DNA from: a bacterium
Lineage (GTDB): Bacteria; Bdellovibrionota; UBA1018
Direction of reading: 5' to 3'
DNA: 64,000 bases
NCBI GenBank assembly: GCA_019751945.1
Contig: JAIEMT010000001.1
Coordinates: 6,635 to 70,634 of the forward strand
Part shown: positions 1 to 64,000 of the stretch, one piece after another
Position numbering within the stretch: the stretch's first letter is position 1
Layout: every line of letters starts with the position of its first letter
The notes under the pieces: model-generated
Told to the model about the DNA's origin: nothing
Database searches by the model: none
Seen by the model: only the letters and a program-made list of their open reading frames with translations
Made by a program: the position numbers and the translations under genes

Positions 1-78
1 CCCAAGGCATGACACAGATTTTCACCGATCAAAGAAATTCGCTGACGAACGACCTCGCCGGTCGACTCTAAGCGAGAA

Positions 79-807
79 TTAACCGCCGCGCTGCTTGCGT
101 TTCCAGATAATGAAGGCGAGCACGCCGACCACGATCAAGATCAGCATCATTGAGTTGTCGCCTGCAGCCTTTTGAACCTTCGGCGCTTCGGTGCTTCCAC
201 CTTGCGGGTTCACGGTCGGGAAGACCGTTCCTTGCGTCACCGCCTGAGGAATTTCAAACAGGTTCGCTTTCTGAGGAGCCACGTTCAGGCCGCCTTCTTT
301 GCGGTAAACCCGAAGCGTTCTCACCATATTGTCGAAATCTTTTAGGTACTGAGCGTACTTGTCTTTGTTCACGGAGTAGGTGACCAACACGCCGATGTCT
401 TGCTTCACCGTTGCCAAGTAGCGCGTGTAAAAGCCCGGAATTTCCGATTCTAAGTGAAGCGAGTCCACCCAAACCTGGTTGTTGAGGTTCTTCGACTCCG
501 CCGTTTTCACCTGAGACTTCACCGGTTTGCCTTGAATGCTAGTGTAGGTCTTCGCCGCTTTCAAATAAGAGAGGTATTGATCGATGCTGTCTTGGTCGCC
601 CTTGAGTTTCGCAGCTAGTACAATGATGGCGTCGCGTTTCTTGGCTTCAGCCGTACCTTGGCAAACCCATTCTGCACCTTCGAGGCTACAAGTCCACTGC
701 GGAGGAAGTTCGAATTCCACAAACTGGTTGGCAAACTTTTCGGCTCGAGCGGGAAGAGCCAGAAAAAGGGTTGCAGTGGCGAAGGCCAATAGTTGCTTGT
801 TCATCAT
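79..807 (-). CDS. Hypothetical exported protein with an N-terminal signal peptide and a C-terminal hydrophobic anchor
   Basis: ORF 79..906 trimmed to the MMNKQLLAFATATLFLALPARA signal peptide (ATGATG at 807..802, GAGGAAGA SD-like sequence upstream). The C-terminus LILIVVGVLAFIIWKRKQRGG looks like a TM anchor. No recognisable family. Confidence 0.5.
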   Translation of the reverse strand: MMNKQLLAFATATLFLALPARAEKFANQFVEFELPPQWTCSLEGAEWVCQGTAEAKKRDAIIVLAAKLKGDQDSIDQYLSYLKAAKTYTSIQGKPVKSQVKTAESKNLNNQVWVDSLHLESEIPGFYTRYLATVKQDIGVLVTYSVNKDKYAQYLKDFDNMVRTLRVYRKEGGLNVAPQKANLFEIPQAVTQGTVFPTVNPQGGSTEAPKVQKAAGDNSMMLILIVVGVLAFIIWKRKQRGG

Positions 808-823
808 GATTCTCTTCCTCTCT

Positions 824-2086
824 CTACTGAACCGGACGGCGTGCGATGAAGCCGTTCTCAATCCAGATCTCCTTAAAGTACTGCACAATGGTAATGGCCG
901 ATTCATTGGTTCTGACGTCAGTCACTTTTCCGCGAGCCACGATCTCATTCGGCTGACCATTGGGACCTACAGTAAAGATATCAAAAACTTGTCCAGGGTC
1001 TATTCCATCATCGCTTCCCTTGTCGATCTTGACAAGGTTCAGTCGATCATTTGTCCGAATGATGTGGGCGTCCCCATTTTTAAGGGTCGCATACGCCGTA
1101 AATCCGCTGCCCCGAGTGGGGGTGTGCCCTGCCGCTGAAGAGGTGAGGTGCCCGCGCTCGGCCCCGAACTCCCATTTGAGGCCCGCTATAATGTTAAACA
1201 CGGCGGGGGAATTGCTTCCAAAGAAGGCACGCTCAGCCCCGGCCCAAAAACTCAGGGTGTCGGTACTCTGATAACCCACTCGAGCAAATCCTCGCATCAG
1301 GGAGGGATTCACCGCATTGACCATGTAACTTCCCGATGCGCCGGTTCCCGGAAAAGTCGTCACGGAGTTTCCAGCGCGGCTATCATTCCCCGTGCTCTGA
1401 TACCCGGCCAATCCGGCTAAGACCGTAAAGCCTGTGGCTCGCGGTTTCATTTCCACCGCGATACTCCACGGAATGGCGTAGGAAAACTGCGCAGTTCGAT
1501 AGGTGAAGGCGACGCCCGCGCTGAGCTTCCAAATATACTTGGAGCCGCGCGAATGTTTGATGAAAGGAAGGGTGAGGAATCCTCCGCCTGTCATGTCGAT
1601 GGTTCCGTCACCGAAATAAGCGACGCCGATTTGGTTCGTGCCATTGGTGTAAGCGGGAAAGTCGACCTGACCCTGCAGGTCAATGGTTGCCCCATCCATG
1701 AAACTGGCCGAGTTGATTTCCAATAGCCGATAGGTCACGCCCACCGTTTGATCGCCCAAGCCCGTAGCCTTGTTCGTACCGCTGGGAGCGACTGAAATGT
1801 TGACGTTCGCAAAGCTCGCGCGGGCAAAAATGCTAGTTCGAGAAAACAATCCATAAGCGGCGAGCACGTCGACTTGAAGACGATCGTACTCCCGTAATGT
1901 GGCAACGTTTTGAGTCGCCCCACTGGCGCTGTAGTTGGCGGTAGTCATCAAGTAGTGCAATTGCGGGGCGATGCGAAGGGCGTCGCTCGTGAGGTACTCA
2001 TTCGTCCAAGCATGGGTGTAAAAGTCGGCCCGAGCGGGGGTCGAGAGGACTGCCAAGCCAAGCATGACCAGGCGCAGTGGAGTCAT
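824..2086 (-). CDS. Putative outer-membrane (beta-barrel-like) protein, hypothetical
   Basis: 420-aa ORF with signal peptide MTPLRLVMLGLAVLSTPARA. The central region is aromatic/Gly-rich with alternating hydrophobic residues typical of OM barrels. No confident family match. Confidence 0.4.
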   Translation of the reverse strand: MTPLRLVMLGLAVLSTPARADFYTHAWTNEYLTSDALRIAPQLHYLMTTANYSASGATQNVATLREYDRLQVDVLAAYGLFSRTSIFARASFANVNISVAPSGTNKATGLGDQTVGVTYRLLEINSASFMDGATIDLQGQVDFPAYTNGTNQIGVAYFGDGTIDMTGGGFLTLPFIKHSRGSKYIWKLSAGVAFTYRTAQFSYAIPWSIAVEMKPRATGFTVLAGLAGYQSTGNDSRAGNSVTTFPGTGASGSYMVNAVNPSLMRGFARVGYQSTDTLSFWAGAERAFFGSNSPAVFNIIAGLKWEFGAERGHLTSSAAGHTPTRGSGFTAYATLKNGDAHIIRTNDRLNLVKIDKGSDDGIDPGQVFDIFTVGPNGQPNEIVARGKVTDVRTNESAITIVQYFKEIWIENGFIARRPVQ

Positions 2087-2184
2087 GGATTAAACTATAC
2101 TGCCCTTCTCAGGATCTCACACCTTTTTTTAGTTTCATTCGATCGTCGGGGCGGGTAATTTCAGACCTTCTATAAAGGAGCACT

Positions 2185-4503
2185 ATGTCACTCTACGATG
2201 ATTCTCTCGAGTACCATGCCCGGGGCCGCAAGGGAAAGATCGAGGTCATTCCCTCGAAGCCCGTCGCCACTCAACAGGATCTTTCGTTAGCTTATTCTCC
2301 CGGTGTTGCGGAACCCTGCCGAATGATCGCCGAAAAAGAAGATCTCGTTTACGAATATACGGCGAAAGGAAATCTGGTTGCCGTCGTTTCGAACGGAACG
2401 GCTGTTCTGGGTTTGGGGGATATCGGAGCTGCTGCTTCCAAACCGGTGATGGAAGGAAAAGGCATTCTCTTTAAGAAATTTGCCGACATCGATGTTTTCG
2501 ACATCGAGTTGAACGCGAAGAATCCGGACGACGTGATTCGCGCGTGTGAAATGCTCGAGCCCACTTTTGGTGGCATCAATCTCGAGGACATTAAAGCTCC
2601 CGAATGTTTTTACATTGAAGAAGAATTGAAGAAGCGTCTGAAAATTCCTGTCTTCCACGACGACCAACACGGCACGGCTGTGATCAGCGGCGCTGCGTTT
2701 TTGAACGCGTGCGAACTGACTAAAAAAGACGTGAAGAAAATGAAGGTCGTGTTCTGCGGCGGCGGCGCTGCGGCCATTGCTTGCGCGAACCTGTACCTGC
2801 ATTTGGGCGTGAAGCGCGAAAACATTCTGATGTGCGACTCGAAGGGCGTGATTTACAAGGGCCGCAAAGAAGGAATGAATCCTTATAAAGAGCGCTACGC
2901 CGTGGATACTCCGAAGCGTACGATCGCTGAAGCTCTCGATGGTGCAGACGCGTTTATCGGTGTTTCTGTAAAAGACGGCATCACCGTCGACATGGTGAAG
3001 AAGATGGCCAAGGATCCGCTGGTTTTCGCGATGGCGAATCCGGATCCGGAAGTGTTGCCCGAAGAAGTGATCAAAGCTCGTCCGGACGCTATCATTGCGA
3101 CGGGGCGTTCCGACTACCCCAACCAGGTGAATAACGTTTTAGGATTCCCGTTCATTTTCCGCGGCGCTCTCGATACCCGTTCCACTGCTATCAACGAAGA
3201 GATGAAGATGGCAGCAGTGATGGCGTTGGCGTCATTGGCAAAAGAAGATGTGCCGGAAAGTGTGTCGCGCGCCTATGGCGGTCAGTCGTTCAAATACGGG
3301 AAAGATTATTTGATTCCGAAGCCCTTCGATCATCGCGCCCTCTTGTGGGTTGCAACCGCAGTAGCGGAAGCTGCCATGAAAACGGGCGTGGCTCGACAGA
3401 AGCTAGATCTCGCTCAGTATCGCGATCATTTAGAAACTCTGCTGGGTGCCAGCTACACCGTCATGCGCGGAATTAAGAAGCGCGTGCAATCGGGCGGTAC
3501 CAATATCGGGAAGGCCACGATTGTTTTCCCCGAAGGCGAACATCCGAAAATTCTTCGGGCCGCTCAGATTATTCGCGAAGAGGGAATCGCTGATCCGATT
3601 CTTCTCGGAAACGAAACCAATATTAATCGCGTGATCAAAGAGTTGGGCCTTCAAGATTCGTTGAAGGGCATCAAGACCATTCGTCCGTCGACGAGTGACA
3701 GCCTCGAAGCCTACGCGAAAGTTTTTGCTGAACGTCGTTCCCGCAAGGGCGTGACGTTGCCGATGGCTCGCACGTTGATGAAGCAATCCAACTTCTACGG
3801 CGCGATGATGGTGGAGCTCGGCCATGCCGATGGACTTTTGAACGGGATATCTCAAAGCTATCCGGAAACTCTTCGTCCGGCGATTCAAGTCATCGGTGCT
3901 CGCCCGGGCTCTCGTCTGGCCGGTATTTACATGATGATTTTCAAGAAGCGCGTGCTCTTGTTTGCCGATACTACGGTGAATATTGAGCCGACCGCGGAAG
4001 AGTTGGCTGATATCGCGATTCAAACGGCGAATTTAGCGCAGCTCTATTTGGGTACGGAGCCTCGTGTAGCGATGCTTTCGTTCTCGAACTTCGGTTCCAG
4101 TACTCATCCCTATTCGGTGAAGGTGCGACGTGCGACGGAGATCATCAAATCGCGCGCGCCCGCACTGGTTTGTGACGGAGAAATGCAGGCCGACACTGCG
4201 GTTGTTCCGGAGCTTTCGAAGGAAAGCTTCTTGTTCAACAAGGTGCCGGGTAATGCCAACATCTTGATTTTCCCAGATCTGCAATCGGGCAATATTGCGT
4301 ACAAACTCATGTCCCGAATGGCTCAAGCGGAAGCGCTCGGCCCGATCTTGGTGGGGATGAATAAACCCGTCTTCGTTCTGCAACAAAACTCGGACGTCAA
4401 TGACGTCGTCAACATGGCTGCCATCACCGCGATGGAAATTCACCTGCGCAAAAAGAAAGATGGCGGCACTGGCAAGAAAGGCGAACTCCATGCAAATGCA
4501 TAA
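2185..4503 (+). CDS. maeB: NADP-dependent malic enzyme with a phosphotransacetylase-like C-terminal domain (MaeB type)
   Basis: 772 aa. The N-terminal malic enzyme motifs ([25 protein letters not shown] Rossmann) are followed by a PTA-like domain of about 330 aa, which is the canonical MaeB architecture. Confidence 0.9.
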
Positions 4504-4885
4504 AGAAGCAATCCTCACTCCAAATGCTCCGCAGCCGATCGGTCCTTACAGCCAAGCGATTCAAGCGGGTCCGTGGTTGTTTTGCTCGGGACAGATTGCG
4601 CTCGATCCCAAGTCGGGACAGGTCGTCGCTCCTACAGATGTGGAGGGTCAAACCAAGCAAGTGATGTTGAATATCAAAGGCGTGCTGGACCAGGCCGGTG
4701 TGGGCTTTGATAATGTCGTGAAAACTACGATTTTTCTGAAGTCGATGGGCGATTTTCCGAAGGTGAATGAAGTCTACGGCGGTTATTTCAAAAAGACGCC
4801 GCCCGCTCGTTCGACCGTGGAGGTTTCTCGCTTACCAAAAGACGTATTGGTCGAAGTGGAAGTCATCGCCCTAAAAAACTCATGA
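4490..4885 (+). CDS. ridA: RidA/YjgF/TdcF family reactive-intermediate deaminase
   Basis: Start trimmed to [32 protein letters not shown] and the C-terminal ARSTVEVSRLP are typical RidA signatures. It overlaps the maeB stop by 14 nt. Confidence 0.8.
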   Translation: MQMHKEAILTPNAPQPIGPYSQAIQAGPWLFCSGQIALDPKSGQVVAPTDVEGQTKQVMLNIKGVLDQAGVGFDNVVKTTIFLKSMGDFPKVNEVYGGYFKKTPPARSTVEVSRLPKDVLVEVEVIALKNS

Positions 4886-4890
4886 AGGCT

Positions 4891-6039
4891 TCAGATGATT
4901 TCTCCGTTCCAAAGCTTTTCAAGAAAACTGCGATAGCTTAGGATCTGAATTTTATCTTCCAGCGACGACCTTATATCGCGCGAAACCAGAAAAGCATTTT
5001 TTAATTTATACTCTTCGCGAAGAGCTTTAAGCCCTCGAAGATCGGATGCATTTACTTTTTGTGTGGCTTTGAATTCAATCGCGGTATCTTCTGCCACGAT
5101 CAGATCGACTTCAAACTCTCCTCGCTGCGTTCGCCAATACCTCAACGAATCGTCATCCAGTTTTCGACTGTAGCTCAAGTAAGCTTTGACTTCGTTCACT
5201 AAAAACTGCTCAAAAAGGTCGCCGTAAACCTTGTCATCCAATTCTTGAATTCCCAGCAAAGTGGAGGCAACTCCACAGTCGAAGAAATAAAACTTAGGTT
5301 TTGTCGTAGTTTTTCGTCCGTTCTTTATACGGATCGGATGCAAAAGATGTCCTACCAGAGTGTCTTGCAACAGGTCAAAGTATTCTCGAACAGTTCGGCC
5401 TGGAACCTGGCTGTCGTTACCCGTGGATTCATAATTCACTTGCCGAGCATTGCTGGCGGCAGCCACTTTCAAAAATCGAGAGAAACTCTCGATATTTCGC
5501 GCCAAGGCTTCGGCGGCGATTTCCTCTTTCAAGTACGTTCCGACATAATCACGAAGATCTCCGCTTGGGTCTTTAGACAAATAGATCGAAGGAAGAGTTC
5601 CAAAAAGTAAAAGACGATTTAAATCGAAATTCGGAATTTCATTTGAAACCAAGGGAAATAGATTGCGGACTCTGAGTCGACCACCCATCAAAGAGGTGTA
5701 GGCTCGACGTAATTTTCTGGCACTGCTGCCGGTCAATGCAAAACGAATTTTTTTTTCTTCAATCATCGAGTGAATTTCATCCATCAAAGAAGGAAGTTTT
5801 TGGATTTCATCGACGAAAATTAGTTTGTCATCGGCCCCCAATGATTTGCGCAAAGAAGAAGGATCATGCGCTAGCTGAGCGTAGACATCTGCGTGCAATA
5901 AATTGAAGCTTCGATCAAAATGAATTTGCGACTGCAGTAAGGTGGTTTTTCCAGTCTGCCGAGGTCCCAGCAACAGGATACTCTTGGATTTTAAATCACC
6001 CTCCACCGATATGGATCTTTTAATTTCTTGCATATTCAA
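4891..6039 (-). CDS. AAA-family ATPase with a DUF4143-type C-terminal domain (standalone ATPase)
   Basis: Walker A GPRQTGKTTLL. The 382-aa length and the C-terminal restriction-endonuclease-like region are typical of the DUF4143 ATPase family. Confidence 0.8.
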   Translation of the reverse strand: MNMQEIKRSISVEGDLKSKSILLLGPRQTGKTTLLQSQIHFDRSFNLLHADVYAQLAHDPSSLRKSLGADDKLIFVDEIQKLPSLMDEIHSMIEEKKIRFALTGSSARKLRRAYTSLMGGRLRVRNLFPLVSNEIPNFDLNRLLLFGTLPSIYLSKDPSGDLRDYVGTYLKEEIAAEALARNIESFSRFLKVAAASNARQVNYESTGNDSQVPGRTVREYFDLLQDTLVGHLLHPIRIKNGRKTTTKPKFYFFDCGVASTLLGIQELDDKVYGDLFEQFLVNEVKAYLSYSRKLDDDSLRYWRTQRGEFEVDLIVAEDTAIEFKATQKVNASDLRGLKALREEYKLKNAFLVSRDIRSSLEDKIQILSYRSFLEKLWNGEII

Positions 6040-6057
6040 TAGGTTACGTTCCTTTTA

Positions 6058-6086
6058 CATATTTCGCAACACTAATGCGAAATATG
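6058..6086. promoter_or_regulatory. Perfect 11-bp inverted repeat CATATTTCGCA-N7-TGCGAAATATG, candidate operator
   Basis: Seen directly in the sequence, 19-47 nt upstream of the start codon of the minus-strand AAA ATPase gene. Confidence 0.3.
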
Positions 6087-6171
6087 TCACATAAATCGTG
6101 GTAGTACTGCGATTTTTGTGGAATAAGGGGGAGCTCCTTACGGAGCAGTGGGCTACCCCTTTGAACTGTTC

Positions 6172-6708
6172 TTAATTTTTTCCGTAGGCGCGATCGACGA
6201 TCGAGTCGACTGCGAGTGCTTGGTACGGCTCGCTCTTGGGGTCCATCTTTTTAAGCCGATCGAGTCCTTCCCAAGTAATGCCCACGCAACCGCTTGTCGG
6301 CTTCGTTAAATGTTCTCGGAGATAAAAATTACCGCCGTAAGCGCAGACTTGGCGAGCGTCTTCAGGGTCATAGGTCGAGTAGACCGACTCGATTTTAGCA
6401 TCGGGTCTGTAATACACGATGGTTTGAACGGCCTTGATTCGATCCACCGCTTCTTGAGCGATGGTTTGAAAGGCGAGAGAATCTTCGGGCAGACTTTGCA
6501 AGTCGCGAAGATCTCCGGTCAGAATTTTGTAACACAGGCCCTTCTCTTCGGGCTTGGGTAGATAGTAAAAGTACCCACCCGCGTGAGTCGTTCGAACGGT
6601 TTTCGTTTCTAAATTTTCTCGTCGAATGCAAACCAGGTTTTCGTTTGCCCAAACTAAAGTCGGGCAGGAAACTAGCGCTGCGAGAAAGAGAATCGAGTTC
6701 TTAAACAA
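6172..6708 (-). CDS. Small secreted hypothetical protein (possible member of a tandem paralog family)
   Basis: Signal peptide MFKNSILFLAALVSCPTLVWA. It shares an AFQ-x-(I/E)A-(Q/K)-x-(A/S)-(V/I) motif with the two downstream paralogs. Confidence 0.5.
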   Translation of the reverse strand: MFKNSILFLAALVSCPTLVWANENLVCIRRENLETKTVRTTHAGGYFYYLPKPEEKGLCYKILTGDLRDLQSLPEDSLAFQTIAQEAVDRIKAVQTIVYYRPDAKIESVYSTYDPEDARQVCAYGGNFYLREHLTKPTSGCVGITWEGLDRLKKMDPKSEPYQALAVDSIVDRAYGKN

Positions 6709-6711
6709 TCC

Positions 6712-7167
6712 TTACTCCTTAGTTTGAGGACCATTTTCTTCTAGGTAACCTCGGATTCGTTGTGCTTGGTCTTCGTCGAAGAGGTCGACGCTCTTTTGCG
6801 CCTCAATTTGAAAAGCGGCAGCTTCCTCGAGTGTACGAGTGGGGAGCATGTTGAGTAAACGATTCTTGTCTGAGCTCCGAACTATCGCGCAGTAGGCGTA
6901 GGGAGGGTTGGCGCCGCCGGGTTCCTCTTTACCAAGCATAGTACCAAGCATAGTAAGCGCTTCTCTGTCGAACATTGCAGCGATGTTCGGGATTTCGTAA
7001 ACCGGTTTTCCATTTACTATGTGAGCACAGAGCATTCCTGGTGATGGACTCTCATCGATTGCCCAAAGAATATCGAGTTTCGGCGGACTCTCTTGGGACA
7101 GAGCAGGTGAAGAGATCAAGAAGGCAAACAAAACAAGCTTTTCTAGTTTCATGAGTTTCTCCAGCAT
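6712..7167 (-). CDS. Small secreted hypothetical protein, paralog of 7455..7964
   Basis: Signal peptide. Conserved PKLDILW-IDE...C...GKPVY...YAYC...AAFQIEAQKSV blocks align with 7455..7964. Confidence 0.55.
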   Translation of the reverse strand: MLEKLMKLEKLVLFAFLISSPALSQESPPKLDILWAIDESPSPGMLCAHIVNGKPVYEIPNIAAMFDREALTMLGTMLGKEEPGGANPPYAYCAIVRSSDKNRLLNMLPTRTLEEAAAFQIEAQKSVDLFDEDQAQRIRGYLEENGPQTKE

Positions 7168-7170
7168 GGT

Positions 7171-7458
7171 TTAGGGTTTTCCTAAGCACTTCCCGTTGAC
7201 CAAGAGGACAAAACGGCCAGTACGACGATCAAAGCAATAGTAGGGTTCTGAGTCGATGGTTCCTTCAGCGATAATAGAAAGAGCGGAGTCTGGATTTCTC
7301 AGCAGAGGCTCAATGGCGTCGTTTATTTCTTGAGCGGCTTTTATGTACAAAGCATACTTCGCGGTCGTCATAGGGGCGGAGTTTTCACTCGGGGACGTCA
7401 CGGCGAGGGCCGATGAAGAGGTGAATAAGACAAATAGAGCTAGTTTTTGGATAGTCAT
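7171..7458 (-). CDS. Small secreted hypothetical protein (95 aa)
   Basis: Signal peptide MTIQKLALFVLFTSSSALA. Two Cys residues. Tightly packed between the paralogs, with a 4-nt overlap with the upstream gene. Confidence 0.45.
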   Translation of the reverse strand: MTIQKLALFVLFTSSSALAVTSPSENSAPMTTAKYALYIKAAQEINDAIEPLLRNPDSALSIIAEGTIDSEPYYCFDRRTGRFVLLVNGKCLGKP

Positions 7459-7964
7459 GGGTTCTTCCCTTTCAATTTTTCAGCAGCTTCAAGCTGCAAT
7501 CGATATCGTTCACTAAATTGTTCATAGGCTTTAATATCTATGGGCACTTCGCGTACAAGAGGCTCGCCTGGTTTTGTAAGATCTACTTGAGAAGCATGGT
7601 AGCGTTCAAGTTGGGCAGCGTACTCATCACCGTAACGTTCAATGCTAGCCTTCGCTTCTTTCTGAAAGGCCGCTTGGTCTTCCGGAGTTTTTGCATTCGA
7701 ATACATTTTGCTTAAACGCGAGAAGTCAGCGGGGGTCACCCGGTTACAATATTCGTAGCTGCCGCCGTCGCGATCGAGTTCCGGCATGGCGTAAATCGGC
7801 TTGCCTTGAGAAAGCCGGGCGCAGACGAGTTGATCTGTGCTTCGTCGCGCACCGTCATCAATGACAAAGAGAATGTCTAGTTTCGGATTGTCTTGAGCCA
7901 ACACCGAAAGCGACGACAACACAGCAGCCGATAAAACAAAGTAACGAATCTTCATGCGGCGCAA
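7455..7964 (-). CDS. Small secreted hypothetical protein, paralog of 6712..7167
   Basis: Signal peptide. NPKLDILFVIDD...C...GKPIY...YEYC...AAFQKEAKASI blocks shared with 6712..7167. Confidence 0.55.
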   Translation of the reverse strand: MRRMKIRYFVLSAAVLSSLSVLAQDNPKLDILFVIDDGARRSTDQLVCARLSQGKPIYAMPELDRDGGSYEYCNRVTPADFSRLSKMYSNAKTPEDQAAFQKEAKASIERYGDEYAAQLERYHASQVDLTKPGEPLVREVPIDIKAYEQFSERYRLQLEAAEKLKGKNP

Positions 7965-8033
7965 TATAGAATTACTGACTAATTAAGTCAATAAATAGGT
8001 TAAAGCTGAGAATTAACGTGTAATTTCAATCAA

Positions 8034-8261
8034 TTAAGCGGTTTGTTCAGCGCCTGGTTTCCAGGTGCGCTTCACGGGACGGGTGATTTTGCCGGTGCGG
8101 ATACAGCGGGTGCAAACTCGAACGGTTTGAGTTGCGCCGTTCAAAACGGCTTTCATCTTTTTAAGGTTTGGCAACCAGCGGGTACGCGTCTTAATATTAG
8201 AGTGTGACGACAAGTTACCGTAATTCGGGCCTTTTTCACAGAAATCACATTTGCGTGCCAT
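8034..8261 (-). CDS. rpmB: 50S ribosomal protein L28
   Basis: 75 aa. MARKC-FC-K......LSHSN-KTRTRWLPNL matches the L28 signature (Cys cluster plus RRxxPNL). Confidence 0.8.
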   Translation of the reverse strand: MARKCDFCEKGPNYGNLSSHSNIKTRTRWLPNLKKMKAVLNGATQTVRVCTRCIRTGKITRPVKRTWKPGAEQTA

Positions 8262-8286
8262 GGTACATAAACCTCTTTAAGAACCG

Positions 8287-8994
8287 ATGAACCTAGTGAA
8301 TTTCATGGCCTTTTGCAAGATAGAAAAGCACCGAATCCACCGAATCCGGAGATATTTTAAGGTTGGAGCGCAAGCTCTCGCCTGGGTCGCGGGCGCGATC
8401 ACCCTTTTCTGCACCATCTGGGCTTTCATCTGGGCTGGCGACATCTATGAGTACCAAGACTCAGTCGATGGAGTGCATTTACCTCAAGTCGATGTGATTG
8501 TCTGCCTCGCCGGTGGCCGGGGTCGCATCTCGGCGGCAGGGGACCTTTGGTACCGGTACTACGAAGCCTTTCAGAATCCCCCCGTTTTTTACGTCTCGGG
8601 GATGGGTGGGAAGTCGAATTGGAACGTCTTAGCCAAGCAGGTTCGCCCCGGGGTTTTAAGTGCGCTGAAACCGAAGAACGTCATTCTTGAAAATCAGAGT
8701 TCCAACACCGATGGCAATGCGCAGTTTCTCACTCGGGCGGCGAAGGAACACGGGTGGACTCGAATTCTCATCGTGACTTCGCGCTACCACATGCGACGCG
8801 CGCGCTATATTTTCGAAGAAACGCTCACCACGTTAGGACATCCCGTCCAAATTGAAACGCTGTCTGTGTATCAAGAGCCGTTTGAGCCGAACGAGTGGCG
8901 CGATGATTTACAGGGCATTCGCGTGACGATGATTGAGTACGTGAAGTGGCTCTACTACACGCTGAACTGGACGCCGGGGCGCGCGCTCGATTGA
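8287..8994 (+). CDS. DUF218 (YdcF/SanA/ElyC-like) domain membrane-anchored protein
   Basis: N-terminal TM helix, then VDVIVCLAGGRGRI...TDGNAQFLTRAAKEHGWTRILIVTSRYHMRRARYIF, the DUF218 core. Confidence 0.7.
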   Translation: MNLVNFMAFCKIEKHRIHRIRRYFKVGAQALAWVAGAITLFCTIWAFIWAGDIYEYQDSVDGVHLPQVDVIVCLAGGRGRISAAGDLWYRYYEAFQNPPVFYVSGMGGKSNWNVLAKQVRPGVLSALKPKNVILENQSSNTDGNAQFLTRAAKEHGWTRILIVTSRYHMRRARYIFEETLTTLGHPVQIETLSVYQEPFEPNEWRDDLQGIRVTMIEYVKWLYYTLNWTPGRALD

Positions 8995-9023
8995 CGCAAA
9001 GAGATACTTTTATTGCTGGCGAT

Positions 9024-9039
9024 GTACGCAGCTGCGTAC
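9024..9039. terminator. 16-bp perfect palindrome GTACGCAGCTGCGTAC followed by CAAAAAG, a possible bidirectional terminator or protein-binding site
   Basis: Seen directly, 30 nt after the stop of the DUF218 gene. Confidence 0.25.
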
Positions 9040-9142
9040 GCAAAAAGTCGCGCGCTCTTGTCTCTGAATCCTTTTGGGTCTAACAAGGATTTAGGGATTT
9101 GCTTTTGGGATCCGTTCATTTCTAAACAGAAAAGGGAGATTT

Positions 9143-9445
9143 ATGAAATCTTTTAAAGTCGCATTGGTGTCTTTTATTTCTTTAATGAGTGTATCGAGCT
9201 TTGCTGCTGAAGCGATGATGCCTTACATCATTATCGTCAAGAACGAATTTGATTTTGCTGAGTGTGCTGATGACATCGAGATGATTAAGGGCGTAACGGT
9301 TACTGAACGGATTGATATTATCTCAACGGTTGCTGCAGAGATGAGCGATCGTGCGTTGAGCAAAGTGCAGAAGATGGATTGTGTCGGTAGCGTGGAAGAA
9401 GATCAACAGGCGTATCCGTTGCCAGCTATTGGCGGCAGTAAGTAA
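9143..9445 (+). CDS. Small secreted protein with a subtilisin-propeptide (peptidase inhibitor I9)-like fold, tandem copy 1
   Basis: Signal peptide MKSFKVALVSFISLMSVSSFA. The mature part YIIIVKNEFDFAECADDIEMIKGVTVTERIDIISTVAAEMSDRALSKVQKMDCVGSVEEDQQAY follows the I9 pattern (YIVxxK ... G.V.....I..f.a.ls...l..l...p.V..VE.D). Confidence 0.5.
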   Translation: MKSFKVALVSFISLMSVSSFAAEAMMPYIIIVKNEFDFAECADDIEMIKGVTVTERIDIISTVAAEMSDRALSKVQKMDCVGSVEEDQQAYPLPAIGGSK

Positions 9446-9477
9446 ATGGGTGAGTCGTTTATAGAAATGGGAGATTT

Positions 9478-9792
9478 ATGAAATCCTTAAAAGTTGCTTT
9501 GGTACTACTTGTCTCTTTCATGAGTATGTCGAGTTTTGCTGCCGAGTGCGGTTGGCAGCAGCCTTATATCGTTCTGGTTCGGGCTGGATATGATTCTGAA
9601 GCCTGCGCCGATGCAATTGATTTGATCAAAGGTGCTGAGGTTCGGGAGGTCATGCATACCTTTCAGCAGATGACCGCGGATCTTTCTCCCAGGGCCTTGT
9701 TGAAGGTAGGGAAACTCGGCTGCGTAGAAAATGTGCAGCCGGATCGGACGATGTACCCTCAGCCGGCTATCGGGGGCAGTAAAGAAAGATGA
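9478..9792 (+). CDS. Small secreted inhibitor-I9-like protein, tandem copy 2
   Basis: Paralog of 9143..9445 and about 45% identical to it. The RBS/start context GGGAGATTTATGAAATC is duplicated. Confidence 0.5.
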   Translation: MKSLKVALVLLVSFMSMSSFAAECGWQQPYIVLVRAGYDSEACADAIDLIKGAEVREVMHTFQQMTADLSPRALLKVGKLGCVENVQPDRTMYPQPAIGGSKER

Positions 9793-10622
9793 GTTCCGAA
9801 GGCTGGTCTGTAGAGCAGATCAATACGATTCTGCAATCGACCCACTATCGGGAACTGCTTCGAGTGGCGTTGAATGAGAGGGCGCGCACTGGTCGGGCCC
9901 TCTCTTTTGCAGAGTTGAGTCGACGAGGAGGATTCCGTTCTCGGAGCTTTCCGCGAGATGTCTTGGGGAGTACGCGAGGCCTGACTCGAGAATCCGCCCG
10001 TCGTTTCGCGAAAGCATTCGGCTTTCCCTCTGTAGTTTCGACCTATCTCTATGCCCTGGTGGACTTGGATCGGGAACAGGAAAGCCTGGAGCTTCGAAAA
10101 AAGGCGCAGGTTCTTCAGGCCCGAGCGATTCGGAAAATCAGGGCTCGTACAGAAAATGCTCCTAAAAACGCTTTTGTGTTGCCCGAATTTAGCAAGGTGT
10201 ACGCGGCTTTGGGGTCTCCTACGCGGGGCGCTACTCTCGAGGAAATCGAAAAAAGAACGAAGCTTTCTCGAAAAGAACTGCTGAGGACGCTGGAAGCCTT
10301 GATAGAGAGTCAGTTGGTGGTGGAGGAAGAAGGGCGTTGGAAGGCCAAGCAGAACATCCTGCTTTTCGACAACCTTTCTAAACATGAATTTTTTCAGAAA
10401 GTTTTTCTACGAAGATTAAAGAATGCCCAGGTTTTGGCTCAAACCCAATTCCAAAGGGACGATGCGCTTTTTTGGGAGAGCACTTTTTCTATTTCATCGA
10501 AACGGTTGCCCGAACTCCGAGTTCGCCTGCGTGAGGTTCTGGGTCGATTTATAGAAGAGGCTGAAGAGTTCGAGGGAGATCAAATCTCTTCGGTAGCCGT
10601 TTCTTTTTTTCCGTTAGATTGA
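9789..10622 (+). CDS. Cytoplasmic hypothetical protein with an N-terminal HTH-like region (resembles TIGR02147/DUF4423-type proteins)
   Basis: No signal peptide. The N-terminal ALNERARTGRALSFAELSRRGGFRSRSFPRDVLGS looks like an HTH. The start overlaps the preceding stop (ATGA), suggesting translational coupling. The family assignment is from memory and uncertain. Confidence 0.45.
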   Translation: MSSEGWSVEQINTILQSTHYRELLRVALNERARTGRALSFAELSRRGGFRSRSFPRDVLGSTRGLTRESARRFAKAFGFPSVVSTYLYALVDLDREQESLELRKKAQVLQARAIRKIRARTENAPKNAFVLPEFSKVYAALGSPTRGATLEEIEKRTKLSRKELLRTLEALIESQLVVEEEGRWKAKQNILLFDNLSKHEFFQKVFLRRLKNAQVLAQTQFQRDDALFWESTFSISSKRLPELRVRLREVLGRFIEEAEEFEGDQISSVAVSFFPLD

Positions 10623-10867
10623 CTGTGTTATCCCGACAATGAAGTCGGCATTCGGATGACGAACCAAGATCGCGACTCCTCGATTAGCACTTCTATTCGA
10701 ATCGGAAACCGAATCGATTACGGATTTGAAGCCATCGAGGCTCTGGGGAATGAAAAAGGTGGATCCATTGCAGTTCGGTACTGGATGCCCAACCTAGATC
10801 AAGCCATTTCCGAGTGCACAAAGGACTTTTTTAAAAACCTCTAGGGTTTTAAGAAAATAATTTTGCG

Positions 10868-12367
10868 CTAAAGAGTCGGCTCAGCACGTAAGGCCTTTTT
10901 CAGGACCTTTCCGCTATCGCCTTTAGGCAGGGTTGCCAGAAATTCGAAATACTTGGGCACCTTATAACGTGCCAGGTTCTGCTGGCAGTAGCTCAAGAGT
11001 TCCGTTTCAGAAACGGCTGCGCCTTTTTCTAGCGTTACAAAGGCCTTTCCGACTTCTCCCCAACGTGCGTCGGGGACGCCAATCACTGCGGCTTCGTGAA
11101 CTTGGGGGTGGCTGGTCAGGACCTGTTCAATTTCGGCGGGGTACACATTCTCGGCTCCGCTGATGAACATGTCCTTCTTCCGACCCACGACGTAGAAATA
11201 GCCTTCGGCGTCTCGACGGACGAGGTCTCCGGTGAAAAGCCAACCGTCGCGAATCGTTTCCTGAGTGGCGTCGGGTCTGCCGTAGTAACCCAGAGTCGCG
11301 GTGGGTCCTTTGAGTGCGAGCTCGCCGACGGTGTCGTCGCCGGGAGGAACGACTTTTCCTGTGTCGTCGATGATCTGTGCTTCGATGTAAAAATTTGGAA
11401 ATCCAATCGAACCGATTTTTCGAACGGAGTCGTCTTCGTTTAACGAAAATACGTTGGGACCAAATTCGGTCAGCCCGTACCCTTGGCGAATGGGGATTCC
11501 TTTTTCTTGCCAGGTTCGAATCAGTTCGAGGGACATCGGTTCTCCGCCCACGATGGCGTAGCGAACGGACTTGAGCTGAGCTCCGAAGAAGTAAGGGGAG
11601 CGGGCGAGCATGTCCATCATTGTGGGTACTCCAAAGAGGATGGTCAGAGACTCGGAGTCCGCCAGTTGCAAAATCTGATCAGCGTCGAACTTCTTCATTA
11701 AAATGACCGTCGCTCCGCGATGGAAGCAGGGCGTGTTCAATACGTTCCAGCCCCCGGTGTGGAAAAGCGGCAAGAAGGCGAGGACTCTTTCATTTTGAGT
11801 GAGGTTGAGACGCAGACCGGTGTTGATCGAATTCCAGTAAAGCATCCCGTGGTGAATCAAGGCGCCCTTAGGATGTCCGGTGGTTCCCGAGGTGTAGAGA
11901 ATCATGCACACGGTATCGGGAGTGGCTTGAATCGGAATTTCCTGCGCATCGGCTGGAGCTGAGGGAGCGTCGTCTAATTTCCTGCGAAGTTCCTCAAAGT
12001 TTTCCGTTTTCATTTCGATCGAACCCACGACCGATCGAAACTGCTTCTGACATAAAATGAGTTTGGGCTGGCAGTCGCTCAAGATAAACTCGACCTCTCT
12101 CGAGGTCAGGCGGTAATTAATGGGAACCAGAATGGCGTTGAGTCGCTGTAACGCGAAGAAAAGAAAAAAATACTCGAGCTCGTTTCCTGCCAGCACGGCC
12201 ACCCGGTCGCCCGCGCCGACTTGATGAGTGTCTCGAAGCCAAGCAGCGAGTCGGACGGAGCCTCGATAAAATTCGAGGTAGCTTACTTCGCGGCCAGTCT
12301 CTGCATCCTTCAGCGCTGTGTGAGAGGGGGAGTAGAGACTCCATTTCTTCAGCCAGTCCAGTTCCAT
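10868..12367 (-). CDS. AMP-dependent synthetase/ligase (acyl-CoA synthetase family)
   Basis: AMP-binding motifs LYTSGTTGHPKG and GYGLTEFG, plus the C-terminal TGDL...GRKKDMFISGAENVYPAEIE. Confidence 0.85.
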   Translation of the reverse strand: MELDWLKKWSLYSPSHTALKDAETGREVSYLEFYRGSVRLAAWLRDTHQVGAGDRVAVLAGNELEYFFLFFALQRLNAILVPINYRLTSREVEFILSDCQPKLILCQKQFRSVVGSIEMKTENFEELRRKLDDAPSAPADAQEIPIQATPDTVCMILYTSGTTGHPKGALIHHGMLYWNSINTGLRLNLTQNERVLAFLPLFHTGGWNVLNTPCFHRGATVILMKKFDADQILQLADSESLTILFGVPTMMDMLARSPYFFGAQLKSVRYAIVGGEPMSLELIRTWQEKGIPIRQGYGLTEFGPNVFSLNEDDSVRKIGSIGFPNFYIEAQIIDDTGKVVPPGDDTVGELALKGPTATLGYYGRPDATQETIRDGWLFTGDLVRRDAEGYFYVVGRKKDMFISGAENVYPAEIEQVLTSHPQVHEAAVIGVPDARWGEVGKAFVTLEKGAAVSETELLSYCQQNLARYKVPKYFEFLATLPKGDSGKVLKKALRAEPTL

Positions 12368-12370
12368 GAA

Positions 12371-13378
12371 TTAAACTCCCCAACGAATGGCTGCGGATGC
12401 CATCGAGAGGCCTCCGCCAGATCCCACCAGCATAATGAGGTCGCCGTCCTTCAGAAGATTTTTCGATGCAGCGTCGGCGATGGCCATGGGGATGCTGGCG
12501 CTCCCGGTATATCCGAAGCGATCCATGATGTTGTGAGATTTCGCCCGATCGACGCCAAGTTTGTCCAGCGTCTCGTGAATACTTTGAATATTGATTTGCG
12601 TTAAGAAATAGCGCGAAACATCCGAGATCTGAGAAGCCGTTCGGTCGAGCAAGATGTGGATTAAGCGCGGCCAATGAGTGCCGTTGGTTTCGATGGGAAT
12701 CTTCTTTGCGAAATTGAGGAGGTGCCCTTTTTCTTGCAGGACTTTCTCGCTCAGGGGATTGGCAGTTCCCCCCGCGTAGAGGCCCATGTAGTCGTGATAT
12801 TGGCCATCCGTGTAGAGCTGGGAAGCCAAGATGCCTCGATCCTTCTTCTGCGATCCTTGTAGGATCACCGCGCCGGCCCCGTCTGCGAAGAGGGAAGCAA
12901 TCTTGTAATCGTCCCAGTTTAAAAACTTGGTCATGCCATAGGCGCCCACCACTAAAATGTTTCTATAATGAGAGTCGGTCTGAATGTATTTGCTCCCGAC
13001 ATCGAGGGCAGTCACAAATCCCGCGCAAGCGCTGTTCAGGTCGAAAGTTCCGCTACGGGTTGCACCCAGCTTGTGTTGAACCACAGCTGCTGTCGAGGGT
13101 GAAAGATAGTCCGGGGTGTCGGTTGCCACGATGATGAGGTCGAGATCGGTAGCACTGATCCCCGCAGCCCGCATGGCGTCTTTTGCGGCGGGAACGATGA
13201 GGTCGGAAGTCACTTGGTTCTCAGCCATGTAGCGACGTTCGAAAATATTTCGCTTCTCTCTCAAGAAGGTGTCGATATCGATTCCATAGCGATTATTGAA
13301 ATAATCGTTCCGTACGACCTTCTCGGGTGCGTACATTCCTGTGCCTGCAATGACTGCTCGCGTTGGTGAATGGGTCAT
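12371..13378 (-). CDS. 3-oxoacyl-ACP synthase III-like condensing enzyme (FabH/KAS III family)
   Basis: Active-site NSACAGFV (Cys) and the C-terminal GSGGGLSMASAAIRW. Start set at MTHSPTRAVIAGTG (ATG 13378) because an AGGGGG SD lies 13 nt upstream. It lies 3 nt downstream of the ligase gene. Confidence 0.85.
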   Translation of the reverse strand: MTHSPTRAVIAGTGMYAPEKVVRNDYFNNRYGIDIDTFLREKRNIFERRYMAENQVTSDLIVPAAKDAMRAAGISATDLDLIIVATDTPDYLSPSTAAVVQHKLGATRSGTFDLNSACAGFVTALDVGSKYIQTDSHYRNILVVGAYGMTKFLNWDDYKIASLFADGAGAVILQGSQKKDRGILASQLYTDGQYHDYMGLYAGGTANPLSEKVLQEKGHLLNFAKKIPIETNGTHWPRLIHILLDRTASQISDVSRYFLTQINIQSIHETLDKLGVDRAKSHNIMDRFGYTGSASIPMAIADAASKNLLKDGDLIMLVGSGGGLSMASAAIRWGV

Positions 13379-13505
13379 AGTAATTGTGGATATCCCCCTG
13401 GTTTTTTTGATCTGAGATGGGCGAGATGTCAAGCGGCTTGACAGGGAAGTATGTGGGGGCTAGCTTTGCTCGCACATCAACAACATCTTCGGATCGGGGG
13501 ATCCC

Positions 13506-14267
13506 ATGAGCCAGCTCCGTTTTGATTTCTCAACACGTACCGCAGTCATTACAGGAGGGGCGCAGGGAATTGGTTTTCAAATCGCTAAAAGTTTCTTAGA
13601 TGCGGGCGCTCGCGTTTCCATTTGGGATTATTCTCCGGGCGCGCTCGACGTTTGTCGGTCCGAGCTGTCCTCGTACGGAGATCGAGTGCATTACGCAGCC
13701 GTGGATGTTTCGAAGTTCGACGCCTGCCAAGTGGCTTCTGCTCAGCTTCCGTTCAAGGTCGATGTTCTCGTCAATAACGCGGGCATTACGAAGGATAAGA
13801 CCTTGGCAAAAATGTCTGTCGAGGATTTTGAAGCGGTCATTGGCGTGAACCTCACTGGACTTTTTAATGTGACTCGATCGCTTCTCGAGAAGTTTAACGA
13901 CGGGACGGAGACTCAGCCGAAGCAGCGCCGCATTATTAATATCTCGAGCATCGTGGGGCTCTACGGGAATTTCGGCCAGACCAATTATGCGGCTGCTAAA
14001 TCAGGAGTGATTGGCATGACCAAGACTTGGGCACGCGAACTGGGCCGCAAGGGTTTTACGGTGAATGCAATCGCACCCGGATTCATTCAGACGGCCATGA
14101 CCGCCAAAATGCCGAAAGAAGTTTTAGATGAAATGCTGTCTAAAATTCAGGTGGGGCGTTTGGGAAATCCCGAAGAGATTGCCAGCACCTGTTTGTTTCT
14201 TTCCTCTCAACAGGCTGCCTTCATTAATGGTGCCGTGATTAGTGTGGATGGAGGCATGCTGTGCTAA
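13506..14267 (+). CDS. Short-chain dehydrogenase/reductase, FabG-like 3-oxoacyl reductase
   Basis: TGGAQGIG cofactor motif, NNAG, S...YAAAK catalytic tetrad, and 253 aa of classical SDR. Confidence 0.85.
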   Translation: MSQLRFDFSTRTAVITGGAQGIGFQIAKSFLDAGARVSIWDYSPGALDVCRSELSSYGDRVHYAAVDVSKFDACQVASAQLPFKVDVLVNNAGITKDKTLAKMSVEDFEAVIGVNLTGLFNVTRSLLEKFNDGTETQPKQRRIINISSIVGLYGNFGQTNYAAAKSGVIGMTKTWARELGRKGFTVNAIAPGFIQTAMTAKMPKEVLDEMLSKIQVGRLGNPEEIASTCLFLSSQQAAFINGAVISVDGGMLC

Positions 14268-15271
14268 AAAAAATTCTTTGTCTGACGCTGTCATTGACGT
14301 GGGCGTCCGTAGCTGCGGCCGGTGTTTCTCAATCAGGTTTTAAAAAACTCCCCAACGGTCACGAAATCAATATTGAGTACACCCCAGCTCAGCCGGGGAA
14401 GCCGACTCTCGTGATCTTGAATGGCCTGACTTACAAATTGGAGAGTTGGAATTTCATGATGCCCACCCTGGAGTCACAGGGGAATGGAATCTTACGATTG
14501 GACCCCATGGGCCAGGGCCAGACGCTTCTGAAGTACGCTCCAATCGACTTTAAGATTTCAATTGAAACTCAGGCAGATGATTTGGCTTTTTTACTGAAAT
14601 TATTGGGGATCAAACAGCCAGTGCACCTTCTCGGCCTTTCTTACGGAGGCGGCTGGGCGATGGTCTTTGCCAATCGCTACCCCGCTCAAGTCGCAAGTCT
14701 GATTTTGATGGCCCCTTTTGTAGGACCCCTTCCCGGTCAGGATACGCAGATTCGGTCTTCGATTGCCTTTGTTCGGGCTCAGGGGTACCTGAATCCGCTC
14801 AATGCGCTGACGGATGACGAACTCTACGACTATTTCTTGAAACAGAATGTTTACACCACGTATCCGCTGTACGAACCGATCGTGTTAGAAAATCCCTTCA
14901 AGCTCGAGGCCACCTTCCGTCTTGTTCAGGGAATTCGGAAAGTGGAAGTTCAGAAGTATATGAAGAATTTCCCGGACAAAGCGGTGCATTTGATCGACGC
15001 CGGATTGGATCAATATATTCCGCGTTCGATGATGGACCAGTTTTGGAACGACCTTCCCGTTTCCAAAAAGGCCAGCCGAATGAATTTGAATTTTTCGGAA
15101 CATAAAATTCCGGAATCGAAACCGGTTTTTGCTGCCACTTGGGTGAACCTTATTTTGGCGGGCGATTCGCGCATCAGCGGCGGAAAAACTTTTGAGGGTT
15201 ATCCCAACCTGGGGCTGGCAGATTCTGGCTCTGAGAAAATTGATCTCCCCATCGACCTTTGGCCCTTCTAA
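14261..15271 (+). CDS. Alpha/beta-fold hydrolase with a signal peptide
   Basis: Signal peptide MLKKILCLTLSLTWASVAAA. Nucleophile elbow GLSYGG. Overlaps the SDR stop by 7 nt. Confidence 0.7.
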   Translation: MLKKILCLTLSLTWASVAAAGVSQSGFKKLPNGHEINIEYTPAQPGKPTLVILNGLTYKLESWNFMMPTLESQGNGILRLDPMGQGQTLLKYAPIDFKISIETQADDLAFLLKLLGIKQPVHLLGLSYGGGWAMVFANRYPAQVASLILMAPFVGPLPGQDTQIRSSIAFVRAQGYLNPLNALTDDELYDYFLKQNVYTTYPLYEPIVLENPFKLEATFRLVQGIRKVEVQKYMKNFPDKAVHLIDAGLDQYIPRSMMDQFWNDLPVSKKASRMNLNFSEHKIPESKPVFAATWVNLILAGDSRISGGKTFEGYPNLGLADSGSEKIDLPIDLWPF

Positions 15272-16080
15272 AATCTATGCCTTTTTTCGAAACTTCTGAA
15301 TTGAGACTGCATTACGAACAGGTTCCAAACCTGCTCCCTCGACCCACTCTTTTTTTACATGGGAATCTGGCCTCCAATGTTTGGTGGGAACCTTCCGTCG
15401 AAATCTGGAGTCGCCAAGCGAAGTCCTTCTCGCCGGGTCAGTCCGCTTACTTAGCGGAGTGGCGTGGCTGCGGGAAGTCTTCAGGACCGGCTTCTGAGGC
15501 TGATTTAGCGATGCCGAATTTGGCAAACGATGTCGTTCAGTTGGTGAAGAAATTGAATGTGGGTCCGATGCACGTCGTGGGACATTCCACGGGTGGACTC
15601 ATTGCTTTGTTGGCCATGTCGCAAGCTCCGGAACTTTTTAGTCGTGCTGTCTTGTTGGATCCGGTTTCTCCCAAGGGGGTGACCCTCGACCCCGCCATTC
15701 TCGGAGCGTTTGATGAAATGGCAAAGAATCGGGATCTCACCGCGACGGTTCTGGGTGGAACCATTCGGGGGAATCAAGCTGCCTCTCCCCTTTTTCAGCG
15801 AATCGTGGACAGTGCCTGCGGTGTTCATCCCTTTATTTGGAAGGGAATTCCAAAAGCTCTCAACGGAATTGACTTCACTCGAGAAGTTTCGAAGGTTCGA
15901 CATCCGACGCTGGTGATGCACGGGCAGTACGACACAGTTTTGCCTCTAGATGCATCCCAGGAATTAGCGAAACTTCTGCCCGAAGGGCGATTCGAAATGC
16001 TTCGCGATCAAGGACATTCTTGCAATGTTGAAAACCCTGAGCTCTTCGTTCAGGGCGTCAATCGGTTTCTGTTCGGCTGA
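15259..16080 (+). CDS. Alpha/beta-fold hydrolase
   Basis: HGNLASNVWW oxyanion region and nucleophile elbow GHSTGG. Overlaps the upstream hydrolase by 13 nt. Confidence 0.75.
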   Translation: MALLKSMPFFETSELRLHYEQVPNLLPRPTLFLHGNLASNVWWEPSVEIWSRQAKSFSPGQSAYLAEWRGCGKSSGPASEADLAMPNLANDVVQLVKKLNVGPMHVVGHSTGGLIALLAMSQAPELFSRAVLLDPVSPKGVTLDPAILGAFDEMAKNRDLTATVLGGTIRGNQAASPLFQRIVDSACGVHPFIWKGIPKALNGIDFTREVSKVRHPTLVMHGQYDTVLPLDASQELAKLLPEGRFEMLRDQGHSCNVENPELFVQGVNRFLFG

Positions 16081-16487
16081 TTCGTATCCAAGCATTGGTA
16101 CACGAACGAATGCAGAGTGAGAGTCCCCTTCATCTGAAAGGGGAGTTGGATTACGGCGTGCTTCCCTTCCAATTGGTCGGTGGTGAAAGTGATCTTCCCC
16201 GCGGTGATGTCGATCGTGCCAGGAACCCAAACCGCGGGAGGCTGCATTCCTCCGACTGTTGCGTTGGAAAAAAGGAGAGCCCCTGGGCCTGAGACTACTG
16301 AAGTGGGGCTCATTCCCGGAGAAAGGGCGACGGACACGGCCGTACTCCAGAAGATTTGAATCTTGGGGGTCAGGTTCGTCGGATCTAGAGAGTAACAGGT
16401 GGCCGCTTCAAAAGAGAGAGGTTCACTGGCTTGAGCGTTTCCGATAGCGAGCGCAAAAACTAGACACGGCAGAGAGAAGATTTTCAT
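16050..16487 (-). CDS. Small secreted hypothetical protein
   Basis: Signal peptide MKIFSLPCLVFALAIGNAQA. No family recognised. Overlaps convergently with the hydrolase end. Confidence 0.4.
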   Translation of the reverse strand: MKIFSLPCLVFALAIGNAQASEPLSFEAATCYSLDPTNLTPKIQIFWSTAVSVALSPGMSPTSVVSGPGALLFSNATVGGMQPPAVWVPGTIDITAGKITFTTDQLEGKHAVIQLPFQMKGTLTLHSFVYQCLDTNQPNRNRLTP

Positions 16488-16507
16488 CCCCCCTCTATAG
16501 CTTTTCT

Positions 16508-17164
16508 TTACGGTTTTGCGAAAATAATTCCGCGGGATTTCATTTGCGCCATCAACTCCTGCACGGCCTTGCGGCGGTGGGAGATGGCGTTCTTCTCTTG
16601 GTGAGACATCTCAGCCAGAGTTTTGGTCTGCCCCTGTGGAACGAAGATGGGGTCGTATCCAAAGCCTTCGGTACCTCGAGGTGTATCAATGATCGTGCCT
16701 TCGAGAGTGCCAGTGGCGGTGAGGGTAATGCCTTCAATTGAAAGCGCGAGCGTAGTGACGAATCGAGCAGTCTTGGGGCCCGAAGTCTTCTTCAATTCGG
16801 TCAGAAGTTTTTCCATGTTGGCGCGATCTTGTTCCGCGCGAGTCGAGAAGAACTTTCCCGGAGCCGGTTTGGCATAGCGCTGGGAGAACACTCCCGGGGC
16901 CCCTTCTAGGGCTTGAACCTCTAGGCCGGAGTCATCGGCCAGAGCCGGATAATGAGCGCCGTGGTTTGCCAGGCGGGCCTTGGCAGCTGCATTTTCTACA
17001 TAAGTTTTATAGATTTCTACGAACTTCAGTTTTTCGGCGTTTCGGATGTAATCCTGGGGCGCGACGAGCTCCACATCAGGGGCTTCAGTCGAAAGGATTT
17101 CCTTAAATTCCGCAAGCTTGTCTGGGTTCAATGAGGCAAAGATCACAATGTTTGAGCGACGCAT
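16508..17164 (-). CDS. rdgB: Non-canonical purine NTP pyrophosphatase (RdgB/HAM1 family)
   Basis: IVFASLNPDKLAEFKEIL and GFGYDPIFVPQG...EMS..EKNAISHRRKA are hallmark ITPase motifs. Confidence 0.85.
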   Translation of the reverse strand: MRRSNIVIFASLNPDKLAEFKEILSTEAPDVELVAPQDYIRNAEKLKFVEIYKTYVENAAAKARLANHGAHYPALADDSGLEVQALEGAPGVFSQRYAKPAPGKFFSTRAEQDRANMEKLLTELKKTSGPKTARFVTTLALSIEGITLTATGTLEGTIIDTPRGTEGFGYDPIFVPQGQTKTLAEMSHQEKNAISHRRKAVQELMAQMKSRGIIFAKP

Positions 17165-17232
17165 ATCCTTAAATTCTTACCACAATCGTGGGGGACTTCT
17201 AGGCTGGAAATAGCCGACTAAATCACCCAATA

Positions 17233-18501
17233 ATGCCGGACTTATGCTATGACTGCGTCGTGATTTACTTTCAATCCCTGACGCGCGATGAACTGGCTGA
17301 TTTGCTTCTGCCCTTCAGCGCCCGTCCCCGAGACCGCCACGTCGATGCCGACGGTACCCCGCTCGTCGAGCTGAATGACGCTCCGTCACTTCCGGAGATC
17401 AAGCGCGCCCGCATGCGCGCAAAGCAGATTTATCACTGGGTCTACCAGCGCTTCGTGACGGATTGGGATCAGATGACCGATCTCAACAAAGAGGTGCGCG
17501 GCTGGCTGAAAGAGAACGTCGAGATCTTTCGCCTGAGCGAGCGCCATGCTCAGCAGGCTACGGACGGCACTCATAAGTTTCTTTGGAATCTTCCGGATCA
17601 TAAAACCATCGAAAGCGTGATCATTCCCGCCGCTCTTCAGGAAAAAGACAAGATGGAAAACGACGGCAAGGTGTTTCGCGGTCGTCCTTCTGAAGAGGAG
17701 TTGGATTCGCAACATTGGTCGCGATTGACGGCATGCATTTCGAGCCAAGTGGGCTGCGCGATGGCGTGTAAGTTCTGCCTCACCGGAATTCAGGGTTTAG
17801 ACCGCAGCCTGGCTGTACACGAAATCGTGACTCAGGTTTTTGAACTGCGAAAGCAGGCGCCGATCACGAACATCGTTTTCATGGGAATGGGCGAGCCGCT
17901 TCACAACGTCGACAACGTGATCAAGGCCTGCAAAATCCTGCTCGACGAAGATGGAATGAATTTTTCGAAACGGAAGGTCACCGTGAGCACGAGTGGTCTT
18001 GTTCCCGCGATCGAACAGCTGGGTCAGTCCGTCGATGTTTCTTTAGCGATTTCCTTGAACGCTACGACCGACGAAGTTCGTTCGAAGATCATGCCCGTGA
18101 ATAAGAAGTGGAATATCGAAAAGCTGATGGAGACTTGCCGGAACTATCCGCTCGGCTCGCATCGTCGCATCACTTTCGAGTACGTCTTGTTAAAAGATGT
18201 GAACGACACGATGGAAGACGCGGCCCGCTTGTTGAAGCTCGTGCGGGGCATTCCGAACAAGATCAACTTGATTCCTTTTAACGAACACAGTGGTTCTGAG
18301 TTTCTACGCCCATCGGATGAAACCGTTCGGAAGTTTCAGCGTTACTTGGTGGATCGCGGCTTAACGGCGACAGTGAGAATTTCTCGCGGCCAAGATATTC
18401 TGGCGGCCTGCGGACAGCTGCGCAGTATTTTTGGAACAGCTCGCGGCAGCGATCGTCACAAGGACTGGGCGGGCTTAAAGGGAATGGCCGGCACGTCCTG
18501 A
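17233..18501 (+). CDS. rlmN: 23S rRNA (adenine2503-C2)/tRNA methyltransferase, radical SAM
   Basis: RAKQIYHWVY N-terminal motif, the CISSQVGCAMACKFCLTG radical-SAM cluster and MGMGEPLHN. Has an N-terminal insertion and a C-terminal extension of about 25 aa. Confidence 0.85.
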   Translation: MPDLCYDCVVIYFQSLTRDELADLLLPFSARPRDRHVDADGTPLVELNDAPSLPEIKRARMRAKQIYHWVYQRFVTDWDQMTDLNKEVRGWLKENVEIFRLSERHAQQATDGTHKFLWNLPDHKTIESVIIPAALQEKDKMENDGKVFRGRPSEEELDSQHWSRLTACISSQVGCAMACKFCLTGIQGLDRSLAVHEIVTQVFELRKQAPITNIVFMGMGEPLHNVDNVIKACKILLDEDGMNFSKRKVTVSTSGLVPAIEQLGQSVDVSLAISLNATTDEVRSKIMPVNKKWNIEKLMETCRNYPLGSHRRITFEYVLLKDVNDTMEDAARLLKLVRGIPNKINLIPFNEHSGSEFLRPSDETVRKFQRYLVDRGLTATVRISRGQDILAACGQLRSIFGTARGSDRHKDWAGLKGMAGTS

Positions 18502-19178
18502 CAGAGAATCGGAACTCCCTCGGTCTGAAGCTCCACAGCCATTTTGTCGATCTCGTACATTTCTTTTAAATCCTTGATCTGAGCATCCAGAAACATCCAC
18601 GAAACGGTTTTTGCGAGCCACGGGTAAGATTTCTTTTGTTCCGCTTCGGCAGCGTAGATCGGGCCTTGAACGGCGGTCGATCCAATCGATTCTAGAAAAT
18701 GTCGAGTTATGCAAAAGTAAGAGGGAATCTCTTTGAGACGGATAATTTCTAAGAAAGCTTGCTTTTGAAGACCAAAAAAATCCCGCTTCGACGCGAATTC
18801 CTGAAGGCGACTCTGAATGGCTTCAATCTTGGGATAATCGGAAGGAAGCAGCGCTCTCGGGTGGGGCTGAACATAGCTCAAAAAAGCCGGTGCACCTTTG
18901 ACTGAAACCAGCTCCCGACAGAGCATCGGAATTCCCTTCGCTCGAAACGGCGCGGTGATGGGTTCCAGCAAATAGAGTTTCGCGATGGCCCAGTTTTCGT
19001 AGTCAATCAAACGCTTGGTGATGGGTTCCGATCGGCCCTTGGTCACCGTCTTATAAAGGATGTCTCGGGAGTGGTTGAGCTCTTTTCCTTCCTCAACGTG
19101 CGTGCGAATGCAGGGCTCGCTGAGGCAGGCGGAGAGGAGGAAGACTAACAGGAACGCACAGGGAATCTGCTTAATCAT
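18456..19178 (-). CDS. Hypothetical lipoprotein
   Basis: MIKQIPCAFLLVFLLSAC lipobox-like signal. It is the last gene of the MoxR-to-cyclase operon and overlaps the upstream gene by 8 nt. Confidence 0.45.
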   Translation of the reverse strand: MIKQIPCAFLLVFLLSACLSEPCIRTHVEEGKELNHSRDILYKTVTKGRSEPITKRLIDYENWAIAKLYLLEPITAPFRAKGIPMLCRELVSVKGAPAFLSYVQPHPRALLPSDYPKIEAIQSRLQEFASKRDFFGLQKQAFLEIIRLKEIPSYFCITRHFLESIGSTAVQGPIYAAEAEQKKSYPWLAKTVSWMFLDAQIKDLKEMYEIDKMAVELQTEGVPILCQDVPAIPFKPAQSL

Positions 19179-21111
19179 TCAATCGGAATACCAGGCCGTA
19201 TTCCTCACGGCAAGGCATCAACGAGGGGGCTGCTCTCAGAAGTTCGTACGGGTGCATGGTTTGTTTGGCGAGGTTTCGGAGAGACTCGTTTCGAGCCTGG
19301 AAGAGTTCAGCCTCTAGTTGTCCCAGTAGACGAGGCGCGGATTCGGGATCTGCACGGAGTTGTTCAGTCCAGCCTGACGGAACTTCAATGGGAGGATTTG
19401 TTTTCAGAGTTCCCCAGGTCAGAAAGAGATGGATGTTGGGATCGAGGGCCACCTCCGTTTGGAGAAGTTTCCTTTGCCGGTTGACGATATCAGAGATGGC
19501 TTCATTGAGTGCGGCGCTTCGGTCGCTTCTGAGTTTTCCAGGCGGAGGTATCGAGTGAGCATCGATCTCTCGAAAATCACTTGTAACCGCTAAGTAGGCC
19601 CGATTCTCTATGATCTCCGAAAGGAATTTTTGCAGAAGTTTGGGGTCATTGTAAAAAGTCTTTCCAAATTCAACCGAGTATTTTGCCTGAGTCTGCTCGA
19701 TGATTTTTGAAAGTTCCTCGAGGTCATTTCTTAGTTTAATAGCGGTACGATGAAGTTCTTGGTCAAACTTAAGAAAACGATTCACTGTTGCTCCGAAGTG
19801 AGGACTATTGGTATTGGCGAGATTCTCCAAATCTTCTGCGTAGCGAATCCGATTTACTGCGCCTCCGGCTTGTCGAAAGGTCTCCATTCCCACCTCGACT
19901 TGATTTCTACAGGCTTCCAGAATGCCCGCGCGCTCTCTCAGGTTTTTTAGCTGACGCACGTTAATTCTTTCGGGGCTTTCTGCGAAAGCAGCAGCTGCTG
20001 GCACTCTTTCAATCGATGGAGACCTTCTTCTGTCTAGAGCAAAGTATTCACGCGCCGAGGGAGACTGTGCAGCTTCGAGTCCTAGTAGTTCTGCCTCGTT
20101 GGTAACAAGCTCTCCAATCTTAGCAGCGAGACTAGGATCTGCCAGGAGACCCTGCTCCCGAGCTAAAGCCAGCATTTCCTCTCGAAACAGTCTGATTCTT
20201 CTGAGAGGGAAGACGCCACCATCGGGACTGGGGACTTGATTCGGGTCGAATTTTCTTAGGAATCCGTGGATATGCTGGGAAGCTTCGAGTTCCAAACCAT
20301 ATCTCTTTTCAACTTCTGCCTTCAGTTGAGTGTATCGGGTATCAAATTTTTTAGAATTTACACGGACTCTGTCTGCCTCTGTACCTAGTGTCGAAAGAAA
20401 TCGTTCGAAGTTTGAGTCGTTAATTTGTTGAAGGCGCGAAGGACGAATCGCAGAGGCGGCCCCTTTTTTGTAGGTGCTACGAAAATCCTGGATTCGTTTC
20501 GCGGCCTGTTTTCTAATTCGCTGAGATTCTTGATTGCTTTCCTCATTCGTCATGACCATGAGGCTTCCGCGAGGATCAGATCGATAAGTAGGTCTATTTT
20601 GTTTCAGAATTTGGAAATAACTACGAACCTCTGGAGAACGTGAAACCTCAAGTTCATGCATCTGAGTTTCATTGGAGATTAGGAATTCGGTCATTTCTTT
20701 TAAGGCTGTCGATTTTTTTAAGGAAACCTGTCCCGCTTTCACCTCTTCTTTTAATGTGTCGATTTGGAAGAGCGGAAAGGTGGGACCGCCATCAGAAGAA
20801 ATTCTGGCCATCCGGCCGAGAAATTCTCCTCGCAGCTCTACGCTTTCTAAGAAGCTGGCACCGTGCTTCGCCACAAAATCTTGGTGGACTTCCTTGAATT
20901 TGTTTTCAAATTCACGAGTATTCTTCTGGATCCGATCTTTCCAGGCTCGAATATCGACTTGAAGGCCCCTCATTTGCCTCAGGACTTCAATCCCGAAGTC
21001 CTTCTCGTTAGAAACGGCTTTAATTAGTCCGTCCTCGTCGGCTTCAGCGGCGAATAGCGAGGAGGCAGTGAGTGTGGCGGAAAGAATCCACGCCGCCGTC
21101 CAGAGCTTCAT
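19171..21111 (-). CDS. Large secreted hypothetical protein (646 aa) with internal repeats and coiled-coil character
   Basis: Signal peptide MKLWTAAWILSATLTASSLFA. Internal repeats such as SRSPEVRSYFQILKQNR and AQSPSAREYFALDRRRS. The start abuts the cyclase stop. Confidence 0.5.
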   Translation of the reverse strand: MKLWTAAWILSATLTASSLFAAEADEDGLIKAVSNEKDFGIEVLRQMRGLQVDIRAWKDRIQKNTREFENKFKEVHQDFVAKHGASFLESVELRGEFLGRMARISSDGGPTFPLFQIDTLKEEVKAGQVSLKKSTALKEMTEFLISNETQMHELEVSRSPEVRSYFQILKQNRPTYRSDPRGSLMVMTNEESNQESQRIRKQAAKRIQDFRSTYKKGAASAIRPSRLQQINDSNFERFLSTLGTEADRVRVNSKKFDTRYTQLKAEVEKRYGLELEASQHIHGFLRKFDPNQVPSPDGGVFPLRRIRLFREEMLALAREQGLLADPSLAAKIGELVTNEAELLGLEAAQSPSAREYFALDRRRSPSIERVPAAAAFAESPERINVRQLKNLRERAGILEACRNQVEVGMETFRQAGGAVNRIRYAEDLENLANTNSPHFGATVNRFLKFDQELHRTAIKLRNDLEELSKIIEQTQAKYSVEFGKTFYNDPKLLQKFLSEIIENRAYLAVTSDFREIDAHSIPPPGKLRSDRSAALNEAISDIVNRQRKLLQTEVALDPNIHLFLTWGTLKTNPPIEVPSGWTEQLRADPESAPRLLGQLEAELFQARNESLRNLAKQTMHPYELLRAAPSLMPCREEYGLVFRLND

Positions 21112-23007
21112 TTAAGCCGCCTTTTTGATTCGGAAGGGCGGCGGAGTCAATTCGTGGCGGCGGAAGGGGGGCGGAGTCTTTCCGATGAAGGTGCTTTCAC
21201 CCGTGGTGCCGCTTTCCGGGGGAATGAACTCGTAGCCTTCTTTGAAATTGATGACCTCGTACACAGCGACTTCTTCAGCCTTGCCCTTCACCTTGGTGGT
21301 GCCGCGGGCTTCGCAGTGAATGAATTCTTGAATTTCTGCGTAGGTTTCGTCGCTGATCAGGATGTCGGTTTTGAATTCTTTGGTGAGTGACTCCATTCGG
21401 GAGGTCAAGTTCACGTTGTCGCCCAGAATCGTGTATTCCATGCGTTCGGGAGAACCGATGTTCCCCGCGACGACTGAGCCGGTGTGCATGCCCATTCCGA
21501 TGGCGATAACGGGCTTCCCATTCGCCGCTTGGTCTTCATTAAAACGTTTGAGTTCAGCGCGCATGCGGAGCGCTGCGGAGACAGCGCGGAGTGAGTCGTT
21601 TTCGTGCGAAATCGGCGTGCCGTAGACGGCCATGATGGCGTCACCGACGTATTTGTCGACCACGCCTCCGTGAGCGAAAATGATTCGCACCATGCGGGTC
21701 ATGTAACCGTTGATCAGTTCCACGACCTGTTCCGGTTCGAGTTTCTCGGAAATGCTGGTGAATGAACGAATGTCTGAGAAGAAAATGGTGACCTTCTTGC
21801 GTTCACCGGTGAGCTGCATTTCGCCCGATAGAATTTTATCAGCGATATCCTTGGAGTGAAATTTTGAAAACGCGTTTTTAATTTTTTCACGCTCGGCTAA
21901 GCCCTGAGTCATCTCCGTGAACGATTTCGAAAGATCTCCGATTTCGTCGTTGCTCGTTTTTTTAATTTTGACTTGGTAATTGCCCTTGGAAATTTCTTCA
22001 GTCGCTTCCACCAAGCTGATGAGCGGGCGGGTGAGCGATAAGCTGAACAAGAAGATCACGTAGAAGCCGATGACGCTCACAATCGTGGTGATGTAAATCG
22101 AAGTGTTTCGAACCTGGCGCGCTGGCTTCGTAGCCATGGCTTCTTCTTTTTGTGTGACGACGCCGATGTTTGCAAAACCCACCGTTTTAAACGCACCCAG
22201 GTACGCCACGCCGTTGGAAGGATCAACGAATCGAGTTTGACCGTTGTTGATGGTCTTCGCCGAAATCAATTGCTTCACGATTTCTAAGTGCGAAACGTTT
22301 TCCCGTTTCAGAACTTTTTGCTGATCAGGATGAGCAAGTAAGTAGCCCTGTGAATCGACCAGATAGCTGGTGTTGAGATTGTCGGAGTCGTCCTTCTGAT
22401 CGGGTGAACGGGTGCCGTTCGAAACCGTTCGTAAGAATCGATCTTGTTTCAAGATGGCCACTACCGAGTGAGTGACGTTGTTCTGGTCGTCGCTCACGAG
22501 TGGAAGTGATATCACCATCAGTGGAATATTTCCGTGAAGCTGAAGGCTTTGAATGGTTTCGTTCCCAGCCTTCATCTTGTCATAAGGGAGTTCGCCCAGA
22601 ATCTTTTGCATTTCTTCGTTGTTGGAATCGAGGCTTTTTACCAGCGCGTCGTTCGAGGCTTGGCCAACCGGACGGGCCTTTCCATCGGCGAGAGTGAAAA
22701 CCGTGGTACTAAGCAAATCTTTTTCGTGTTCGAAAAGCGGGCGTTGCACTGCTTCGACTTGTGCTTGGGGAAGGTTCTGCATGAGAGTGACACCGAGGAG
22801 GCGCATCTTCTCAGCGAGATTGTTCAAGTCGTTCTTCATCACTTGAGCCACCAGGCGAGCCGTTTCCAAGTTACTTTCTTGGACGCGCGCCACGTTGTCG
22901 CGGTTGAAGAAGAAGCTGGCGAAACCAATGATTGCCAGTGCCGCTGCCAGCAGCACGGTGTTGATGATTCCCACCAGTTTAGTGCGAATATTGAAACGAA
23001 CCTTCAT
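21112..23007 (-). CDS. Receptor-type class III adenylate/guanylate cyclase with a periplasmic sensor domain and a HAMP domain
   Basis: TM1, a periplasmic domain of about 270 aa, TM2, HAMP (LISLVEATEEISKGNYQVKIKKTSNDEIGDLSKSF), then the cyclase core FSDIRSFT...VDKYVGDAIMAVYG. The C-terminal tail has a duplicated TPPPFR. Confidence 0.85.
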   Translation of the reverse strand: MKVRFNIRTKLVGIINTVLLAAALAIIGFASFFFNRDNVARVQESNLETARLVAQVMKNDLNNLAEKMRLLGVTLMQNLPQAQVEAVQRPLFEHEKDLLSTTVFTLADGKARPVGQASNDALVKSLDSNNEEMQKILGELPYDKMKAGNETIQSLQLHGNIPLMVISLPLVSDDQNNVTHSVVAILKQDRFLRTVSNGTRSPDQKDDSDNLNTSYLVDSQGYLLAHPDQQKVLKRENVSHLEIVKQLISAKTINNGQTRFVDPSNGVAYLGAFKTVGFANIGVVTQKEEAMATKPARQVRNTSIYITTIVSVIGFYVIFLFSLSLTRPLISLVEATEEISKGNYQVKIKKTSNDEIGDLSKSFTEMTQGLAEREKIKNAFSKFHSKDIADKILSGEMQLTGERKKVTIFFSDIRSFTSISEKLEPEQVVELINGYMTRMVRIIFAHGGVVDKYVGDAIMAVYGTPISHENDSLRAVSAALRMRAELKRFNEDQAANGKPVIAIGMGMHTGSVVAGNIGSPERMEYTILGDNVNLTSRMESLTKEFKTDILISDETYAEIQEFIHCEARGTTKVKGKAEEVAVYEVINFKEGYEFIPPESGTTGESTFIGKTPPPFRRHELTPPPFRIKKAA

Positions 23008-23012
23008 AGTCC

Positions 23013-25169
23013 CTATCTTTTATCGGCTGTCGAATTCTTAAACTGAAGATAGAGATCGGAAAGTTCACGGCTTTTTTGGAAAAGGTCTTTCTCGTCAGGG
23101 GGGCCGAATCGGAAATGATTGTAGAGCTGAACCCAGTTCTGCAGAGCATGCGTCGCGCTATGTCCAAATTTTGACTCCACCTGGACCAGGCTGCGCTGAA
23201 ATTCGAGAGTTTTGCGGGATTCTCGGAGTTTTTTACTCAGAAGACGTTCGAGCTTGATGCGTTGCGCGCGAAGCCACCACGGACCCTCTCGAACTCTCCA
23301 ACGAATCGAAAAAATTCCGGGGAACCAGGTTCGGGCGACCAAGAGGCCAATGACGCCGACCACGACAATCAGGACAAAGGCAACGACAGCGAGCCATTGA
23401 TAGTGAGCGAACGTGTCGCGGACCCACTGACCAAATCGAGAGGTCTGACCATCTCCCGAGGATTTTCTAAACGGGGCAGTGACACTTAAACCCATTTCGA
23501 TTTGAGAGTTGGATTCGAACGACAAGACGTATCGGTACCAGTAAGCGCTGAGGGCTTCGTATTGGTCTCGGAAGGTGTCGAGGAGGGAGAGGTTCACGTA
23601 CTCTCTCGGAGTGGGGTCGTAAACTTTCCAACCTTCTCTGGGAATCCAAACCTCCAGCCAAGCGTGCGCGTCGCCCGAGCGAACGGTTAAAATTCCGTTT
23701 GCCGGACCTCGCGAGAGTCGAAATCCGGCGATCAAGCGAGTGGGGACTCCGCCCATCCTAAGGAGGACTGCAGCCGCGCTGGCAAAGTGTTCGCAGTGGC
23801 CAGCCTTCGAAACAAAGAGAAATTTTTCGATCGCATTGAGTTGGGAAGCAAGCGAGCGATTCTGAGTGTTGAAATATTCTTCCTCCGTGTTTGCTAGAGT
23901 GGCTTTGTAGCCTTTGCCCAGGAGGTCCATCACTTTTCCAAGTTTTGTCGCGGCATCCGTCTCGGTGGGGAAAAGGCGTTTCACGAATTTTTTTAGTCCA
24001 TTGGTACGAATGGAATCTGGAACGATGAGGTGAACGGGTTGAGGAAGGTCGTCCTCGCGAAAAGATTTGTGGATGGCCAGAGATTTTCCGCTCAGTGAGA
24101 AGTTATAGCTCACTCGTCGAGTTCTGGAGTTGGATTCGTTCCACTCACTTCCACTCGTTCGCATGGGGCGGGTTTTGAATCCGCTTTCCTCAAGAAGGAC
24201 TCGGTTAGCTCCGTAGGGAACAGGCAATACAACCGAGTCGATGGGCTCGCGAATGGCAAAAACGGAGAGCTGATTTTTCTCATCCATTTCTGTTGCGGGG
24301 TTTCGGTTCCTTTGGCGGTAAGGCATTGGAACCATCTCGCGCTTTCCCTGAGGGGTATTGTACCAGTCTTTACCATCGAAGACCGAGAGGACCCGTCCCC
24401 GAAGGAGACCCGCGAAGACCAAGCTCAGGAAAAACTGATTGGCCGTTTTGGCGTCATCCATTTGGGTGAACATTCGAATTACGGGAGATCCGCTGCCAGC
24501 ACCGGTGAGTGAGAATCCCTTAGCGAGGGTGACTTCTTCCGTGTAACCGACTCGGCGTTGATCCACGAGGTCCGGCATTCCCGTTTTTGTTCTCGGGAGA
24601 ATGGGGAAGATGGCAAAACTGCTTAAGAGAATCACCGCTGATAGCATCAAACTGTTTCGAAGATAGGATGGCGATAGCGGACGATGAAGCTGTTCGGGCG
24701 CTCGCGTTTTAAATTCGCTTTCTAAGAACAGTGTCGAAATGAGGATCGAACTGAGAATGGCGAAAAGAAAAATAGCCAGGGAGAGATAGAGATCGTTGGT
24801 GATGGCAGCCGTGAGGTTGAGCTCCACAAATCCGATGCCGACGCGCCAACCCTTCTCACGTGGAGTAGGAGCTGAGAACCAAAGCGAGGCATGAAAAATC
24901 GGCGCCGCCTGAGCCACCATCAAGAGCAGCGGCTCTTTTAGAAACCACCAAGAAAAGAAAGTTCCGCAAAGAGTGAGAAAGAGAGCCCCGGCCATCCAGC
25001 CGTTTCCCATTTGAATGCGGCGCAATCGCGTCAGTACAAGGAGACTCAGGACGAAGGCCCAAATGCCGGGGCGCACTTCCCCGGTGAGAGCCAGAGTTCC
25101 CAAAGCAATGAGATCGAGCGACCAGCTCAGAAATCCGGAGAGGCGAGTGACGGACCAGTTCGAGATCAC
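23013..25169 (-). CDS. Transglutaminase-like membrane protein (TgpA-like: DUF3488, transglutaminase core, DUF4129-like C-terminus)
   Basis: Multi-TM N-terminus, the core GHCEHFASAAAVLLRMGGVPTRLIAGF...GDAHAWLEVW (Cys-His-Asp), and a C-terminal TM region. Confidence 0.85.
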   Translation of the reverse strand: MISNWSVTRLSGFLSWSLDLIALGTLALTGEVRPGIWAFVLSLLVLTRLRRIQMGNGWMAGALFLTLCGTFFSWWFLKEPLLLMVAQAAPIFHASLWFSAPTPREKGWRVGIGFVELNLTAAITNDLYLSLAIFLFAILSSILISTLFLESEFKTRAPEQLHRPLSPSYLRNSLMLSAVILLSSFAIFPILPRTKTGMPDLVDQRRVGYTEEVTLAKGFSLTGAGSGSPVIRMFTQMDDAKTANQFFLSLVFAGLLRGRVLSVFDGKDWYNTPQGKREMVPMPYRQRNRNPATEMDEKNQLSVFAIREPIDSVVLPVPYGANRVLLEESGFKTRPMRTSGSEWNESNSRTRRVSYNFSLSGKSLAIHKSFREDDLPQPVHLIVPDSIRTNGLKKFVKRLFPTETDAATKLGKVMDLLGKGYKATLANTEEEYFNTQNRSLASQLNAIEKFLFVSKAGHCEHFASAAAVLLRMGGVPTRLIAGFRLSRGPANGILTVRSGDAHAWLEVWIPREGWKVYDPTPREYVNLSLLDTFRDQYEALSAYWYRYVLSFESNSQIEMGLSVTAPFRKSSGDGQTSRFGQWVRDTFAHYQWLAVVAFVLIVVVGVIGLLVARTWFPGIFSIRWRVREGPWWLRAQRIKLERLLSKKLRESRKTLEFQRSLVQVESKFGHSATHALQNWVQLYNHFRFGPPDEKDLFQKSRELSDLYLQFKNSTADKR

Positions 25170-26068
25170 GCTGCCTCCTTTCGAGGAATCAGCCCTTGGG
25201 CTTGAGCCAGCGCGAGTTGATCCAAGGAATCTTTTCTGCCGTGATACGTGCGCGCACCTTCCCAGTCGACGAGGGTGAGCGACCAGGTTTTTCCTTCTTC
25301 GCCCGCGTCGGAGTAGAAGACTTGGGCGAGGTCTCGAATTCGATTTTCCAACGACGTGCCCGCTTCGGTACGTAGATCCAGAACGAGTTTTTCATCCTGA
25401 CTTTCAGAACGGCGTTGTCGGACGAGAGGTTCCGTGCCGCGTGCACTGAGTGTCCAGACGACGTGTCGGTAGTCGTCGTCCCAGGTCATGGGGCGAACTT
25501 CTCCCTCTTGGATTCTGACTCCGGCTTTAAAAGTTCCCTCGGAGTTTGGAGATCGATTTTTAGAGCTGTCTCCCTTGAGGGGCTCTGGCCAAATGATTCG
25601 TCTTCCGCCTTTGTTACTCAAGATTCTGAGTTTTTTTGCGAACCCAAAAGGGTAGCTCGTCGCGATGGCAAGGGCATCCCAGGTGTGCCATCCCCGTTGA
25701 TCGAAGCGCTGTTTTGAAGAAATCACAATGGACTGCCGGGGCGCGAGAAAGGGTACAAACGCAGATGGAACGAACTTTCCATTTGTCCATTCCCCCACTT
25801 CTACACAGAAGATTGGAAATCGTCGTTGGTTCGAAATGTAGACTTGGTCTTTCGGAGCCGAGTTGGCCGCTACAGGAATTCTTTTAAACTCAATTTTGAG
25901 AGCTGAGATGGAGCGCTCAGAGAGGATTCCAGAAAGGATGAGACCGCTCAGAAGAAGGCTTTCGATCAGATAGACGATGTTATTTCCGGAAGAGAGGGCC
26001 ACGACCCCGAGCAGAATCGTCAGAGCTACGTACCAGCGACCTGCAACCGTGACTTCCAGTTTTCGCAT
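25166..26068 (-). CDS. DUF58 domain protein
   Basis: The N-terminal TM pair followed by the DUF58 core. It sits in the conserved MoxR-DUF58-TgpA arrangement with 3-4 nt junctions. Confidence 0.75.
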   Translation of the reverse strand: MRKLEVTVAGRWYVALTILLGVVALSSGNNIVYLIESLLLSGLILSGILSERSISALKIEFKRIPVAANSAPKDQVYISNQRRFPIFCVEVGEWTNGKFVPSAFVPFLAPRQSIVISSKQRFDQRGWHTWDALAIATSYPFGFAKKLRILSNKGGRRIIWPEPLKGDSSKNRSPNSEGTFKAGVRIQEGEVRPMTWDDDYRHVVWTLSARGTEPLVRQRRSESQDEKLVLDLRTEAGTSLENRIRDLAQVFYSDAGEEGKTWSLTLVDWEGARTYHGRKDSLDQLALAQAQGLIPRKEAA

Positions 26069-26071
26069 GGG

Positions 26072-27055
26072 TTATTTTGGAGAGCGAACTCTCTCCAAAA
26101 TCTCCTGAATAACTGCGCGTTTTTGCGTCGTTCCTCGATGTCCGTCGGTAAAAGACAAACGATGGGCAAGGCATGCCACCGCCATGTCCCGAACTTCTTT
26201 GGGGCTGACGAAGTCTTGACCGCGAAGATAGGCTAGGCCTTTTGCAGCCGCGACGAGTTGCAGGCCCCCCCGAACGGAGACGCCGAAGGCAATGTCCTCG
26301 TGAACGCGAGTAGCGCGAACAAGGTCCAAGCAGTATTCGAGAACTGATTTTTCGACAAAGAGACGGGCCACTGAGGAACGAATTTTCTGAATTCCCTCGA
26401 TCGTGAAAAGGGGTTCTTCCGTGGTCTCAGAAACCAAGGGTGAGGAACGGTCCGTATGGGCCTGGTAGATTTCAAATTCGCTGTCTTTTTCTGGAGAATC
26501 CACCGTGAGAGAAAGCATGAAGCGATCGAGTTGGCTTTCTGCGAGCGGGTAGACACCCTGAAACTCTGCCGGGTTCTGTGTAGCAACTACGAAGAACGGA
26601 TTGGGAAGCGAGTAGACTTTTCCGTCGACTGTCACAGTGGCTTCGGCCATGGATTCGAGTAGAGCGCTTTGGGTTTTTGGTCCCGTTCGGTTCAACTCGT
26701 CTGCTAGGAGAAAATTCGTGAAGATCGGGCCCTGGCGAAATTCAAATTCCGAATCGCCGGGCTTTAGGCGCAAGATTCCCACGATGTCGCTGGGAAGCAG
26801 GTCACTGGTCATTTGGATTCTTCGAAAAGTTCCGCCGAAGCAGGAGGCCAAGCCTCGGGCCAAAGAAGTTTTTCCGGTGCCCGGAGCCCCTTCCAAGAGG
26901 AGGTGCCCCGCGCCCAAGAACGTCGCGAGCGACAATTCTACGACGGAGTCTTTTCCATGCAGATATTGGGACAGCCTCTTCAAAGCGAGTTGAAGGAGAG
27001 CTTGATGCTCAGCGTGATTCTCACCTCTGAGTTTTTCGGAGCGCGCAATGGACAT
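26072..27055 (-). CDS. MoxR-family AAA+ ATPase
   Basis: GAPGTGKTSLARGLA Walker A, DELNRTGPKTQSALLE Walker B/sensor, and 327 aa, typical of MoxR. Confidence 0.9.
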   Translation of the reverse strand: MSIARSEKLRGENHAEHQALLQLALKRLSQYLHGKDSVVELSLATFLGAGHLLLEGAPGTGKTSLARGLASCFGGTFRRIQMTSDLLPSDIVGILRLKPGDSEFEFRQGPIFTNFLLADELNRTGPKTQSALLESMAEATVTVDGKVYSLPNPFFVVATQNPAEFQGVYPLAESQLDRFMLSLTVDSPEKDSEFEIYQAHTDRSSPLVSETTEEPLFTIEGIQKIRSSVARLFVEKSVLEYCLDLVRATRVHEDIAFGVSVRGGLQLVAAAKGLAYLRGQDFVSPKEVRDMAVACLAHRLSFTDGHRGTTQKRAVIQEILERVRSPK

Positions 27056-27237
27056 GAGTGGTCCCTCTCTCTTTTTGAATCGACATAAACGGCGGTTCGT
27101 ATGAGAAGAATCGATCAGTTCGTTATAGTTTAGTTATTTAATAAATTATCAGCAGATAATCTGGGCAGCTTCTGCCCACCGACGTGGTGCATTAACCTCT
27201 TCTTTCTCCAGATTTAGGCCGATACGAAGTGTAGAGC

Positions 27238-29742
27238 ATGGAAAGTTCAATTCGTATTCAGAACGAAAGAAAAGAGATCATCGCGGTCACACTGTTCGCG
27301 ATCATGGCGATCTATTTTTTCGCGCAGTTGATTCAGCGAGAGTTGAAGCCGGGGAATCTGGGCGGATCTCAGCGCACCGTTGTCGCTCGTTTGCAACTTG
27401 CCACTCAGAACGTTCAAAGAAAATTCGACAAAGAAGTGCTTTGGGAAAGTGTGGCATCGAGTGTTCCGCTCTACACGCGCGATTCGGTTCGAACGGCCGA
27501 GAAAAGTGCCGCTCGAATTCTCTTCGAAGACGGAAGCTTGATCGAGATGGCCGAAAATTCCCTCATTGTCTTAGATCGCACCGACGAAAAAATTCAGGTC
27601 GACTTCATGAAGGGTTCGGTTTTTGCGAAAGCAAAAGGAATCGAAATCAATACGGGCCGCGGAAAAATTGAATTGGGCAAAGACAAGAAAGGCGAACTTT
27701 CCCTGGTAGCTGGACAATCAGGTCTCGAAGTGACCGTCGCAGAAGGCAGCGCCAAGATTAAAACCGACAAGGGCGAAGCCGTTTTGGGCGTGAACGAAAA
27801 GGGGAGCCTCAGTGACGGCGGCATTTCTCAGCAGAAACTGAAACTCCGCGGCACTTTACCGGAGCAAAATGCGAAGTTCGTGGTGGCCCAGGGCGCTGCG
27901 CCCATTCAATTTGCCTGGGAAGGCGATAAAGAATTCGTTCCGATCTCGCGCCTTCAGATCGCGCGCGATTCCAGCTTCCGATCTCCAGTGAAGTTTTCTG
28001 CTTCCGAGTTGGCAGACGGGAAGGCCAGCGTAGCTCTGGCCGAAGGCACATACTACTGGAGAGTGATTGCCAAGGGAACTCAAGCAGGTCCTGATGGAAA
28101 AACAAAGAACGAAGTGAGTGACCAAAGGCTTCTTCAAGTGATTCGTCACTGGCCTGTTCAACTCGATCAGCCCATGGCTGGTTCTAAAATTAGCTTCTTT
28201 AAGCAAGCGCCGAGCGTGGCATTGAGCTGGCGAAGTCAAGTTCGTGAGGGTGAACAGGAAGTCCAAATATCAAAAGATGCCAAGTTCTCTCAGCTTCTCC
28301 CAAAGATTTCTTCCGTCAGTGAAGGAAATTCCTTCCGCGCGGGAGTGAATGGAATTGAGCCTGGAAAATACTTTTGGAGAGTGGTGACCCGCTACGATGG
28401 GATGGGTGCAAAACGCGACGAGAAATTGGCCTTGAATTCTGACGTCCGCGGATTTGAAATTCAGAAACTCGATCAATTGCCGAGCCCGGTACTCGTCCAG
28501 CCGGCCGAGAATGCTTCGTTAGCGTTAGGGAAGGACAAGTCCAAGATCTTCTTTTCATGGCAGCCTGTCAGCGAAGCAAATGGTTATAAAATCGTGGTAG
28601 CACGAGATGCGAAACTGAAATCGGTAGTCTTAGAACAAAAGCTCGGCCCCATGAGTAGCTTTGAAATGCCCTTCCAAGAAACGGGGACGTTTCATTGGAG
28701 TGTAGAGGCGATCAGCGCGGAGGAAACTTCTGATCCTGCCCAGTCTCGTTCGTTCGTTTCTAATCGAGTGGGTGGTTTCAATCTCATCGCTCCGAAAGCA
28801 GCACAGGCCTTTAGCTATTTGAAACGAAAGCCTGTTGTGAAATTCCAATGGGAAAAGATTTCGGGCACTAAGACTTATATCCTTCAGGTTTCAGGAGATC
28901 CGGATTTTAAATCGGTGAGTTGGAGTCAGGAATCCGACGAACCCCAGATTGAATCCGATGAATTACCCTCAGGCGTGAAGTACTGGCGTGTAGTGGCTCG
29001 GGGAGATCGAGCTCAGTCCATTGGAATTAGCGAGACCCGACAGTATCGCCTTGAGATGGATCCGTTAATGGCGGCCCCCGTGAAGATGGAACCCCAGAGT
29101 GGTTTCAAAGTTCAGCTGGGTGCTGAAGAGTCCGCCCGAAAGGTGAAGCTGGAGTGGAAGGCTGTTGAGAAAACCCGAGGCTATCGACTCTACCTTTATA
29201 AGCAGCCTGCCGGTGGGAAGCAGGAAACGATTTTGGATGGAGAAGAAGTTGACGAACTCTTCTTTGAAAAGAAGCTCCAAGCCGGCGCTTATCAATGGGA
29301 TGTTCGCGCTGTCGACGAAGTGAAACGCACAGGTCAGGCCGGTTCGATGAGATCTTTTGAGGTCGTCAACGCGTTCCGACTCGCTCCGCCGATTGCGAAG
29401 GCTCCGTTGAATCGCGCCATGATTCAGGAACCCAAACCCGTTCCCGTGAAGTTCAAGTGGGAGTCGGTGGAGGGTGCTGACGGGTATCTCATCAGTATTT
29501 ATCAGGTGGGCGAGGGTGGGAAGCTCAAGCTGGTTCAGAAAAAAGATACGAGCGACACCGAGTATAAGACGGAAAAAATGCTCAAAGCAGGAACTTACAA
29601 GTGGCAGGTGGTGGCCCATGGAAAACTGAAGGGCGAGCCAGCCGTGTTTGATTTGAATGTGAAATGGACAGACTTTTTAAGAGCACCGATGAAGGTGCGA
29701 ATGCAAGTCGAGGGGGATCGAATACCGGCTAGCCGGCGTTAG
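27238..29742 (+). CDS. Inner-membrane-anchored FecR-domain protein with about six tandem Fn3-like repeats
   Basis: N-terminal TM (IIAVTLFAIMAIYFF). A FecR-like block (ILFEDGSLIEMAENSLIVLDR...VDFMKGSVFAK...). Then repeats each carrying W-x-x-V-x-x-A-x-G-Y...D..F and G(T/K)Y-x-W-x-V motifs (YYWRVIA, YFWRVVT, FHWSVEA, KYWRVVA, YQWDVRA, YKWQVVA). Confidence 0.7.
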   Translation: MESSIRIQNERKEIIAVTLFAIMAIYFFAQLIQRELKPGNLGGSQRTVVARLQLATQNVQRKFDKEVLWESVASSVPLYTRDSVRTAEKSAARILFEDGSLIEMAENSLIVLDRTDEKIQVDFMKGSVFAKAKGIEINTGRGKIELGKDKKGELSLVAGQSGLEVTVAEGSAKIKTDKGEAVLGVNEKGSLSDGGISQQKLKLRGTLPEQNAKFVVAQGAAPIQFAWEGDKEFVPISRLQIARDSSFRSPVKFSASELADGKASVALAEGTYYWRVIAKGTQAGPDGKTKNEVSDQRLLQVIRHWPVQLDQPMAGSKISFFKQAPSVALSWRSQVREGEQEVQISKDAKFSQLLPKISSVSEGNSFRAGVNGIEPGKYFWRVVTRYDGMGAKRDEKLALNSDVRGFEIQKLDQLPSPVLVQPAENASLALGKDKSKIFFSWQPVSEANGYKIVVARDAKLKSVVLEQKLGPMSSFEMPFQETGTFHWSVEAISAEETSDPAQSRSFVSNRVGGFNLIAPKAAQAFSYLKRKPVVKFQWEKISGTKTYILQVSGDPDFKSVSWSQESDEPQIESDELPSGVKYWRVVARGDRAQSIGISETRQYRLEMDPLMAAPVKMEPQSGFKVQLGAEESARKVKLEWKAVEKTRGYRLYLYKQPAGGKQETILDGEEVDELFFEKKLQAGAYQWDVRAVDEVKRTGQAGSMRSFEVVNAFRLAPPIAKAPLNRAMIQEPKPVPVKFKWESVEGADGYLISIYQVGEGGKLKLVQKKDTSDTEYKTEKMLKAGTYKWQVVAHGKLKGEPAVFDLNVKWTDFLRAPMKVRMQVEGDRIPASRR

Positions 29743-29751
29743 TTTGCAAAA

Positions 29752-32019
29752 ATGAAATCACAATGGATTGTGATGTCGATAAACGCCTTAGGGACGATGC
29801 TTTACCTCACCCAGCCCATGAGCTGGGCTGCGGACACTGCTCCGCGCGCCGACGAATACAAACGCGTCGTGCACCTCGATTGGGACGAAATTCCTGATGC
29901 TGAAACTTATCAAGTTGAATGGCTTGCCGGCCCGGTTTGTCGAAAAAGTCTGGGCAATGGAAATACGGAAAAGCCCGCTTGGGACAACCGACTGCCTCCT
30001 GGAAATTACTGTGTTCGCGTACGTGGCGTGGGCATTGATGAGCAAGAAGGTGAATGGTCCGACTTCTATCGAATTGAATTGAAACCTCGTCCGCCTCAGA
30101 ACCTCAGCGTCGCCGGTAACAAGGCCGTTTGGGAAAAGAATCCCTACGCGAAGTCGTATCTGGTCGATTTGAAGGATGCCACGGGCAAAGTGGTGATGAC
30201 TCGGGAGGTGGCCCAGCCCGAAGTTCAGTTGCCAGATAATCTTTTGAAAGATCCTCGTTACGCCGGAAAGAATCTCAGTCTCTCCGTTCGAGCGAAAACG
30301 GAAAATGCTCCGCTCTCGCAGATTGTCACCCAAGAGTTCACGAATCCGTTCGGTGGCGCTTCCGGTGGACCGATTGCAGATATCGCGCAGAAAAATGCGG
30401 CTAAGAAACCTCTGACGTTTGAAAATGCTGTAGAGACCTACCGCCTCACGGGTGAGCGTGTGGCTCCTCCGTCTGCGCAGGAATGGGCTGCAGCGAAGAG
30501 TCCCGAGCAGCAAGAGAAACTCCGTCAGCGTCAATTGCTGAGTCAGAAAATTCAGCTTTACGATGTAGAAGAACGCAAGCACTCTCCCTACATTCGCGTG
30601 AAAGCGGGATTCATTTTTGGTCCTTACGTTTACACGTCAAAGGTTCCGTCCAATGCTTCGAACCCCAGTTTGAGCCAAGTTGAAACGCAGACCCAGAACG
30701 GCTGGTCCATCGGCTATGGCTTAGCCGTGCGCTACGATCCAGGCGGACCTTGGGGTGGTTTCCTCCGGTTCAACTATCGCTCAGCGAGCCACGGACATTC
30801 CCGCAACTTCAGCAATTTTGCGCTGGGAGGGGAGCGCCACTTCCTCTTAGACAAAGCGTCGGATTCCTTCTTAAGCATTGGTTTGGGGGTCGAGTACAGC
30901 GAACAATCCTTGGGAGTGGATGAAACGGATTCCAGTTCGGGCTCGAGTTACTTCTCATTCCCGTTCGCAGTTTTGGGTGGAACCGTCAACGTGCGCCATC
31001 GGTTCCGGATGAACCCGCGTTGGCAGTGGGAAACCGCAGCCTTCTTTAGGTACGCTCCACCGCAAGATAATATTCCCAGTCGAGTTCCCGGCGTGACTGC
31101 CACGGGCATGAACGGCATCGGATATGGAGCCTCCTTTGGCCCGGCTTATCAGTACAACAAGCTCCTCGACCTTCAATTTGGTTTGAGTATCAGCAGCTAC
31201 GAAGTGAAAAACAGTTCCGGATTCTTAGGTGCTACCTTGGTGGACAGCGGCGCGTACGTTCAAGCGGTTTACAAAATGGATCCGAGCGATGAACGAAATG
31301 CTTGGGCGGAAGCCGCGAAATCTCGCGACTTAAAGAGCACTTGGTCGTTGCGATTGGAACCAGGTCTGACCTCGCGCTATCTCACCAGTTTCAACGTCAC
31401 CGGTTCGGGTTCGACACCCGAAAACGAAAACGTTATCACTCGGCGCGTTCGTGGTGAGCTTCGTCATAAAATCTTCCAGCCGGGACGGTGGAGTATTCTA
31501 GCTGATATGGAAGTGGCAGATTTCACAACCCAGGGGCATCACGCCCTGGAAGGTGGAGCAGGACTTAAGGCGGGTTTTGAAACCTTGCTGCGCGGTCGAA
31601 ATGATATTTCCGGTCTGGTTACTTTGGGCTTGGGACTTCGAAGTGTTCAAGCCACCTATGGCACCCAAGTTCACGAGTTGAGTGCGACGCAAGTGGAACT
31701 CGCAGGTCGTTTGATTAAAGCGTGGAATGATCGGTGGATGGGAGAATTAGAGGCCATGATGGGCGTACCGTTCTCTGTGCGCACCGGCCAGCAAAGTTTG
31801 CGCGACGGAAGCGGCGTGGGTCAAGTCGGCTTCAACTATATGTGGCGCGTGGGTGCGGTAGTGGGTTATCGATCCGGACCGGTCACGTTCCGCGCGGGAT
31901 ATGACTTCCAACATCTGCGCTACGGAATCGCAGGCCGCACGCAGATCGGCGTTTCGATGCTGGATTTCATTTCCTACTCTGAAGACCAGTTCAAGCTGGG
32001 AGTGAGCTGGGATTTCTAA
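29752..32019 (+). CDS. Outer-membrane beta-barrel protein with two N-terminal Fn3-like repeats
   Basis: Signal peptide. Two repeats of the same type as in the upstream gene (YQVEWL...GNYCVRVRGV and AVWEK...YLVDLKD). The C-terminal region of about 450 aa has an alternating amphipathic pattern and ends ...KLGVSWDF (terminal Phe). It starts 9 nt after the upstream gene. Confidence 0.65.
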   Translation: MKSQWIVMSINALGTMLYLTQPMSWAADTAPRADEYKRVVHLDWDEIPDAETYQVEWLAGPVCRKSLGNGNTEKPAWDNRLPPGNYCVRVRGVGIDEQEGEWSDFYRIELKPRPPQNLSVAGNKAVWEKNPYAKSYLVDLKDATGKVVMTREVAQPEVQLPDNLLKDPRYAGKNLSLSVRAKTENAPLSQIVTQEFTNPFGGASGGPIADIAQKNAAKKPLTFENAVETYRLTGERVAPPSAQEWAAAKSPEQQEKLRQRQLLSQKIQLYDVEERKHSPYIRVKAGFIFGPYVYTSKVPSNASNPSLSQVETQTQNGWSIGYGLAVRYDPGGPWGGFLRFNYRSASHGHSRNFSNFALGGERHFLLDKASDSFLSIGLGVEYSEQSLGVDETDSSSGSSYFSFPFAVLGGTVNVRHRFRMNPRWQWETAAFFRYAPPQDNIPSRVPGVTATGMNGIGYGASFGPAYQYNKLLDLQFGLSISSYEVKNSSGFLGATLVDSGAYVQAVYKMDPSDERNAWAEAAKSRDLKSTWSLRLEPGLTSRYLTSFNVTGSGSTPENENVITRRVRGELRHKIFQPGRWSILADMEVADFTTQGHHALEGGAGLKAGFETLLRGRNDISGLVTLGLGLRSVQATYGTQVHELSATQVELAGRLIKAWNDRWMGELEAMMGVPFSVRTGQQSLRDGSGVGQVGFNYMWRVGAVVGYRSGPVTFRAGYDFQHLRYGIAGRTQIGVSMLDFISYSEDQFKLGVSWDF

Positions 32020-32935
32020 TCTTGCTTCCCTGAACGCACCCATTCTTTTCGAGAGTGGATCTCAAAACATTGTGGGGATGCCAGCGTTCCCGGCTCCACA
32101 CTGGGGCTAAACATTCATCCACATGGGTGGCTTGGGCACAAAGTCTTTCTAGATAAATGGACGGATCTAAATGCTCGACGAATTCCAAAACCTGCTCGGC
32201 ATACTCTTCGAGGCTCAGCGTGTGAAACGCCTTCTCTTTCCAGCGGCGAGCCAGCTCGGTATTTTCTAAAATCATCAGTTGGTGCAGTTTCACGCCTTTC
32301 ACTCCCAGTTGATTCAATAAGAGAGCAGAATCTCGAGGGTTGGTCCGAGAATCCGGAGGCGACCCAAACATGAGATGGGCGCAGGTGTGAACGTGAGGAG
32401 CCCGTTCTTTCAATCGGTTCAAGGCATCGATGGAGCTTTGACCGTCGTGGCCGCGCTCTAACCAGAGCAAAGTGGGATCTTCAAACGATTGCACACCGAG
32501 TTCAAGCGAAACGTAACGGCGTTCCGCCAGCTCCTCAAGTAAATCAATGACGGGATCAGGAATACAATCCGGCCTGGTGCCGATACAGAGTCCCGCCACT
32601 TCGGGGTGAGTCAGTGCCGCTTCGTAAATCGTTCTTAGGTAATCTATGTCCGAATAAGTGTTGGTGTAGCTTTGAAAGTAAGCGAGAAATTTCTGAGCCC
32701 CGAAGCGTTCGCGGACTTCAGGAATTCTTTTTTGAATCTGATCCGCTACCGACTTTCCTCGGCCCTGTTTTCCGAAAAAGGAACTCGAACCGCGGACATC
32801 GCAAAAGGCACAGCCGGCTTTAGCAATTGAGCCATCGCGTGTAGGGCAGGTGAGCCCACTGGCAACCACGATTTTATAAGTCTTCGCGCCAAAGGTATTT
32901 TGTAAATACTGGCTATAGGAATAAAGCTGCGACAT
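31991..32935 (-). CDS. TIGR01212 (YhcC-like) radical SAM protein
   Basis: MSQLYSYSQYLQNTFGAKTYKIVV...LTCPTRDGSIAKAGCAFCDV matches the YhcC family N-terminus. The start is trimmed from 32971 to the Met at 32935. Confidence 0.8.
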   Translation of the reverse strand: MSQLYSYSQYLQNTFGAKTYKIVVASGLTCPTRDGSIAKAGCAFCDVRGSSSFFGKQGRGKSVADQIQKRIPEVRERFGAQKFLAYFQSYTNTYSDIDYLRTIYEAALTHPEVAGLCIGTRPDCIPDPVIDLLEELAERRYVSLELGVQSFEDPTLLWLERGHDGQSSIDALNRLKERAPHVHTCAHLMFGSPPDSRTNPRDSALLLNQLGVKGVKLHQLMILENTELARRWKEKAFHTLSLEEYAEQVLEFVEHLDPSIYLERLCAQATHVDECLAPVWSRERWHPHNVLRSTLEKNGCVQGSKIRNPSSLPA

Positions 32936-32945
32936 CTCGTCCGTT

Positions 32946-34100
32946 TTAGAACATGAACTTCTTATTGGCAATGTTTGTCAGAATTGCCACGCAAATCACG
33001 GATGTCAGCAGAGACGACCCCCCATAGCTCATGAAGGGTAAGGGGACGCCTACGATGGGCAATAGTCCGCACACCATCCCTAAGTTAATGAAGACGTGCC
33101 AGAAAAAGATCGTGACTATCCCCAGGGCGAGCAAAAGCCCGAACTTGTCGTGTGACTGGTACGCCACGCCTAGGCCGTTGAGAAGAAAGGCCAAATAGAG
33201 GCCAATTAAGATGATGCACCCGATGAATCCACGCTCTTCCCCCCAGACCGAGAAGATAAAGTCGGTGTGATGTTCAGGCAGGAAGTTCAATTGGCTCTGT
33301 GTACCCTTGCGATATCCCTTGCCGACGAGCTGACCACTGCCAATGGCAATCATCGATTGAATGGAGTTGTAACCCGAGCCTTTCGGATCTGCCATGGGGT
33401 CAATAAACGAGATCAGGCGTTGTCGTTGATAGGGCTTTAAACCAAAGCGATAAACAATGGGAGCTGCGACGACGAAACACATCCCTAAAATCAGCATGGT
33501 GCGCGTTTTCACTCGGTTGAAGAAAATCATGGTCGCTGAAGTGAGCACCAAGATCATCGCGGTACCCAAATCGGGCTGAACAATAATGAGCCCCGTCGGA
33601 ACCAGGACCAAAAGCGCGGGTAGGAGCAGATCCCGGAAGCCGAAGCCCCCCACGGTTCGGTCTGTTTCAAAGTACTTAGCTAAGCACACGACCATCGAGA
33701 GCTTCATGATTTCAGACGGCTGAATGCTAAACGGTCCGATGCCCACCCAGCGCTTGGCACCCAAGGACGAGCGACCGACTACTAACACTGCGGCCAATAG
33801 CAGGAGATTTACGAAGTAGAGGAAGTACCCCAGTCGCGAAAAGATCGAGTAGTGCACGAGCAGAATCACAGCCGTTAAAATGATACCGATTCCGAACCAG
33901 AGCAGCTGGGTTTTATAAAGACCGAGGGATTTATCTTCTACCGCTGTCGCGCTAATCAGATTCCAAATTCCGAGTGCAAACAAAATCACTTCCAGAGCAA
34001 TGAGGCTCCAATTGAACTTTTTGAGTTCTTCTTCGTACATCCCCATTCGGGAAGTTTCGGTTTCAATCGGGGTTGGGCTTTCTAGCGCGGAGTGAACCAT
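32946..34100 (-). CDS. rodA: Rod-shape-determining protein RodA (SEDS family peptidoglycan glycosyltransferase)
   Basis: FtsW/RodA/SpoVE motifs ([21 protein letters not shown], multi-TM). Lies downstream of PBP2. An alternative start at 34046 (MGMYEE) is possible. Confidence 0.85.
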
Positions 34101-34103
34101 GCT

Positions 34104-36221
34104 CTATTCCTCTTCCTCTCGGCTATCGCTCTCAGAGTCGGCGCCAGCTGGTTTGGGTACAGTGCCCGGCTCGATGCCAATCAAGTTGGGCGCCAGGGGT
34201 GCGACGGGCTTCTGTTCTCGGCGCATTTTGATGGCTGCATCTTCTTCTTCCACCTGCACAACATCGGAATCGTCGGTGTGCTTCGGAATTTTTGGAACCT
34301 TCAGCTGATCCTTGAAGCGAGCCGCTAGAATTTTTTCACCGTAGATATCGGGGTAGTAGGTTTCCAAATATTTTTTGATCACCGCTCGTACAATCGGTGC
34401 TGCTGCAATGGAGCCCCCGCAGCCATGTTCCACGATGGCTGCTACGGCGATGACCGGATCTTTAGCCGGTGCGAATCCGGCAAAAACAGCGTTGTGTCGG
34501 TCGCGGAACTTCATGGTGTCACATTTTTGATAAACTTTATCCGCTGACAAGCGCACCACTTGAACCGTGCCGCTCTTTCCAACGAAGTCCATTCCAGGTA
34601 AGCGCTGATGGTAGGACGTGCCGGTGGGATTGTTCACTACCCCCCAGAGTCCTTGCTTAATGAGCTGGTAGGTCTTGGGTTGCAACCGAGTTTGATCCAG
34701 CACTTCCGGTTTGAATTCCTTCAGAACCTTTCCTTCGTACGACTCAATTTCTTTGACGAGATAGGGCCGATACAGCGTGCCCCCATTTGCAATCGAAGCA
34801 TACAGATTCGCCAATTGCAGACCCGTGGTGAGCACGAAGCTTTGACCGATGCCGACGAGAAGCGTTTCCCCCGCCGACCAAGGCTGACCAAAGCGGCGCA
34901 GCTTCCATTCTTCAGTCGGCATCAGTCCCGGAACTTCACGTGCGAGGTTCACACCTGTTTTCTTGGCGAGTCCCAAGTGCTTGGCCCACATGGCAATCGT
35001 GTCCACGCTCTTCAAAGCCTGTGCTGTTCGATAGAAGAACACGTCACAGGATTGAGCGAGAGCGCTGACCACGTTCACATCTCCGTGACCGCGCTTCGAA
35101 TGGCAGTGATAGATGCGGTTTCCGACGCGCATCGATCCGGTGCATTTGAAGGTGGTGCGTTCGTCAATCACGCCTTCTTCTAAACCCGCAATCGCGGTGA
35201 CCACTTTAAATGTCGATCCCGGGGAGTAGTGGTCTTGCAGAGTCTTGTCGCGAAGCGGATGGTTTTCATTAGCCAAAAGTTTTTGCCAGAGAGCCGGGGA
35301 AATTCCGCGTGAAAACTCAGTCGGGTCAAACGACGGCCGAGAAATCATAGCCAAAATTTCGCCATTTCTAGGATCGACGGCGACCAGAGACCCAATCTTG
35401 TCTTTGAATGCCTCCACAGCGGCCAGCTGCAAATCCTGATCGATGGTCAGAATCAAATTCTTTCCGGGCACCGGAAGTTTCTCTTGATGCGTATCGATCA
35501 CGCGGCTCTTTTCTTTTCCGATCTTGATTCGGCCTAGAGCATCGACTTCTACAATTTTTTCGCCGTCCACGCCGCGAAGCGTGGATTCCAATTCCTTCTC
35601 AAGACCGAACTTCCCGATGACGTCACCCAAAGCGTAGCGTTGGCCTGCCTTGTTCAAGGTGGGTAACTCGGTGGAGTTCACTTCGCCGATGTATCCCAGC
35701 AAGTGCGAAGCCACATCACCGTAAATATTCGTGCGTTTGATTTCCTCTTGCACCTGAACCCCGGGCATGTCGAGGCGCCACGATTCCACCACGGCCACTT
35801 CGTCGCGGCTCAAATCGGTTTTGATTTTCACCGGCATGAAGCTCGGTTGGTTCTTAGCTTTCGCGAGAATTTCGTAAATTTTCGCTTCAGGCATTTGGAT
35901 AATGCGCGACAAAAGCGAAATGACTTCTTTCGATTGCTTGGATTCGGAGAGGTATTGAGGAATGATTTCCAAATCGAAAGCCGGACGATTGTCGATTAGG
36001 AGGCGGTGCTTGCGGTCAAAGAGCATCCCACGGGGAGATGCAATTTTCACCCTCTTGAAGCGGTTTTCTTCAGAGTAGAGGCGCATCTTGTCGCCCGTCA
36101 GAACTTGCAGGTACACCAAGCGCGCAATGAGCAGCCCCAGCCCGATGAAGACGGTGAAGTACAAGAACTTGAACCGTTCTTGAAACTCCCGGATCTGTTC
36201 TTCTTGGCCTAGAAATGCCAT
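34104..36221 (-). CDS. mrdA: Penicillin-binding protein 2 (elongasome transpeptidase)
   Basis: N-terminal TM plus a PBP dimerisation domain (RGMLFDRKHRLLIDNRPAFDL), and an STFK active-site motif in the transpeptidase domain. Confidence 0.9.
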   Translation of the reverse strand: MAFLGQEEQIREFQERFKFLYFTVFIGLGLLIARLVYLQVLTGDKMRLYSEENRFKRVKIASPRGMLFDRKHRLLIDNRPAFDLEIIPQYLSESKQSKEVISLLSRIIQMPEAKIYEILAKAKNQPSFMPVKIKTDLSRDEVAVVESWRLDMPGVQVQEEIKRTNIYGDVASHLLGYIGEVNSTELPTLNKAGQRYALGDVIGKFGLEKELESTLRGVDGEKIVEVDALGRIKIGKEKSRVIDTHQEKLPVPGKNLILTIDQDLQLAAVEAFKDKIGSLVAVDPRNGEILAMISRPSFDPTEFSRGISPALWQKLLANENHPLRDKTLQDHYSPGSTFKVVTAIAGLEEGVIDERTTFKCTGSMRVGNRIYHCHSKRGHGDVNVVSALAQSCDVFFYRTAQALKSVDTIAMWAKHLGLAKKTGVNLAREVPGLMPTEEWKLRRFGQPWSAGETLLVGIGQSFVLTTGLQLANLYASIANGGTLYRPYLVKEIESYEGKVLKEFKPEVLDQTRLQPKTYQLIKQGLWGVVNNPTGTSYHQRLPGMDFVGKSGTVQVVRLSADKVYQKCDTMKFRDRHNAVFAGFAPAKDPVIAVAAIVEHGCGGSIAAAPIVRAVIKKYLETYYPDIYGEKILAARFKDQLKVPKIPKHTDDSDVVQVEEEDAAIKMRREQKPVAPLAPNLIGIEPGTVPKPAGADSESDSREEEE

Positions 36222-36224
36222 CCG

Positions 36225-36791
36225 TTAAAATCCTTCGCCTTCGATTAAAAGTTCATCTTCCAAAAGCTGCTGCGCGCGCGGACTTTTGTAAGTTTTCCAG
36301 TCAAACCATTCGAGCCAGCGGTACACCCAAACCGAAAATGTTCCGGTGATCACAGCGCTTGGAAAAATCAGCGACACGGTGTGCTTCCACTGGTTGTCTG
36401 CTTTGCCCATCAAATACAAGAACAGCAGGCAAATGAGTTTCCAAAGTATCGACGAACCCAGCGTAAGCGCAATCACCGAACCAAAATTTCCAACCACAAT
36501 GACTTTCGCCAACAGCCGCACCAATAAATAGACACACATGTAGGCGATTTCAAAAAGCCCCTGCGGAGCGCCTCCATGCACCTCTCCCAGCGCTGAAACT
36601 AAGAGCACAATCACTCCGCCTTCAATAAAGGGTCGGCGAAGTCCGCACCAAACGGCCACGATCAAAAGCAGATCGGGTTGCAAATACAGCAACGGATAAA
36701 ATGAAAAGAGCGAACTCTGAAGGGCTAAACCCACCACCACCATCAGAACGAAGATCGGGGCGTTCAACCATCTGAGAATAATTCGAGTCAT
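36225..36791 (-). CDS. mreD: Rod-shape-determining protein MreD
   Basis: 188-aa polytopic membrane protein lying between mreC and mrdA. Confidence 0.6.
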   Translation of the reverse strand: MTRIILRWLNAPIFVLMVVVGLALQSSLFSFYPLLYLQPDLLLIVAVWCGLRRPFIEGGVIVLLVSALGEVHGGAPQGLFEIAYMCVYLLVRLLAKVIVVGNFGSVIALTLGSSILWKLICLLFLYLMGKADNQWKHTVSLIFPSAVITGTFSVWVYRWLEWFDWKTYKSPRAQQLLEDELLIEGEGF

Positions 36792-36794
36792 AGG

Positions 36795-37685
36795 TCAGTT
36801 TTTTTTCTCAGGCTTCTCAGTCTTATCCGTTTTATCCAGTTTTTCAGCCTTGTCGGATGTTGGCACCATGGCGTGGTGGATCACCACCATCACTTCTTCT
36901 AACTTTGTAAAATCCACACTTGGACGCACTTCCACTTCTTGTGAAATTCCGAACGACTTGCGATTCACGCGCGAAACTGTTCCAAGCGGAATCCCTTTCG
37001 GGAACATTCCCCCGAGGCCGCTGGAAACCAGTACGTCGCCGGTTTGAATGTCATCGGTTCTCAAAGTGAAGCGCATGGCACAGAGTTCGTCGGTCAATCC
37101 TTCCACCGTGCCTCTTGCGCGTGAGCGTTGGTCAATCGCATCGACCGCGGAGAGCGGGTCCAGAATCGTCACGACGTCGGCCGAATTGGCCGAGGTTCGC
37201 AGCACACGACCCACGATCCCCTCGTTCGTGAAGACCGGCATGTTGCGCTTAATGCCGGAGCTTTCTCCTCGATTAATACGGATGGCTCGGAATTCCGTCG
37301 AAACGTCCTTCGCAATCACTCGCGCCACGACCGTTTGAAACTTCGATTGTTCTTGGAAGTCTAAAAGTTTGCGGAGGCGCAGATTCTCTTGCTGGGATTC
37401 GCGAAGTTCGCTGATAGTGCCGAGAAGTTTGCGGTTTTCTTCAAGAAGCGACAGGTTGTCCTGTCGAACGTTGAAGAGAAAAACGTAGTTTTCAAAGCCC
37501 GACGCCAGCTTGTCCAGCGTCCAAGTAATAGCCGATTGAATGGGCGAGACGATTCCTAAGATCACTTTATCGGGAAGTCGGTAGTCTCGGGGAGCTCTCG
37601 AGGTCGTGTCGATTGCCACGATGGGAATCAGCACAAAAAAGAAGAGAGCTATGTAAAATCGGTATTCTTTCAGATATTTAATCAT
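36795..37685 (-). CDS. mreC: Rod-shape-determining protein MreC
   Basis: N-terminal TM, coiled coil (LLEENRKLLGTISELRESQQENLRLRKL), and a beta-rich C-terminus (VFTNEGIVGRVLRTSANSADVVTILD). Confidence 0.8.
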   Translation of the reverse strand: MIKYLKEYRFYIALFFFVLIPIVAIDTTSRAPRDYRLPDKVILGIVSPIQSAITWTLDKLASGFENYVFLFNVRQDNLSLLEENRKLLGTISELRESQQENLRLRKLLDFQEQSKFQTVVARVIAKDVSTEFRAIRINRGESSGIKRNMPVFTNEGIVGRVLRTSANSADVVTILDPLSAVDAIDQRSRARGTVEGLTDELCAMRFTLRTDDIQTGDVLVSSGLGGMFPKGIPLGTVSRVNRKSFGISQEVEVRPSVDFTKLEEVMVVIHHAMVPTSDKAEKLDKTDKTEKPEKKN

Positions 37686-37756
37686 TTGACTTTCACATCG
37701 TACTGAGATCGATATGTGTTTGCAATTGCTACATTACATTCAAGGGAGTCGTCGAG

Positions 37757-39022
37757 ATGTTGACCTGGATTCGTGAAAAATTTGGAAAGATCCTGATCGG
37801 GGCGATCGTCACTTTCATCGCCTTCGTATTTGTCTTTTACGGAGTTTTTAGTCCGCGTCGAACCCAGGGTTTCCACAGCGGCACCGTTGCCGGAATAGTG
37901 AACGGTGACGCAATCACTTTGAGTGAGTTTAGCAAAGCCCTCGACCAGCGTATGAACTACTTTAAAGCACTGGGCGGCGGTAAAATTACTCCCGAACAGA
38001 TGAAGGCCTTTCGGCTTCGAGAGGGCGTCTTCCAAGAATTGGTGAGCCGTCGCCTCATGCTTCAGGAAGCGGATCGTCAAGGTCTGGTGGCGAGCGATGA
38101 AGAAGTGCGAACCAAGGTGCGCGAGATGCCCGTCTTTCAAAAGGACGGTCGCTTTGATCCGCTGCACTATAAAGAAGTTTTAAAAGCGAATAATTTTAGT
38201 CCGGGTCAGTTTGAGAAGGCGATTCGTGAAGACATTCTGCTCCAACAGTGGGGCAAGTACTTTCAAAACCGCGTGAGAGTTTCGGACGACGAGCTCAGGA
38301 GCGAATTTCTGACCTCACAAGAGAAGCGCGAAATCAAATACGTCCTTCTCACCCCGGAGCTCCTTTATAAGCAGGTCTCGGTGAAGCCGGAAGAACTGAA
38401 AGCATTCTTTGCTGACCCGAAGCGAGCCAACTTGGCGAAAGCTCAGTATGATGTTCGGAAGGACACCGAATTTAAGGGTCAGACGTTTGACCAGGCCAAA
38501 GAAAAAATCGCGACCAGCATTCTGGCTAGCGAGAAAACCGGCGACGTTCAAAAGGTCAGTGAGAAAATGGCCGACCAACTCTTGGCCCTGTTGGGAAGTG
38601 CTGGCGGTGAAGCAAAAGCCAATGCTCTCTTAAAACCCACGGGTGGCGCAGTGAAATCGACGGGTCTCATTGCCAATCAAACTCGCTTCTTGCCGGGCGT
38701 GGGCGAAGCTCCTGAGCTTGTGGCGGATGCGTTTGCAAATCCCAGCCCGATTGATGTGAAGGGCGGCGGGAAAGCCAAGAAGTATCGTTCCGGCGGTTGG
38801 TGGTTAGTGGCTGCGGTGACTCAGTCTGCGCATGCTGATCTCAGCAAGTTCGAAGCCGAGCGTGAGAAGTTGAAGAGCAATCTGATTTCTCGGAAGGAGC
38901 GCGATCTTCAATCGGCTTGGCTCACTCAGCTGACCAAACAAGCGAAGATCGAGCCCAATAAAGATGTGATTAACGACGAGGGCGGCTCGTTTCAAGTGCA
39001 GTCGCCAATGGACGACGGCTGA
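37757..39022 (+). CDS. Membrane-anchored periplasmic chaperone-like protein (PpiD/SurA N-domain-like, no obvious parvulin domain)
   Basis: N-terminal TM (ILIGAIVTFIAFVFVFYGVF) then a SurA_N-like helical region. No PPIase motif recognised in 421 aa. Confidence 0.5.
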   Translation: MLTWIREKFGKILIGAIVTFIAFVFVFYGVFSPRRTQGFHSGTVAGIVNGDAITLSEFSKALDQRMNYFKALGGGKITPEQMKAFRLREGVFQELVSRRLMLQEADRQGLVASDEEVRTKVREMPVFQKDGRFDPLHYKEVLKANNFSPGQFEKAIREDILLQQWGKYFQNRVRVSDDELRSEFLTSQEKREIKYVLLTPELLYKQVSVKPEELKAFFADPKRANLAKAQYDVRKDTEFKGQTFDQAKEKIATSILASEKTGDVQKVSEKMADQLLALLGSAGGEAKANALLKPTGGAVKSTGLIANQTRFLPGVGEAPELVADAFANPSPIDVKGGGKAKKYRSGGWWLVAAVTQSAHADLSKFEAEREKLKSNLISRKERDLQSAWLTQLTKQAKIEPNKDVINDEGGSFQVQSPMDDG

Positions 39023-40211
39023 TCAGCGGGTAGATTGCAATCAACAACCCATAGCAGAAACCGGCTAGCGGCTTGATGCTGTGAAAGCGCATCCAATCCC
39101 GCGCGGGCTTTGGAACAATATCGGAATACGCTAGAGCCATGACCAAGAAGTACGCTGCGGTCGAATACTGCAGAAGGGGTTTCCACTTCTTATCTGCTGG
39201 GGCAATGGACAGGATTCCCAACCAAACCAAGGGTGCGAGCAAGATATAGCTATTGTTCTGACTGAGTGGCGAGAACAGGGCTGTTAGCCAACCCCCAATG
39301 GCAAGTGCGTAAGCCACACTCTCGCGTCCGGGTCGGTGCTTCCACTGGGTGAAAACGGCTCCCAAACCAAAAATTAAAGTGAGCACCTGTCCGTGGAAGT
39401 AGGACAGCTTCACCCCTAAAGAATTGCGCAAAAACGCGTAGACGTTATCGAAGCTGTCCCAGGTTTGGTGCGTGAATTCTGCTAAATCGAGATTCCAAGT
39501 TGTCTGCGTCTCGACAAAAAACTTCCACGACATGAAAGACAGCGGGGCCATGTACCAAAACACTAGGCCGCAGAAGATCCAAGCAAAGAGGGCCACCTCT
39601 CCTGAAGTGAAAATCCAAGCTAGCGCCAGCAAGCCCACGGTTGAAACGGTGTGATATTTCCAGTTCACCAGCATCGACAAAATCAGCGCGACAATGCCCA
39701 AATGTTTTTTCTCGATGATCCAAGCCGCTGAAAAAAATAAGAGTCCCACGGAAAGGATTTCAATTTTTTCCGCAGTGATCGCCGTCCACATCTGGGGTGC
39801 AATGGCGATCCAAAAAAATTGGACGATGGGTAGTTTCAGGACCTCTCGTTTGGGTTTTCTTAAAACGATGGAAGAAAACTCCAGGCATCCAAAAACAAAG
39901 ACTCCCCAAGAAAGTAAGAGATAGACTGCAACGCCCAAGTGTCCCGGTAGGAGCCCCAGAGGCGCGAAAAGAAACATTCCGCATGAGGGAGAGTAAAACC
40001 AATGTCCGGTTTGAACTGCTCCGACCTGAGCGGAGTAGGGGTTTACCCCTCTCCAGAGATCCAATCCCGCCTTTCGAAAGAGATCGAAATAGCTGCCTGT
40101 AATGTCGGCATTCAAAACGCGAAGAAACGCCAAGAAGCTGATCAGACAGAAGGAGGAAATGCCCCAGCGTTGTCGGAGTAAAAGTAAGGGTTTTCGGAAA
40201 ATTTTTTTCAA
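38970..40211 (-). CDS. Polytopic integral membrane protein (possible GT-C / DUF2029-like glycosyltransferase)
   Basis: More than 10 predicted TM segments across 413 aa. No soluble domain. Weak resemblance to GT-C mannosyltransferase-like proteins. Confidence 0.4.
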   Translation of the reverse strand: MKKIFRKPLLLLRQRWGISSFCLISFLAFLRVLNADITGSYFDLFRKAGLDLWRGVNPYSAQVGAVQTGHWFYSPSCGMFLFAPLGLLPGHLGVAVYLLLSWGVFVFGCLEFSSIVLRKPKREVLKLPIVQFFWIAIAPQMWTAITAEKIEILSVGLLFFSAAWIIEKKHLGIVALILSMLVNWKYHTVSTVGLLALAWIFTSGEVALFAWIFCGLVFWYMAPLSFMSWKFFVETQTTWNLDLAEFTHQTWDSFDNVYAFLRNSLGVKLSYFHGQVLTLIFGLGAVFTQWKHRPGRESVAYALAIGGWLTALFSPLSQNNSYILLAPLVWLGILSIAPADKKWKPLLQYSTAAYFLVMALAYSDIVPKPARDWMRFHSIKPLAGFCYGLLIAIYPLISRRPLATALETSRPRR

Positions 40212-40219
40212 TCCAATGC

Positions 40220-41065
40220 CTATGGCGTCACATTGCCAGAGGCGATGAACTTTCGCAATCGATCGACAAACTCTATTCGCTTTTCAAAGGGAAGGCCGTG
40301 CCCCGTTCCTGGAAAAGTTTCGAACTGAATGCTGGGAAATTCGGCGAGATTTTTTTGTTCCTGCTCAAACTGTTCCTGCGTCCAAACGGTGCTAGTTTCG
40401 CCGCGTAAAACCAGTACAGGAATTTTTTTTGCTCCGGCTTCCCGAATCCATTCTCGGACCGAAGAGTCGCGAGCGGAATGAATGGTTTCGATCAATGCTG
40501 CGCGGTCGAAGGGGAAAATAATTTCTCCGGGTTGGCTTCCAGGTAGGGCGACGGCCATTAGGTATTGACCGATAGCGGGATCCGGAGCTTCCCGAGCCAT
40601 GAACTCGCGACCTTCGGCTCGAGTGGCAAATCGCATCGGTATCTTTTTTAGAAACTCGGCGAGATTTTCTCCCAAGCCTCCTCCCGCTACTCCCGAAAAA
40701 CCCAAATCCACTAAGACTAGGCCCTTCACCCATTCTGGTTTGAGATGCACTACAGCACAAGCGGTTCGCACCCCCATGGAGTGGCCGACCACCCAGGCGG
40801 GGTGAAAATTCTCGGCGTCGAGCGTCTCGACGATGTCGCGGCCGAATTCTAATGGCGTATATTTGGGGCGATCGCGGCCCCCGGGTTTTGCTGCAATCTG
40901 ACTTCCGCCGTGACCGCGCTGATCGAGTGCAATTAAATTGAAGTCTTTCTCAAGGCTTGCTGCAATGGGTCGCCAAAGTGAGCCGGTTCCGCCCATGCCG
41001 TGGAGGAAAATGATTTTTTCTGAACTCTCGTTAGCTTGTCCCCAACGAGAAAATGCAAGTTTCAT
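40220..41065 (-). CDS. Alpha/beta-fold hydrolase
   Basis: IIFLHGMGGTGSLW and nucleophile elbow GHSMGV. Confidence 0.75.
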   Translation of the reverse strand: MKLAFSRWGQANESSEKIIFLHGMGGTGSLWRPIAASLEKDFNLIALDQRGHGGSQIAAKPGGRDRPKYTPLEFGRDIVETLDAENFHPAWVVGHSMGVRTACAVVHLKPEWVKGLVLVDLGFSGVAGGGLGENLAEFLKKIPMRFATRAEGREFMAREAPDPAIGQYLMAVALPGSQPGEIIFPFDRAALIETIHSARDSSVREWIREAGAKKIPVLVLRGETSTVWTQEQFEQEQKNLAEFPSIQFETFPGTGHGLPFEKRIEFVDRLRKFIASGNVTP

Positions 41066-41076
41066 AGCAACTCCTC

Positions 41077-42402
41077 TTGCTGCTGGGCAGACCCTGGATT
41101 AGCATACCTCCCGTTGTGGGATCTAAAAATCAGAAAAAGCGTCAGCAGCCTCGTTCGTCTGTGCAGGCCTTTCACGAACAGATTTTTGAGGCATTAGAGC
41201 TCGGTTACGTTCTTACGGAGAAGTGTGAACTTGAGAAGGCGAAAGAAGCCTTCGTCGAGGCCCTCGATCTTTCCAAGAAGTTTAGGGATTTCCGTGCGCA
41301 GGCTGAAGCGATTTCTTGTTTGCTGTGGTTAGCTGGTGAAGCCAACGATCCTGCCTCGATCGAACATTGGGAACGAGAGCTCGATTCCTTCATTCGCACG
41401 CGCCCCAAGCATGTGCCGCCGATGGTTTGGTACTGTAAAGGCGCTATTGCTCGACACCAGAAAGAATATCGGGTTGCTCAACGCCATTTTCATCGCTACT
41501 TGCGTGGCACCATTCAAGATGGAAAAGAGAATTATCCCGCAGGCGCGCGCGTTCCAACGACTGCGACGTCGGGTGTTCTCTATTCGGCCGGTGCTCGGAC
41601 TTATGATGAAGCTGTTGCTCGCGGCTGGGCGATGTTGGCCATCGTTTTACATCAACGAGGATTCGTGGGTCGCGCCAAGTGGCTCGCACAAGAAATCTTA
41701 AGACGCTACGAAACCAAAAAGCCGCGCACAGTGATGGGCCTGCTCTATTTATTCTTGGGCAAACTTGCTGAGCTCAAACGCGAACTCAATGAAGCTGTAA
41801 AACTTTATCAGCGAGCGCATGCGAGTTTCTTGGGTGAGCACAATTGGTATTATCACCTGCACGTTCTTTATGCATACGCGCGCATCGCGCGATTGCAGCA
41901 AAATTATCCGCAGGCCTACTGGTATTTGGATTTGCTTGAGAAGGCGACTTCCGGGTCTGGATTTGGCGCCATCAAGAAAGAAATTCTGGCCGAGAAGAAT
42001 CGGTTGGAACAAGACGCTGTAGATCTTTTGATTGACGGCGAACATGGAGTGATTCGAACACGAGAAGGGGGACAGATCTCTCTTCGGAAGCAGTATGTGC
42101 TGCTCAATATTCTCGAAGCACTCTCAGAGGCTCATGGACGTGACGATCAACTGAGCCGAGGCCTGTCAAAGGCTGAGATCATCGAACGAGTTTGGAATGA
42201 GCGCTATCGACCAGAAGCGCATGACAACAAGCTCTATTACAACATCAATCGGTTGAGAAAGCTGATTGAGCCTGACATCCGAAATCCGCAGTACTTGTTG
42301 AATTGGAGAGAGGGGTATCGGTTAGCGCCGGGCCTTCGTATTCAATTCATTCACGAGATGGTCAGGCCAGAGTCGTTACAAAAATCTGAGGGGGATAGGT
42401 AA
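41077..42402 (+). CDS. Putative transcriptional regulator: TPR-like helical N-domain plus C-terminal OmpR/PhoB-type winged helix
   Basis: The C-terminus LSKAEIIERVWNERYRPEAHDNKLYYNINRLRKLIEPD...REGYRL resembles the trans_reg_C DNA-binding domain. The N-terminal 300 aa are helical and repeat-like. Confidence 0.5.
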   Translation: MLLGRPWISIPPVVGSKNQKKRQQPRSSVQAFHEQIFEALELGYVLTEKCELEKAKEAFVEALDLSKKFRDFRAQAEAISCLLWLAGEANDPASIEHWERELDSFIRTRPKHVPPMVWYCKGAIARHQKEYRVAQRHFHRYLRGTIQDGKENYPAGARVPTTATSGVLYSAGARTYDEAVARGWAMLAIVLHQRGFVGRAKWLAQEILRRYETKKPRTVMGLLYLFLGKLAELKRELNEAVKLYQRAHASFLGEHNWYYHLHVLYAYARIARLQQNYPQAYWYLDLLEKATSGSGFGAIKKEILAEKNRLEQDAVDLLIDGEHGVIRTREGGQISLRKQYVLLNILEALSEAHGRDDQLSRGLSKAEIIERVWNERYRPEAHDNKLYYNINRLRKLIEPDIRNPQYLLNWREGYRLAPGLRIQFIHEMVRPESLQKSEGDR

Positions 42403-42830
42403 TGTTACAGAAATTTTTCGGAATGGCTGCTTTACTGACAGCTGTTGTTTCGTATTCGGGTCCGGTCCGGGCCGGTGGCGGAGAAATTCCAACGCCGTTA
42501 GATGTCGGCCCTGGAAAGATGGAACTCGCTGACGGCGAAAAGTACAATCTCTACGGTCGAATCGTAACGACCACAGCAGGCGTCGTTTATTTCGAGGTGG
42601 ATTTGAACCTCCACCGCGCACTAGCGAATCAGAAACGCGTGCGCTTCCCCTACTATCCGATTGCCGATGGTTACCAGTTCGACCTTAGCCGCTTCAAAAA
42701 CAAGCTGGTGAAGATCTATGTGGAAGCCAAGATGCAAGTCTTGATGTCGACGGAAGGTGAAACGTCGCCGGTGATTTTCTTGAAGCTCTTGTCGGAGCCG
42801 CTACTTCAGACTCCGACTCACGAGATTTAA
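42402..42830 (+). CDS. Small secreted hypothetical protein
   Basis: Signal peptide MLQKFFGMAALLTAVVSYSGPVRA. Its ATG overlaps the upstream stop. Confidence 0.4.
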   Translation: MLQKFFGMAALLTAVVSYSGPVRAGGGEIPTPLDVGPGKMELADGEKYNLYGRIVTTTAGVVYFEVDLNLHRALANQKRVRFPYYPIADGYQFDLSRFKNKLVKIYVEAKMQVLMSTEGETSPVIFLKLLSEPLLQTPTHEI

Positions 42831-42836
42831 AGAGGT

Positions 42837-45800
42837 TTAGGGCGAAGAAGTCGGAAGAACTTCCCGTCCGCCTTGGGTCTGAAACCGATAGCCATTTTGC
42901 GCGAGAATCGTGCCTGTAATGGAGTCCGTACTTTCAACCAGGGCATGGGGTGGGCCGGCTGCAATGATCTCGCCCCCGTTGGTTCCCCCTCCGGGCCCGA
43001 GATCAATGACCCAATCAGCCTGAGCAATGACATCCATGTGGTGCTCAATCATGATCACGCTGTGGCGCGAGTCGACCAAGTCTTGAACCACGCCTAAGAG
43101 TTTCTTCACGTCTTCTAAGTGGAGTCCCGTGGTGGGTTCATCAAAAATATAGAGCAGGTTTTCAGACGATCGATCGTCTAAGACGGCAGCGATCTTCAGG
43201 CGCTGAGATTCTCCTCCCGAAAGAGTGGCGCCCGATTGGCCAATCTGGAGATAGCCGAGGCCGACATCCCGCAAGATTCCAAATTTTCGAATCAGAATGG
43301 GATTGTCTCGGAAAAGCTCGTAAGCCTCATCAATCGTGGTGTGCAAAAGCTGGCTGATGTCTTTGCCTCGGTACGTGATGTCCAAGACATTCTTTTTGAA
43401 TCGTTTGCCTTCACACTCTTCGCAGGGCAATCGCACTTCCGCCATGAAATGCATGTCGAGAGTGATTTCGCCCTCGCCCTTACAAACCGGGCAGCGTCCG
43501 CCGTCCACGTTGAAAGAAAAGTGTTGAGGCGTGTAGCCTCGGCGCAACGAAAGCACTTGGTTCGCGTAGATGCGACGAATTTCGTCCCAAGCTTTCAAAT
43601 ACGTCGCCGGGTTGGAGCGCGAGCTCTTTCCAATGGGAGTTTGATCTAGCATCACTACGCCACTGATTTGTTCGGCACCGTAGAGACGGTCGAAGCGACC
43701 TACCGGATCCGTTGTGCGATAAAAAAGTTTAGAAAGAGAATTGAACAGCGTTTTATGAACGAGCGAACTTTTCCCAGAACCCGAAACTCCGGTCACCACC
43801 ACGAAGCGATCGAGGGGGAATTCTGCTTCCCGAATTCGTAAATTATTTTCGCGGCAGCCCGAGAGCTTAATGAAGCGCTTCGGGGGTGGCCGGCGAGGAC
43901 GGGAATCCGAAAGCCCAAATACCCCCGACAAGTATTTTCCGGTCACGCTGCCGGGTTGTTCTTGGAGCTCTTGGCTCGTGCCCTGGGCAATCAGTTCGCC
44001 ACCTCGGCGGCCAGCTCCTGGGCCGAGTTCAATCAAGTAGTCCGCAGCTTTCATGACTTCCAAATCATGTTCCACGACCACGACCGTATTTCCCTGATCC
44101 CGCAGGCGGTGCAGAATTTTAATCAGCCGGTGCGTATCGGACTGGTGCAAGCCGATGGAGGGCTCGTCCAAAATATAGAGGGTTCCGCAGAGACCGTTTC
44201 CGAGCTGGGTAGCCAAACAGATGCGTTGAAATTCTCCACCCGAGAGAGTTTTTGCCATGCGACCCAGGGTGAGGTAGCCCACGCCCACTTCTTCTAGGAA
44301 TGAAAAACGTCTTTCGACCTGGTTTAAAATTTCCCGCGCAATCTTCTTCTCATTGGCCGAGAGTTTCAGACCGCGAATCCATTTCAAGCTGTCGGAGATG
44401 GATCGTTCCATCACTTCCGAAATCGAAGCCCCTTCGATTTTCACTGCCAACGCTTCAGGCTTTAGTCGATTGCCTTTGCAATTCGAGCAAAGGGTTTGGC
44501 TCTGATAGCGGCGAATAAAAACGCGAATGTGTAATTTGTATTTCCAGCGCTTCAGTTCTTCGAAGCAAGCCAAGATGCCGGGGAAAATATTCTTCCGCGG
44601 TTTTCCGTTCACAATGTCGACCGGGTCGCCTTCCCAAAGAAGTTTCTTTTCTAACGGAGTGAGATCGCGATAGCGCTTGCCAATTGAGATGCCGTGCTTT
44701 TCAGCGAACTGAAACATCTCGGCTTGCCAGTCTTGGTGCGAAGGCTTCGAGAAAGGATCGATGGCGCCGTTCTTTAAGGTCTTGGTGGGGTCCGGAACTA
44801 CCAAGGCTTCATCGATGTCCAGGGTGAAGCCAAACCCACTACACTTTGGACACGCGCCGATCGGACTGTTCGAAGAAAAGAGCAGCGGTTCGGGTACGCG
44901 GTGCTCGAGGCCGCAGTTCACGCAGGAAAAACGGAGGTCCATGCTCTTCCACTCGGCGTGATCGTCCGCGCCGAGATCTACAAACGCGATCGACCCTTGG
45001 CCCACCCGTAAAGCTTGTTCGATCGAATCCAAGATTCGGCTTCGACTTTCGTCGTCGATCGGGGGAGCACCCAAGCGAATTCGATCGATAATGACAAAGA
45101 GATTTCCCTGCGCCAGAGCTTCTGGCTTTAACTTCTTAAATTCTTCGGCATCGGGTTCTTGTAAATCGAGTTGTACTGCAACGAATTTTCCGTCGGCCGC
45201 TTTTTTTCGCCACACGAGGCGAGTGAACCCTTGCTCCATCAAAAGCTGAAAGAGGGTGTTGAGCGAGGCTCCTGCTGGCAGGGGTTTTTTCTTCGCCGCT
45301 TTGGGGGCTTTTTTCTTACCCTTCTTCGCGGGCGTCTCCGGCACTTCGGATTCTCGGGTTTTCAACGGCGCAGTGATGAGCGCCTTTTTTCCGGGAAGCC
45401 ATTCCAAGCCCCAGTTCAAAATATTCTCAGCGTCGAGTTTTTTGACCTCGCCTCCGCAGCGCATGCACTGAGTTTTACCGATCTTTGCGAACATCAATCG
45501 CAGGTAGTCCACGATCTCGGTTTGCGACCCGACGGTACTTCGGGAATTGATGACGTGATTGCGTTGTTCGAGAGCAATGGCAGGAGGAATATTGGCCACC
45601 GAATCGATGTCGGGCTTCGGCATCTTTTCTAAGAACTGGCGGGTATAGGTCGAAAGGCTTTCCACGTAGCGCCGTTGGCCCTCGGCATAGAGGGTGTCGA
45701 AGACCAGGGAACTCTTCCCGCTGCCGGACAGGCCCGTGACCACCGAAAGCTGCTTGGCCGGGAAGCTCACAGTGATATTTTTCAGGTTGTTCTGCCGGAC

Positions 45801-45854
45801 CCCGGTAAGTTGGATAGAGCGCAAGAGCGTCACTATACACTGAAAACTGTACAA
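42837..45854 (-). CDS. uvrA: Excinuclease ABC subunit A
   Basis: Two ABC modules (TGLSGSGKSSL and TGVSGSGKSSL; LDEPSIGLH and FDEPTTGLH) and zinc-finger Cys clusters. The ORF begins with TTG, so the true start may be the in-frame GTG a few codons downstream. Confidence 0.9.
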   Translation of the reverse strand: MYSFQCIVTLLRSIQLTGVRQNNLKNITVSFPAKQLSVVTGLSGSGKSSLVFDTLYAEGQRRYVESLSTYTRQFLEKMPKPDIDSVANIPPAIALEQRNHVINSRSTVGSQTEIVDYLRLMFAKIGKTQCMRCGGEVKKLDAENILNWGLEWLPGKKALITAPLKTRESEVPETPAKKGKKKAPKAAKKKPLPAGASLNTLFQLLMEQGFTRLVWRKKAADGKFVAVQLDLQEPDAEEFKKLKPEALAQGNLFVIIDRIRLGAPPIDDESRSRILDSIEQALRVGQGSIAFVDLGADDHAEWKSMDLRFSCVNCGLEHRVPEPLLFSSNSPIGACPKCSGFGFTLDIDEALVVPDPTKTLKNGAIDPFSKPSHQDWQAEMFQFAEKHGISIGKRYRDLTPLEKKLLWEGDPVDIVNGKPRKNIFPGILACFEELKRWKYKLHIRVFIRRYQSQTLCSNCKGNRLKPEALAVKIEGASISEVMERSISDSLKWIRGLKLSANEKKIAREILNQVERRFSFLEEVGVGYLTLGRMAKTLSGGEFQRICLATQLGNGLCGTLYILDEPSIGLHQSDTHRLIKILHRLRDQGNTVVVVEHDLEVMKAADYLIELGPGAGRRGGELIAQGTSQELQEQPGSVTGKYLSGVFGLSDSRPRRPPPKRFIKLSGCRENNLRIREAEFPLDRFVVVTGVSGSGKSSLVHKTLFNSLSKLFYRTTDPVGRFDRLYGAEQISGVVMLDQTPIGKSSRSNPATYLKAWDEIRRIYANQVLSLRRGYTPQHFSFNVDGGRCPVCKGEGEITLDMHFMAEVRLPCEECEGKRFKKNVLDITYRGKDISQLLHTTIDEAYELFRDNPILIRKFGILRDVGLGYLQIGQSGATLSGGESQRLKIAAVLDDRSSENLLYIFDEPTTGLHLEDVKKLLGVVQDLVDSRHSVIMIEHHMDVIAQADWVIDLGPGGGTNGGEIIAAGPPHALVESTDSITGTILAQNGYRFQTQGGREVLPTSSP

Positions 45855-46407
45855 ACCTTAAACAAAACAAGGTGGTAGCAGAGTGACACCGCTCTGCGTT
45901 GTGTGCTTGAAAACCCTTATGATTTTCACTGGGTAAGGTTGGAGTCCGGATTTCGCGCACCCTGGCATTCGACTTGCTTAATGCACGACCGCGAAAGGAA
46001 GTGTGCACGTGGAAGCGATTACATTACAAAGATTTGCACAAAGATTTTTCTGGTTCGGTTTTGGGCTCGCCTTAGGTGGCGTGACCATCTCGTTGGCTAT
46101 GGCTTCGGTGCCATCCAACCGGGGTGGCAAAACTCGCGTGACTGACGATACCGTCATTTACCAGAACCTTTCTGAAATCCGAGTTCCCAAAGAGAAGGCT
46201 CCGAATTTTGATTCGGACATCGAAAAGCTTTCTTCAATGGAACACCGATATAAAGAGAAGCTCCCCCCGCGATTGGTTAGCCCGATCCAGCGGATCTCTC
46301 ATCAGAAATACAAATATTCGGGAAGCAAAAGTAAAGCACCTCGCGTTTCTCGCGCGAAGTCGCTGAACTAATTTTTGGTCAGTGCAATCAGCCTGGGTAA
46401 GGCGGAT

Positions 46408-47292
46408 CTATTTGGAGGCTTTGCTTCCAGAGATGCTCTGTCTTGCCCAGCTGAAAGCCGTGTCCTTGTATTTCTTCTCTACTTTTTTAAACAAACTCTC
46501 TTGAATGCCAGTGCGAGTGAAATAATCCGCCGGGTCTTCTGATTTCATCACCATCAGAGACGCGGGTCCGCGTGCTCCGGCAAAGTCCATCGAGTTGGAC
46601 GAGTCGCCGCTGCCACTCGCAGCGCCGCCGCCGAATCCCATTGAACTTCCTAATTTATTAAACCAAGAAAGCGTGCCGCCCGCAGCGCCGCTCGCTCCTC
46701 CGCCCACTCGGGCGTTGGGAATACCGCCGGCTACTGCTTCAGAACCCGCAGCGCCGTCCACGCCTGCAGCCGTTTTCATTCCTCCGAGTTCGCTTGCACC
46801 AGAGGTCGAATTATTTGAGCTGGAGCGGTTGGAACCCGAGGTTCCCACTACACCTGCGGTTGCTCCCATTCCAGGGAGTGCACCCGTCGAGCTGCTGATG
46901 GTGTGACCACCGCTGCCTGGGCCATCTAAACTTCCGATTCCACCGGCTGTCGCCGATGCGATTTGCGCTCCGCCTTTGGCAATCTGATTGCCGGGGCCTA
47001 AGAGGCTTTCTGCAATCGAAGCGGCTTGTCTGGCGGCAGCGACAGCACCGGAGCCGGCCTTCAAGGCGTCGTTCACGCTCGTATCATCGGGTGTTTGGCT
47101 CGCGCAGTTTCCAGTGAAACTAATTTGTCGGCCCTGACCATCGCAACACTGTGCAGGAAGGGGTTTCAGCGGATTCGAGAGCGGACAGAGCCCGCCCACG
47201 CTCAAGGTCGGAATGTCTCCCCCCCTTTCGCTACACGACTGGCCGATGGCCAGAAGCAATCCTAAAAAACCCCAGCGGAAGAGTGATTTCAT
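46408..47292 (-). CDS. Secreted Gly/Ser/Ala-rich low-complexity lipoprotein
   Basis: Signal/lipobox MKSLFRWGFLGLLLAIGQSC. The rest is a long G/S/A-rich disordered region. Overlaps the upstream gene by 4 nt. Confidence 0.5.
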   Translation of the reverse strand: MKSLFRWGFLGLLLAIGQSCSERGGDIPTLSVGGLCPLSNPLKPLPAQCCDGQGRQISFTGNCASQTPDDTSVNDALKAGSGAVAAARQAASIAESLLGPGNQIAKGGAQIASATAGGIGSLDGPGSGGHTISSSTGALPGMGATAGVVGTSGSNRSSSNNSTSGASELGGMKTAAGVDGAAGSEAVAGGIPNARVGGGASGAAGGTLSWFNKLGSSMGFGGGAASGSGDSSNSMDFAGARGPASLMVMKSEDPADYFTRTGIQESLFKKVEKKYKDTAFSWARQSISGSKASK

Positions 47293-48449
47293 GATTTGTC
47301 CACCTTCCAGGGTTGAAGCATGTTCTTAAACGTCTGACGAATTTGAACCGGATAGCAAGAATTTCCGCAGCTGTTGAGACAGGATTCGCAGGCTCCTCGA
47401 TTAAATCGCGGACGCCCCCTTCGGAAAGTCACTCGGCAAGCGCCGCTGCACTGTCCACCACACTGGCTGTTACAAGCGGCGCTCACGCCTTTTTGAATTT
47501 CGTTTGAAAAGAAGGCTTCGGTATTGCCGAAGACGCGGCGGTAATCTTCACCCGCGCGGGCCATCACTTCGCAAGAAGCGAGTTGAACCGTAGCTGATTC
47601 GAGAGCCGCTCGTGCCGTACAAAGTTGCTGGGCACTTTGGCGAAGCGGACCTAAGTCCGGGTTCGCCGAGTTTGCAGCGTGTTCGAAATCTTCGACCTGA
47701 CATTTTTTGACTTCAGCGACTTGATCTGGGCCGACGTTGGCGATCAAGCGATTGGAAAGGTCTTTGGTTTTTCCGCCGAGTTCCGTGATTTCAGTCGCTA
47801 GGTCTTGGCAGCTTGCCGAGTAGGTGACTTGGTTCTGAGATTTCATTTCACCCACTACCTTATTGAGGTGGAATGCAATCATCTGAGTCCATCCGCCACG
47901 AATATAACCGGCTTCGCGACTTCCGAACTGGGCCGCTCCACCCATGATCAGACCGGTGCGGGCGCTTCGGCCTTGAATGCTCACGCGAACATTGATGAAG
48001 TTGCCGCAAGTTTCGCCGATGTGATTGACGGCGCCGCCGCTCGTGTCGCCCTCGGGTTTGTAATCATTATACTGGTGGGGCAAGAGATCGCAGACGGGCT
48101 TGCCGAAGTAGTAACCTTTGCCGCCCACGGAGTCGGCAGTGCCGCCTTCTTGGGTGCTGACTTTTTCGCCGCGACGGTAGAGCAGGTCGACGTGCGTTTT
48201 GACTTTCGTTTCTAAGTCTTTGGTGACGAGGTCGACGACGTCTCCGCACTTTTGAAGGAAGACGTTCGAACCATCGCTCGAACAAGGGAGCTTCATGACG
48301 TTGCCGTTTGCTCCAATGGCTTGGCCAAGGGGTGCACCAAAGGGTGCAACGGAACCGCTGATCGGTAAAAGTAAGAGACCGGCGACGGTAATTCCTGCTG
48401 AGGTGATCAGCGTGCGAGTCCCACCAGTCCGAAATGAAAAGAATTTCAT
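47289..48449 (-). CDS. Secreted Cys-rich hypothetical protein
   Basis: Start trimmed to MKFFSF (48449). Signal peptide. 20 or more Cys, including the C-terminal CNSQCGGQCSGACR...CESCLNSCGNSC. Confidence 0.5.
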   Translation of the reverse strand: MKFFSFRTGGTRTLITSAGITVAGLLLLPISGSVAPFGAPLGQAIGANGNVMKLPCSSDGSNVFLQKCGDVVDLVTKDLETKVKTHVDLLYRRGEKVSTQEGGTADSVGGKGYYFGKPVCDLLPHQYNDYKPEGDTSGGAVNHIGETCGNFINVRVSIQGRSARTGLIMGGAAQFGSREAGYIRGGWTQMIAFHLNKVVGEMKSQNQVTYSASCQDLATEITELGGKTKDLSNRLIANVGPDQVAEVKKCQVEDFEHAANSANPDLGPLRQSAQQLCTARAALESATVQLASCEVMARAGEDYRRVFGNTEAFFSNEIQKGVSAACNSQCGGQCSGACRVTFRRGRPRFNRGACESCLNSCGNSCYPVQIRQTFKNMLQPWKVDKS

Positions 48450-48611
48450 CTGGGATCCCCTTTTCCCAAAAAAAGTAACGTGAGCCTCTACCCCAAAAAA
48501 CATAAGAGGCTTACATTGATTGTAATGGAACCCGTTTTAATTGACAATATTAGTCTGAAAATAGGTTTGAAAGGCCGGGGAGTGTCTGGTCAGACACAGG
48601 GGATAGTCGCC

Positions 48612-49175
48612 ATGAAAGCTGCCATGAAGCTTAAAATCCAGCTCATCACCTTATTGGGGTCATTGGGGCTATTTTTAACCGGAATCCCCCTCGGATGGGC
48701 AGCTCCGGGTGACCAACTGCGTCTTACTCAGGCCGAGGCCGCAGTCGCAAAAGCCCGCCGCGAATACTTCAATGCCCTCAAACAGAACCCCGGAATGAGC
48801 GCCGCCGACCAAGAATCTCTGCGCAAGCGAACCGTCGACCCCGCCAATGAAAACCTGAACAAGATTGTGAGCGAGATCGAAAAGTCCGCGGTCGATGCGT
48901 ATACGAAGCCAGCTGACCGAAACAAGCCGGAAGACCAGTTTCTTTTCCAGGAACCCAAGGCACCCTCAGAGGGAGAAGGGGATGATGAAGCCCCCGAAGG
49001 TCTAAAGCCCCCGGCCCCAACCGCGTCGGCTCTGCCCAGTACGCCTCCAGACAAGAAGAACGAGCCTAAAATCACGGTCGGCCCAAAGGGGAAGAAGGCG
49101 CCCGAGGCCGTCGTCATCGATGGCAGCAACGTGCCGAGCGAAATCACTTTCGAAAAGAAGCCCAAAAAGCCTTAA
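48612..49175 (+). CDS. Secreted hypothetical protein with a Pro/Lys/Glu-rich C-terminus
   Basis: Start trimmed to MKAAMKLKIQLITLLGSLGLFLTGIPLGWA (AGGGGA SD upstream). No family recognised. Confidence 0.45.
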   Translation: MKAAMKLKIQLITLLGSLGLFLTGIPLGWAAPGDQLRLTQAEAAVAKARREYFNALKQNPGMSAADQESLRKRTVDPANENLNKIVSEIEKSAVDAYTKPADRNKPEDQFLFQEPKAPSEGEGDDEAPEGLKPPAPTASALPSTPPDKKNEPKITVGPKGKKAPEAVVIDGSNVPSEITFEKKPKKP

Positions 49176-49219
49176 CCGACTCATTTGGTCTTTGTTTTTC
49201 TATAGCAGAAGTGTAATAA

Positions 49220-49678
49220 GTGGACGTGATGTTGAAGATCTACTTTGCTCTCACCGCTCTGCTCCCCGCAGTAGCCCTGGCTAGTCCGATGACCTACGAA
49301 ATCAAGGTAGCTTCGCCGTGCTTTCAGCCGAATGTAGATCCCCGCGAGTTCAATACTTTATTTCAGCGGTTTGATAACTGGGACGAAGCGAATGGTTACT
49401 TTGAGCGCTTGAAAGACGTGCTTGCTCGAAACTATTGTCGCCCTGAGCCGAGCTGCACTGCTGAGGTGCACGGTCGTGTTTTTCCAGCCTTGAAGAGTGA
49501 CCCGGCTCCGAATGGGTACTCGACTCGTGTGGTTTGGGTGAACTGCGTTCAGAAAACGCCCTGTCAGGTGACCGAGGCAGAGTACTACGCCTACTACGGA
49601 AGTTTGGGCGGGGGCTACGGCCCGACCCGACCCACCGGTCCACTCATTCCAGCCCGTTGCCAGCCTCGGTACCCTTAA
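49220..49678 (+). CDS. Small secreted Cys-containing hypothetical protein
   Basis: Signal peptide MLKIYFALTALLPAVALA. 6 Cys. Confidence 0.45.
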   Translation: MDVMLKIYFALTALLPAVALASPMTYEIKVASPCFQPNVDPREFNTLFQRFDNWDEANGYFERLKDVLARNYCRPEPSCTAEVHGRVFPALKSDPAPNGYSTRVVWVNCVQKTPCQVTEAEYYAYYGSLGGGYGPTRPTGPLIPARCQPRYP

Positions 49679-49795
49679 GTCGAGGGTGAGACGGCGAAGA
49701 TCTCTCCCCCCACTAATATGGCAGTGAGTCAAATCACTGGGAGCTCTGATAGAAGTCCCCCCAGACGGGGATTCACGTTCCCATTTCCCCCCCCC

Positions 49796-49870
49796 TTCGC
49801 CTTTGGTTGGGTTTGGTTGGTTTCTAAAAGAGGAGTCCTCCCGTCCCAACCAAACCCAACCAAAGGCGAG
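49796..49870. ncRNA. Perfect 23-24-bp inverted repeat (CGCCTTTGGTTGGGTTTGGTTGG / CCAACCAAACCCAACCAAAGGCG) with a 25-nt loop containing a nested GAGGAgTCCTC mini-hairpin
   Basis: Seen directly in the 340-nt non-coding leader upstream of ahcY. It is not followed by a U-tract, so it is not a canonical terminator. Assigning it to an RNA is inference. Confidence 0.5.
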
Positions 49871-50020
49871 AGGGTCGGGAATTGCAGAGGCTTGGGGGAG
49901 TTGCCTGCTAATGGATGACTCAATGAGCTTAGATTGGTGAGCTTCCCTGCTTTGTTCCCGCTTGATCCGCCTGGGTAACTCCGCTAAGACACTTAGAAAC
50001 CTATTTTATAAGGAGCTTCT

Positions 50021-51274
50021 GTGAACTCGAAAGTAAAGAATCCCTCGCTCGCGCCCCAAGGTCGTTTGAAGATCGAATGGGCTGAAAGCCGAATGCCCGT
50101 TTTGATGAAGTTGCGCGAAGAAGCGAAGAAGACTCTACCCTTAAAAGGAATGCGAATCGCAGGTTGCTTACACGTGACGAAGGAGACTGCGGTTCTCATT
50201 CGCACCTTGAAAGCTGCCGGTGCGGAAGTGAGCTGGTCGGGTTGTAACCCCCTCTCCACTCAAGACGATATCTCTGCCGCGATTGCCGATGAAGGCGTTT
50301 CGATTTTTGCGTGGCACGGAATGTCTAAAGAAGAGTTCTACTGGGCCATCGAACAGACTCTGGCCTTCAAACCCACTTTGACTTTGGATGACGGCGCGGA
50401 TTTGATCTTCACCGTGCACTCCAAGTTCCCGCAAATGGCGAAAGATATTATCGGCGGCACGGAAGAAACCACGACCGGTGTTCATCGCCTGCGTGCCATG
50501 GCTCAGGACGGGGCTTTGAAGTATCCCGTCATTGCCATCAACGACGCTGAAACCAAGTGGGATTTCGATAACGTGTACGGCACCGGCCAAAGCTCGATCG
50601 ACGGCATCGTTCGTGCGACGAACGTCCTGCTCGGCGGAAAAGTTTTCGTCGTCGCGGGTTACGGCCACTGCGGCCGTGGTTGCGCGATGCGCGCGAAGGG
50701 CATGGGCGCTCGAGTGGTGGTCACCGAAATCACTCCGACCCACGCACTGAAAGCCGTGCTCGAAGGTTTTGAAGTCATGACCATGGATCAAGCTGCGAAG
50801 ATCGGCGATATTTTCATCACCGCTACCGGCATGAAGGACATCATTGTTCAGCGCCACTTTGAATCGATGAAAGACGGCGCAATTGTTTCCAACACCGGCC
50901 ACTATGACTGTGAATTGAATTTGGATGATCTGAAAAAAGCTTCGAAGAACATCCGCGAAGTGCGTCCGAACAACGAAGAATACACCCTGAAAAATGGCAA
51001 GAAAGTTTACGTCTTGGCTCAAGGCCGTCTTGTGAACTTGGCAGCGGCTGAAGGCCATCCGTCCGAAGTGATGGACATGTCTTTTGCCAACCAGTTCTTG
51101 GGAATGGTTCGCCTTGCTAAAGAAGGCAAGAGCATGAAGCCGATCGTTCACGACATCGATCCGGCTCAGGATCAAGAAATCGCGTCGATCAAGCTTGCGG
51201 CGTTAGGCATGTCGATTGACAAGCTCACGCCGGAACAAGCGAAGTACGCGAACGATTATTCGGCGGGAACCTAA
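50021..51274 (+). CDS. ahcY: Adenosylhomocysteinase
   Basis: 417 aa with GCLHVTKETAVLIRTLKAAGAEV, the NAD-binding GYGHCGRGCA, and a conserved C-terminus. Confidence 0.9.
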   Translation: MNSKVKNPSLAPQGRLKIEWAESRMPVLMKLREEAKKTLPLKGMRIAGCLHVTKETAVLIRTLKAAGAEVSWSGCNPLSTQDDISAAIADEGVSIFAWHGMSKEEFYWAIEQTLAFKPTLTLDDGADLIFTVHSKFPQMAKDIIGGTEETTTGVHRLRAMAQDGALKYPVIAINDAETKWDFDNVYGTGQSSIDGIVRATNVLLGGKVFVVAGYGHCGRGCAMRAKGMGARVVVTEITPTHALKAVLEGFEVMTMDQAAKIGDIFITATGMKDIIVQRHFESMKDGAIVSNTGHYDCELNLDDLKKASKNIREVRPNNEEYTLKNGKKVYVLAQGRLVNLAAAEGHPSEVMDMSFANQFLGMVRLAKEGKSMKPIVHDIDPAQDQEIASIKLAALGMSIDKLTPEQAKYANDYSAGT

Positions 51275-51314
51275 GAAGCAGGCATGAACTCGCGCCGGCG
51301 CGAGTGCTGGGACA

Positions 51315-52088
51315 TTAAGGAAACCGATAGTAGCGAAGGTTGGACTCGGGATAGAGAGCCAAAGTCTCATCCATTCTTTGAAGCTGGTAAGGTCTCAATT
51401 CTCCTGTTCCATTTTTCGTAAGGACCCATTGAAGTGTTGAATTTGCATCGGGCTCGAACACAGTAAACGCGTGTACGGGAGTGCCTTGAAAATCATACAA
51501 GACCCCCACGTCCCCATTCTGAGGAGGGCCTGTGACGGGAGTAGCATTAGCCACCAAATTCTGAAACGGACCAGGAGGCGTGAGTCCCATTTCTGAGGTC
51601 TTGCCAGACAAGTACAAAGCAAAGTTGAAACAATTTCCTCCAGCCTCACCGGTTTTTCCAAGAACCGATTTCGCTCTTGCCGGCACACAACCCTGTAGGT
51701 CGATTTTGAATACTGTTTGAGGCAAGAGGTCATATTCAATTCGATTGGTGACCTTGTTCATCTCCTTCATGATCGGGAGAAGCCCTTCGTCGGGTGGAAA
51801 GAAGTTGTTTTCGTTGACCCGAGGTTCCAGCTGCAAGCAATAGGGTTTTCCGAAGTAATTTACCGAAAGTTTTTCTTCAGCTCGAATGGAGGATTTATTC
51901 TCGGCGACAATCGGTAGATCGGATTCACAGCCCAGACGTTGTGCAGAAGTGCGCGCTTCTTGAAGAGATCCGTAGTAGGCAAATACTTGTCCCTCCGGTC
52001 CAAGAACCATGGCGAGACTACCGGCGAACACGAGGGGTGTCGTTAGGAAGGTGCCAGCCGCTACTATTAGTGAGAGTCTTCTCATCAT
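51315..52088 (-). CDS. Secreted hypothetical protein
   Basis: Start trimmed to MMRRLSLIVAAGTFLTTPLVFAGSLA. No family recognised. Confidence 0.45.
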   Translation of the reverse strand: MMRRLSLIVAAGTFLTTPLVFAGSLAMVLGPEGQVFAYYGSLQEARTSAQRLGCESDLPIVAENKSSIRAEEKLSVNYFGKPYCLQLEPRVNENNFFPPDEGLLPIMKEMNKVTNRIEYDLLPQTVFKIDLQGCVPARAKSVLGKTGEAGGNCFNFALYLSGKTSEMGLTPPGPFQNLVANATPVTGPPQNGDVGVLYDFQGTPVHAFTVFEPDANSTLQWVLTKNGTGELRPYQLQRMDETLALYPESNLRYYRFP

Positions 52089-52250
52089 TTCTGACCTATC
52101 GGCTATCCTTCGGATCGACTTGGATAATCTTGGGCCGCCGAACCCCTTCTTTGGAGATGAAGCGTACACGCTGCTCAAAGCATATAGTACATATTTATTA
52201 TTGATTAAATTAGTGCGTTATGTTAGACCCTCTTTTTTAAGGAGTTTTCG

Positions 52251-52745
52251 ATGCGAATTCTGATTTTGTCTGTTGTATTGTGCCTATTTTCTGGAGCGGC
52301 TTTTGCGCAAGAGTCTGACGAGGCAGCCCGATCTAGTGTTCAACTTCTTTCGCCAGTGCCCTTCAAATGTAAGGCGGTTTGTGCCGTCGTTAGAGGTACC
52401 TGGTCAATTCCAAATCGGGGCAAGATTGAGATTTTAGGCACGAAAGAGGTCAACACGCATTTATTTAGTTCACAATATGATCAGGATATCATTTCAGACG
52501 ACGGGGCCTTTACCTACGTTCTTACTCCCGATTCAGACTCGGGCAATGTGACAAATCAGTTCCTCGCGGCATGTCGGAAATATGAAGAAGAAGTCACCGT
52601 AAACCTTCCTTTAGGTAGTACTCAAGCTGTTATTTTTACCCAAGTTCAATTCAGTGCTCAAGGTGGTAAGAATTATATCGATGCGTACACTGTTGGAAGC
52701 CCGCGAAGCCAATGTGAACTTTTTTCACACGAATCACGTCAATAA
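52251..52745 (+). CDS. Secreted hypothetical protein
   Basis: Signal peptide MRILILSVVLCLFSGAAFAQ. 6 Cys. Confidence 0.45.
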   Translation: MRILILSVVLCLFSGAAFAQESDEAARSSVQLLSPVPFKCKAVCAVVRGTWSIPNRGKIEILGTKEVNTHLFSSQYDQDIISDDGAFTYVLTPDSDSGNVTNQFLAACRKYEEEVTVNLPLGSTQAVIFTQVQFSAQGGKNYIDAYTVGSPRSQCELFSHESRQ

Positions 52746-53585
52746 GATGTTGTCGATGAGCCGGGTTTTTCCGAGATAAGCCGCAACTGCCATCAACGCA
52801 CCTTCGTCATCAATCGTCGTTAAGAGCTGCAGAGTCTTGGGATGGCGAATTTCCCAATATTGAATTTGGAAGGCGGGTTGCTTTTCTAAGACGGCACGGC
52901 CGATTTTTGTGAGTCTCAGGGCATCCCGCTCACCGGCTTCGTAGGCTAGTTTCGCAGCGACCAAGCTTTTGAAAAGAAGCGGAGCTGCTTCTCTTTCTTC
53001 AGGTTTGAGGTAAGCGTTTCGGGAGCTCAAGGCCAATCCATCTTTTTCGCGAATGGTGGGGCCGCGAACGATCTTCACCGGAAGATTCAAATCCTCCACC
53101 ATCTTCTCGATCACTAAAACTTGTTGGGCATCTTTTTGACCGAAGATGGCGATGTCGGGCTGAACTAAATTCAGGAGCTTCATTACTACGGTCGTCACGC
53201 CCTTGAAGTGTCCTGGTCGAAAAGCGCCGCAAAGAACGCGCGTGAGATTTTCTTCCACCACAAACGTCGAAGCAGTTGGATACATTTCGTCAGCTGAAGG
53301 AGTGAAGACCGCACTGGCTCCGACGCTCTTTAAAAGCTCGATGTCTTGCTCCACCACGCGAGGATATTTGTCGAAGTCCTCATTCTTCCCAAACTGCAGC
53401 GGATTCACAAAAATGCTAGCGATGACAACCTCGGCAAGGCCGGAGGCTTGCATTACCAAAGACAGGTGGCCTTCATGGAGCGCGCCCATCGTCGGAACAA
53501 AAGCGACCGTGCGGGTGCCCTGCTCTTTTCGCCAAGCGCGGAGTTCGGCAATCGTGTTTAACCGCTTAACCGGTGAGCTCGCCAT
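52734..53585 (-). CDS. panC: Pantoate--beta-alanine ligase
   Basis: VAFVPTMGALHEGHLSL (HIGH-like) and 283 aa. Confidence 0.85.
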   Translation of the reverse strand: MASSPVKRLNTIAELRAWRKEQGTRTVAFVPTMGALHEGHLSLVMQASGLAEVVIASIFVNPLQFGKNEDFDKYPRVVEQDIELLKSVGASAVFTPSADEMYPTASTFVVEENLTRVLCGAFRPGHFKGVTTVVMKLLNLVQPDIAIFGQKDAQQVLVIEKMVEDLNLPVKIVRGPTIREKDGLALSSRNAYLKPEEREAAPLLFKSLVAAKLAYEAGERDALRLTKIGRAVLEKQPAFQIQYWEIRHPKTLQLLTTIDDEGALMAVAAYLGKTRLIDNILLT

Positions 53586-54330
53586 AGGCTAGAAGCCCTT
53601 TCAGAGTCAGATCGGGTTCGATTCGCCAGCGATCGGAGAGTTTCAAAAGTTGAATGCACCCGCCGGTGGCGATGAGTTGATAATTCTTTCCAGCCTGTTC
53701 GGAGAGCAAGCGGTCAGCCATCCCCTCAATGAGAGCTTCGTAACCTAAGAGCACACCGCTTTGAATCTGGCTTTCCGTCGTGCGACCAAGTGGGCTCTTT
53801 GGGCGATTCAGTTCCACCGAATAAAGTTTTGCAGCTCGAGACTGCAAGGCCTTCCAGCTAATTTCCAAACCTGGAGTGATGGCGCCGCCAATGTAAGCGG
53901 GGCGTTCATCGACCAAGCAGAAGGTGGTTGCGGTTCCGGCGTCGACCACCAAGAATGGACCCGACACGATTTCTAAAGCGCCGGCTACGTTGGCGAGGCG
54001 GTCTGCTCCCAGTTGTTCGGGGATGGGAAGATCGAGTTCAAACTTCCGCCGGGTGTCGCTTTTCACAAAGAGGGCGGGAACTTTTCGGAGTGCTTGTGTG
54101 ACCGTCTTTTCTAAAGCCGGAACCACACTGCAAATCACAGCGCGATCCGCTCCCATGGGGCTCAGTTTCACATCCGAAGCGTAATCAAACAGCCCCAGCA
54201 TGTGAGCGCGGTATTCATCGACGGTGCTGTTATGCAAGGTGCGGAAACGCACTCGGCCCAGCAAGTTCTTCTCTTCGTAAATTCCTGCGACCGTATCGGT
54301 GTTGCCGATGTCGATGACGAGAGTTTTCAT
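53566..54330 (-). CDS. coaX: Type III pantothenate kinase
   Basis: LVIDIGNTDTVAGIY N-terminal ASKHA motif, 254 aa, between panB and panC. Confidence 0.85.
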   Translation of the reverse strand: MKTLVIDIGNTDTVAGIYEEKNLLGRVRFRTLHNSTVDEYRAHMLGLFDYASDVKLSPMGADRAVICSVVPALEKTVTQALRKVPALFVKSDTRRKFELDLPIPEQLGADRLANVAGALEIVSGPFLVVDAGTATTFCLVDERPAYIGGAITPGLEISWKALQSRAAKLYSVELNRPKSPLGRTTESQIQSGVLLGYEALIEGMADRLLSEQAGKNYQLIATGGCIQLLKLSDRWRIEPDLTLKGLLAYGELTG

Positions 54331-55175
54331 AAAGGGATAGGAGTCTCCCGAGACGGATCCGGTCGAGCTGAACCGACAGGGAGACTTGGACCTTTCACAT
54401 CCAAAATATACTCTCTAACGGCATCGCGAATCACTGCGGCTACATTTCCGCGGGGGACCGCGAACTTCGGCGGCGGGCGCAAACTCAGTCCCACTAAATC
54501 GTTGATCACAAGAACTTGCCCCGAGCAATCGGTGCCCGAGCCGATCCCAATCGTGGGAATACCTAAGCTCTGTGTAATTTCAGCAGCGACGGCGGGAACG
54601 ACCATTTCTAAAACAATGGAGAACGCACCGGCTTCAGACAGTGCAACCGCAGAGTCTACCAAGTAACGAACGCTCTGATCCGTTTTGCCATGAATGTAGT
54701 AACCCCCCAACTGATGCACACTCTGAGGAGTGAGACCGATGTGGGCCATCACGGGAATGCCTTGATCCACCAGGCGACGTACGATCGGAGCTGCATTCAA
54801 ACCGCCCTCGAGCTTCACAGCCTGGCAACCCGACTCCTGCATCAAGCGAATCGAGGCGCGCAGAGCCACTTCCGGGTCGGTTGTGGTTCCAAAAGGGAGA
54901 TCGGCCACAATCAGGGCCTTCTTCGTTCCGCGCACCACCGCAGAGGTGTGGCGAATCATGTCTTCTAAAGTGACCGGGAGAGTGGTGTCGTACCCGAGGA
55001 CGACGTTTCCCAAGCTATCTCCGACTAAAAGGATGTCGACGCCGCTGTTGTCTAAGAGGCCTGCTGTGACGTAATCGTAGGCCGTGAGCATGGCCAGCTT
55101 TTCTTTTCGGAGATAAGCCGCATGCAAGGTTCGTAGAGTATTGCGAGAAACGGCGGTCGTCGGATGGCTCGACAT
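54327..55175 (-). CDS. panB: 3-methyl-2-oxobutanoate hydroxymethyltransferase
   Basis: LTAYDYVTAGLLDNSGVDILLVGDSLGNVVLGYDTTLPVTLEDMIRHT is the near-canonical PanB N-terminus. Confidence 0.9.
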   Translation of the reverse strand: MSSHPTTAVSRNTLRTLHAAYLRKEKLAMLTAYDYVTAGLLDNSGVDILLVGDSLGNVVLGYDTTLPVTLEDMIRHTSAVVRGTKKALIVADLPFGTTTDPEVALRASIRLMQESGCQAVKLEGGLNAAPIVRRLVDQGIPVMAHIGLTPQSVHQLGGYYIHGKTDQSVRYLVDSAVALSEAGAFSIVLEMVVPAVAAEITQSLGIPTIGIGSGTDCSGQVLVINDLVGLSLRPPPKFAVPRGNVAAVIRDAVREYILDVKGPSLPVGSARPDPSRETPIPL

Positions 55176-55187
55176 GCGCCTCTAGTA

Positions 55188-56504
55188 TCACAGGGCGCTG
55201 AGGTTTGCCATTTCCTTGGCGTGCTCGGGCGCTACATAAACCCTGTTGATGGAGCGCTTTTCGCTATATTTCTGGAAAAGATCCGTACAATCCTCGAGCG
55301 GGATGAAGCTGGGCTTATTATAAAGGTCATTATAACGGACAAAAATCGGGTCGCCCGGACGCCTAAAATACTTGGAGAGTTCACCAGTTGAGGTAGCAGC
55401 CAGGTAATGAATGCCCTTCTTATTGAGCTTGTCCTGAATCGACTCTAAAAGCTGTTTCTGTTCCGAGGCGGCATTCTTCGTGGCCGGGATTCCGCTGTGG
55501 AGTTCAATCAACATTCGATAGGGATCTTTATCCGAAATGCGTCGGGCCCAGGGGTTTTTGCTCTCATTTAAGTGGCTGTATAAGTGGGCATCCACGAAAT
55601 CGCAGTAGGACTCGACGTCTGCAGGAATTTGATAATCGCAATCCGGGCTTGAGAAATATTCGCCCAGCATCGCATCGTAAACCACGCTCTTATGATGGAA
55701 GTAGACCATCAAGAACATGTGAAAGCGCGAGATCAAGAAGTCTTCAAACGAATAGAGGGCGCGATGTTGAAGGGCGAGATAAGCTTTTCCCTTCTGAACG
55801 TAGCAGGTGAGGTTCCCGCCCAACCAATCGAAGTCGAACTGGCCGTAGCTCACCCCGGCGTGCAAGCTGTCGCGACGAAGGTAGTCCATTCGGTCAGCAT
55901 CGAGCTCGCTGGAAATGAGCTGCTGGCAGATCGGACGGAAGTCGATGGTTTCGCCATCGACCTTTTCTAAGAAGAAATCATCTTCTAATTTGATGCCTGG
56001 CTCGATGAGTGCCACCACATGCTGAGGGCCAAAACCCTGCTGGGCTCCTGCCTTCTCGAGTTTCTTGGTGAGCCCCGAAGCCAGGATCAGCTTCAGAGTG
56101 TAGTCCTCGTGCGTGGCCTTGCGGTCTTTGCTCTTGGACAACCATTTTTCCGGCAGCTCTAGTTTTCCCACCGGGGGCATGGCGATTTCAGACGTGTGAG
56201 AAAGCGGGCCGTGTCCCGAGTCATGTAAAAGCGCAGCAAGGCGAACTACGGAGCGCAGACGGGTGATGTCCTTCGAGAGTTGGAACGGCATGTTCTTGGT
56301 GAACACCGCGTTCCAAGCCACCGTGGCTGTGTGCATGGCCCCTAAGCTGTGGATGTACCGGTTGTGCGTCGCACTGGGATACGAATACTCACCGAAGCCG
56401 AGCTGCTTGATGTGTCTCAACCGTTGAAAGTAACGGGAGTCCACAATGGGCAAAATCTCGGGATCGATGAAAATCGATCCGTGTACGACGTCGCGGATTT
56501 CCAA
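55188..56504 (-). CDS. HD-domain phosphohydrolase (dGTPase / SAMHD1-like)
   Basis: The N-terminal H...HD metal motif (RYIHSLGAMHTATV...LLHDSGHGPLSH) and 438 aa. Confidence 0.75.
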   Translation of the reverse strand: MEIRDVVHGSIFIDPEILPIVDSRYFQRLRHIKQLGFGEYSYPSATHNRYIHSLGAMHTATVAWNAVFTKNMPFQLSKDITRLRSVVRLAALLHDSGHGPLSHTSEIAMPPVGKLELPEKWLSKSKDRKATHEDYTLKLILASGLTKKLEKAGAQQGFGPQHVVALIEPGIKLEDDFFLEKVDGETIDFRPICQQLISSELDADRMDYLRRDSLHAGVSYGQFDFDWLGGNLTCYVQKGKAYLALQHRALYSFEDFLISRFHMFLMVYFHHKSVVYDAMLGEYFSSPDCDYQIPADVESYCDFVDAHLYSHLNESKNPWARRISDKDPYRMLIELHSGIPATKNAASEQKQLLESIQDKLNKKGIHYLAATSTGELSKYFRRPGDPIFVRYNDLYNKPSFIPLEDCTDLFQKYSEKRSINRVYVAPEHAKEMANLSAL

Positions 56505-56513
56505 GGGTACTGC

Positions 56514-57032
56514 TTACTCTTCGGAGTCGCCGAAGTCCTCGTCCTCGTCCATGTCTTCATCATCGTGATCATGGTCGTGGTCGTGATCATGATCGTGGTC
56601 ATGATCATGGCCGTGCTTGTGGTCGTGGCCGTGTTCTTGTTCTTCGTCGTCGCCGTGGCTGTGCGAACTTTGTCCGCCGCCGAAGCTTGCTCCGCCGAAT
56701 GAGGAACTCATTGCACCACCAGCCATGCCGCCAGCGAAACCGCTGACTGCAGAACCCATCGTGCTACCCATCGAAGTCGTGGGACTCGATACGGGAGCCA
56801 TCGGCTTGCTCCAAGTCGTTGCCGACTTCGCAGCGCCGTTTGCTTTTTTAGCTACCGTCTTTTTCGGTGCAGATTTCTTTGCTGCTTTTTTGGCAGCTTT
56901 TTTAGCGGGCTTCTTAGCAGCGGATTTTTTTGCAGTCTTCTTTGCAGATTTTTTGCCTTTCGCCTTCATCATTTTCTTTGCGGGCTTCTTTTTGCCAGCG
57001 CTTTTCTTCACAGCTTTTTTCTTCTTCGCCAT
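56514..57032 (-). CDS. Histone H1-like Lys/Ala-rich protein with a Gly-rich linker and a C-terminal (His-Asp)n repeat tail
   Basis: Start trimmed to MAKKKKAVKK (GGAG SD upstream). KKxAKK repeats resemble AlgP/Hc1-like nucleoid proteins. The C-terminus is HGHDHKHGHDHDHDHDHDHDHDHDDEDMDEDED. Confidence 0.55.
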   Translation of the reverse strand: MAKKKKAVKKSAGKKKPAKKMMKAKGKKSAKKTAKKSAAKKPAKKAAKKAAKKSAPKKTVAKKANGAAKSATTWSKPMAPVSSPTTSMGSTMGSAVSGFAGGMAGGAMSSSFGGASFGGGQSSHSHGDDEEQEHGHDHKHGHDHDHDHDHDHDHDHDDEDMDEDEDFGDSEE

Positions 57033-57138
57033 AATCTTTTTCTCCGTCTTTCTCGTTGGTCTGAAACAAAAATAAGCCACAGGCAATCAGTGTTTGCAAC
57101 AATATAACTCTTGGATTTCTGAGAAAGAAAGAATTTGT

Positions 57139-59241
57139 TTAGTGAGCGATTCTTTGAAGTTCTTGTTCCATGTTCGCGTCCATCGCCTCGGGAGGATTGG
57201 TCCAGGTATCGGTCCCGTTACTCGTCGCGCCGGAAGGATTGAACAACATTCGGAACGATACGAATTTTACGCTGTATCCCGTGCGTCCCGCGATTTGGAG
57301 AGAAGCGTCTTTGACGTAACTCCAAGACGACTTTACTTGATCAGCAGTGTTCATCATGATGACCGGCGGCAAGTTAATGCGGGTAGACGCGCCACTTTCT
57401 GGTCGAGTATTAAAGGGATTGACCAAGCGGGCAACGTTGAAGCCTTCTCCTACTCCTGCGTCATCTGTTCCGCCCCCCTGTCGTAGGCGGGCCAAATAAC
57501 CGTTAATTCCGCGCTTCAGCAAATCTTTAAAATTTTGATCAAATACCGTAGGCGAATCCGGATTCAGAACAGCCGGCGCGGTCAGCTGATCGATGGCGTC
57601 TTTCATAATATCGTCGGGGTTCACTCCCTGAGCGAGTTCGTCGGTGGAAATGAGGGGTGCCCAAACCGAGCGGTATTGGCCCGCACCAAAATTGTTCACA
57701 AACTGATCGGCATTAAAATCGTTGATGATGTTGTACTTGCCCGCCTCAAACGGATTGGGAACCATCGCTCCTTGATACGCTTTGGCCATGGCTTGAGCGT
57801 CGATGCGCACTTGGGTGCCGCCTCCCGTCGCTCCGTCCGTGCCGCCATTGTTGCGGAAGAGATTGAACATGGCTTGGAGGACATCGTTTTCATTCCAACC
57901 TCGCACGGGGCTGTCGGCTTCCTTTACCGGAAGGTTGGGAACGAAGCCCGTACAATCCAAACTGGTGTTCTGACAAATACGGCCGTCGCGTGCCGGACGG
58001 ATGAACTCACTCGAATCCAAAATATTCGGAGCAATGCGGCTGCCGAAGGGCTTGGCGGCTGCGTAGGCGGTGAGCTCCATGTCGCCAAACGGCGAGAAGA
58101 GAATTTTAGCCTTCGCCTTCAATCGAACCGCGTAATAGGTCAGATACGCCGGATCTTTTCTGAAGCCGACGGGGATGTTGGCCTTCACTGTAAAGGGCAC
58201 GGGTTGAGCAATGCAATCGCGGGCGTTCGAACTGTCCGGGCGGTCAAGTTGAAAGTCCACCGCATAGGCGTCGAAGTTCACATTCACGGGACGGAGGTTG
58301 ATTTGGCGTTTGGCCATGATTTCATCCATGACAATGGTGTTGTCGTCGAAAGTATTGGGGCCGAGCGTGTCGTAAGCCGATTTGAAGGCTTGAATGATTC
58401 GTTCGCGTGCGGCAGTGTCGCCTTCGCCTCCGATGGAATCCACCACAGATTTTGTTAGCCCAGTGCGGGGTGGGAAATTCAGATAGTAGTCGAGAGTCTG
58501 CACTCGGCGTTTCAAAATCATTTCGCGCGGGATGAGACCCAGCCCAGAAGCTAGCGCGCGGACCACATCCAAAATATCGCGATCGCGCTGACTCATGACG
58601 GATTCGTAACTTTCGAAGGTGGGATCGGTGTTCCAGAGCCACATTCCGAGGACGAACTTGTTAGTCACCCCAATTGAGAGGCAGTTTTTTTCACGAATTC
58701 CTTCCAGGCGCTGCAACTGGGTGCGCAAGGTGGATTGAATCGCATCGAGCGGTGAAGCAGGGGGCACGCTGATTTTTCCTAAGGTCGAAAGGCGGCAGTA
58801 GTTGTCTTTGTTGTTAAAAATAATGCAGACGGCCGGGACGTTGTAATTGGCAGTTGGATTTTGCAAATTGGGAATCCATTGGCGGGGGCCAGTCTGGTCG
58901 GGCTCGTACATCGTGTCTTGGGCCAGGTTGCCCATCACGTAATATCGAAATAGAAATTTTTTATACTGCCGGCGCATCTCGTAATTGAAGTAGGAGAGCA
59001 GTGTGAGTTGGCGCGCTTGAACAGCCGCACCGGAGTACGCCGCCATGTCGGCCGCATTCTGTAAATTAATCTTGGCGTTGACCAACATTCCCGTATTGAT
59101 GACGAACGCGAAAAACAAAAAGAACGTCGTCATCATGATCGCCGTCATGATGGTAATCTGGCCGTGTTGCTTCTTCCTGAACCCCAAACGTATCCCCATC
59201 CTAGTTCTTCTATTTTCGCAGACCCTGGAGGGCATGTCCAT
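57139..59241 (-). CDS. TadG-like (Tad_N/TadE-like pseudopilin N-terminus) large membrane-anchored protein
   Basis: The N-terminal QHGQITIMTAIMMTTFFLFFAFVINTGMLVNAKINLQNAADMAAYSGA matches the Flp-pilus TadE/TadG N-terminal motif. 700 aa. No other tad genes are nearby. Confidence 0.55.
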   Translation of the reverse strand: MDMPSRVCENRRTRMGIRLGFRKKQHGQITIMTAIMMTTFFLFFAFVINTGMLVNAKINLQNAADMAAYSGAAVQARQLTLLSYFNYEMRRQYKKFLFRYYVMGNLAQDTMYEPDQTGPRQWIPNLQNPTANYNVPAVCIIFNNKDNYCRLSTLGKISVPPASPLDAIQSTLRTQLQRLEGIREKNCLSIGVTNKFVLGMWLWNTDPTFESYESVMSQRDRDILDVVRALASGLGLIPREMILKRRVQTLDYYLNFPPRTGLTKSVVDSIGGEGDTAARERIIQAFKSAYDTLGPNTFDDNTIVMDEIMAKRQINLRPVNVNFDAYAVDFQLDRPDSSNARDCIAQPVPFTVKANIPVGFRKDPAYLTYYAVRLKAKAKILFSPFGDMELTAYAAAKPFGSRIAPNILDSSEFIRPARDGRICQNTSLDCTGFVPNLPVKEADSPVRGWNENDVLQAMFNLFRNNGGTDGATGGGTQVRIDAQAMAKAYQGAMVPNPFEAGKYNIINDFNADQFVNNFGAGQYRSVWAPLISTDELAQGVNPDDIMKDAIDQLTAPAVLNPDSPTVFDQNFKDLLKRGINGYLARLRQGGGTDDAGVGEGFNVARLVNPFNTRPESGASTRINLPPVIMMNTADQVKSSWSYVKDASLQIAGRTGYSVKFVSFRMLFNPSGATSNGTDTWTNPPEAMDANMEQELQRIAH

Positions 59242-59403
59242 TCGACGCGTAGCTGTCTAAACCCTGTACAGGTTATTGAAACCCTTGGGGTTTCCGACTA
59301 GAATGGTCCCTTTTTGGCCCCAAGAACTGTAAGGCCTTAGCCCGAAACGCGCAAATAGGCGGGAGAGGGGGGAGGGCACGCTCCTTGCTCATAGGCAGCC
59401 GCG

Positions 59404-59853
59404 ATGCGTGCTGTACTTTTTAGAGCTGGATTAGTGATTGCCTGGTTAGGAACTTTGTCGGTGTTGTCGGCGTACGCCCATGCGGACTTCGGCACTATTC
59501 TCGAGGAGCCTACCCCTGCGAAAGCTGCTGCTCCCGCAAAAGATCCGCGCGGAATTGATGTCACCAAGTTGGTGAGAGACATGAAGTTCTATACTCAGGG
59601 CAAGGCCCCTGCGTATCAGCCGCTCACGCCGAGCGTAGGTCCGATCACCTTCCGTGCTCTGCCGAATCAGGCCGAGGTTGCTCCGCAGTTTGAATTGCCT
59701 CAGGCGTTCACAGACGGAAGTTCGAAGTTCTTCGCTCCTGATCCGATTTATTTCCAAGCTCGCGCTTGGGAAAATGCGCTCAAAGATCCGGGATTTTTTC
59801 CGGTCGCTGCCACTGACGGCGTTGTCGCCGAAGGCGCTGAAGTCGCGTTCTAA
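59404..59853 (+). CDS. Small secreted hypothetical protein
   Basis: Signal peptide MRAVLFRAGLVIAWLGTLSVLSAYAHA. The antisense ORF is Arg-rich and judged spurious. Confidence 0.4.
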   Translation: MRAVLFRAGLVIAWLGTLSVLSAYAHADFGTILEEPTPAKAAAPAKDPRGIDVTKLVRDMKFYTQGKAPAYQPLTPSVGPITFRALPNQAEVAPQFELPQAFTDGSSKFFAPDPIYFQARAWENALKDPGFFPVAATDGVVAEGAEVAF

Positions 59854-60130
59854 TATAAAATAAAAAACTCTGTTTGCGGTTTGCTGTCTGCGGAAGCGGG
59901 CAGCGGTCTGCTGTTTCGGTTTCTGTCTGCGGACAGTCGACTGCTTCAGTTGCCTACGCAAACCGTTTGAACCGGTGCTTTTTGGCTCTGCCCAAAGAGT
60001 ATTCGAGGGAGTGCCAAACTGTCGTTTTCATCGGCACGGACAACGCATTTTGTGCTCAGTGGCGTTGGCATTAGTCCTGCACAAGGGATCCCCGACCGCA
60101 AGATGCGGCTCATATCTACTCCTCTCTCTC

Positions 60131-60164
60131 GGCCTCCAAGGGAAACCTTGGGGGCCTTTTTATT
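60131..60164 (+). terminator. Rho-independent terminator-like hairpin (GGCCTCCAAGGG-AAA-CCTTGGGGGCC) followed by TTTTTATTT
   Basis: Seen directly. An 11-bp GC-rich stem with one mismatch plus a U-tract. It lies 280 nt downstream of the nearest upstream CDS and 78 nt upstream of lipA. Confidence 0.5.
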
Positions 60165-60241
60165 TCAGCAGAAAGGGCAGCTCTCGCTTCACAGTGGCTG
60201 CGTCTTGCTTCTCCGACCTTAAATGTCTATAACTACGGGCC

Positions 60242-61279
60242 ATGGCTATCTTTAGAGAGCTCACGGTCCTAGAAGGCCCGCACACCCACGCTGATCATGC
60301 GCAGGGGCCGGCCCTAGGTCCTGCGATTGCGCGTCCGATTCCGCCCTCCCAGGCGGCTAAAATCCTCGCTGAAAAGAAACCTGCTTGGCTCAGGATTCGT
60401 CCGCCGGGTGGCGAGGCCTACACGAAAATTAAGGGACTCCTTCGAGAAAGAAACCTTCACACTGTTTGTGAAGAAGCGCACTGCCCGAACGTCGCTGAAT
60501 GCTGGGCGAGTGGCACAGCGACCTTCATGCTGGGTGGCGATACGTGCACGCGCGCCTGCCGTTTCTGCGCGGTGAAGACGGCGCGAATTCCGCCTCCGCT
60601 GGATCCGGAAGAACCCGCGAAAGTGGCCGAGAGTGTCGCTGCGCTGGGATTGCATTACGTCGTTCTCACTTCTGTGGATCGAGATGATTTAGAAGACGGT
60701 GGAGCCGGCCATTTTGCAAAAACGATTTCGGAATTAAAGCGGCATGACCCGGAAATTTTAGTCGAAGCTTTGGTCTCTGATTTCCGTGGCGATCCCGCTG
60801 CGGTTCACACCGTGGTGGAATCCGGCGTCGATGTTTATGCTCACAATATTGAGACCGTGAAGCGCCTTCAGTACCGCGTGCGCGATCCGCGTGCCGGCTA
60901 CGTCCAATCGCTCGCCGTGTTGCGAGCAGCTCGCGATCACGCGAAGGCCACTGGGCGGCGCATGTACACCAAGTCGTCCATCATGTTGGGCTTAGGTGAA
61001 ACGGATTCTGAAATTGACGCGACCTTAGATGATTTGCGGGACTACGGAGTCGACGTCGTGACCTTCGGACAGTATTTGCGCCCTTCGCTGCAGCACCTTC
61101 CGGTTGAGAAATACGTGACACCTGAGGAGTTTGCGCGCTATCAAGGATGGGCTGAGCAAAAAGGTTTTATCTACGCCGCTGCGGGACCGATGGTTCGTTC
61201 CAGTTACCGCGCCGGTGAATTGTTCTTACAGGGCTTGTTAAAAAACGGAGAGAAGACAGATGCACTTAAAACTTCCTGA
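60242..61279 (+). CDS. lipA: Lipoyl synthase
   Basis: [13 protein letters not shown], then the [13 protein letters not shown] and CTRACRFC clusters. Confidence 0.9.
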
Positions 61280-62549
61280 ACTCGGTGAAGGCGTCCACGA
61301 AGGCGAACTCGTTAAATGGAGAGTGAAGCCGGGGGATACTGTGAAGGACGATCAAGTCGTTTGCGAAATCATGACCGACAAAGCGACGGTGGAATTGCCA
61401 GCTCCGTTTCACGGTAAGGTGACCGCGCTTCTCGCAAAAGAAGGCGAGATGATTAAAGTCGGCCAAGAAATTCTCTCTTATGAAGGGGGTGCTGTGGCTG
61501 CGGCTTCTGCGTCGCCATCGCTCAGCGCTTCTTCAAATGGTGCTTCAAAGCCGGCTCCAGCTCCAGCCATGTCGGCGGCTCCTGCTTCGAAACCTGCTTC
61601 GGCTCCCGCAGTGAGCGCTGCAGCCGTGGGTGGCCCCGTAGCTGCCGCGCCGTCGACTCGCAAATTTGCTCGCGAATCGGGAGTAGAGCTTGGTCGTGTC
61701 GCTGGCACTGGTCCTGCCGGCCGCGTGATGCGTGAAGATGTTGAAAAGTTTATCGGCGCAGGTGCCGTGGCTGCTGGCCCGGCGATGGTTCCGTCGCGTG
61801 GTACTCCGATGCGCGCACCGAGTGTCGGTGGTCATACGGAAGAGCGCGTTCCGTTCCGTGGATTGCGTAAAAAGATTTCCGAAAAAATGCGCCAGTCGAA
61901 AGACCATGCGGCTCATTTCACTTACGTGGAAGAGGCCGATGTCACCGAATTGGTGAAGCTGCGTTTGGCTGCTAAGGAAATCGGTCAAGCTCAAGGCGTG
62001 AAGGTGACTTTCGTTCCGTTCGTCATGAAGGCCATGGTCGCGGCATTGAAGAAGTACCCGATTTTGAATTCGTCGCTCGATGAAGAGAAGGGCGAGCTTG
62101 TTTACAAACACTATTACAACATCGGTCTGTCCGTTCAGACGGAAGATGGTCTCACCGCTCCCGTCATTAAGGATGTCGACCATAAGAGTATTTTAGAAGT
62201 CGCGCGCGACGTTCAAGAATTGGCTGAAAAGGCTCGCAACAAGCGCCTCCAGATGGATGATTTAAAGGATGGTACCATTACCCTCACGAATGCGGGAACG
62301 ATCGGTGGTTTGTTTGCAACTCCCATCATTAACTATCCGGAAGTGGCGATCTTGGGATTGAATAAGATTTTCAAGAAGCCCGTCGTAAAGACGATTAACG
62401 GCAAAGACGAAATCGTGATTCGCGATTGGACATACTTCTCGATTTCGCTCGATCACCGCGTGGTGGACGGCGCAGTGGGCGCAGAATTCATGAAGCTCTT
62501 CATTCAATACATTGAAAACCCAGCGTTGCTGGTTTTGGAGAGTCTGTAA
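61260..62549 (+). CDS. Dihydrolipoamide acyltransferase (E2 component of a 2-oxo acid dehydrogenase complex)
   Basis: N-terminal lipoyl domain ([19 protein letters not shown]), Ala/Pro linker, E3-binding domain, and a catalytic domain with DHRVVDGA. Substrate specificity (pyruvate, 2-oxoglutarate or branched-chain) cannot be assigned from sequence alone. Confidence 0.85.
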
Positions 62550-62550
62550 A

Positions 62551-63990
62551 ATGGCAACGACCAAACAAACGGCCGATGTCGTTGTATTAGGTTCGGGTCC
62601 TGCGGGCTATGTCTGCGCGATTCGCCTGGCTCAGTTAGGAAAGAAAGTCACCGTCATTGACCGCGATGAAGTGGGTGGCGTCTGCTTGAACCGGGGCTGC
62701 ATTCCTTCGAAGGCGTTGATCTACGCGGGAACTCAGTACGAAAAAGCCAAGCACGGCGAAGAGATGGGAATCACCGTCTCGGGCGCGAAGTTGGACATGA
62801 AGAAGCTCATGACCTGGAAAACTTCTGTCGTAAAAAAGCTCACTGGCGGCGTGGCAGGTTTGCTGAAAGCCAATGGTTGCACCTTTATTTCTGGAAACGC
62901 AAAGTTCACCGGCCCCACTTCCATGGAAGTGAAAACTGCGACCGACACGATTGCGCTGACGTACAGTCAGTGCGTGGTGGCAGCAGGCTCACGCCCAACC
63001 GCTTTGCCGGGTTACGAAGTGGATCAGAAGCGCATCTTGGATAGTACGGGTGCGCTCGATCAAACGGAGATTCCAAAAACCTTGCTCTGCATCGGTGGTG
63101 GGTACATCGGCCTGGAGTTGGGAACTTTCTACGCGAAGGTTGGGACTCAAGTGACGGTGGTCGAAGCAGGCCCAGGCTTGCTCGGCGGAGTCGATCCCGA
63201 TCTCACCAAAGTCGTTGCTAAGAATTTACAAAAGCGCGGCGTGACGGTGATGACCGGCACGAAAGTCATTTCCAAAAAAGACAATGCCAGCGGCATCGAA
63301 GTGACGTTTGAAAAAGACGGCACTAAGACCACTCAGATTTTTGAAAAAATTCTGATCACGATCGGCCGGACTTCGAATTCGGATCAATTGGATCTTGCGA
63401 AGACGGGCGTGAAGATGGATTCCAAGGGTTTCATCTTAGTCGATGCTCAACGTCGGACGAATGTTTCAAACATTTATGCGATCGGCGATATCGCGGGTCA
63501 GCCGCTCCTCGCTCATAAGGGTTCCAAAGAAGGTTTGGTGGCAGCTGAAGCCATTGCAGGTAAGAAAGTGGCTTACGATGTCCTCGCTATGCCGGCGGTG
63601 ATTTTCACGGATCCTGAAATTGCAGTCGTGGGTCTGACCGAAGCCGAAGCTCGTGCGAAGGGCATTGAACCCAAGGTGGGGCAGTTCCCCTTTGCGGCCA
63701 ATGGTCGTGCGCTTTCGGTCGCTGAACCCGATGGCTTTGTGAAAATGATTGGCGATGCCAAGACGGGGCGTTTGCTCGGCGTGCACATCGTGGGCGCGGA
63801 AGCTTCGAACCTGATTTCTGAAGCGGCACTCGCTATTGAAATGGGCGCCCAGGTCGAAGATTTGTCTCTGACCGTGCACCCGCATCCGACTCTGCCTGAG
63901 ACCTTGATGGAAGCGGCCGAAGCAACGCTGGGCCACGCCATTCACATCTTCCAAAAGAAGTCGCCGTCTCAGCCCAGCGCTCGAATTTAG
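62551..63990 (+). CDS. lpd: Dihydrolipoyl dehydrogenase (E3)
   Basis: Start trimmed to MATTKQTADVVVLGSGPAGY (ATG 1 nt after the E2 stop, GGAGAG SD). GGVCLNRGCIPSK redox disulfide and a C-terminal HAHPTLPE-like interface motif. Confidence 0.9.
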   Translation: MATTKQTADVVVLGSGPAGYVCAIRLAQLGKKVTVIDRDEVGGVCLNRGCIPSKALIYAGTQYEKAKHGEEMGITVSGAKLDMKKLMTWKTSVVKKLTGGVAGLLKANGCTFISGNAKFTGPTSMEVKTATDTIALTYSQCVVAAGSRPTALPGYEVDQKRILDSTGALDQTEIPKTLLCIGGGYIGLELGTFYAKVGTQVTVVEAGPGLLGGVDPDLTKVVAKNLQKRGVTVMTGTKVISKKDNASGIEVTFEKDGTKTTQIFEKILITIGRTSNSDQLDLAKTGVKMDSKGFILVDAQRRTNVSNIYAIGDIAGQPLLAHKGSKEGLVAAEAIAGKKVAYDVLAMPAVIFTDPEIAVVGLTEAEARAKGIEPKVGQFPFAANGRALSVAEPDGFVKMIGDAKTGRLLGVHIVGAEASNLISEAALAIEMGAQVEDLSLTVHPHPTLPETLMEAAEATLGHAIHIFQKKSPSQPSARI

Positions 63991-64000
63991 GAGAGCCATG

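What the first reader, a model, noticed from the sequence alone, without database searches (positions are those of the whole stretch)
9143..10622. Tandemly duplicated secreted inhibitor-I9-like mini-proteins translationally coupled to a cytoplasmic HTH-like protein
Two proteins of 100 and 104 aa each consist of a signal peptide plus a single domain whose sequence pattern matches the subtilisin propeptide / peptidase inhibitor I9 fold. The duplication includes the RBS/start context (GGGAGATTTATGAAATC), so it is recent or maintained. Standalone secreted I9 domains would be candidate protease inhibitors or chaperones, for example to control the bacterium's own proteases. The third gene has no signal peptide, has an HTH-like N-terminus, and overlaps the second gene's stop (ATGA). 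This is an odd coupling of exported and cytoplasmic products.
Basis: partly seen in the sequence, partly recalled or inferred. Interest (0 to 1): 0.6.

Follow-up and report, generated by a model that had tools for sequence, protein, structure and literature searches.

The report
Exported subtilisin-propeptide-like proteins paired with regulator
Two small exported proteins that resemble the inhibitory pro-piece of subtilisin proteases sit next to a putative DNA-binding protein of an uncharacterised family. The same gene pairing recurs in distant uncultured bacteria, which gives a first functional clue for both families.

Summary
Genes A (9143-9445, 100 aa) and B (9478-9792, 104 aa) are 51% identical paralogs. 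Each has a signal peptide and the same 17-nt RBS/start. Gene C (9789-10622) overlaps B's stop (ATGA).

C passes the curated cut-offs of TIGR02147 and DUF4423. A and B miss Pfam Inhibitor_I9 at E<=1. [quoted passage not shown] Sequence profiles also reach real propeptides (E 1.6e-8, 1.5e-5; hhalign 91%).

A and B belong to a rare, unannotated exported family, often lipoproteins with two fused domains. The family has two invariant cysteines, the subtilase helix-capping VE.D motif and a conserved 7-residue C-terminal tail (PSTRIGN; here PAIGGSK).

In 8 of 8 loci with readable flanks the gene lies next to a TIGR02147 gene, co-directional or divergent. No subtilase lies in the window or in any flank.

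The duplication is old (synonymous sites saturated). Signal peptide, tail and RBS are maintained by selection.

Best reading: disulfide-stabilised subtilase inhibitors under a local TIGR02147 regulator. The inhibitor function is inferred, not shown. One non-I9 lipoprotein with the same tail next to a TIGR02147 gene keeps a signalling role for the tail open.

The parts
9024..9039 (.). Perfect 16-bp palindrome GTACGCAGCTGCGTAC upstream of gene A. It is a candidate operator and marks the left boundary of the module.
   Evidence: Unique in the window; 0 expected by chance. Strain-variant contigs L004/L005 are identical to the window from exactly this point rightwards and unrelated to its left. The operator role is inferred.
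9061..9097 (.). Imperfect inverted repeat (13-nt arms, 11-nt spacer) in the A promoter region
   Evidence: Significance not tested. Every related intergenic region also has some inverted repeat, but no shared motif was established.
9134..9150 (+). RBS plus start context of gene A (GGGAGATTTATGAAATC)
   Evidence: Identical 17-mer to the one before gene B.
9143..9445 (+). Gene A: signal peptide (residues 1 to about 21), I9-like domain (about 26-91), tail PAIGGSK (94-100; nt 9422-9442)
9469..9485 (+). RBS plus start context of gene B (the same 17-mer)
9478..9792 (+). Gene B: paralog of A (51% identity). Signal peptide, I9-like domain, tail PAIGGSKER (nt 9763-9789). The near-invariant Glu of VE.D is Gln here (VQPD).
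9789..10622 (+). Gene C: cytoplasmic TIGR02147/DUF4423 protein. It has a helical HTH-like N-domain, a central winged-helix-like segment (about 136-183) and an alpha/beta C-terminal part. Its start overlaps B's stop by 4 nt.
   Evidence: NCBIfam TIGR02147 53.4 bits (cut-off 50) and Pfam DUF4423 40.5 bits (cut-off 30). AF2 model and Foldseek matches to repressors.

Best explanation
A-B-C is one copy of a conserved two-component gene module.

Component 1 (A and B) is an exported protein built from a domain remotely homologous to the subtilisin propeptide (MEROPS I9 fold). It is probably stabilised by one disulfide, so that it folds on its own. It ends in a short, disordered and strongly conserved C-terminal tail.

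The most likely action is the one known for stand-alone propeptide-like inhibitors. The sheet docks on the two surface helices of a subtilase through the conserved Glu/Asp caps (VE.D). The following six residues lie in S4-S1. The conserved Pro sits at P1', so the chain is not cut and the protein acts as a stable rather than a temporary inhibitor. The target would be a subtilase encoded elsewhere in the genome, possibly for self-protection of the envelope.

Component 2 (C) is a cytoplasmic TIGR02147 protein with HTH-like modules. It most likely binds the shared promoter region and controls expression of the adjacent exported-protein gene(s). Here it is autoregulated as one A-B-C transcript.

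Shown: the genes, paralogy, fold, remote homology, family features, conserved adjacency and absence of a nearby subtilase. Inferred: export, the disulfide, subtilase binding and inhibition, the register of the tail, DNA binding and regulation by C.
For: Fold: pLDDT 83.7, b-a-b-b-a-b. The PDB Foldseek top 31 hits are all subtilase propeptides or POIA1, TM 0.57-0.71, 21-28% identity.

Sequence: the A+B profile finds a Pfam-verified S8 + Inhibitor_I9 protein at E 1.6e-8 in 1.84e9 proteins. The family profile hits the subtilisin BPN' prosegment at E 1.5e-5 and subtilisin E at 8e-4. hhalign gives 91%, E 1e-6.

Conserved features in 30 domains: two invariant Cys. Glu is present in 27/30 and Asp/Glu/Asn in 27/30 at the positions of BPN' Glu69/Asp71, the helix caps (PMC6993865). 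Val is present in 19/30 at P4 and Pro/Ala at P2. Pro is present in 18/30 at P1' in the gap-free alignment, and in nearly all C-terminal domains.

Selection: the tail is the most constrained part (pN 0.044 against 0.40 in the core).

Export: signal peptides or lipoboxes are present in essentially all full-length members.

Module: a TIGR02147 gene is adjacent in the window, L009, L010, L011, L012, L013, L014 and L018. L013, L014 and L018 were not used to build the profile.

C: family cut-offs are passed, and the weak fold matches are all transcription repressors (Stl, MarR, IclR, LysR, CRP).

Other TIGR02147 paralogs also sit next to lipoprotein genes (L018, L022).
Against: No subtilase gene lies in the 64-kb window or in any related flank, so no target is identified.

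No member reaches Pfam Inhibitor_I9.

B has Gln in place of the capping Glu.

The ferredoxin-like fold is common, and inhibition is not shown.

In L022 a lipoprotein with no detectable I9 similarity carries the same tail next to a TIGR02147 gene. This suggests the tail may serve the partnership with TIGR02147 rather than a protease active site.

Some relatives lack the tail (P0014, P0018, P0022).

The C model is only moderately confident (pLDDT 72) and its PDB matches are weak (E >= 0.015).
Confidence: 0.5

Rival explanations
1. Signalling pair. The conserved C-terminal heptapeptide of the exported protein is the functional element. It is released or displayed outside the cytoplasm and is sensed, directly after import or indirectly, by the TIGR02147 protein. 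The I9-like domain is only a carrier, or it gates release of the peptide.
For: The tail is the most constrained segment and has a fixed length at the extreme C-terminus. The same tail is found on a non-I9 lipoprotein next to a TIGR02147 gene in L022. Pairing with a cytoplasmic HTH-like protein is strict (8/8 loci). Tail subtype, signal type, gene arrangement and TIGR02147 subtype co-vary.
Against: C has no recognisable peptide-receptor domain such as TPR. No peptide transporter or processing protease is linked. The tail is conserved across very divergent species, unlike diversifying pheromones. The co-variation is equally explained by vertical co-inheritance. The L022 case is a single locus.
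Confidence: 0.13
2. Trans-acting foldase. A and B act as intermolecular chaperones needed to fold a subtilase that lacks its own propeptide, rather than as inhibitors.
For: Subtilisin propeptides are folding catalysts as well as inhibitors (PMC6993865 introduction). The homology to propeptides is real.
Against: No adjacent subtilase is present. The invariant Cys pair and the tail with Pro at the inferred P1' point to a stable binder rather than a transient one. Stand-alone propeptide-like proteins characterised so far are inhibitors (PMC6993865).
Confidence: 0.1
3. The propeptide-like fold has been co-opted for a function unrelated to proteases, for example binding an envelope component. TIGR02147 is simply the local regulator.
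For: There is no subtilase linkage. The fold is generic: NapD and HMA domains appear lower in the fold search. There is no Pfam I9 hit.
Against: The residues that are specifically conserved are the ones that contact subtilases in known complexes: the VE.D caps, hydrophobic P4 and Pro/Ala at P2. I9 proteins outrank all other ferredoxin-like folds by both sequence and structure.
Confidence: 0.22
4. A and B are remnants of a decayed subtilase gene, or are spurious ORFs.
For: None was found beyond the propeptide similarity.
Against: Each has its own RBS, start, signal peptide and stop. There is purifying selection. Homologs are stand-alone genes in at least 10 other loci. There is no S8 similarity in any frame of the flanks. 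The downstream gene is TIGR02147.
Confidence: 0.01

Closest known systems
Stand-alone subtilisin propeptide-like inhibitors of MEROPS family I9: Pleurotus POIA1, yeast PBI2, Arabidopsis SPI-1, Toxoplasma MIC5, Plasmodium SUB1-ProM
   Same: [quoted passage not shown] It has Glu/Asp helix-cap positions and a C-terminal extension after the last strand. POIA1 (1v5i_B) is among the fold matches. Some of these inhibitors are secreted.
   Different: All the characterised ones listed in PMC6993865 are eukaryotic. The present family is bacterial and is exported via Sec or as a lipoprotein. It usually has two or three domains, or tandem genes. It has an invariant Cys pair and a 7-residue tail beyond the inferred P1 that starts with Pro. 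It is linked to a TIGR02147 gene rather than to a subtilase gene, whereas SUB1-ProM lies next to subtilase genes.
Subtilisin BPN'/E and Tk-subtilisin propeptides (Pfam Inhibitor_I9, PF05922)
   Same: These are the best sequence and structure matches. The VEED motif aligns column for column.
   Different: They are covalently attached to an S8 catalytic domain, have no Cys pair, are unstable alone and are degraded after activation. Here the proteins are stand-alone, and the PF05922 HMM does not score them.
TIGR02147 ('Fsuc_second') / DUF4423 family
   Same: C passes both curated cut-offs over nearly the full length.
   Different: The only mention my literature search found is one proteomics table entry for Bdellovibrio Bd3700, so no function is known. 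The link to exported I9-like or lipoprotein genes seems not to have been described.
RRNPP-type peptide signalling cassettes of Firmicutes (Rap/Phr, PlcR/PapR, NprR/NprX); comparison from general knowledge
   Same: A gene for an exported protein whose conserved part is the extreme C-terminus lies adjacent to a gene for a cytoplasmic HTH protein.
   Different: The exported partner here is a folded protein of 80-200 aa, not a 40-aa pro-peptide. C has no TPR domain. The tail is conserved across lineages rather than diversified. This is a resemblance only.

Membership tests
Pfam Inhibitor_I9 (PF05922) / MEROPS I9 | Scores above the gathering threshold of the PF05922 HMM | tested here: not met
   No hit at E<=1 for A or B, nor for any of 30 family domains. 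The control P0011 scores 46.9 bits.
Pfam Inhibitor_I9 (PF05922) / MEROPS I9 | [quoted passage not shown] | tested here: met
   AF2 pLDDT 83.7. The 31 top Foldseek PDB matches are propeptides, pro-subtilases or POIA1.
Pfam Inhibitor_I9 (PF05922) / MEROPS I9 | Detectable sequence homology to bona fide propeptides | tested here: met
   E 1.6e-8 to P0011 propeptides. E 1.5e-5 to 1spb_P. hhalign 91%, E 1e-6.
Pfam Inhibitor_I9 (PF05922) / MEROPS I9 | Acidic helix-capping residues equivalent to BPN' Glu69 and Asp71 | tested here: met
   A has E and D (VEED). In the family Glu is 27/30 and Asp/Glu/Asn 27/30. B has Gln and Asp. The role of these residues is taken from PMC6993865.
Pfam Inhibitor_I9 (PF05922) / MEROPS I9 | C-terminal strand occupies S4-S1 of the protease | tested here: inconclusive
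   The gap-free alignment places V/A at P4, P/A at P2, L/Q at P1 and Pro at P1'. The tail is disordered in the monomer model. No complex could be modelled.
Pfam Inhibitor_I9 (PF05922) / MEROPS I9 | Attached to, or encoded near, a cognate S8 peptidase | tested here: not met
   No S8 similarity and no GTSMAxP motif in any ORF of the window or of 14 related loci. Pfam scans of 20 large window ORFs show none.
Pfam Inhibitor_I9 (PF05922) / MEROPS I9 | Inhibits a subtilase | not testable with these tools
   Needs biochemistry.
TIGR02147 / DUF4423 (gene C) | Scores above the curated cut-offs of both models | tested here: met
   TIGR02147: 53.4 bits against 50, residues 13-276 on profile positions 3-269 of 272. 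DUF4423: 40.5 bits against 30.
RRNPP-like peptide signalling (considered) | Receptor with a TPR-type peptide-binding domain | tested here: not met
   No TPR hit in C. The model shows HTH-like helices plus an alpha/beta C-domain.
RRNPP-like peptide signalling (considered) | The mature signal is a short C-terminal peptide of the exported partner | not testable with these tools
   Only the conservation of the tail is seen.

The most novel reading that the evidence does not exclude
The conserved core of the module is the C-terminal heptapeptide (P-x-x-x-[IV]-G-N; here PAIGGSK) together with the TIGR02147 protein. Exported carrier proteins, I9-like or not, present or release this peptide, possibly gated by a subtilase. 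The cytoplasmic TIGR02147 regulator responds to it. That would be a new peptide- or protease-activity-sensing circuit in Gram-negative, possibly predatory, bacteria, and it would give the whole TIGR02147 paralogous family a function.
Probability: 0.12. Interest if true: 0.8.

Novelty: new variant of a known kind. Interest (0 to 1): 0.55.

Why it matters
The well-characterised stand-alone propeptide-like subtilase inhibitors listed in PMC6993865 are from fungi, yeast, plants and apicomplexans. A bacterial, exported, disulfide-bearing, often two-headed version with a conserved tail past the scissile position would extend that class. It could also serve as a natural template for stable subtilase inhibitors.

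The strict pairing with TIGR02147 gives the first testable hypothesis for that uncharacterised family: a local regulator of exported-protein or lipoprotein genes. The family is expanded in Fibrobacter (NCBIfam model name 'Fsuc_second') and present in Bdellovibrio (Bd3700).

The family is rare (about 20 clusters at 50% identity among 1.84 billion representatives) and known only from uncultured organisms. This limits its immediate impact.

Tried and rejected
- The word-indexed homolog search with A+B, and then with the 30-domain profile, returned only the window's own proteins. Only the exhaustive HMMER search found relatives.
- A degenerate DNA pattern for the 'C-V..V-E ... PST.[IV]GN-stop' motif found one genome locus (L018) and nothing in the metagenome collection.
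- A TIGR02147 subfamily alignment found two more metagenome loci.
- phmmer of B against PDB gave only spurious hits.
- A profile of the TIGR02147 alignment against PDB gave nothing significant.
- Rfam found nothing in the window.
- The sigma-70 promoter scan found no site, and terminator-like sites were at chance level.
- Rejected: a degraded subtilase, a recent duplication, HMA/MerP or NapD identity (ranked below all I9 matches, and no CxxC motif), and DUF218 as part of the module (strain variants break at 9024).
- L019/L020 and L021 lie at contig ends. They show no TIGR02147 gene downstream and are uninformative upstream.
- The phylum of the source organism could not be established. NCBI calls it 'bacterium'.

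Full report
**1. What is in the sequence**

- A: 9143-9445, 100 aa.
- B: 9478-9792, 104 aa.
- C: 9789-10622, 277 aa. Its ATG overlaps B's TGA.

A and B are 51% identical over their whole length (BLASTP E 5e-34). The 17-mer GGGAGATTTATGAAATC (RBS, spacer and first codons) precedes both genes.

Both proteins begin with MKSxK, a hydrophobic stretch of about 15 residues, and SFA|AE. I read this as a Sec signal peptide from the sequence; no predictor was available. C has no such N-terminus.

The same three proteins were called on 12 contigs from several metagenomes. They are deposited as MBY0469536-38 (K2X30_00095/100/105, organism 'bacterium'). A and B are annotated 'hypothetical protein' and C 'DUF4423 domain-containing protein'.

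**2. Age of the duplication**

A codon-wise comparison of A and B gives pS 0.83, which is saturated. The pN values are 0.135 in the signal peptide, 0.40 in the domain core and 0.044 in the last ten codons.

The duplication is therefore old, and both copies are under purifying selection. The identical RBS/start, the signal peptide and above all the C-terminal tail are maintained by selection. They are not recent copies.

**3. Are A and B I9-like?**

Neither A, B nor any of 30 related domains scores against Pfam Inhibitor_I9 even at E<=1. No NCBIfam model covers them.

Three independent lines nevertheless support remote homology.

- **Structure.** The AF2 model of mature A (pLDDT 83.7, from a two-sequence alignment) has the order strand-helix-strand-strand-helix-strand. 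Its 31 best Foldseek matches in the PDB are all subtilisin BPN'/E, Tk-subtilisin or fungal propeptides, pro-subtilases, or the stand-alone inhibitor POIA1 (TM 0.57-0.71, 21-28% identity). NapD and HMA domains come only after these.
- **Exhaustive sequence search.** A HMMER profile of A+B against 1.84 billion representatives finds P0011 (E 1.6e-8). Pfam shows P0011 to be Peptidase_S8 with Inhibitor_I9 propeptides exactly at the matched stretches.
- **Family profile.** A profile of 30 family domains hits the subtilisin BPN' prosegment (1spb_P, E 1.5e-5, full length) and the subtilisin E propeptide (8e-4). hhalign against a P0011 propeptide gives 91% probability, E 1e-6 and 31% identity over 71 columns.

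**4. The family**

The exhaustive search found about 20 relatives and nothing closer to A/B than E 1e-14.

Most relatives are 180-200 aa with two tandem domains in one chain. Some have three domains and some have one. Nearly all full-length members start with a signal peptide or a lipobox.

Across 30 domains, one search shows:
- The only invariant columns are two cysteines, one in helix 1 and one just before the last strand. In exported proteins this suggests a disulfide; this is inference, since I could not inspect coordinates.
- Glu is present in 27/30 and Asp/Glu/Asn in 27/30 at the two positions that align with Glu69 and Asp71 of the BPN' propeptide. Those residues cap the two surface helices of subtilisin (PMC6993865). 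B is the one domain with Gln for the Glu.
- Continuing the gap-free alignment, the six residues after VE.D correspond to P6-P1. Val is 19/30 at P4, Pro/Ala at P2, and Leu/Gln/Asn at P1.
- The next residue, at P1', is Pro in nearly every C-terminal domain.

After that Pro comes a fixed-length tail at the very C-terminus:
- PSTRIGN, PSTGVGN or PSIRVGN in lipoprotein members.
- PGLGRSN or PASGVRN in signal-peptide members.
- PAIGGSK(ER) in A and B.

In two-domain proteins only the last domain carries the tail. The tail is disordered in the model (pLDDT below 50).

A hydrophobic P4 and Pro/Ala at P2 match what subtilisins prefer. Pro at P1' would block cleavage. Both statements rest on established enzymology from my own knowledge, and the register is inferred.

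**5. Gene C**

C passes NCBIfam TIGR02147 (53.4 bits, cut-off 50, nearly full length) and Pfam DUF4423 (40.5 bits, cut-off 30). It has sub-threshold winged-helix hits (HTH_20, TrmB, MarR_2) at residues 136-183.

The AF2 model (pLDDT 72 overall, about 90 for the N-terminal 120 residues) is all-helical in the first half, followed by a winged-helix-like unit and an alpha/beta C-terminus. Foldseek matches are weak (E 0.015-0.2), but all are transcription regulators: Stl, MarR, IclR, LysR and CRP.

The paper library holds only one mention of the family, Bd3700 in a Bdellovibrio proteome table.

**6. Conserved pairing**

Every related locus whose flanks can be read has a TIGR02147 gene next to the I9-like gene.

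- Co-directional and almost abutting: L009 (11-nt gap) and L011 (3-nt gap), like the window.
- Divergent across 150-350 bp: L010, L012, L013, L014 and L018.

L013 and L014 were reached from the TIGR02147 side, and L018 by a DNA pattern. Their I9-like proteins were not in the profile, so they are independent confirmations.

Arrangement, signal type (signal peptide against lipobox), tail subtype and TIGR02147 subtype co-vary. Adjacency is conserved, but translational coupling is not. No third gene is shared by these loci.

L019/L020 and L021 sit at contig ends and are uninformative.

**7. No subtilase nearby**

phmmer with an S8 catalytic domain and a GTSMAxP motif scan found nothing in any ORF of the window or the loci. 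Pfam scans of 20 large window ORFs show housekeeping genes, including PBP2, RodA, UvrA, a SurA-like protein, AdoHcy hydrolase, 2-oxoacid dehydrogenase E2/E3, MoxR and an adenylate cyclase. No protease is among them.

The degraded-subtilase scenario is excluded.

**8. An observation that cuts the other way**

In L022 a TIGR02147 relative is divergently paired with a 236-aa lipoprotein. Its body shows no similarity to the I9-like family (hmmsearch E 3.8; hhalign 0.15%), yet it ends in P-A-V-T-V-G-N.

Other TIGR02147 paralogs lie next to lipoprotein genes without the tail (L018).

TIGR02147 proteins therefore seem to be generally linked to exported-protein genes. The tail may belong to the partnership rather than to the I9 domain. 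This rests on one locus.

**9. Interpretation**

I commit to the following, with about 0.5 confidence for the mechanism:
- A and B are independently folding, disulfide-stabilised propeptide-like subtilase inhibitors. Their tail runs through the active site without being cut.
- C is the local transcription factor.

Rivals are a tail-based signalling circuit (0.13), a trans-acting foldase (0.1) and a protease-unrelated use of the fold (0.22).

The fold, the homology, the family features and the conserved pairing are shown. Inhibition, the disulfide, the register of the tail and DNA binding are inferred.

**10. Comparison with the known and novelty**

The well-characterised stand-alone I9-like inhibitors listed in PMC6993865 are all eukaryotic. 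I found no bacterial counterpart in the paper library, which is not proof of absence.

The family fails formal Pfam I9 membership and lacks a linked protease, but it keeps the contact residues. I rate it a new variant of a known kind with moderate interest. It is a rare family from uncultured organisms, but it offers a first handle on TIGR02147.

Noticed in passing
window 9024-9039; L004:1-120, L005:1-60: Two independent assemblies (L004, L005) are identical to the window from the left edge of the palindrome GTACGCAGCTGCGTAC onwards and completely different upstream. They have no DUF218 gene and both contigs end shortly after. This is not a fold-back artefact. It suggests a strain-level rearrangement or insertion breakpoint exactly at the palindrome.
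   Followed up: partly
window 6172-7964 (- strand): A run of four small genes for exported proteins (178, 151, 95 and 169 aa) with no Pfam hits. The 151-aa and 169-aa proteins are paralogs (32% identity, E 2e-18; shared PKLDIL-x-IDD motif after the signal peptide), and the 178-aa protein is weakly related.
   Followed up: partly
L022:1487-2203 (-) and 2524-3339 (+): A lipoprotein with no detectable I9 similarity ends in PAVTVGN, the same C-terminal tail pattern as the I9-like family. It is divergently paired with a TIGR02147 gene.
   Followed up: partly
L018:1246-3774 (-): A second, distant TIGR02147 paralog (254 aa) lies directly upstream of a 582-aa lipoprotein gene, 2 kb from the I9-like/TIGR02147 pair. 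The contig is labelled as a Polynucleobacter MAG, which may be a binning error.
   Followed up: no
L019:110-646 and 3109-3576 (also L020): Two tail-less two-domain I9-like genes lie 2.5 kb apart. They flank a CopG-antitoxin-like gene pair, and no TIGR02147 gene lies between them.
   Followed up: no
P0016 and P0019 (single-domain relatives): These two carry an extra pair of cysteines in an insertion after helix 1 (…CSIAKDHGSGGC… and …CKISAVHGNGEC…). This suggests a second disulfide in that subgroup.
   Followed up: no
window 19171-32019: This stretch encodes a MoxR-type AAA ATPase, a transglutaminase-like TgpA protein, a dCache/HAMP adenylate cyclase and two large proteins. One of these (834 aa) has a FecR domain and the other (755 aa) has no Pfam hit. 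The neighbouring 646-aa and 300-aa ORFs have no Pfam hits either.
   Followed up: no

Follow-up and report, generated by a model that had tools for sequence, protein, structure and literature searches.

A conserved five-gene cassette of Bdellovibrionales encodes a FabH-like protein with a Cys-Thr-Tyr active site and may form a CoA-dependent catabolic or salvage module

The window (the whole stretch of 64,000 nucleotides that was analysed) contains a five-gene cassette orthologous to Bd0279-Bd0283 of Bdellovibrio bacteriovorus HD100, genes of which are currently mis-annotated as FabH and FabG. Its KAS III-like protein, here called KAS3, carries a Cys-Thr-Tyr (CTY) active site in place of the Cys-His-Asn of FabH, and the CTY proteins form an uncharacterised enzyme clade distinct from FabH. 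With moderate confidence, the cassette is interpreted as a CoA-dependent, beta-oxidation-like catabolic or salvage module, and not as a condensing or biosynthetic one. From predatory bacteria to archaea the CTY clade is found with esterases, CoA-activating enzymes and nutrient importers, which points to an undescribed breakdown or salvage pathway. The first-pass annotation of this DNA had raised the possibility of a distinct, undescribed pathway, and this is supported and extended by the CTY active site, the separate clade and the conserved neighbourhood.

Table 1. Features of the cassette in the window.
Feature	Coordinates	Strand	Remarks
LIG: AMP-dependent acyl-CoA ligase	10868..12367	-	499 aa; orthologue of HD100 Bd0279
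KAS3: KAS III/FabH-fold protein (Cys118-Thr260-Tyr290)	12371..13378	-	335 aa from ATG; orthologue of HD100 Bd0280
Divergent intergenic region between the KAS3-LIG and SDR-ABH1-ABH2 operons	13379..13505		127 nt
SDR: classical short-chain dehydrogenase, FabG/PhaB-like, NAD-type signature	13506..14267	+	253 aa; orthologue of HD100 Bd0281
ABH1: Ser-Asp-His alpha/beta-hydrolase, predicted exported	14261..15271	+	336 aa; orthologue of HD100 Bd0282
ABH2: Ser-Asp-His alpha/beta-hydrolase, predicted cytoplasmic	15259..16080	+	273 aa from TTG; orthologue of HD100 Bd0283

All five open reading frames described by the first-pass annotation are present (Table 1), its four enzyme classes and gene arrangement are correct by Pfam and by coordinates, and the two operons do diverge from a shared intergenic region. 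The gap of 3 nt between the KAS3 stop and the LIG start was likewise measured as described. The plus-strand junctions had been called overlapping, which holds for SDR and ABH1 (7 nt); ABH1 and ABH2 overlap (13 nt) only where ABH2 starts at its TTG, while the ATG at 15277 favoured by the gene caller (267 aa) leaves a gap of 5 nt. KAS3 likely starts at the ATG at 13378, as conserved residues begin at Ala8; its mechanical reading frame extends to a TTG at 13432, and the gene-caller version (321 aa) cuts off conserved residues. A promoter scan of the divergent region returned no sigma-70-like site above threshold; by eye, a promoter-like motif facing SDR can be seen, consisting of TTGACA (13438-13443), a 17-nt spacer and TAGCTT (to 13466), 40 nt before the SDR ATG. 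A TAGAG-N5-CTCTA palindrome occurs in 17 of 60 intergenic regions (those of 59 related loci and the window) and is absent from the window's own.

The five genes co-occur as a unit in ~80 Bdellovibrionales species, and their grouping is therefore far beyond chance. LIG adjoins KAS3 in 74 of the 81 Bdellovibrionales-type loci and ABH1 is found in 56 of the 81, so that the neighbourhood is strongly conserved and the genes are not independently distributed. KAS3 falls in a clade separate from housekeeping FabH (see below), and the FabH reaction of HD100 is assigned to another gene, Bd2014, inside the Bd2010-2014 fab cluster. In HD100, Bd0282 and Bd0283 are annotated as 'putative lysophospholipase' and 'putative carboxylesterase', respectively. 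In attack phase Bd0279-0283 are silent, and their transcription accompanies growth in prey (RPKM 0-5 versus 110-1072); as most housekeeping and biosynthetic genes of HD100 share this growth-phase expression, it does not separate the readings considered here.

KAS3 resembles FabH in its two Pfam domains (ACP_syn_III and ACP_syn_III_C), in ~30% sequence identity and in fold, its AF2 model (pLDDT 82) superposing on 8vd9, 1zow and 1hn9 with TM values of 0.82-0.89. It scores below the cut-offs of both FabH NCBIfam models (245 versus 249 and 212.7 versus 292.1) and, unlike FabH, lies outside the fab cluster. HMMER alignments to solved FabH structures revealed that the nucleophilic Cys is kept at the same position, while His244 is replaced by Thr and Asn274 by Tyr, both substitutions being confirmed by a MAFFT alignment with E. 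coli FabH. The Gly-rich GSGGG loop, which in FabH forms the oxyanion hole for the acyl thioester, is retained; Phe304 is replaced by Ser, and the basic residues that in FabH serve CoA binding and ACP docking (R36, R151, K214 and R249) are not conserved. The CTY combination was present in all 82 Bdellovibrionales-type loci and 84 of 87 distant copies. A search of 1.84 billion proteins showed it as well in nearly all full-length representatives with scores above ~220 bits, and the Cys was invariant across all copies examined. When the motif columns were removed from the alignment before tree building, 58 of 60 bootstraps still contained a bipartition that united at least 17 of 20 Tyr-class sequences and included no Cys-His-Asn sequence, and thus the protein does not cluster with housekeeping FabH. 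The clade extends over Bdellovibrionota, Acidobacteriota, Chloroflexota, Bacteroidota, Spirochaetia and the archaeon Thermofilum, the module itself being present in Thermofilum adornatum. Since His and Asn are replaced, KAS3 is predicted to be incapable of canonical decarboxylative condensation and hence to be non-condensing; that Thr and Tyr take the place of the enolate-stabilising pair is our hypothesis. The unconserved basic residues, the archaeal occurrence and the finding that no PP-binding (ACP) gene lies in any Pfam-annotated locus together suggest that the enzyme acts independently of ACP.

LIG has AMP-binding (2e-84) and AMP-binding_C domains, and its best NCBIfam models are of the MenE/FadD type, all below cut-off (458 bits versus 476 for PRK06187); its nearest solved relatives are a fatty-acyl/feruloyl-CoA synthetase (8weu/8wev, 372 bits), FadD13 (292) and MenE (278). 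SDR (adh_short and adh_short_C2) falls below the cut-offs of the FabG equivalog models (268 versus 296; 267 versus 297.75) and passes that of one FabG subfamily model (229.5 versus 222). Its catalytic Tyr161 and Lys165 are invariant. The acidic residue that ends beta2 (Asp41) recurs in every Bdellovibrionales orthologue readable at this position (70 in all, 67 with Asp and 3 with Glu) and in each of the 11 distant orthologues, a signature predictive of the NAD-type pattern of catabolic dehydrogenases as opposed to the NADPH type of FabG. Orthologues of LIG (37-46% identity) and SDR (42-47%) accompany distant CTY genes.

Both hydrolases retain a serine nucleophile. ABH1 (Abhydrolase_1 and Hydrolase_4) has the elbow GLSYGG, and 54-55 of the 56 orthologues retain its Ser127, Asp250 and His281; its matches to solved proteins are weak (lipase 4opm, 44 bits). 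The signal peptide proposed earlier for this protein is supported, as its N-terminus, MLKKILCLTLSLTWASVAAAG, resembles a Sec signal, and 30 of 41 ABH1 orthologues begin with a hydrophobic segment compared with 0 of 34 for ABH2. As ABH1 is predicted to be exported, the pathway would begin outside the cytoplasm. ABH2 (Abhydrolase_1, 5e-27) has the elbow GHSTGG with conserved Ser110, Asp225 and His253. Its best NCBIfam models are the enol-lactonase PcaD (90 bits) and an intracellular short-chain PHA depolymerase (79 bits), neither of which comes near its cut-off, and its best PDB matches include RsbQ (66 bits) and the PHB depolymerase 8ynv (52 bits). The best distant match of ABH2 is the hydrolase of one CTY locus, L095 (127 bits), a protein that reaches 141 bits with NF050089, a PHA-depolymerase model; all of these family matches of the hydrolases lie well below curated cut-offs.

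The first-pass annotation had likened the gene set to oleABCD, in which a thiolase joins two acyl-CoAs head to head in a Claisen condensation and reduction, beta-lactone formation by a ligase homologue and decarboxylation by a hydrolase yield olefins or beta-lactones. Four broad superfamilies (thiolase fold, ANL ligase, SDR and alpha/beta-hydrolase) are indeed shared, but the likeness is superficial and such a function is hardly credible, for the analogy fails at every feature that could be checked. In KAS3 the triad of Ole/FabH is without its His and Asn, and Ser stands at the position of OleA Glu117, which we take to correspond to FabH Phe87; the OleA-specific residues thus argue against an Ole system. 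In OleA, this Glu followed by Pro is near-universal and essential (PMC7064751). Solved OleA chains match KAS3 at 67 bits over residues 29-135, compared with 173 bits for FabH. Both hydrolases use Ser where the dehalogenase-like OleB uses Asp, and score at most 24 bits on haloalkane-dehalogenase models; SDR is, as already remarked in the first-pass annotation, of the short classical and not the extended OleD type, and carries the NAD-type Asp; and the best matches of LIG are bona fide CoA ligases. The linkage of the CTY module to importers, described next, is a further difference.

When the ORFs of 83 distant CTY loci were clustered de novo, 64 loci had an alpha/beta-hydrolase (ABH) and 53 an AMP-ligase; TonB-dependent receptors occurred in 28, MaoC in 26, TetR-type regulators in 21, MFS transporters in 18, ABC components in 16, SDR in 14 and a binding protein in 13. 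Where at least 5 kb were available on each side (18 loci), ABH was found in 16, any transporter in 15, and a ligase or CoA-transferase and MaoC or SDR in 13 each. The importers linked to CTY genes are ABC systems with a binding protein, TonB-dependent receptors and MFS proteins. The partners of the clade comprise three unrelated acyl-CoA-forming types, namely the ligase type of the window, a FACL-type ligase (26-30% identity) and a CoA-transferase of the acetyl-CoA hydrolase/transferase family. In 54 cases the Ser-hydrolase ABH is the immediate same-strand neighbour of KAS3 (median gap ~12 nt), and some distant loci contain tandem KAS3 pairs. Such tight coupling, the loss of two of three canonical catalytic residues and the resemblance of the tandem pairs to heterodimers with one inactive subunit, of which PqsBC is an example, might be taken to mean that KAS3 is a dead FabH paralogue that supports the neighbouring hydrolase in a structural or regulatory role. 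This is very improbable, however, as the Cys is invariant and Thr, Tyr and the GSGGG loop are strictly conserved from bacteria to archaea, which implies selection on a working active site and not decay.

That the cassette is a biosynthetic starter or lipid module, as had also been considered in the first-pass annotation (for unusual fatty acids or alkylquinolones), appears decidedly unlikely. LIG would then activate an unusual acid, KAS3 would prime fatty-acid or polyketide synthesis or act as an acyl-CoA:ACP transacylase, and SDR would serve as FabG, the outcome being a special lipid or the recycling of prey fatty acids into the predator's own synthesis. The overall likeness of KAS3 to FabH and of SDR to FabG, including the one subfamily model passed, would suit this, as would growth-phase-specific expression. 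In the iCH457 model, Bd0280 figures as an alternative FabH (acetyl-CoA:ACP transacylase) and Bd0281 as a FabG alternative; Bd0276-0284 came out as a biosynthetic cluster of the fatty-acid type in a ClusterFinder survey; and reuse of prey fatty acids has been reported for Bdellovibrio (PMC7529429). Moreover, KAS3 keeps the Cys and the backbone oxyanion hole, which are all that the acyl-loading half-reaction of FabH requires. Against it stand the missing His and Asn for malonyl decarboxylation, the unconserved docking residues, the lack of an ACP gene in any annotated locus, the occurrence in Thermofilum and the NAD-type SDR signature, while an exported esterase, together with the importers and TetR regulators of other lineages, fits uptake better than synthesis.

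Unlikely too is that KAS3 transfers the ligase-activated acyl group to an O, N or S acceptor (a small molecule, a lipid head group or a hydroxy acid), with the hydrolases trimming or releasing the product. Enzymes of this kind, CerJ, ChlB3 and DpsC, are established acyltransferases of KAS III fold with altered triads, whose nucleophile is used for acyl transfer and not for Claisen condensation (PMC9573744), and in function they are the nearest analogues of a FabH-like enzyme that does not condense. The retained Cys and acyl oxyanion hole, and the tight coupling to three kinds of acyl-CoA-forming enzymes and an adjacent hydrolase, agree with such a role. However, the known examples keep His with Asp or a second His alongside Cys or Ser (PMC9573744), in contrast to Thr and Tyr here, and act in polyketide tailoring with dedicated ACPs, whereas KAS3 has no ACP or PKS context and is much nearer to FabH in sequence; no CerJ, ChlB3 or DpsC chain was named among the 57 PDB sequences matched (E <= 1e-10). 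The neighbourhood contains no conserved gene that would supply an acceptor (ACP, glycosyltransferase, NRPS or PKS), and importers, TetR regulators, MaoC and an NAD-type SDR are more typical of degradation.

For the favoured catabolic or salvage module, we infer the direction, the order of steps, the CTY chemistry and the substrate from the gene set and its sequences. Exported ABH1 and cytoplasmic ABH2 would cleave ester or lactone bonds of an external or prey-derived substrate, releasing a (hydroxy)carboxylic acid that LIG would convert to its CoA thioester; the NAD-type SDR would then oxidise the hydroxyacyl-CoA to an oxoacyl-CoA, a job for which in other lineages a MaoC hydratase may provide the equivalent, in place of SDR or beside it. 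Lastly, KAS3 would load the acyl group on its cysteine and pass it to CoA or another acceptor, by thiolase-like chain shortening or transacylation, without malonyl decarboxylation. We know of no KAS III-fold enzyme that performs thiolysis. Because the Bdellovibrionales cassette itself contains no transporter or regulator, this reading leans partly on distant homologues, whose substrate could differ. Some distant loci consist of KAS3, ABH and a transporter alone, with no ligase or SDR nearby, and many Type-A loci have a MaoC hydratase without SDR; the latter could feed general beta-oxidation, making a dedicated thiolase unnecessary.

Parallels to the proposed steps can be drawn with several known systems. 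In the lower beta-ketoadipate pathway (PcaD, PcaIJ, PcaF) and beta-oxidation, a hydrolase opens an ester or lactone, the acid is activated with CoA and the resulting thioester is taken up by a Cys enzyme of thiolase fold, with MaoC and SDR matching the hydration and oxidation of beta-oxidation. For the partner hydrolases, PcaD is the best-scoring model (135-146 bits, below the cut-off of 256); in contrast to that pathway, the cassette would activate by a ligase, and KAS3 is of the KAS III type and not a thiolase I/II (Pfam PF00108 unmatched). Ltp2 and Sal, retro-aldolases of steroid side-chain degradation, offer a precedent for thiolase-superfamily active sites in which canonical residues are replaced and a Tyr acts as acid/base, in CoA-thioester catabolism with MaoC-type partners (PMC12329534). 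Unlike KAS3 they are SCP2-thiolase-like and need a DUF35 partner, none of which was seen in annotated CTY loci, and Ltp2 has lost the nucleophilic Cys.

As to the substrate, our guess is esters of the (R)-3-hydroxyalkanoate type, for example PHA oligomers or acyloxyacyl lipids. HD100 frees 3-hydroxyalkanoate monomers and oligomers from prey PHA, the downstream catabolism of which has only been guessed at (PMC4834554), and PhaZ1 supplies a chemical precedent by releasing 3HB-CoA from PHB by thiolysis (PMC3430594). PHA systems would offer a further parallel: their depolymerases and oligomer hydrolases, PhaZ1 included, are Ser or Cys hydrolases that attack esters of (R)-3-hydroxyalkanoates, and the products must then be activated with CoA and processed by an R-specific hydratase (MaoC/PhaJ) or a dehydrogenase, and by a thiolase. 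The known PHA depolymerases of Bdellovibrio are, however, other genes, Bd3709 and Bd2637 (PMC4834554). Family matches of the hydrolases to NF050089, TIGR02240 and Esterase_PHB are weak (under curated cut-offs where scored) and recurrent, and an Esterase_PHB protein is encoded upstream in 4 loci.

The five open reading frames which the first-pass annotation had placed at 10868-16080 of the window were confirmed by their coordinates, and Pfam assigned each to the enzyme class proposed for it, i.e. an AMP-dependent acyl-CoA ligase (LIG), a FabH-like protein of the thiolase fold (KAS3), a short-chain dehydrogenase (SDR) and two alpha/beta-hydrolases (ABH1 and ABH2). The spacing of 3 nt between LIG and KAS3 was likewise as described. 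The overlapping junctions that had been reported hold for SDR and ABH1 (7 nt), but the overlap between ABH1 and ABH2 varies with the start codon chosen. Similarly, the 127-nt region that had been read as a shared divergent promoter exists, but the scan detected no promoter consensus above its threshold there; across 10500-16600, promoter and terminator scans returned nothing exceeding the shuffled expectation, while Rfam at gathering thresholds yielded zero matches in 8000-19000. Three starts are possible for the KAS3 gene, namely TTG 13432 (353 aa), ATG 13378 (335 aa) and ATG 13336 (321 aa). The automatic call is the 321-aa form (L001, 8866-9831), and it appears to truncate conserved residues since, numbered on the 335-aa form, conservation in the family sets in with residue 8. 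None of the five cassette proteins reached a curated NCBIfam equivalog cut-off. The window derives from an uncultured bacterium of the Bdellovibrionota. Identical genes were present on Logan contigs of SRR15085120 and SRR15085122, and the closest relatives were Oligoflexia and Pseudobdellovibrionaceae bins.

Cassette genes and neighbouring reading frames in the window, with counterparts in Bdellovibrio bacteriovorus HD100
Feature	Position	Strand	Length, domains and start	HD100 counterpart and its annotation
LIG	10868-12367	-	Pfam AMP-binding (2e-84)	Bd0279
KAS3	12371-13378	-	335 aa; start ATG; Pfam ACP_syn_III + ACP_syn_III_C	Bd0280, 3-oxoacyl-ACP synthase III
SDR	13506-14267	+	253 aa; Pfam adh_short + adh_short_C2, no others	Bd0281, 3-oxoacyl-ACP reductase
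ABH1	14261-15271	+	Pfam Abhydrolase_1	Bd0282, putative lysophospholipase
ABH2	15259-16080	+	Pfam Abhydrolase_1; automatic gene call favours ATG at 15277	Bd0283, putative carboxylesterase
Small ORF	9143-9445	+	100 aa	
Small ORF	9478-9792	+	104 aa	
DUF4423 gene	9789-10622	+	DUF4423 / TIGR02147 family	
Convergent ORF	16050-16487	-	145 aa	

In a scan covering one genome per GTDB species, thiolase orthologues at 60-72% identity were detected in 80 loci, nearly all labelled Bdellovibrionales and including complete B. bacteriovorus and Bdellovibrio sp. chromosomes, and tblastn with the window proteins located the five genes together in almost every sufficiently long locus. Among 81 distinct loci (with the B. 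bacteriovorus locus as reference and the window counted once), KAS3 was present in 81, LIG in 74, SDR in 72, ABH2 in 63 and ABH1 in 56, while flanking genes recurred in at most 34 of the 81. In approximately eight loci all genes present lie on a single strand in the order SDR-(ABH1)-ABH2-KAS3-LIG (tblastn), and all five genes share one strand in L029, L045, L046, L052, L062, L063 and L079. The flank conserved in the Bdellovibrio clade comprises the aa3 cytochrome c oxidase operon, CtaB and SCO1, and was rejected as a functional partner as it represents synteny of unrelated function. Because co-conservation of the five genes is strong, and the flanks recur less or are functionally unrelated, the cassette is a discrete, conserved unit; conservation of the neighbourhood in related genomes, which the first-pass annotation had proposed as a check, was found in about 80 loci.

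HMMER alignments of KAS3 to the solved FabH structures 8vd9, 1zow and 2ebd retained the nucleophilic cysteine (Cys118, NSACAGF), while the catalytic His of FabH is replaced by Thr260 (PHQAN becomes LTQIN) and the catalytic Asn by Tyr290 (GNTSAAS becomes GYTGSAS). The same three assignments, together with replacement of Phe304 by Ser, were obtained in a MAFFT alignment with an E. coli FabH sequence, whose 31% identity to the window gene (tblastn, residues 5-317) agrees with the identities of KAS3 to the solved FabHs. FabH residues R36, R151, K214 and R249, which we take to include those for ACP docking, are not conserved in KAS3 (MAFFT); within what is presumably the basic docking patch of the E. 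coli enzyme (R249, K214 and K256/257), R249 corresponds to Q/V/R/S and K214 to E/D/T, and K256 is not conserved, among four aligned proteins of the Cys-Thr-Tyr (CTY) clade. The motif was present in 82 of 82 Bdellovibrionales-type loci. In an exhaustive comparison with 1.84 billion representatives (HMMER), full-length matches above about 220 bits were almost all Cys-Thr-Tyr, with one Cys-Asn-Tyr, and the motif was still seen among proteins of 34-40% identity. The highest-scoring canonical FabHs (Cys-His-Asn) came in at 222 bits, and such proteins predominated below about 200. Placement of the thiolase relative to FabH, another check that had been proposed, set it apart from the Cys-His-Asn proteins: after the motif columns had been taken out of the alignment, 58 of 60 neighbour-joining bootstraps (unrooted) contained a bipartition that grouped at least 17 of the 20 Tyr-class sequences and included no Cys-His-Asn sequence. 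The AF2 model (pLDDT 82, pTM 0.86) has a predicted KAS III fold with thiolase-like architecture, and Foldseek aligned it to FabH, BioZ and PqsD at TM 0.82-0.89; the fold search returned only these and FabH2, and did not discriminate between functions.

Malonyl decarboxylation by FabH-type enzymes yields an enolate, which their His and Asn pair stabilises. As KAS3 has lost this pair but has an invariant Cys and Gly-rich oxyanion loop, the sequence implies an enzyme that would still form an acyl-Cys intermediate but would not perform the canonical condensation. Identity as a condensing FabH was rejected on the basis of the Cys-Thr-Tyr site, the non-conserved docking residues, the position of the cassette away from fab genes, and scores below the FabH cut-offs of NCBIfam, narrowly so for the general subfamily model NF006829 (245 vs 249 bits) and clearly for TIGR00747 (212.7 vs 292.1). 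Identity as a thiolase I/II (Thiolase_N plus Thiolase_C, with a Cys/His/Cys site) was also rejected on its domains, as only ACP_syn_III domains were significant in KAS3 (Pfam) and Thiolase_N was just a faint precomputed match in relatives; the lack of Thiolase_N and Thiolase_C lowers the likelihood that KAS3 is such an enzyme, not that it may work like one. A further comparison is offered by CerJ, ChlB3 and DpsC, KAS III-like acyltransferases with altered triads (PMC9573744), which combine Cys or Ser with His and Asp or a second His and are associated with carrier proteins and polyketide tailoring, whereas KAS3 carries Thr and Tyr. Their names were absent among the PDB matches of KAS3 at E <=1e-10, and Pfam-annotated loci contained no ACP or PKS genes near CTY genes; judged by sequence matches, they are not close relatives. 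A literature search on KAS III-like acyltransferases with altered triads yielded no Cys-Thr-Tyr variant, and one on FabH in Bdellovibrio nothing relevant.

The analogy of the cassette to the Ole pathway did not withstand comparison of residues and family scores. OleA combines a Cys-His-Asn triad with a Glu117(-Pro) general base supplied by the partner subunit. At the OleA-specific residues, which had been singled out for inspection, KAS3 has Thr260 in place of His and Tyr290 in place of Asn, and FabH Phe87-Pro88, presumably the equivalent of OleA Glu117-Pro, aligns to an invariant Ser93-Pro94 (MAFFT). Solved OleA chains matched KAS3 at 67 bits, over residues 29-135 only. Glu117 is required as general base in OleA (PMC7064751). 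The best matches of LIG were acyl-CoA synthetases (8weu/8wev, FadD13 and MenE), which argues indirectly against it being OleC, the ANL-superfamily beta-lactone synthetase. OleB is an alpha/beta-hydrolase related to haloalkane dehalogenases and employs an Asp nucleophile, whereas ABH1 (GLSYGG) and ABH2 (GHSTGG) possess Ser-Asp-His triads; the haloalkane-dehalogenase model scored 24 bits on ABH1 against a cut-off of 241 and was missing among the best 25 of 29 NCBIfam matches of ABH2. OleD is an extended-type, 3beta-HSD-like, NADPH-dependent reductase of about 330 aa. Conversely, the SDR is of the short classical type, as had been noted, and its beta2 strand ends in an acidic residue of the NAD type. 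Membership of oleABCD was rejected on these active-site residues and family scores.

The catalytic Tyr-x-x-x-Lys and Ser of the SDR are conserved, and every orthologue has the acidic residue at the beta2 end (Asp41 in the window), which is Asp in 67 and Glu in 3 of the Bdellovibrionales proteins and Asp in 11 of 11 distant ones. By the SDR coenzyme rule, such a residue indicates NAD and not NADPH, the coenzyme of FabG. The SDR is consequently predicted to use NAD, giving it the look of a catabolic dehydrogenase. A module in which KAS3 and the SDR supply starter units as FabH and FabG is unlikely. Among FabG models, the SDR passes the subfamily model NF009466 (229.5 vs 222) and falls below the equivalog models (268 vs 296; 267 vs 297.75). 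The Ser-Asp-His triads of both hydrolases are conserved, and the signal peptide described for ABH1 is borne out by a predicted export signal conserved in its orthologues, ABH2 having none. TIGR02427 represents PcaD, the 3-oxoadipate enol-lactonase (cut-off 255.85 bits), and NF050089 an intracellular short-chain PHA depolymerase (300 bits). On these two models ABH2 scored 90 and 79 bits, and ABH1 44 and 37. Partner hydrolases in other lineages reached 135-146 bits on the PcaD model (vs 256), approximately 100 on TIGR02240 (cut-off 250.6) and 154 on HsaD (vs 400), while a hydrolase of locus L095, the closest match to ABH2, scored 141 on NF050089 (vs 300). PcaD and PHA depolymerase are best matches only, all under the cut-offs, and membership of either family was rejected for ABH1, ABH2 and their partners.

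In HD100, the cassette was mapped by synteny with the cox genes (Bd0286-0288 and Bd0290) and from published tables. In the iCH457 metabolic model, Bd2014 of the Bd2010-2014 fab cluster is the sole gene given the FabH reaction; Bd0280 appears there just as an alternative for acetyl-CoA:ACP transacylase, and Bd0281 is among four candidates for FabG. Bd0280 is therefore not the sole FabH-like gene of HD100, the FabH role of Bd2014 being a model assignment, and the possibility raised earlier that the thiolase is the organism's only fabH is disfavoured for this strain. Published RNA-seq of HD100 found the five genes nearly silent in attack phase (RPKM 0-5) and expressed 3 h inside prey (110-1072); as most housekeeping genes behave likewise in that data set, growth-phase transcription was dropped as a discriminator between readings. 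A 2025 proteome detected Bd0281 throughout the cycle; its statement that an operon Bd0276-0284 is implicated in fatty acid synthesis was set aside, the source being a computational ClusterFinder survey only. The same proteome placed Bd0278, adjacent to the cassette, among the two most induced growth-phase proteins, and its transcript was 106-fold induced in growth phase. This 174-aa protein (equivalent to L040, 12586-13110), encoded directly downstream of LIG in B. bacteriovorus, has no Pfam match, is conserved in just about eight loci and has no counterpart in the window. Public names of CTY orthologues (Bd0280; PGAP) are 'ketoacyl-ACP synthase III' and, once, 'Acetoacetyl CoA synthase NphT7', and that of the NAD-type SDR (Bd0281; PGAP) is 'FabG'; the 'ketoacyl-ACP synthase III'/'FabG' naming is probably a systematic over-annotation of the whole clade. 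Thousands of database entries under these two names belong to the CTY module, the iCH457 genes included, and if the enzyme is non-condensing, both these annotations and the model's reactions are wrong.

Large groups in Acidobacteriota (Pyrinomonadaceae) and Anaerolineales came up with a profile built on distant CTY proteins, and cluster look-ups added Saprospiraceae, Spirochaetia and the archaea Thermofilum adornatum, T. pendens and Infirmifilum. Pfam resolved the order TetR, TonB-dependent receptor, ABH, KAS3, 600-aa ligase, ABH, MaoC, MFS in a Pyrinomonadaceae locus (L083); KAS3, LIG, ABH, SDR, LIG, ABH, binding protein, ABC component in Anaerolineales (L085); ABH, ABH, KAS3, SDR, binding protein, four ABC components, TetR on a metagenome contig (L087); and SDR, HTH regulator, LIG, ABH, ABH, two ABC ATPases, two permeases, KAS3, binding protein, 2-hydroxyacid dehydrogenase in the complete genome of T. 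adornatum (L168). De novo ORF clustering across 83 distant loci recovered alpha/beta-hydrolases in 64, AMP-ligases in 53, TonB-dependent receptor-like barrels in 28, MaoC in 26, TetR-type regulators in 21, MFS in 18, ABC components in 16, SDR in 14, solute-binding proteins in 13, and CoA-transferase and Esterase_PHB in 4 each. Where at least 5 kb was available on each side (18 loci), 16 had an ABH, 15 any transporter, 13 a ligase or CoA-transferase and 13 MaoC or SDR. In 54 cases a hydrolase gene directly neighbours KAS3 in the same orientation (median gap about 12 nt), and 84 of 87 KAS3 copies in the distant loci carry Cys-Thr-Tyr. As the partner is one of two ligase families (window type, 37-46% identity; FACL type, 26-30%) or a CoA-transferase, an acyl-CoA donor, and not a particular ligase, is the predicted constant requirement of these modules. 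No Pfam-annotated locus contained an ACP gene or a classical thiolase gene. The binding proteins of the T. adornatum operon (L168, 9088-10617) and of L087 are of the Peripla_BP_6 family. The solute-binding protein of a related archaeal operon best matched Rhodopseudomonas-type binders of unassigned ligand in the PDB, and that of a metagenomic operon matched generic LIV binders.

Within searchable limits, no solved structure, specific NCBIfam model or paper was found for a Cys-Thr-Tyr KAS III-like enzyme or its module, and since the Ole features failed, the suggestion of a distinct, undescribed pathway stands to that extent. On sequence grounds, KAS3 is most aptly described as an enzyme of KAS III fold whose active site was putatively repurposed, in an operon conserved in bacteria and archaea. 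We rate the chances as even that the cassette serves catabolism or salvage by a logic like that of beta-oxidation. This reading is based on the Cys-only KAS III-like enzyme, acyl-CoA formation as a predicted requirement, the NAD-type dehydrogenase and/or R-specific hydratase, the ester- or lactone-type hydrolases (one with an export signal), and the SBP-dependent ABC importers, TonB-dependent receptors, MFS transporters and TetR regulators. In such a pathway, the hydrolases would cleave an ester or lactone, the released acid would be activated with CoA and then hydrated or oxidised (MaoC hydratase or SDR), and a thiolase-like or transacylating step would follow on Cys118; the PcaD/PcaIJ/PcaF branch of the beta-ketoadipate pathway has a parallel order of steps. 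Chemical precedents exist in the thiolytic cleavage of PHB (PMC3430594) and in thiolase-fold enzymes using Tyr (PMC12329534).

As substrates, (R)-3-hydroxyalkanoate-type esters are a speculative and rather improbable choice. They would explain the recurrence of SDR and MaoC, both of which turn R-3-hydroxyacyl-CoA into ordinary beta-oxidation intermediates, as well as the resemblance of the hydrolases to PHA depolymerases and the bearing on a predatory way of life. From the PHA of its prey, HD100 produces monomers and oligomers of 3-hydroxyalkanoate, whose later catabolism has been a matter of conjecture (PMC4834554). Aromatic or other carboxylic esters may serve instead. We regard as doubtful the proposal that the CTY proteins represent a functional class new to the thiolase superfamily, with non-decarboxylative, CoA-dependent cleavage through an acyl-Cys intermediate in an undescribed catabolic pathway. 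Here Tyr and Thr would act as proton donors or as enolate/alkoxide stabilisers, in a retro-Claisen thiolysis of 3-oxoacyl-CoA or a thiolytic oxo-ester cleavage in hydroxyalkanoate-oligomer-CoA; this cleavage would be the signature step of esterified-hydroxy-acid catabolism, in a pathway common to predatory bacteria, soil Acidobacteriota, Chloroflexota and hyperthermophilic archaea. The clade is large, bacterial and archaeal, and usually keeps the same enzyme company beside importers, the signature of a widespread uncharacterised pathway. Its chemistry, once worked out, would extend the repertoire of the well-studied KAS III fold by a new type of reaction, and in Bdellovibrio the cassette could supply a missing step in the use of prey esters (PHA, lipid-derived hydroxy acids).

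Several further features were recorded. In a Bdellovibrio sp. MAG (L053, 2393-7344), a second, divergent module copy lies upstream of the main KAS3 gene and comprises an ABH2-like gene (minus strand), an ABH1-like protein of 446 aa whose N-terminus has a hydrophobic segment, a CoA-transferase of the acetyl-CoA hydrolase/transferase family and a 'distant'-type CTY paralogue, with no ligase; the second KAS III-like gene was excluded as a canonical Bdellovibrio FabH, being another CTY paralogue. Loci L089-L094 carry two tandem KAS III-like genes, both Cys-Thr-Tyr (e.g. L090, 6987-7976 and 8001-8990). After them come a single hydrolase, a double-TetR regulator, a binding protein and an ABC transporter, and ligase and SDR are absent nearby; the pair may form a heterodimer, and the arrangement may be a minimal version of the module.

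Within the window, the 100- and 104-aa ORFs are tandem paralogues with signal-like N-termini (MKSFKVALVSFISLMSVSSFAAE and MKSLKVALVLLVSFMSMSSFAAE) and similar C-termini (last residues PAIGGSK); both were called by the gene caller and have no Pfam match on record. The DUF4423 gene, 245 nt past the 3' end of LIG on the opposite strand, is probably unrelated to the cassette as it is not kept beside it elsewhere. The 145-aa ORF has a signal-like N-terminus, lacks Pfam and NCBIfam matches, converges on ABH2 with a 31-nt overlap at its 3' end, and is not kept beside the cassette in other genomes. Finally, an inverted repeat, TAGAG-N5-CTCTA, was not found in 13379-13505 of the window but occurs in 17 of 60 divergent SDR-KAS3 intergenic regions (shuffles: mean 0.37, maximum 4), i.e. 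in L005, L009, L011, L013, L017, L023, L024, L027, L030, L031, L034, L039, L040, L041, L055, L060 and L068. The repeat, a candidate operator for some regulator, is followed by an A/T-rich stretch and a -35-like element (CTTGCC/TTGCAA/TTGACA) facing KAS3-LIG.

What the first reader, a model, noticed from the sequence alone, without database searches (positions are those of the whole stretch)
18456..27055. Six-gene operon extending the MoxR-DUF58-transglutaminase triad with a HAMP receptor adenylate cyclase and two secreted proteins
All six minus-strand genes are separated by -8 to +5 nt, which implies co-transcription. MoxR, DUF58 and TgpA-like form a widely conserved triad of unknown function. 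Here it runs directly into a sensor adenylate/guanylate cyclase (periplasmic domain, HAMP, CYCc), a 646-aa secreted repeat/coiled-coil protein and a lipoprotein. This links the enigmatic MoxR chaperone-like system to cyclic-nucleotide signalling and to exported proteins. The cyclase tail also carries a duplicated TPPPFR motif encoded by a DNA direct repeat (GGAAGGGCGGCGGAGTC, twice, at 21120..21180).
Basis: partly seen in the sequence, partly recalled or inferred. Interest (0 to 1): 0.6.

Follow-up and report, generated by a model that had tools for sequence, protein, structure and literature searches.

The report
MoxR triad parked beside sensor cyclase
Six tightly packed genes really are there, but comparison with related genomes shows that an ordinary MoxR-DUF58-transglutaminase trio has simply landed, in one Bdellovibrio-like species only, in front of a sensor adenylate cyclase whose conserved partner is a different, neighbouring gene.

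Summary
Six minus-strand ORFs lie at the stated coordinates, with junctions of +3, -4, +5, 0 and -8 nt. They are a MoxR AAA+ ATPase, a divergent DUF58-like protein, a TgpA-like transglutaminase, a dCache/HAMP class IIIb adenylate cyclase, a 646-aa exported repeat protein (P5) and a 240-aa lipoprotein (P6).

The interpretation, a functional extension of the MoxR triad into cyclic-nucleotide signalling, is not supported by comparative evidence.
- The six-gene order occurs only in near-identical strains (about 97-98% DNA identity).
- None of five cyclase orthologue loci (41-68% identity) has the triad, and none of 80 further metagenomic cyclase loci does.
- None of five close TgpA loci has a cyclase domain nearby, and none of 80 further TgpA loci does.
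- In relatives the cyclase sits directly beside a FecR-domain, Ig-repeat membrane protein (52 of 80 loci). Here that protein is encoded at 27238-29742, and the triad splits this conserved pair.
- P5 has no detectable relative apart from its own sequence and a 33-residue fragment of it. P6 had no homologue in any locus examined.
- Junctions this tight are normal in this compact genome.

Co-transcription in this species is plausible but untested. Verdict: a lineage-specific juxtaposition of known modules, of low to moderate interest. Side observations are a conserved PPPF motif and a terminal -AA in the cyclase tail.

The parts
26072..27055 (-). MoxR-type AAA+ ATPase (MoxR-proper subfamily), 327 aa; first gene of the triad
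   Evidence: Pfam AAA_3 3e-55 and AAA_lid_2 7.8e-18. Walker A (GAPGTGKT) and Walker B (LLADELNR) are visible in the translation. dN/dS is 0.01 against the sister strain. It is 59.5% identical to the MoxR of the Bdellovibrionales triad in L007.
25166..26068 (-). Divergent DUF58-like protein with two N-terminal transmembrane helices, 300 aa; second gene of the triad
   Evidence: Pfam DUF58 reaches only E=0.026, below threshold. BLASTP gives 3e-12 over 281 aa to the DUF58 part of the fusion protein P0151. It is 46% identical to the equivalent gene in L007. Its end overlaps the tgpA start by 4 nt, as in all homologous triads. dN/dS is 0.04.
23013..25169 (-). TgpA-like polytopic membrane transglutaminase / cysteine-protease-fold protein, 718 aa; third gene of the triad
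   Evidence: Pfam Transglut_core 3.9e-17 and TgpA_N 1.4e-8. Cys459, His502 and Asp518 are invariant across 16 homologues. The closest non-self homologues are only 33-37% identical. The most strain-variable stretch of the block is 23000-24000.
21112..23007 (-). Membrane sensor adenylate cyclase, class IIIb: TM, dCache-like periplasmic domain, TM, HAMP, catalytic domain, then a short Pro-rich tail
   Evidence: Pfam HAMP, Guanylate_cyc and weak dCache_1. The best solved relative is the P. aeruginosa CyaB catalytic domain 3r5g, E=4e-43. D412, K452, D456 and R537 are invariant, and T526 and N533 nearly invariant, in 22 homologues. The N-terminus aligns from residue 1 with orthologues, so the start codon and the 5-nt gap are real. 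Against the sister strain there are 24 synonymous and 0 non-synonymous differences.
21131..21178 (-). Two copies of TPPPFR in the cyclase's cytoplasmic tail, followed by the C-terminal ...KKAA
   Evidence: The DNA copies are 17/18 identical and 30 nt apart. PPPF occurs in the tails of 26 of 120 homologues and never in their first 400 residues. The C-terminal dipeptide AA occurs in 44 of 120 homologues and in 10 of the 11 closest.
19171..21111 (-). P5: 646-aa orphan exported protein, mostly helical, built of about three repeats of roughly 200 aa
   Evidence: The signal-peptide-like N-terminus is visible in the translation. There is no Pfam or NCBIfam family. The word-index search found only itself. 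The exhaustive HMMER search of 1.84 billion representatives returned only its own sequence (P0001) and a 33-residue fragment (P0179) matching its residues 1-31 at 97% identity. The AlphaFold2 model is unusable, pLDDT 38. There are zero substitutions among three assemblies.
18456..19178 (-). P6: 240-aa orphan predicted lipoprotein (lipobox LLSAC)
   Evidence: There is no family hit. tblastn found no homologue in any fetched locus. dN/dS of 0.09-0.13 against sister strains indicates a real coding gene. The AlphaFold2 model is unusable, pLDDT 37. Its 3' end overlaps convergent rlmN by 46 nt.
27056..27237 (.). 182-nt divergent intergenic region between moxR and the FecR-domain gene; the likely promoter region for both directions
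   Evidence: The sequence is. One sigma-70-like match lies on the + strand at 27101-27129. There is no Rfam family. There is no detectable similarity to the cyclase-upstream regions of relatives.
27238..29742 (+). FecR-domain membrane-anchored protein with about 6-7 Ig-like repeats, 834 aa; the conserved genomic partner of the cyclase, here separated from it by the triad
   Evidence: Pfam FecR 5.7e-9, Ig_J and DUF4992. The N-terminal TM helix and repeated W..Y.W.V motifs are visible. Homologues lie directly beside the cyclase in L002-L004 and L172 and in 52 of 80 metagenomic cyclase loci.
29752..32019 (+). 755-aa protein of unknown family, co-directional with the FecR gene and syntenic with it in relatives
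   Evidence: There is no Pfam hit. Homologues of 25-31% identity follow the FecR gene in L002-L004.
17233..18501 (+). rlmN (radical SAM rRNA/tRNA methyltransferase), convergent; it marks the conserved far boundary of the variable slot downstream of the cyclase
   Evidence: RlmN_N and Radical_SAM are recorded for the identical gene in L001 and L005. It is 70-72% identical and syntenic in L002 and L004.

Best explanation
The 8.6-kb block is a composite of three independently evolving units. In one Bdellovibrionota species they have come to lie head to tail.

(1) A canonical, self-contained MoxR-DUF58-TgpA triad. By analogy with characterised MoxR systems and P. aeruginosa TgpA, it most likely works as follows. 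A cytoplasmic AAA+ remodelling ATPase acts through the two-TM DUF58 adaptor on the polytopic TgpA. TgpA's Cys-His-Asp domain then modifies envelope substrates on the periplasmic side.

(2) A dCache-HAMP class IIIb adenylate cyclase that turns a periplasmic signal into cAMP. Its evolutionarily conserved partner is the FecR/Ig-repeat membrane protein now encoded divergently at 27238-29742.

(3) Two species-restricted exported orphans: P5, a repeat protein, and P6, a lipoprotein. They occupy a slot between the cyclase and rlmN that holds different exported orphans in each relative.

The ancestral order was [755-aa gene, FecR gene] <-> [cyclase] ... <- rlmN. In this lineage the triad was relocated into the divergent promoter region. 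It ended 5 nt before the cyclase start codon, so the cyclase is now probably transcribed by read-through from the moxR promoter.

Shown: gene content, catalytic residues, synteny in relatives, and the species restriction of the linkage. Inferred: the direction of the rearrangement, co-transcription, and the absence of functional coupling.
For: - Ancestral synteny: orthologous cyclases of 53-68% identity are directly divergent from the FecR gene pair, and rlmN lies downstream in L002 and L004, with no triad. A homologue of 41% identity also lacks the triad.
- Among 80 further cyclase loci, tblastn, a TgpA HMM and MoxR phmmer found no MoxR, DUF58 or TgpA. A FecR_834 homologue is adjacent in 52 of the 80.
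- The five closest TgpA homologues sit in stand-alone three-gene triads in unrelated neighbourhoods. These are followed by convergent or unrelated genes, twice by DsbD.
- Among 80 TgpA loci across bacteria, MoxR is present in 52 and a cyclase catalytic domain in none. A full-length cyclase HMM gave one weak 21.9-bit hit about 5 kb away in L076, which I take to be HAMP-type.
- The six-gene order is seen only in assemblies 96.8-98.1% identical in DNA.
- P5 and P6 have no homologues in the relatives' equivalent slot, which holds other exported-looking orphans.
- In P. aeruginosa the triad is co-transcribed, but the adjacent downstream gene PA2872, although predicted to be in the operon, is transcribed independently (PMC3507681).
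- FecR-domain proteins clustered with sensor cyclases or kinases are already documented (PMC9239204, PMC5192318).
Against: - The junctions are extremely tight (+5 and 0 nt around the cyclase) and are conserved among the three strains. No internal promoter or terminator signal stands out. A genuine six-gene transcript is therefore likely, and selection may have favoured it.
- A precedent exists for a MoxR-DUF58-transglutaminase set coupled to a membrane signalling enzyme and a secreted protein: the Bifidobacterium PFNA cluster, in which the kinase is reported to phosphorylate the MoxR ATPase (PMC8430577).
- No genome closer than about 68% cyclase identity, other than same-species strains, was available to date the rearrangement.
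Confidence: 0.72

Rival explanations
1. This is a genuine functional six-gene operon. In this species the MoxR-DUF58-TgpA machine has been recruited to assemble, mature or modify the sensor cyclase complex or the exported proteins P5 and P6, so that envelope remodelling is coupled to cAMP signalling.
For: - Junctions of -8 to +5 nt, with no promoter-like or terminator-like enrichment inside the block.
- The arrangement is retained in three assemblies despite 2-3% divergence and mosaic recombination.
- All genes that show variation are under purifying selection.
- All six products are membrane or envelope proteins.
- There is a PFNA-cluster precedent in Bifidobacterium.
Against: - The linkage is absent from every related or unrelated locus examined: 0 of 85 cyclase loci and 0 of 85 TgpA loci.
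- The cyclase already has a strongly conserved partner, the FecR protein, and the triad interrupts that pair.
- Tight junctions are the rule in this genome, even between unrelated genes.
- Retention in three near-identical strains is not independent evidence.
Confidence: 0.15
2. The six-gene order is ancestral and the relatives have lost or moved the triad and P5/P6. On this reading the linkage is old and its absence elsewhere is secondary.
For: No same-genus genome outside the species was available to polarise the change directly. TgpA evolves fast (33-37% identity to the nearest homologues), so orthology of the stand-alone triads to this one is not proven.
Against: - It would require repeated independent losses. 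Five of five orthologue loci spanning 41-68% identity, and 80 of 80 more distant loci, lack the triad. FecR adjacency is kept throughout.
- Stand-alone triads are the universal state.
- P5 has no relatives at all beyond its own sequence and a fragment of it.
Confidence: 0.05
3. The cyclase plus downstream genes form a cyclic-nucleotide anti-phage module of Pycsar type, in which a cyclase makes a nucleotide signal that activates an adjacent effector.
For: The cyclase matches PADLOC PycC models, best E=4e-31. The downstream genes are fast-evolving orphans in a variable slot.
Against: - The PycC match covers only the shared class III catalytic fold.
- The protein is a dCache-HAMP membrane receptor with the Lys/Thr adenine-specifying pair. 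It is vertically syntenic, next to mreC-pbp2-rodA and rlmN, across relatives.
- P5 and P6 have export signals and no cyclic-nucleotide-binding, TIR or pore-forming family hit.
Confidence: 0.02

Closest known systems
Pseudomonas aeruginosa PA2875-PA2874-tgpA (PA2873) operon (Milani et al. 2012, PMC3507681)
   Same: The three-gene order is the same: MoxR-type ATPase, DUF58 protein, then a polytopic TgpA with a Cys-His-Asp transglutaminase core. The duf58 and tgpA genes overlap here. In P. aeruginosa the triad is co-transcribed, and its TgpA periplasmic domain has transglutaminase activity in vitro.
   Different: The proteins here are very divergent, and the DUF58 gene falls below the Pfam threshold. 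A cyclase follows 5 nt after tgpA. In P. aeruginosa the gene after tgpA (PA2872) is unrelated and transcribed independently.
Bifidobacterium PFNA cluster (pkb2, fn3, aaa-atp, duf58, tgm; PMC8430577)
   Same: A MoxR-DUF58-transglutaminase set sits in one cluster with a membrane signalling enzyme and a large secreted protein.
   Different: There the signalling enzyme is a Ser/Thr kinase placed upstream and the secreted protein carries FN3 domains. That cluster is conserved across many Bifidobacterium species. Here the enzyme is an adenylate cyclase placed downstream, the exported proteins are orphans without FN3, and the arrangement is confined to one species.
P. aeruginosa CyaB and other class IIIb membrane adenylate cyclases (PDB 3r5g)
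   Same: The catalytic domain matches at E=4e-43, with all six catalytic residues and the Lys/Thr substrate pair. It is a membrane-anchored sensor architecture.
   Different: The sensor module here is dCache-like plus HAMP, which, from my own knowledge, is not CyaB's MASE2 sensor. The C-terminal tail carries PPPF motifs and ends in -AA.
FecR-domain protein + sensor cyclase/kinase clusters (CHASE2 cyclase + FecR outer-membrane protein in Campylobacterota, PMC9239204; LysM-FecR + CHASE2 histidine kinase in Burkholderia, PMC5192318)
   Same: A periplasm-facing FecR-domain protein is encoded next to a membrane sensor enzyme. This pairing is strongly conserved for the present cyclase family (52 of 80 loci).
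   Different: The sensor domain is dCache/HAMP rather than CHASE2. The FecR protein is about 830 aa with Ig-like repeats. In this window the pair is split by the inserted triad.

Membership tests
MoxR-DUF58-TgpA triad | MoxR-proper AAA+ ATPase (AAA_3) with Walker A and B motifs as the first gene | tested here: met
   AAA_3 3e-55 and AAA_lid_2 7.8e-18. GAPGTGKT and LLADELNR are in the translation.
MoxR-DUF58-TgpA triad | DUF58 (PF01882) protein with two N-terminal TM helices as the second gene | tested here: inconclusive
   Pfam DUF58 scores only 14.2 bits against a cut-off of 23.4. BLASTP gives 3e-12 over 281 aa to the N-terminal part of P0151, a DUF58-TgpA fusion that carries PF01882. The position, length, two TM helices and 4-nt overlap with tgpA match the other triads. 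It is homologous but too divergent for the curated model.
MoxR-DUF58-TgpA triad | TgpA: TgpA_N membrane domain plus Transglut_core with a Cys-His-Asp triad | tested here: met
   PF11992 and PF01841. C459, H502 and D518 are invariant in 16 homologues.
MoxR-DUF58-TgpA triad | Co-transcription of the three genes and transglutaminase or protease activity | not testable with these tools
   Only spacing (+3 and -4 nt) is available. The experimental precedent is from P. aeruginosa.
Class IIIb adenylate cyclase | Class III catalytic domain with two metal-binding Asp and the transition-state Asn and Arg | tested here: met
   Guanylate_cyc 1.6e-31. D412, D456, N533 and R537 are located and conserved. 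They align with CyaB 3r5g.
Class IIIb adenylate cyclase | Substrate-specifying Lys plus Thr (adenine), rather than the Glu/Gly or Glu/Cys of guanylate cyclases | tested here: met
   K452 is in DKYVGD and T526 in EYTILGD. These match DKFVGD and DYTIIG of CyaB. They contrast with DEFMGD and KYGVVG of the guanylate cyclase Cya2, 2w01. The meaning of these residues is taken from established knowledge of class III cyclases.
Class IIIb adenylate cyclase | cAMP synthesis demonstrated | not testable with these tools
   This needs an enzyme assay.
FecR-partnered sensor cyclase module | FecR-domain envelope protein encoded immediately next to the cyclase | tested here: inconclusive
   The FecR gene is present and divergent, but 4.2 kb away because the triad intervenes. 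In relatives it is directly adjacent: 4 of 5 orthologue loci and 52 of 80 further loci.
Bifidobacterium PFNA cluster | Ser/Thr protein kinase (pkb2) and FN3-domain secreted protein alongside the triad | tested here: not met
   None of the six proteins has a Pkinase or fn3 hit.
Bat-type MoxR-DUF58-vWA-TPR operon | vWA (BatA/BatB) and TPR proteins downstream of MoxR-DUF58 | tested here: not met
   There is no VWA or TPR hit in any downstream gene, even at E up to 10 for P5 and P6.
Pycsar anti-phage system | Cytosolic pyrimidine cyclase plus an adjacent effector with a cNMP-binding domain | tested here: not met
   The PycC hits reflect the shared fold only. The protein is a membrane receptor with purine-specifying residues. 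No effector-type domain is found in P5 or P6.

The most novel reading that the evidence does not exclude
In this species the relocated triad has been co-opted. The periplasm-facing TgpA domain, driven by MoxR through the DUF58 adaptor, would cross-link or cleave envelope components of the cyclase signalling complex. Candidates are the dCache domain, the FecR/Ig-repeat partner, or the orphan exported proteins P5 and P6. This would make it a natural case in which the enigmatic triad has an identifiable substrate and a cAMP read-out.
Probability: 0.12. Interest if true: 0.55.

Novelty: new member of a known kind. Interest (0 to 1): 0.25.

Why it matters
If the linkage were functional, it would give the widespread but poorly understood MoxR-DUF58-TgpA triad a tractable substrate and a measurable output (cAMP). 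The comparative evidence says otherwise. The triad is a self-contained cassette that moves as a unit, and here it has merely been inserted into the promoter region of a sensor cyclase.

The useful results are mostly corrective.
- Operon-like spacing in a compact genome is not evidence of shared function.
- The real conserved partner of this dCache-HAMP cyclase family is a FecR/Ig-repeat envelope protein.
- The family carries a conserved C-terminal PPPF motif and a terminal -AA that may mediate protein binding or proteolytic control.

Tried and rejected
- **Homologue searches for P5.** The word-index search and the exhaustive HMMER search of 1.84 billion representatives returned only P5's own sequence and a 33-residue fragment of it. 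No family could be assigned.
- **AlphaFold2 single-sequence models of P5 and P6.** Mean pLDDT was 38 and 37. This is too low for any fold search, so none was run.
- **Traces of the rearrangement.** The cyclase-upstream and moxR-upstream DNA was aligned with the cyclase-upstream regions of relatives. Nothing rose above shuffles, even among the relatives themselves. The 15/18 direct repeat flanking the triad (23050-23067 and 27232-27249) is treated as chance.
- **Composition.** GC content shows no anomaly across the block that would mark foreign DNA.
- **Relatives' slot proteins.** P5 and P6 were compared with the unrelated small proteins in the same slot in relatives. No similarity was found (z of 1.3 or less).
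- **RNA and defence families.** Rfam found no RNA family between 16000 and 33000. PADLOC gave only fold-level PycC hits for the cyclase and generic AAA hits for MoxR, so the defence-system reading was rejected.
- **BLASTP self-comparison of P5.** It gave no off-diagonal hit. The repeats became significant only with Smith-Waterman against shuffles.


Full report
**1. What is in the sequence**

The junctions are +3, -4, +5, 0 and -8 nt.

| Gene | Coordinates | Length | Main evidence |
|---|---|---|---|
| MoxR | 26072-27055 | 327 aa | AAA_3 3e-55, AAA_lid_2 |
| DUF58-like | 25166-26068 | 300 aa | No Pfam hit at E 0.01 or better |
| TgpA-like | 23013-25169 | 718 aa | TgpA_N and Transglut_core |
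| Cyclase | 21112-23007 | 631 aa | Weak dCache_1, HAMP, Guanylate_cyc |
| P5 | 19171-21111 | 646 aa | No family |
| P6 | 18456-19178 | 240 aa | No family |

- **DUF58-like gene.** It reaches only E=0.026 against DUF58, below Pfam's threshold. It does align over 281 residues (E=3e-12) with the N-terminal part of P0151, a DUF58-TgpA fusion that carries PF01882. It occupies the same slot, with the same 4-nt overlap, as in every homologous triad. I treat it as a very divergent DUF58 relative.
- **TgpA.** Cys459, His502 and Asp518 are invariant in 16 homologues.
- **Cyclase.** Its closest solved relative is the class IIIb cyclase CyaB of P. aeruginosa (3r5g, E=4e-43). It keeps D412, K452, D456, T526, N533 and R537. 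The Lys/Thr pair predicts ATP as substrate. The guanylate cyclase Cya2 (2w01) has Glu and Gly at these positions in the same alignment.
- **P5.** It has a signal-peptide-like N-terminus and is built from repeats of about 200 residues. Repeat 1 against repeat 2 gives z=17.9, and repeat 1 against repeat 3 gives z=6.8.
- **P6.** It has a lipobox (LLSAC). Its dN/dS is 0.09-0.13 against sister strains, so it is a real gene.
- **DNA repeat.** The repeat in the cyclase tail is 17/18 identical, not exact.

**2. Is the packing more than chance?**

Not by itself. Reading the ORF list, about 17 of 21 other same-strand neighbour pairs in this window are also 12 nt or less apart. These include functionally unrelated neighbours such as a radical-SAM gene overlapping rodA. 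The promoter and terminator scan found nothing enriched inside the block. That is compatible with one transcript but is weak evidence. In P. aeruginosa the triad is co-transcribed. There the adjacent downstream gene, although predicted to be in the operon, is transcribed on its own (PMC3507681).

**3. Comparative evidence**

The organism is an uncultured Bdellovibrionota bacterium. The closest named homologues come from Bdellovibrionales and Bdellovibrionota MAGs.

*Distribution of the six-gene order.* It was found only in assemblies that are 96.8-98.1% identical in DNA to the window, that is, the same species.

*From the cyclase side.*
- Orthologues at 68, 64, 62 and 53% identity (L003, L002, L004, L172) all show one arrangement. 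It runs mreC-pbp2-rodA ... [a gene of 700-785 aa][FecR-domain gene of 800-880 aa] <-> [cyclase].
- rlmN lies convergently downstream in L002 and L004, and a fragment of it sits at the contig end of L003. In L172 a Fic gene follows the cyclase instead.
- None of these loci has MoxR, DUF58 or TgpA. Neither does a homologue of 41% identity.
- In the window the same FecR-domain gene (27238-29742) and its 755-aa companion (29752-32019) are present. They are 36-38% and 25-31% identical to those of the relatives. The triad lies between them and the cyclase.
- A metagenome scan with a cyclase alignment gave 80 loci. None contains a MoxR, DUF58-like or TgpA gene by tblastn, by a TgpA HMM or by MoxR phmmer.
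- A FecR_834 homologue is adjacent in 52 of the 80. It is immediately downstream in 45, divergent in 4, and 1.2-2.5 kb upstream in 3. Most of the remaining 28 are short contigs or partial-length matches.

*From the triad side.*
- The five closest TgpA homologues (28-37% identity) all sit in stand-alone MoxR / ~300-aa protein / TgpA triads. Their neighbourhoods are unrelated and contain no cyclase. Twice the triad is followed by DsbD.
- A genome scan with a TgpA alignment gave 80 loci across many phyla. MoxR is present in 52, and a cyclase catalytic domain in none.
- A full-length cyclase HMM gave one 21.9-bit hit about 5 kb away in a Pseudomonas locus (L076), most likely through HAMP.

*P5 and P6.*
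- The word-index search found only P5 itself.
- The exhaustive HMMER search of 1.84 billion representatives returned only P5's own sequence and a 33-residue fragment of it.
- Neither protein resembles the small proteins that fill the cyclase-rlmN slot in relatives. Those are mutually unrelated and mostly begin with hydrophobic, signal- or lipoprotein-like N-termini.

**4. Interpretation**

The most economical reading is that three separate units are juxtaposed.
- The triad is a mobile, self-contained cassette. In this lineage it was relocated into the divergent promoter region between the FecR gene pair and the cyclase. It ended 5 nt before the cyclase start codon.
- That start codon is genuine, because the protein aligns from residue 1 with its orthologues.
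- The cyclase therefore probably depends on read-through from the moxR promoter in the 182-nt intergenic region 27056-27237. This is inferred, not shown.
- The cyclase's conserved functional partner is the FecR/Ig-repeat envelope protein. The partnership is of a kind already noted for CHASE2 cyclases and kinases (PMC9239204, PMC5192318).
- P5 and P6 are lineage-specific exported proteins in a fast-turnover slot.

**5. What remains possible**

Co-transcription may still create a regulatory coupling in this species. The Bifidobacterium PFNA cluster shows that a MoxR-DUF58-transglutaminase set can be coupled with a signalling enzyme and a secreted protein. That cluster comprises a Ser/Thr kinase, an FN3 protein, the MoxR ATPase, DUF58 and the transglutaminase, and the kinase is reported to phosphorylate MoxR (PMC8430577). 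I give the functional-operon reading about 0.15. The reading that the order is ancestral and was lost elsewhere gets about 0.05. A Pycsar-like reading gets about 0.02, because its PADLOC hits reflect only the shared fold.

**6. Caveats**

- No genome between the same species and about 68% cyclase identity was available.
- The structure predictions for P5 and P6 failed, with pLDDT of 38 and 37.

**7. Verdict**

The components are new, divergent members of known kinds. Their adjacency is a species-specific rearrangement rather than a new system. Interest is about 0.25.

The more reusable findings are three:
- the conserved cyclase-FecR pairing;
- the conserved PPPF motif and terminal -AA in the cyclase tail;
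- the caution that tight spacing in a compact genome does not imply shared function.

Noticed in passing
window 21112-23007 (-) with 27238-29742 (+); loci L089-L168, L002-L004, L172: The dCache-HAMP cyclase family is strongly linked to a FecR-domain envelope protein of about 800-880 aa with Ig-like repeats. The pairing holds in 52 of 80 metagenomic loci, mostly with the FecR gene immediately downstream, and in 4 of 5 close orthologue loci, where it is divergent. This pairing, not the MoxR triad, is the conserved module.
   Followed up: partly
window 21112-21200 (-), cyclase C-terminal tail; homologues P0002-P0121: Tail length is hypervariable among homologues (about 45 to 330 residues, Pro/Ala-rich). 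Two features recur. A PPPF motif occurs in 26 of 120 tails, often duplicated, and never in the first 400 residues. A C-terminal dipeptide -AA occurs in 44 of 120 homologues and in 10 of the 11 closest. The -AA ending resembles an ssrA-like ClpX degron, which is my inference. Three homologues (P0031, P0056, P0094) carry a GYF_2 domain (PF14237), a fold known to bind proline-rich peptides.
   Followed up: partly
window 18935-21268: There is a tract of about 2.1-2.6 kb covering all of P5 that has no substitution in any of three independent assemblies. Flanking genes differ by 1-8% (rlmN dS 0.20-0.27, tgpA dS 0.17). Divergence along the whole region is mosaic, and 28014-33276 is also nearly identical. 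This suggests recent recombination or a sweep within the population, or co-assembly effects.
   Followed up: partly
window 23000-24000 (C-terminal third of tgpA): This is the highest SNP density in the block between strains, 95 differences in 1 kb. tgpA overall has 27 non-synonymous changes and dN/dS of 0.10. The strain-variable part lies downstream of the catalytic core.
   Followed up: no
window 18456-18501: The convergent genes P6 (-) and rlmN (+) overlap by 46 nt at their 3' ends, leaving no room for a terminator between them. The same overlap is called in sister strains L005 and L006.
   Followed up: no
L002 12666-13772, L003 12184-13718, L004 12489-12980, L172 9095-9967; window 18456-21111: The slot downstream of the cyclase (between the cyclase and rlmN in the window, L002 and L004) holds a different gene set in every relative. 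These include mutually unrelated small proteins, mostly with signal- or lipoprotein-like N-termini, and once a Fic protein. It looks like a hotspot of gene turnover next to a conserved sensor.
   Followed up: partly
L007 12824-14950 and L174 9035-11089: In two Bdellovibrionales genomes the stand-alone triad is followed by a convergent DsbD (thiol-disulfide interchange) gene, and in L007 also by an AhpC/Redoxin gene. This may be the more usual neighbourhood of the triad in this group.
   Followed up: no
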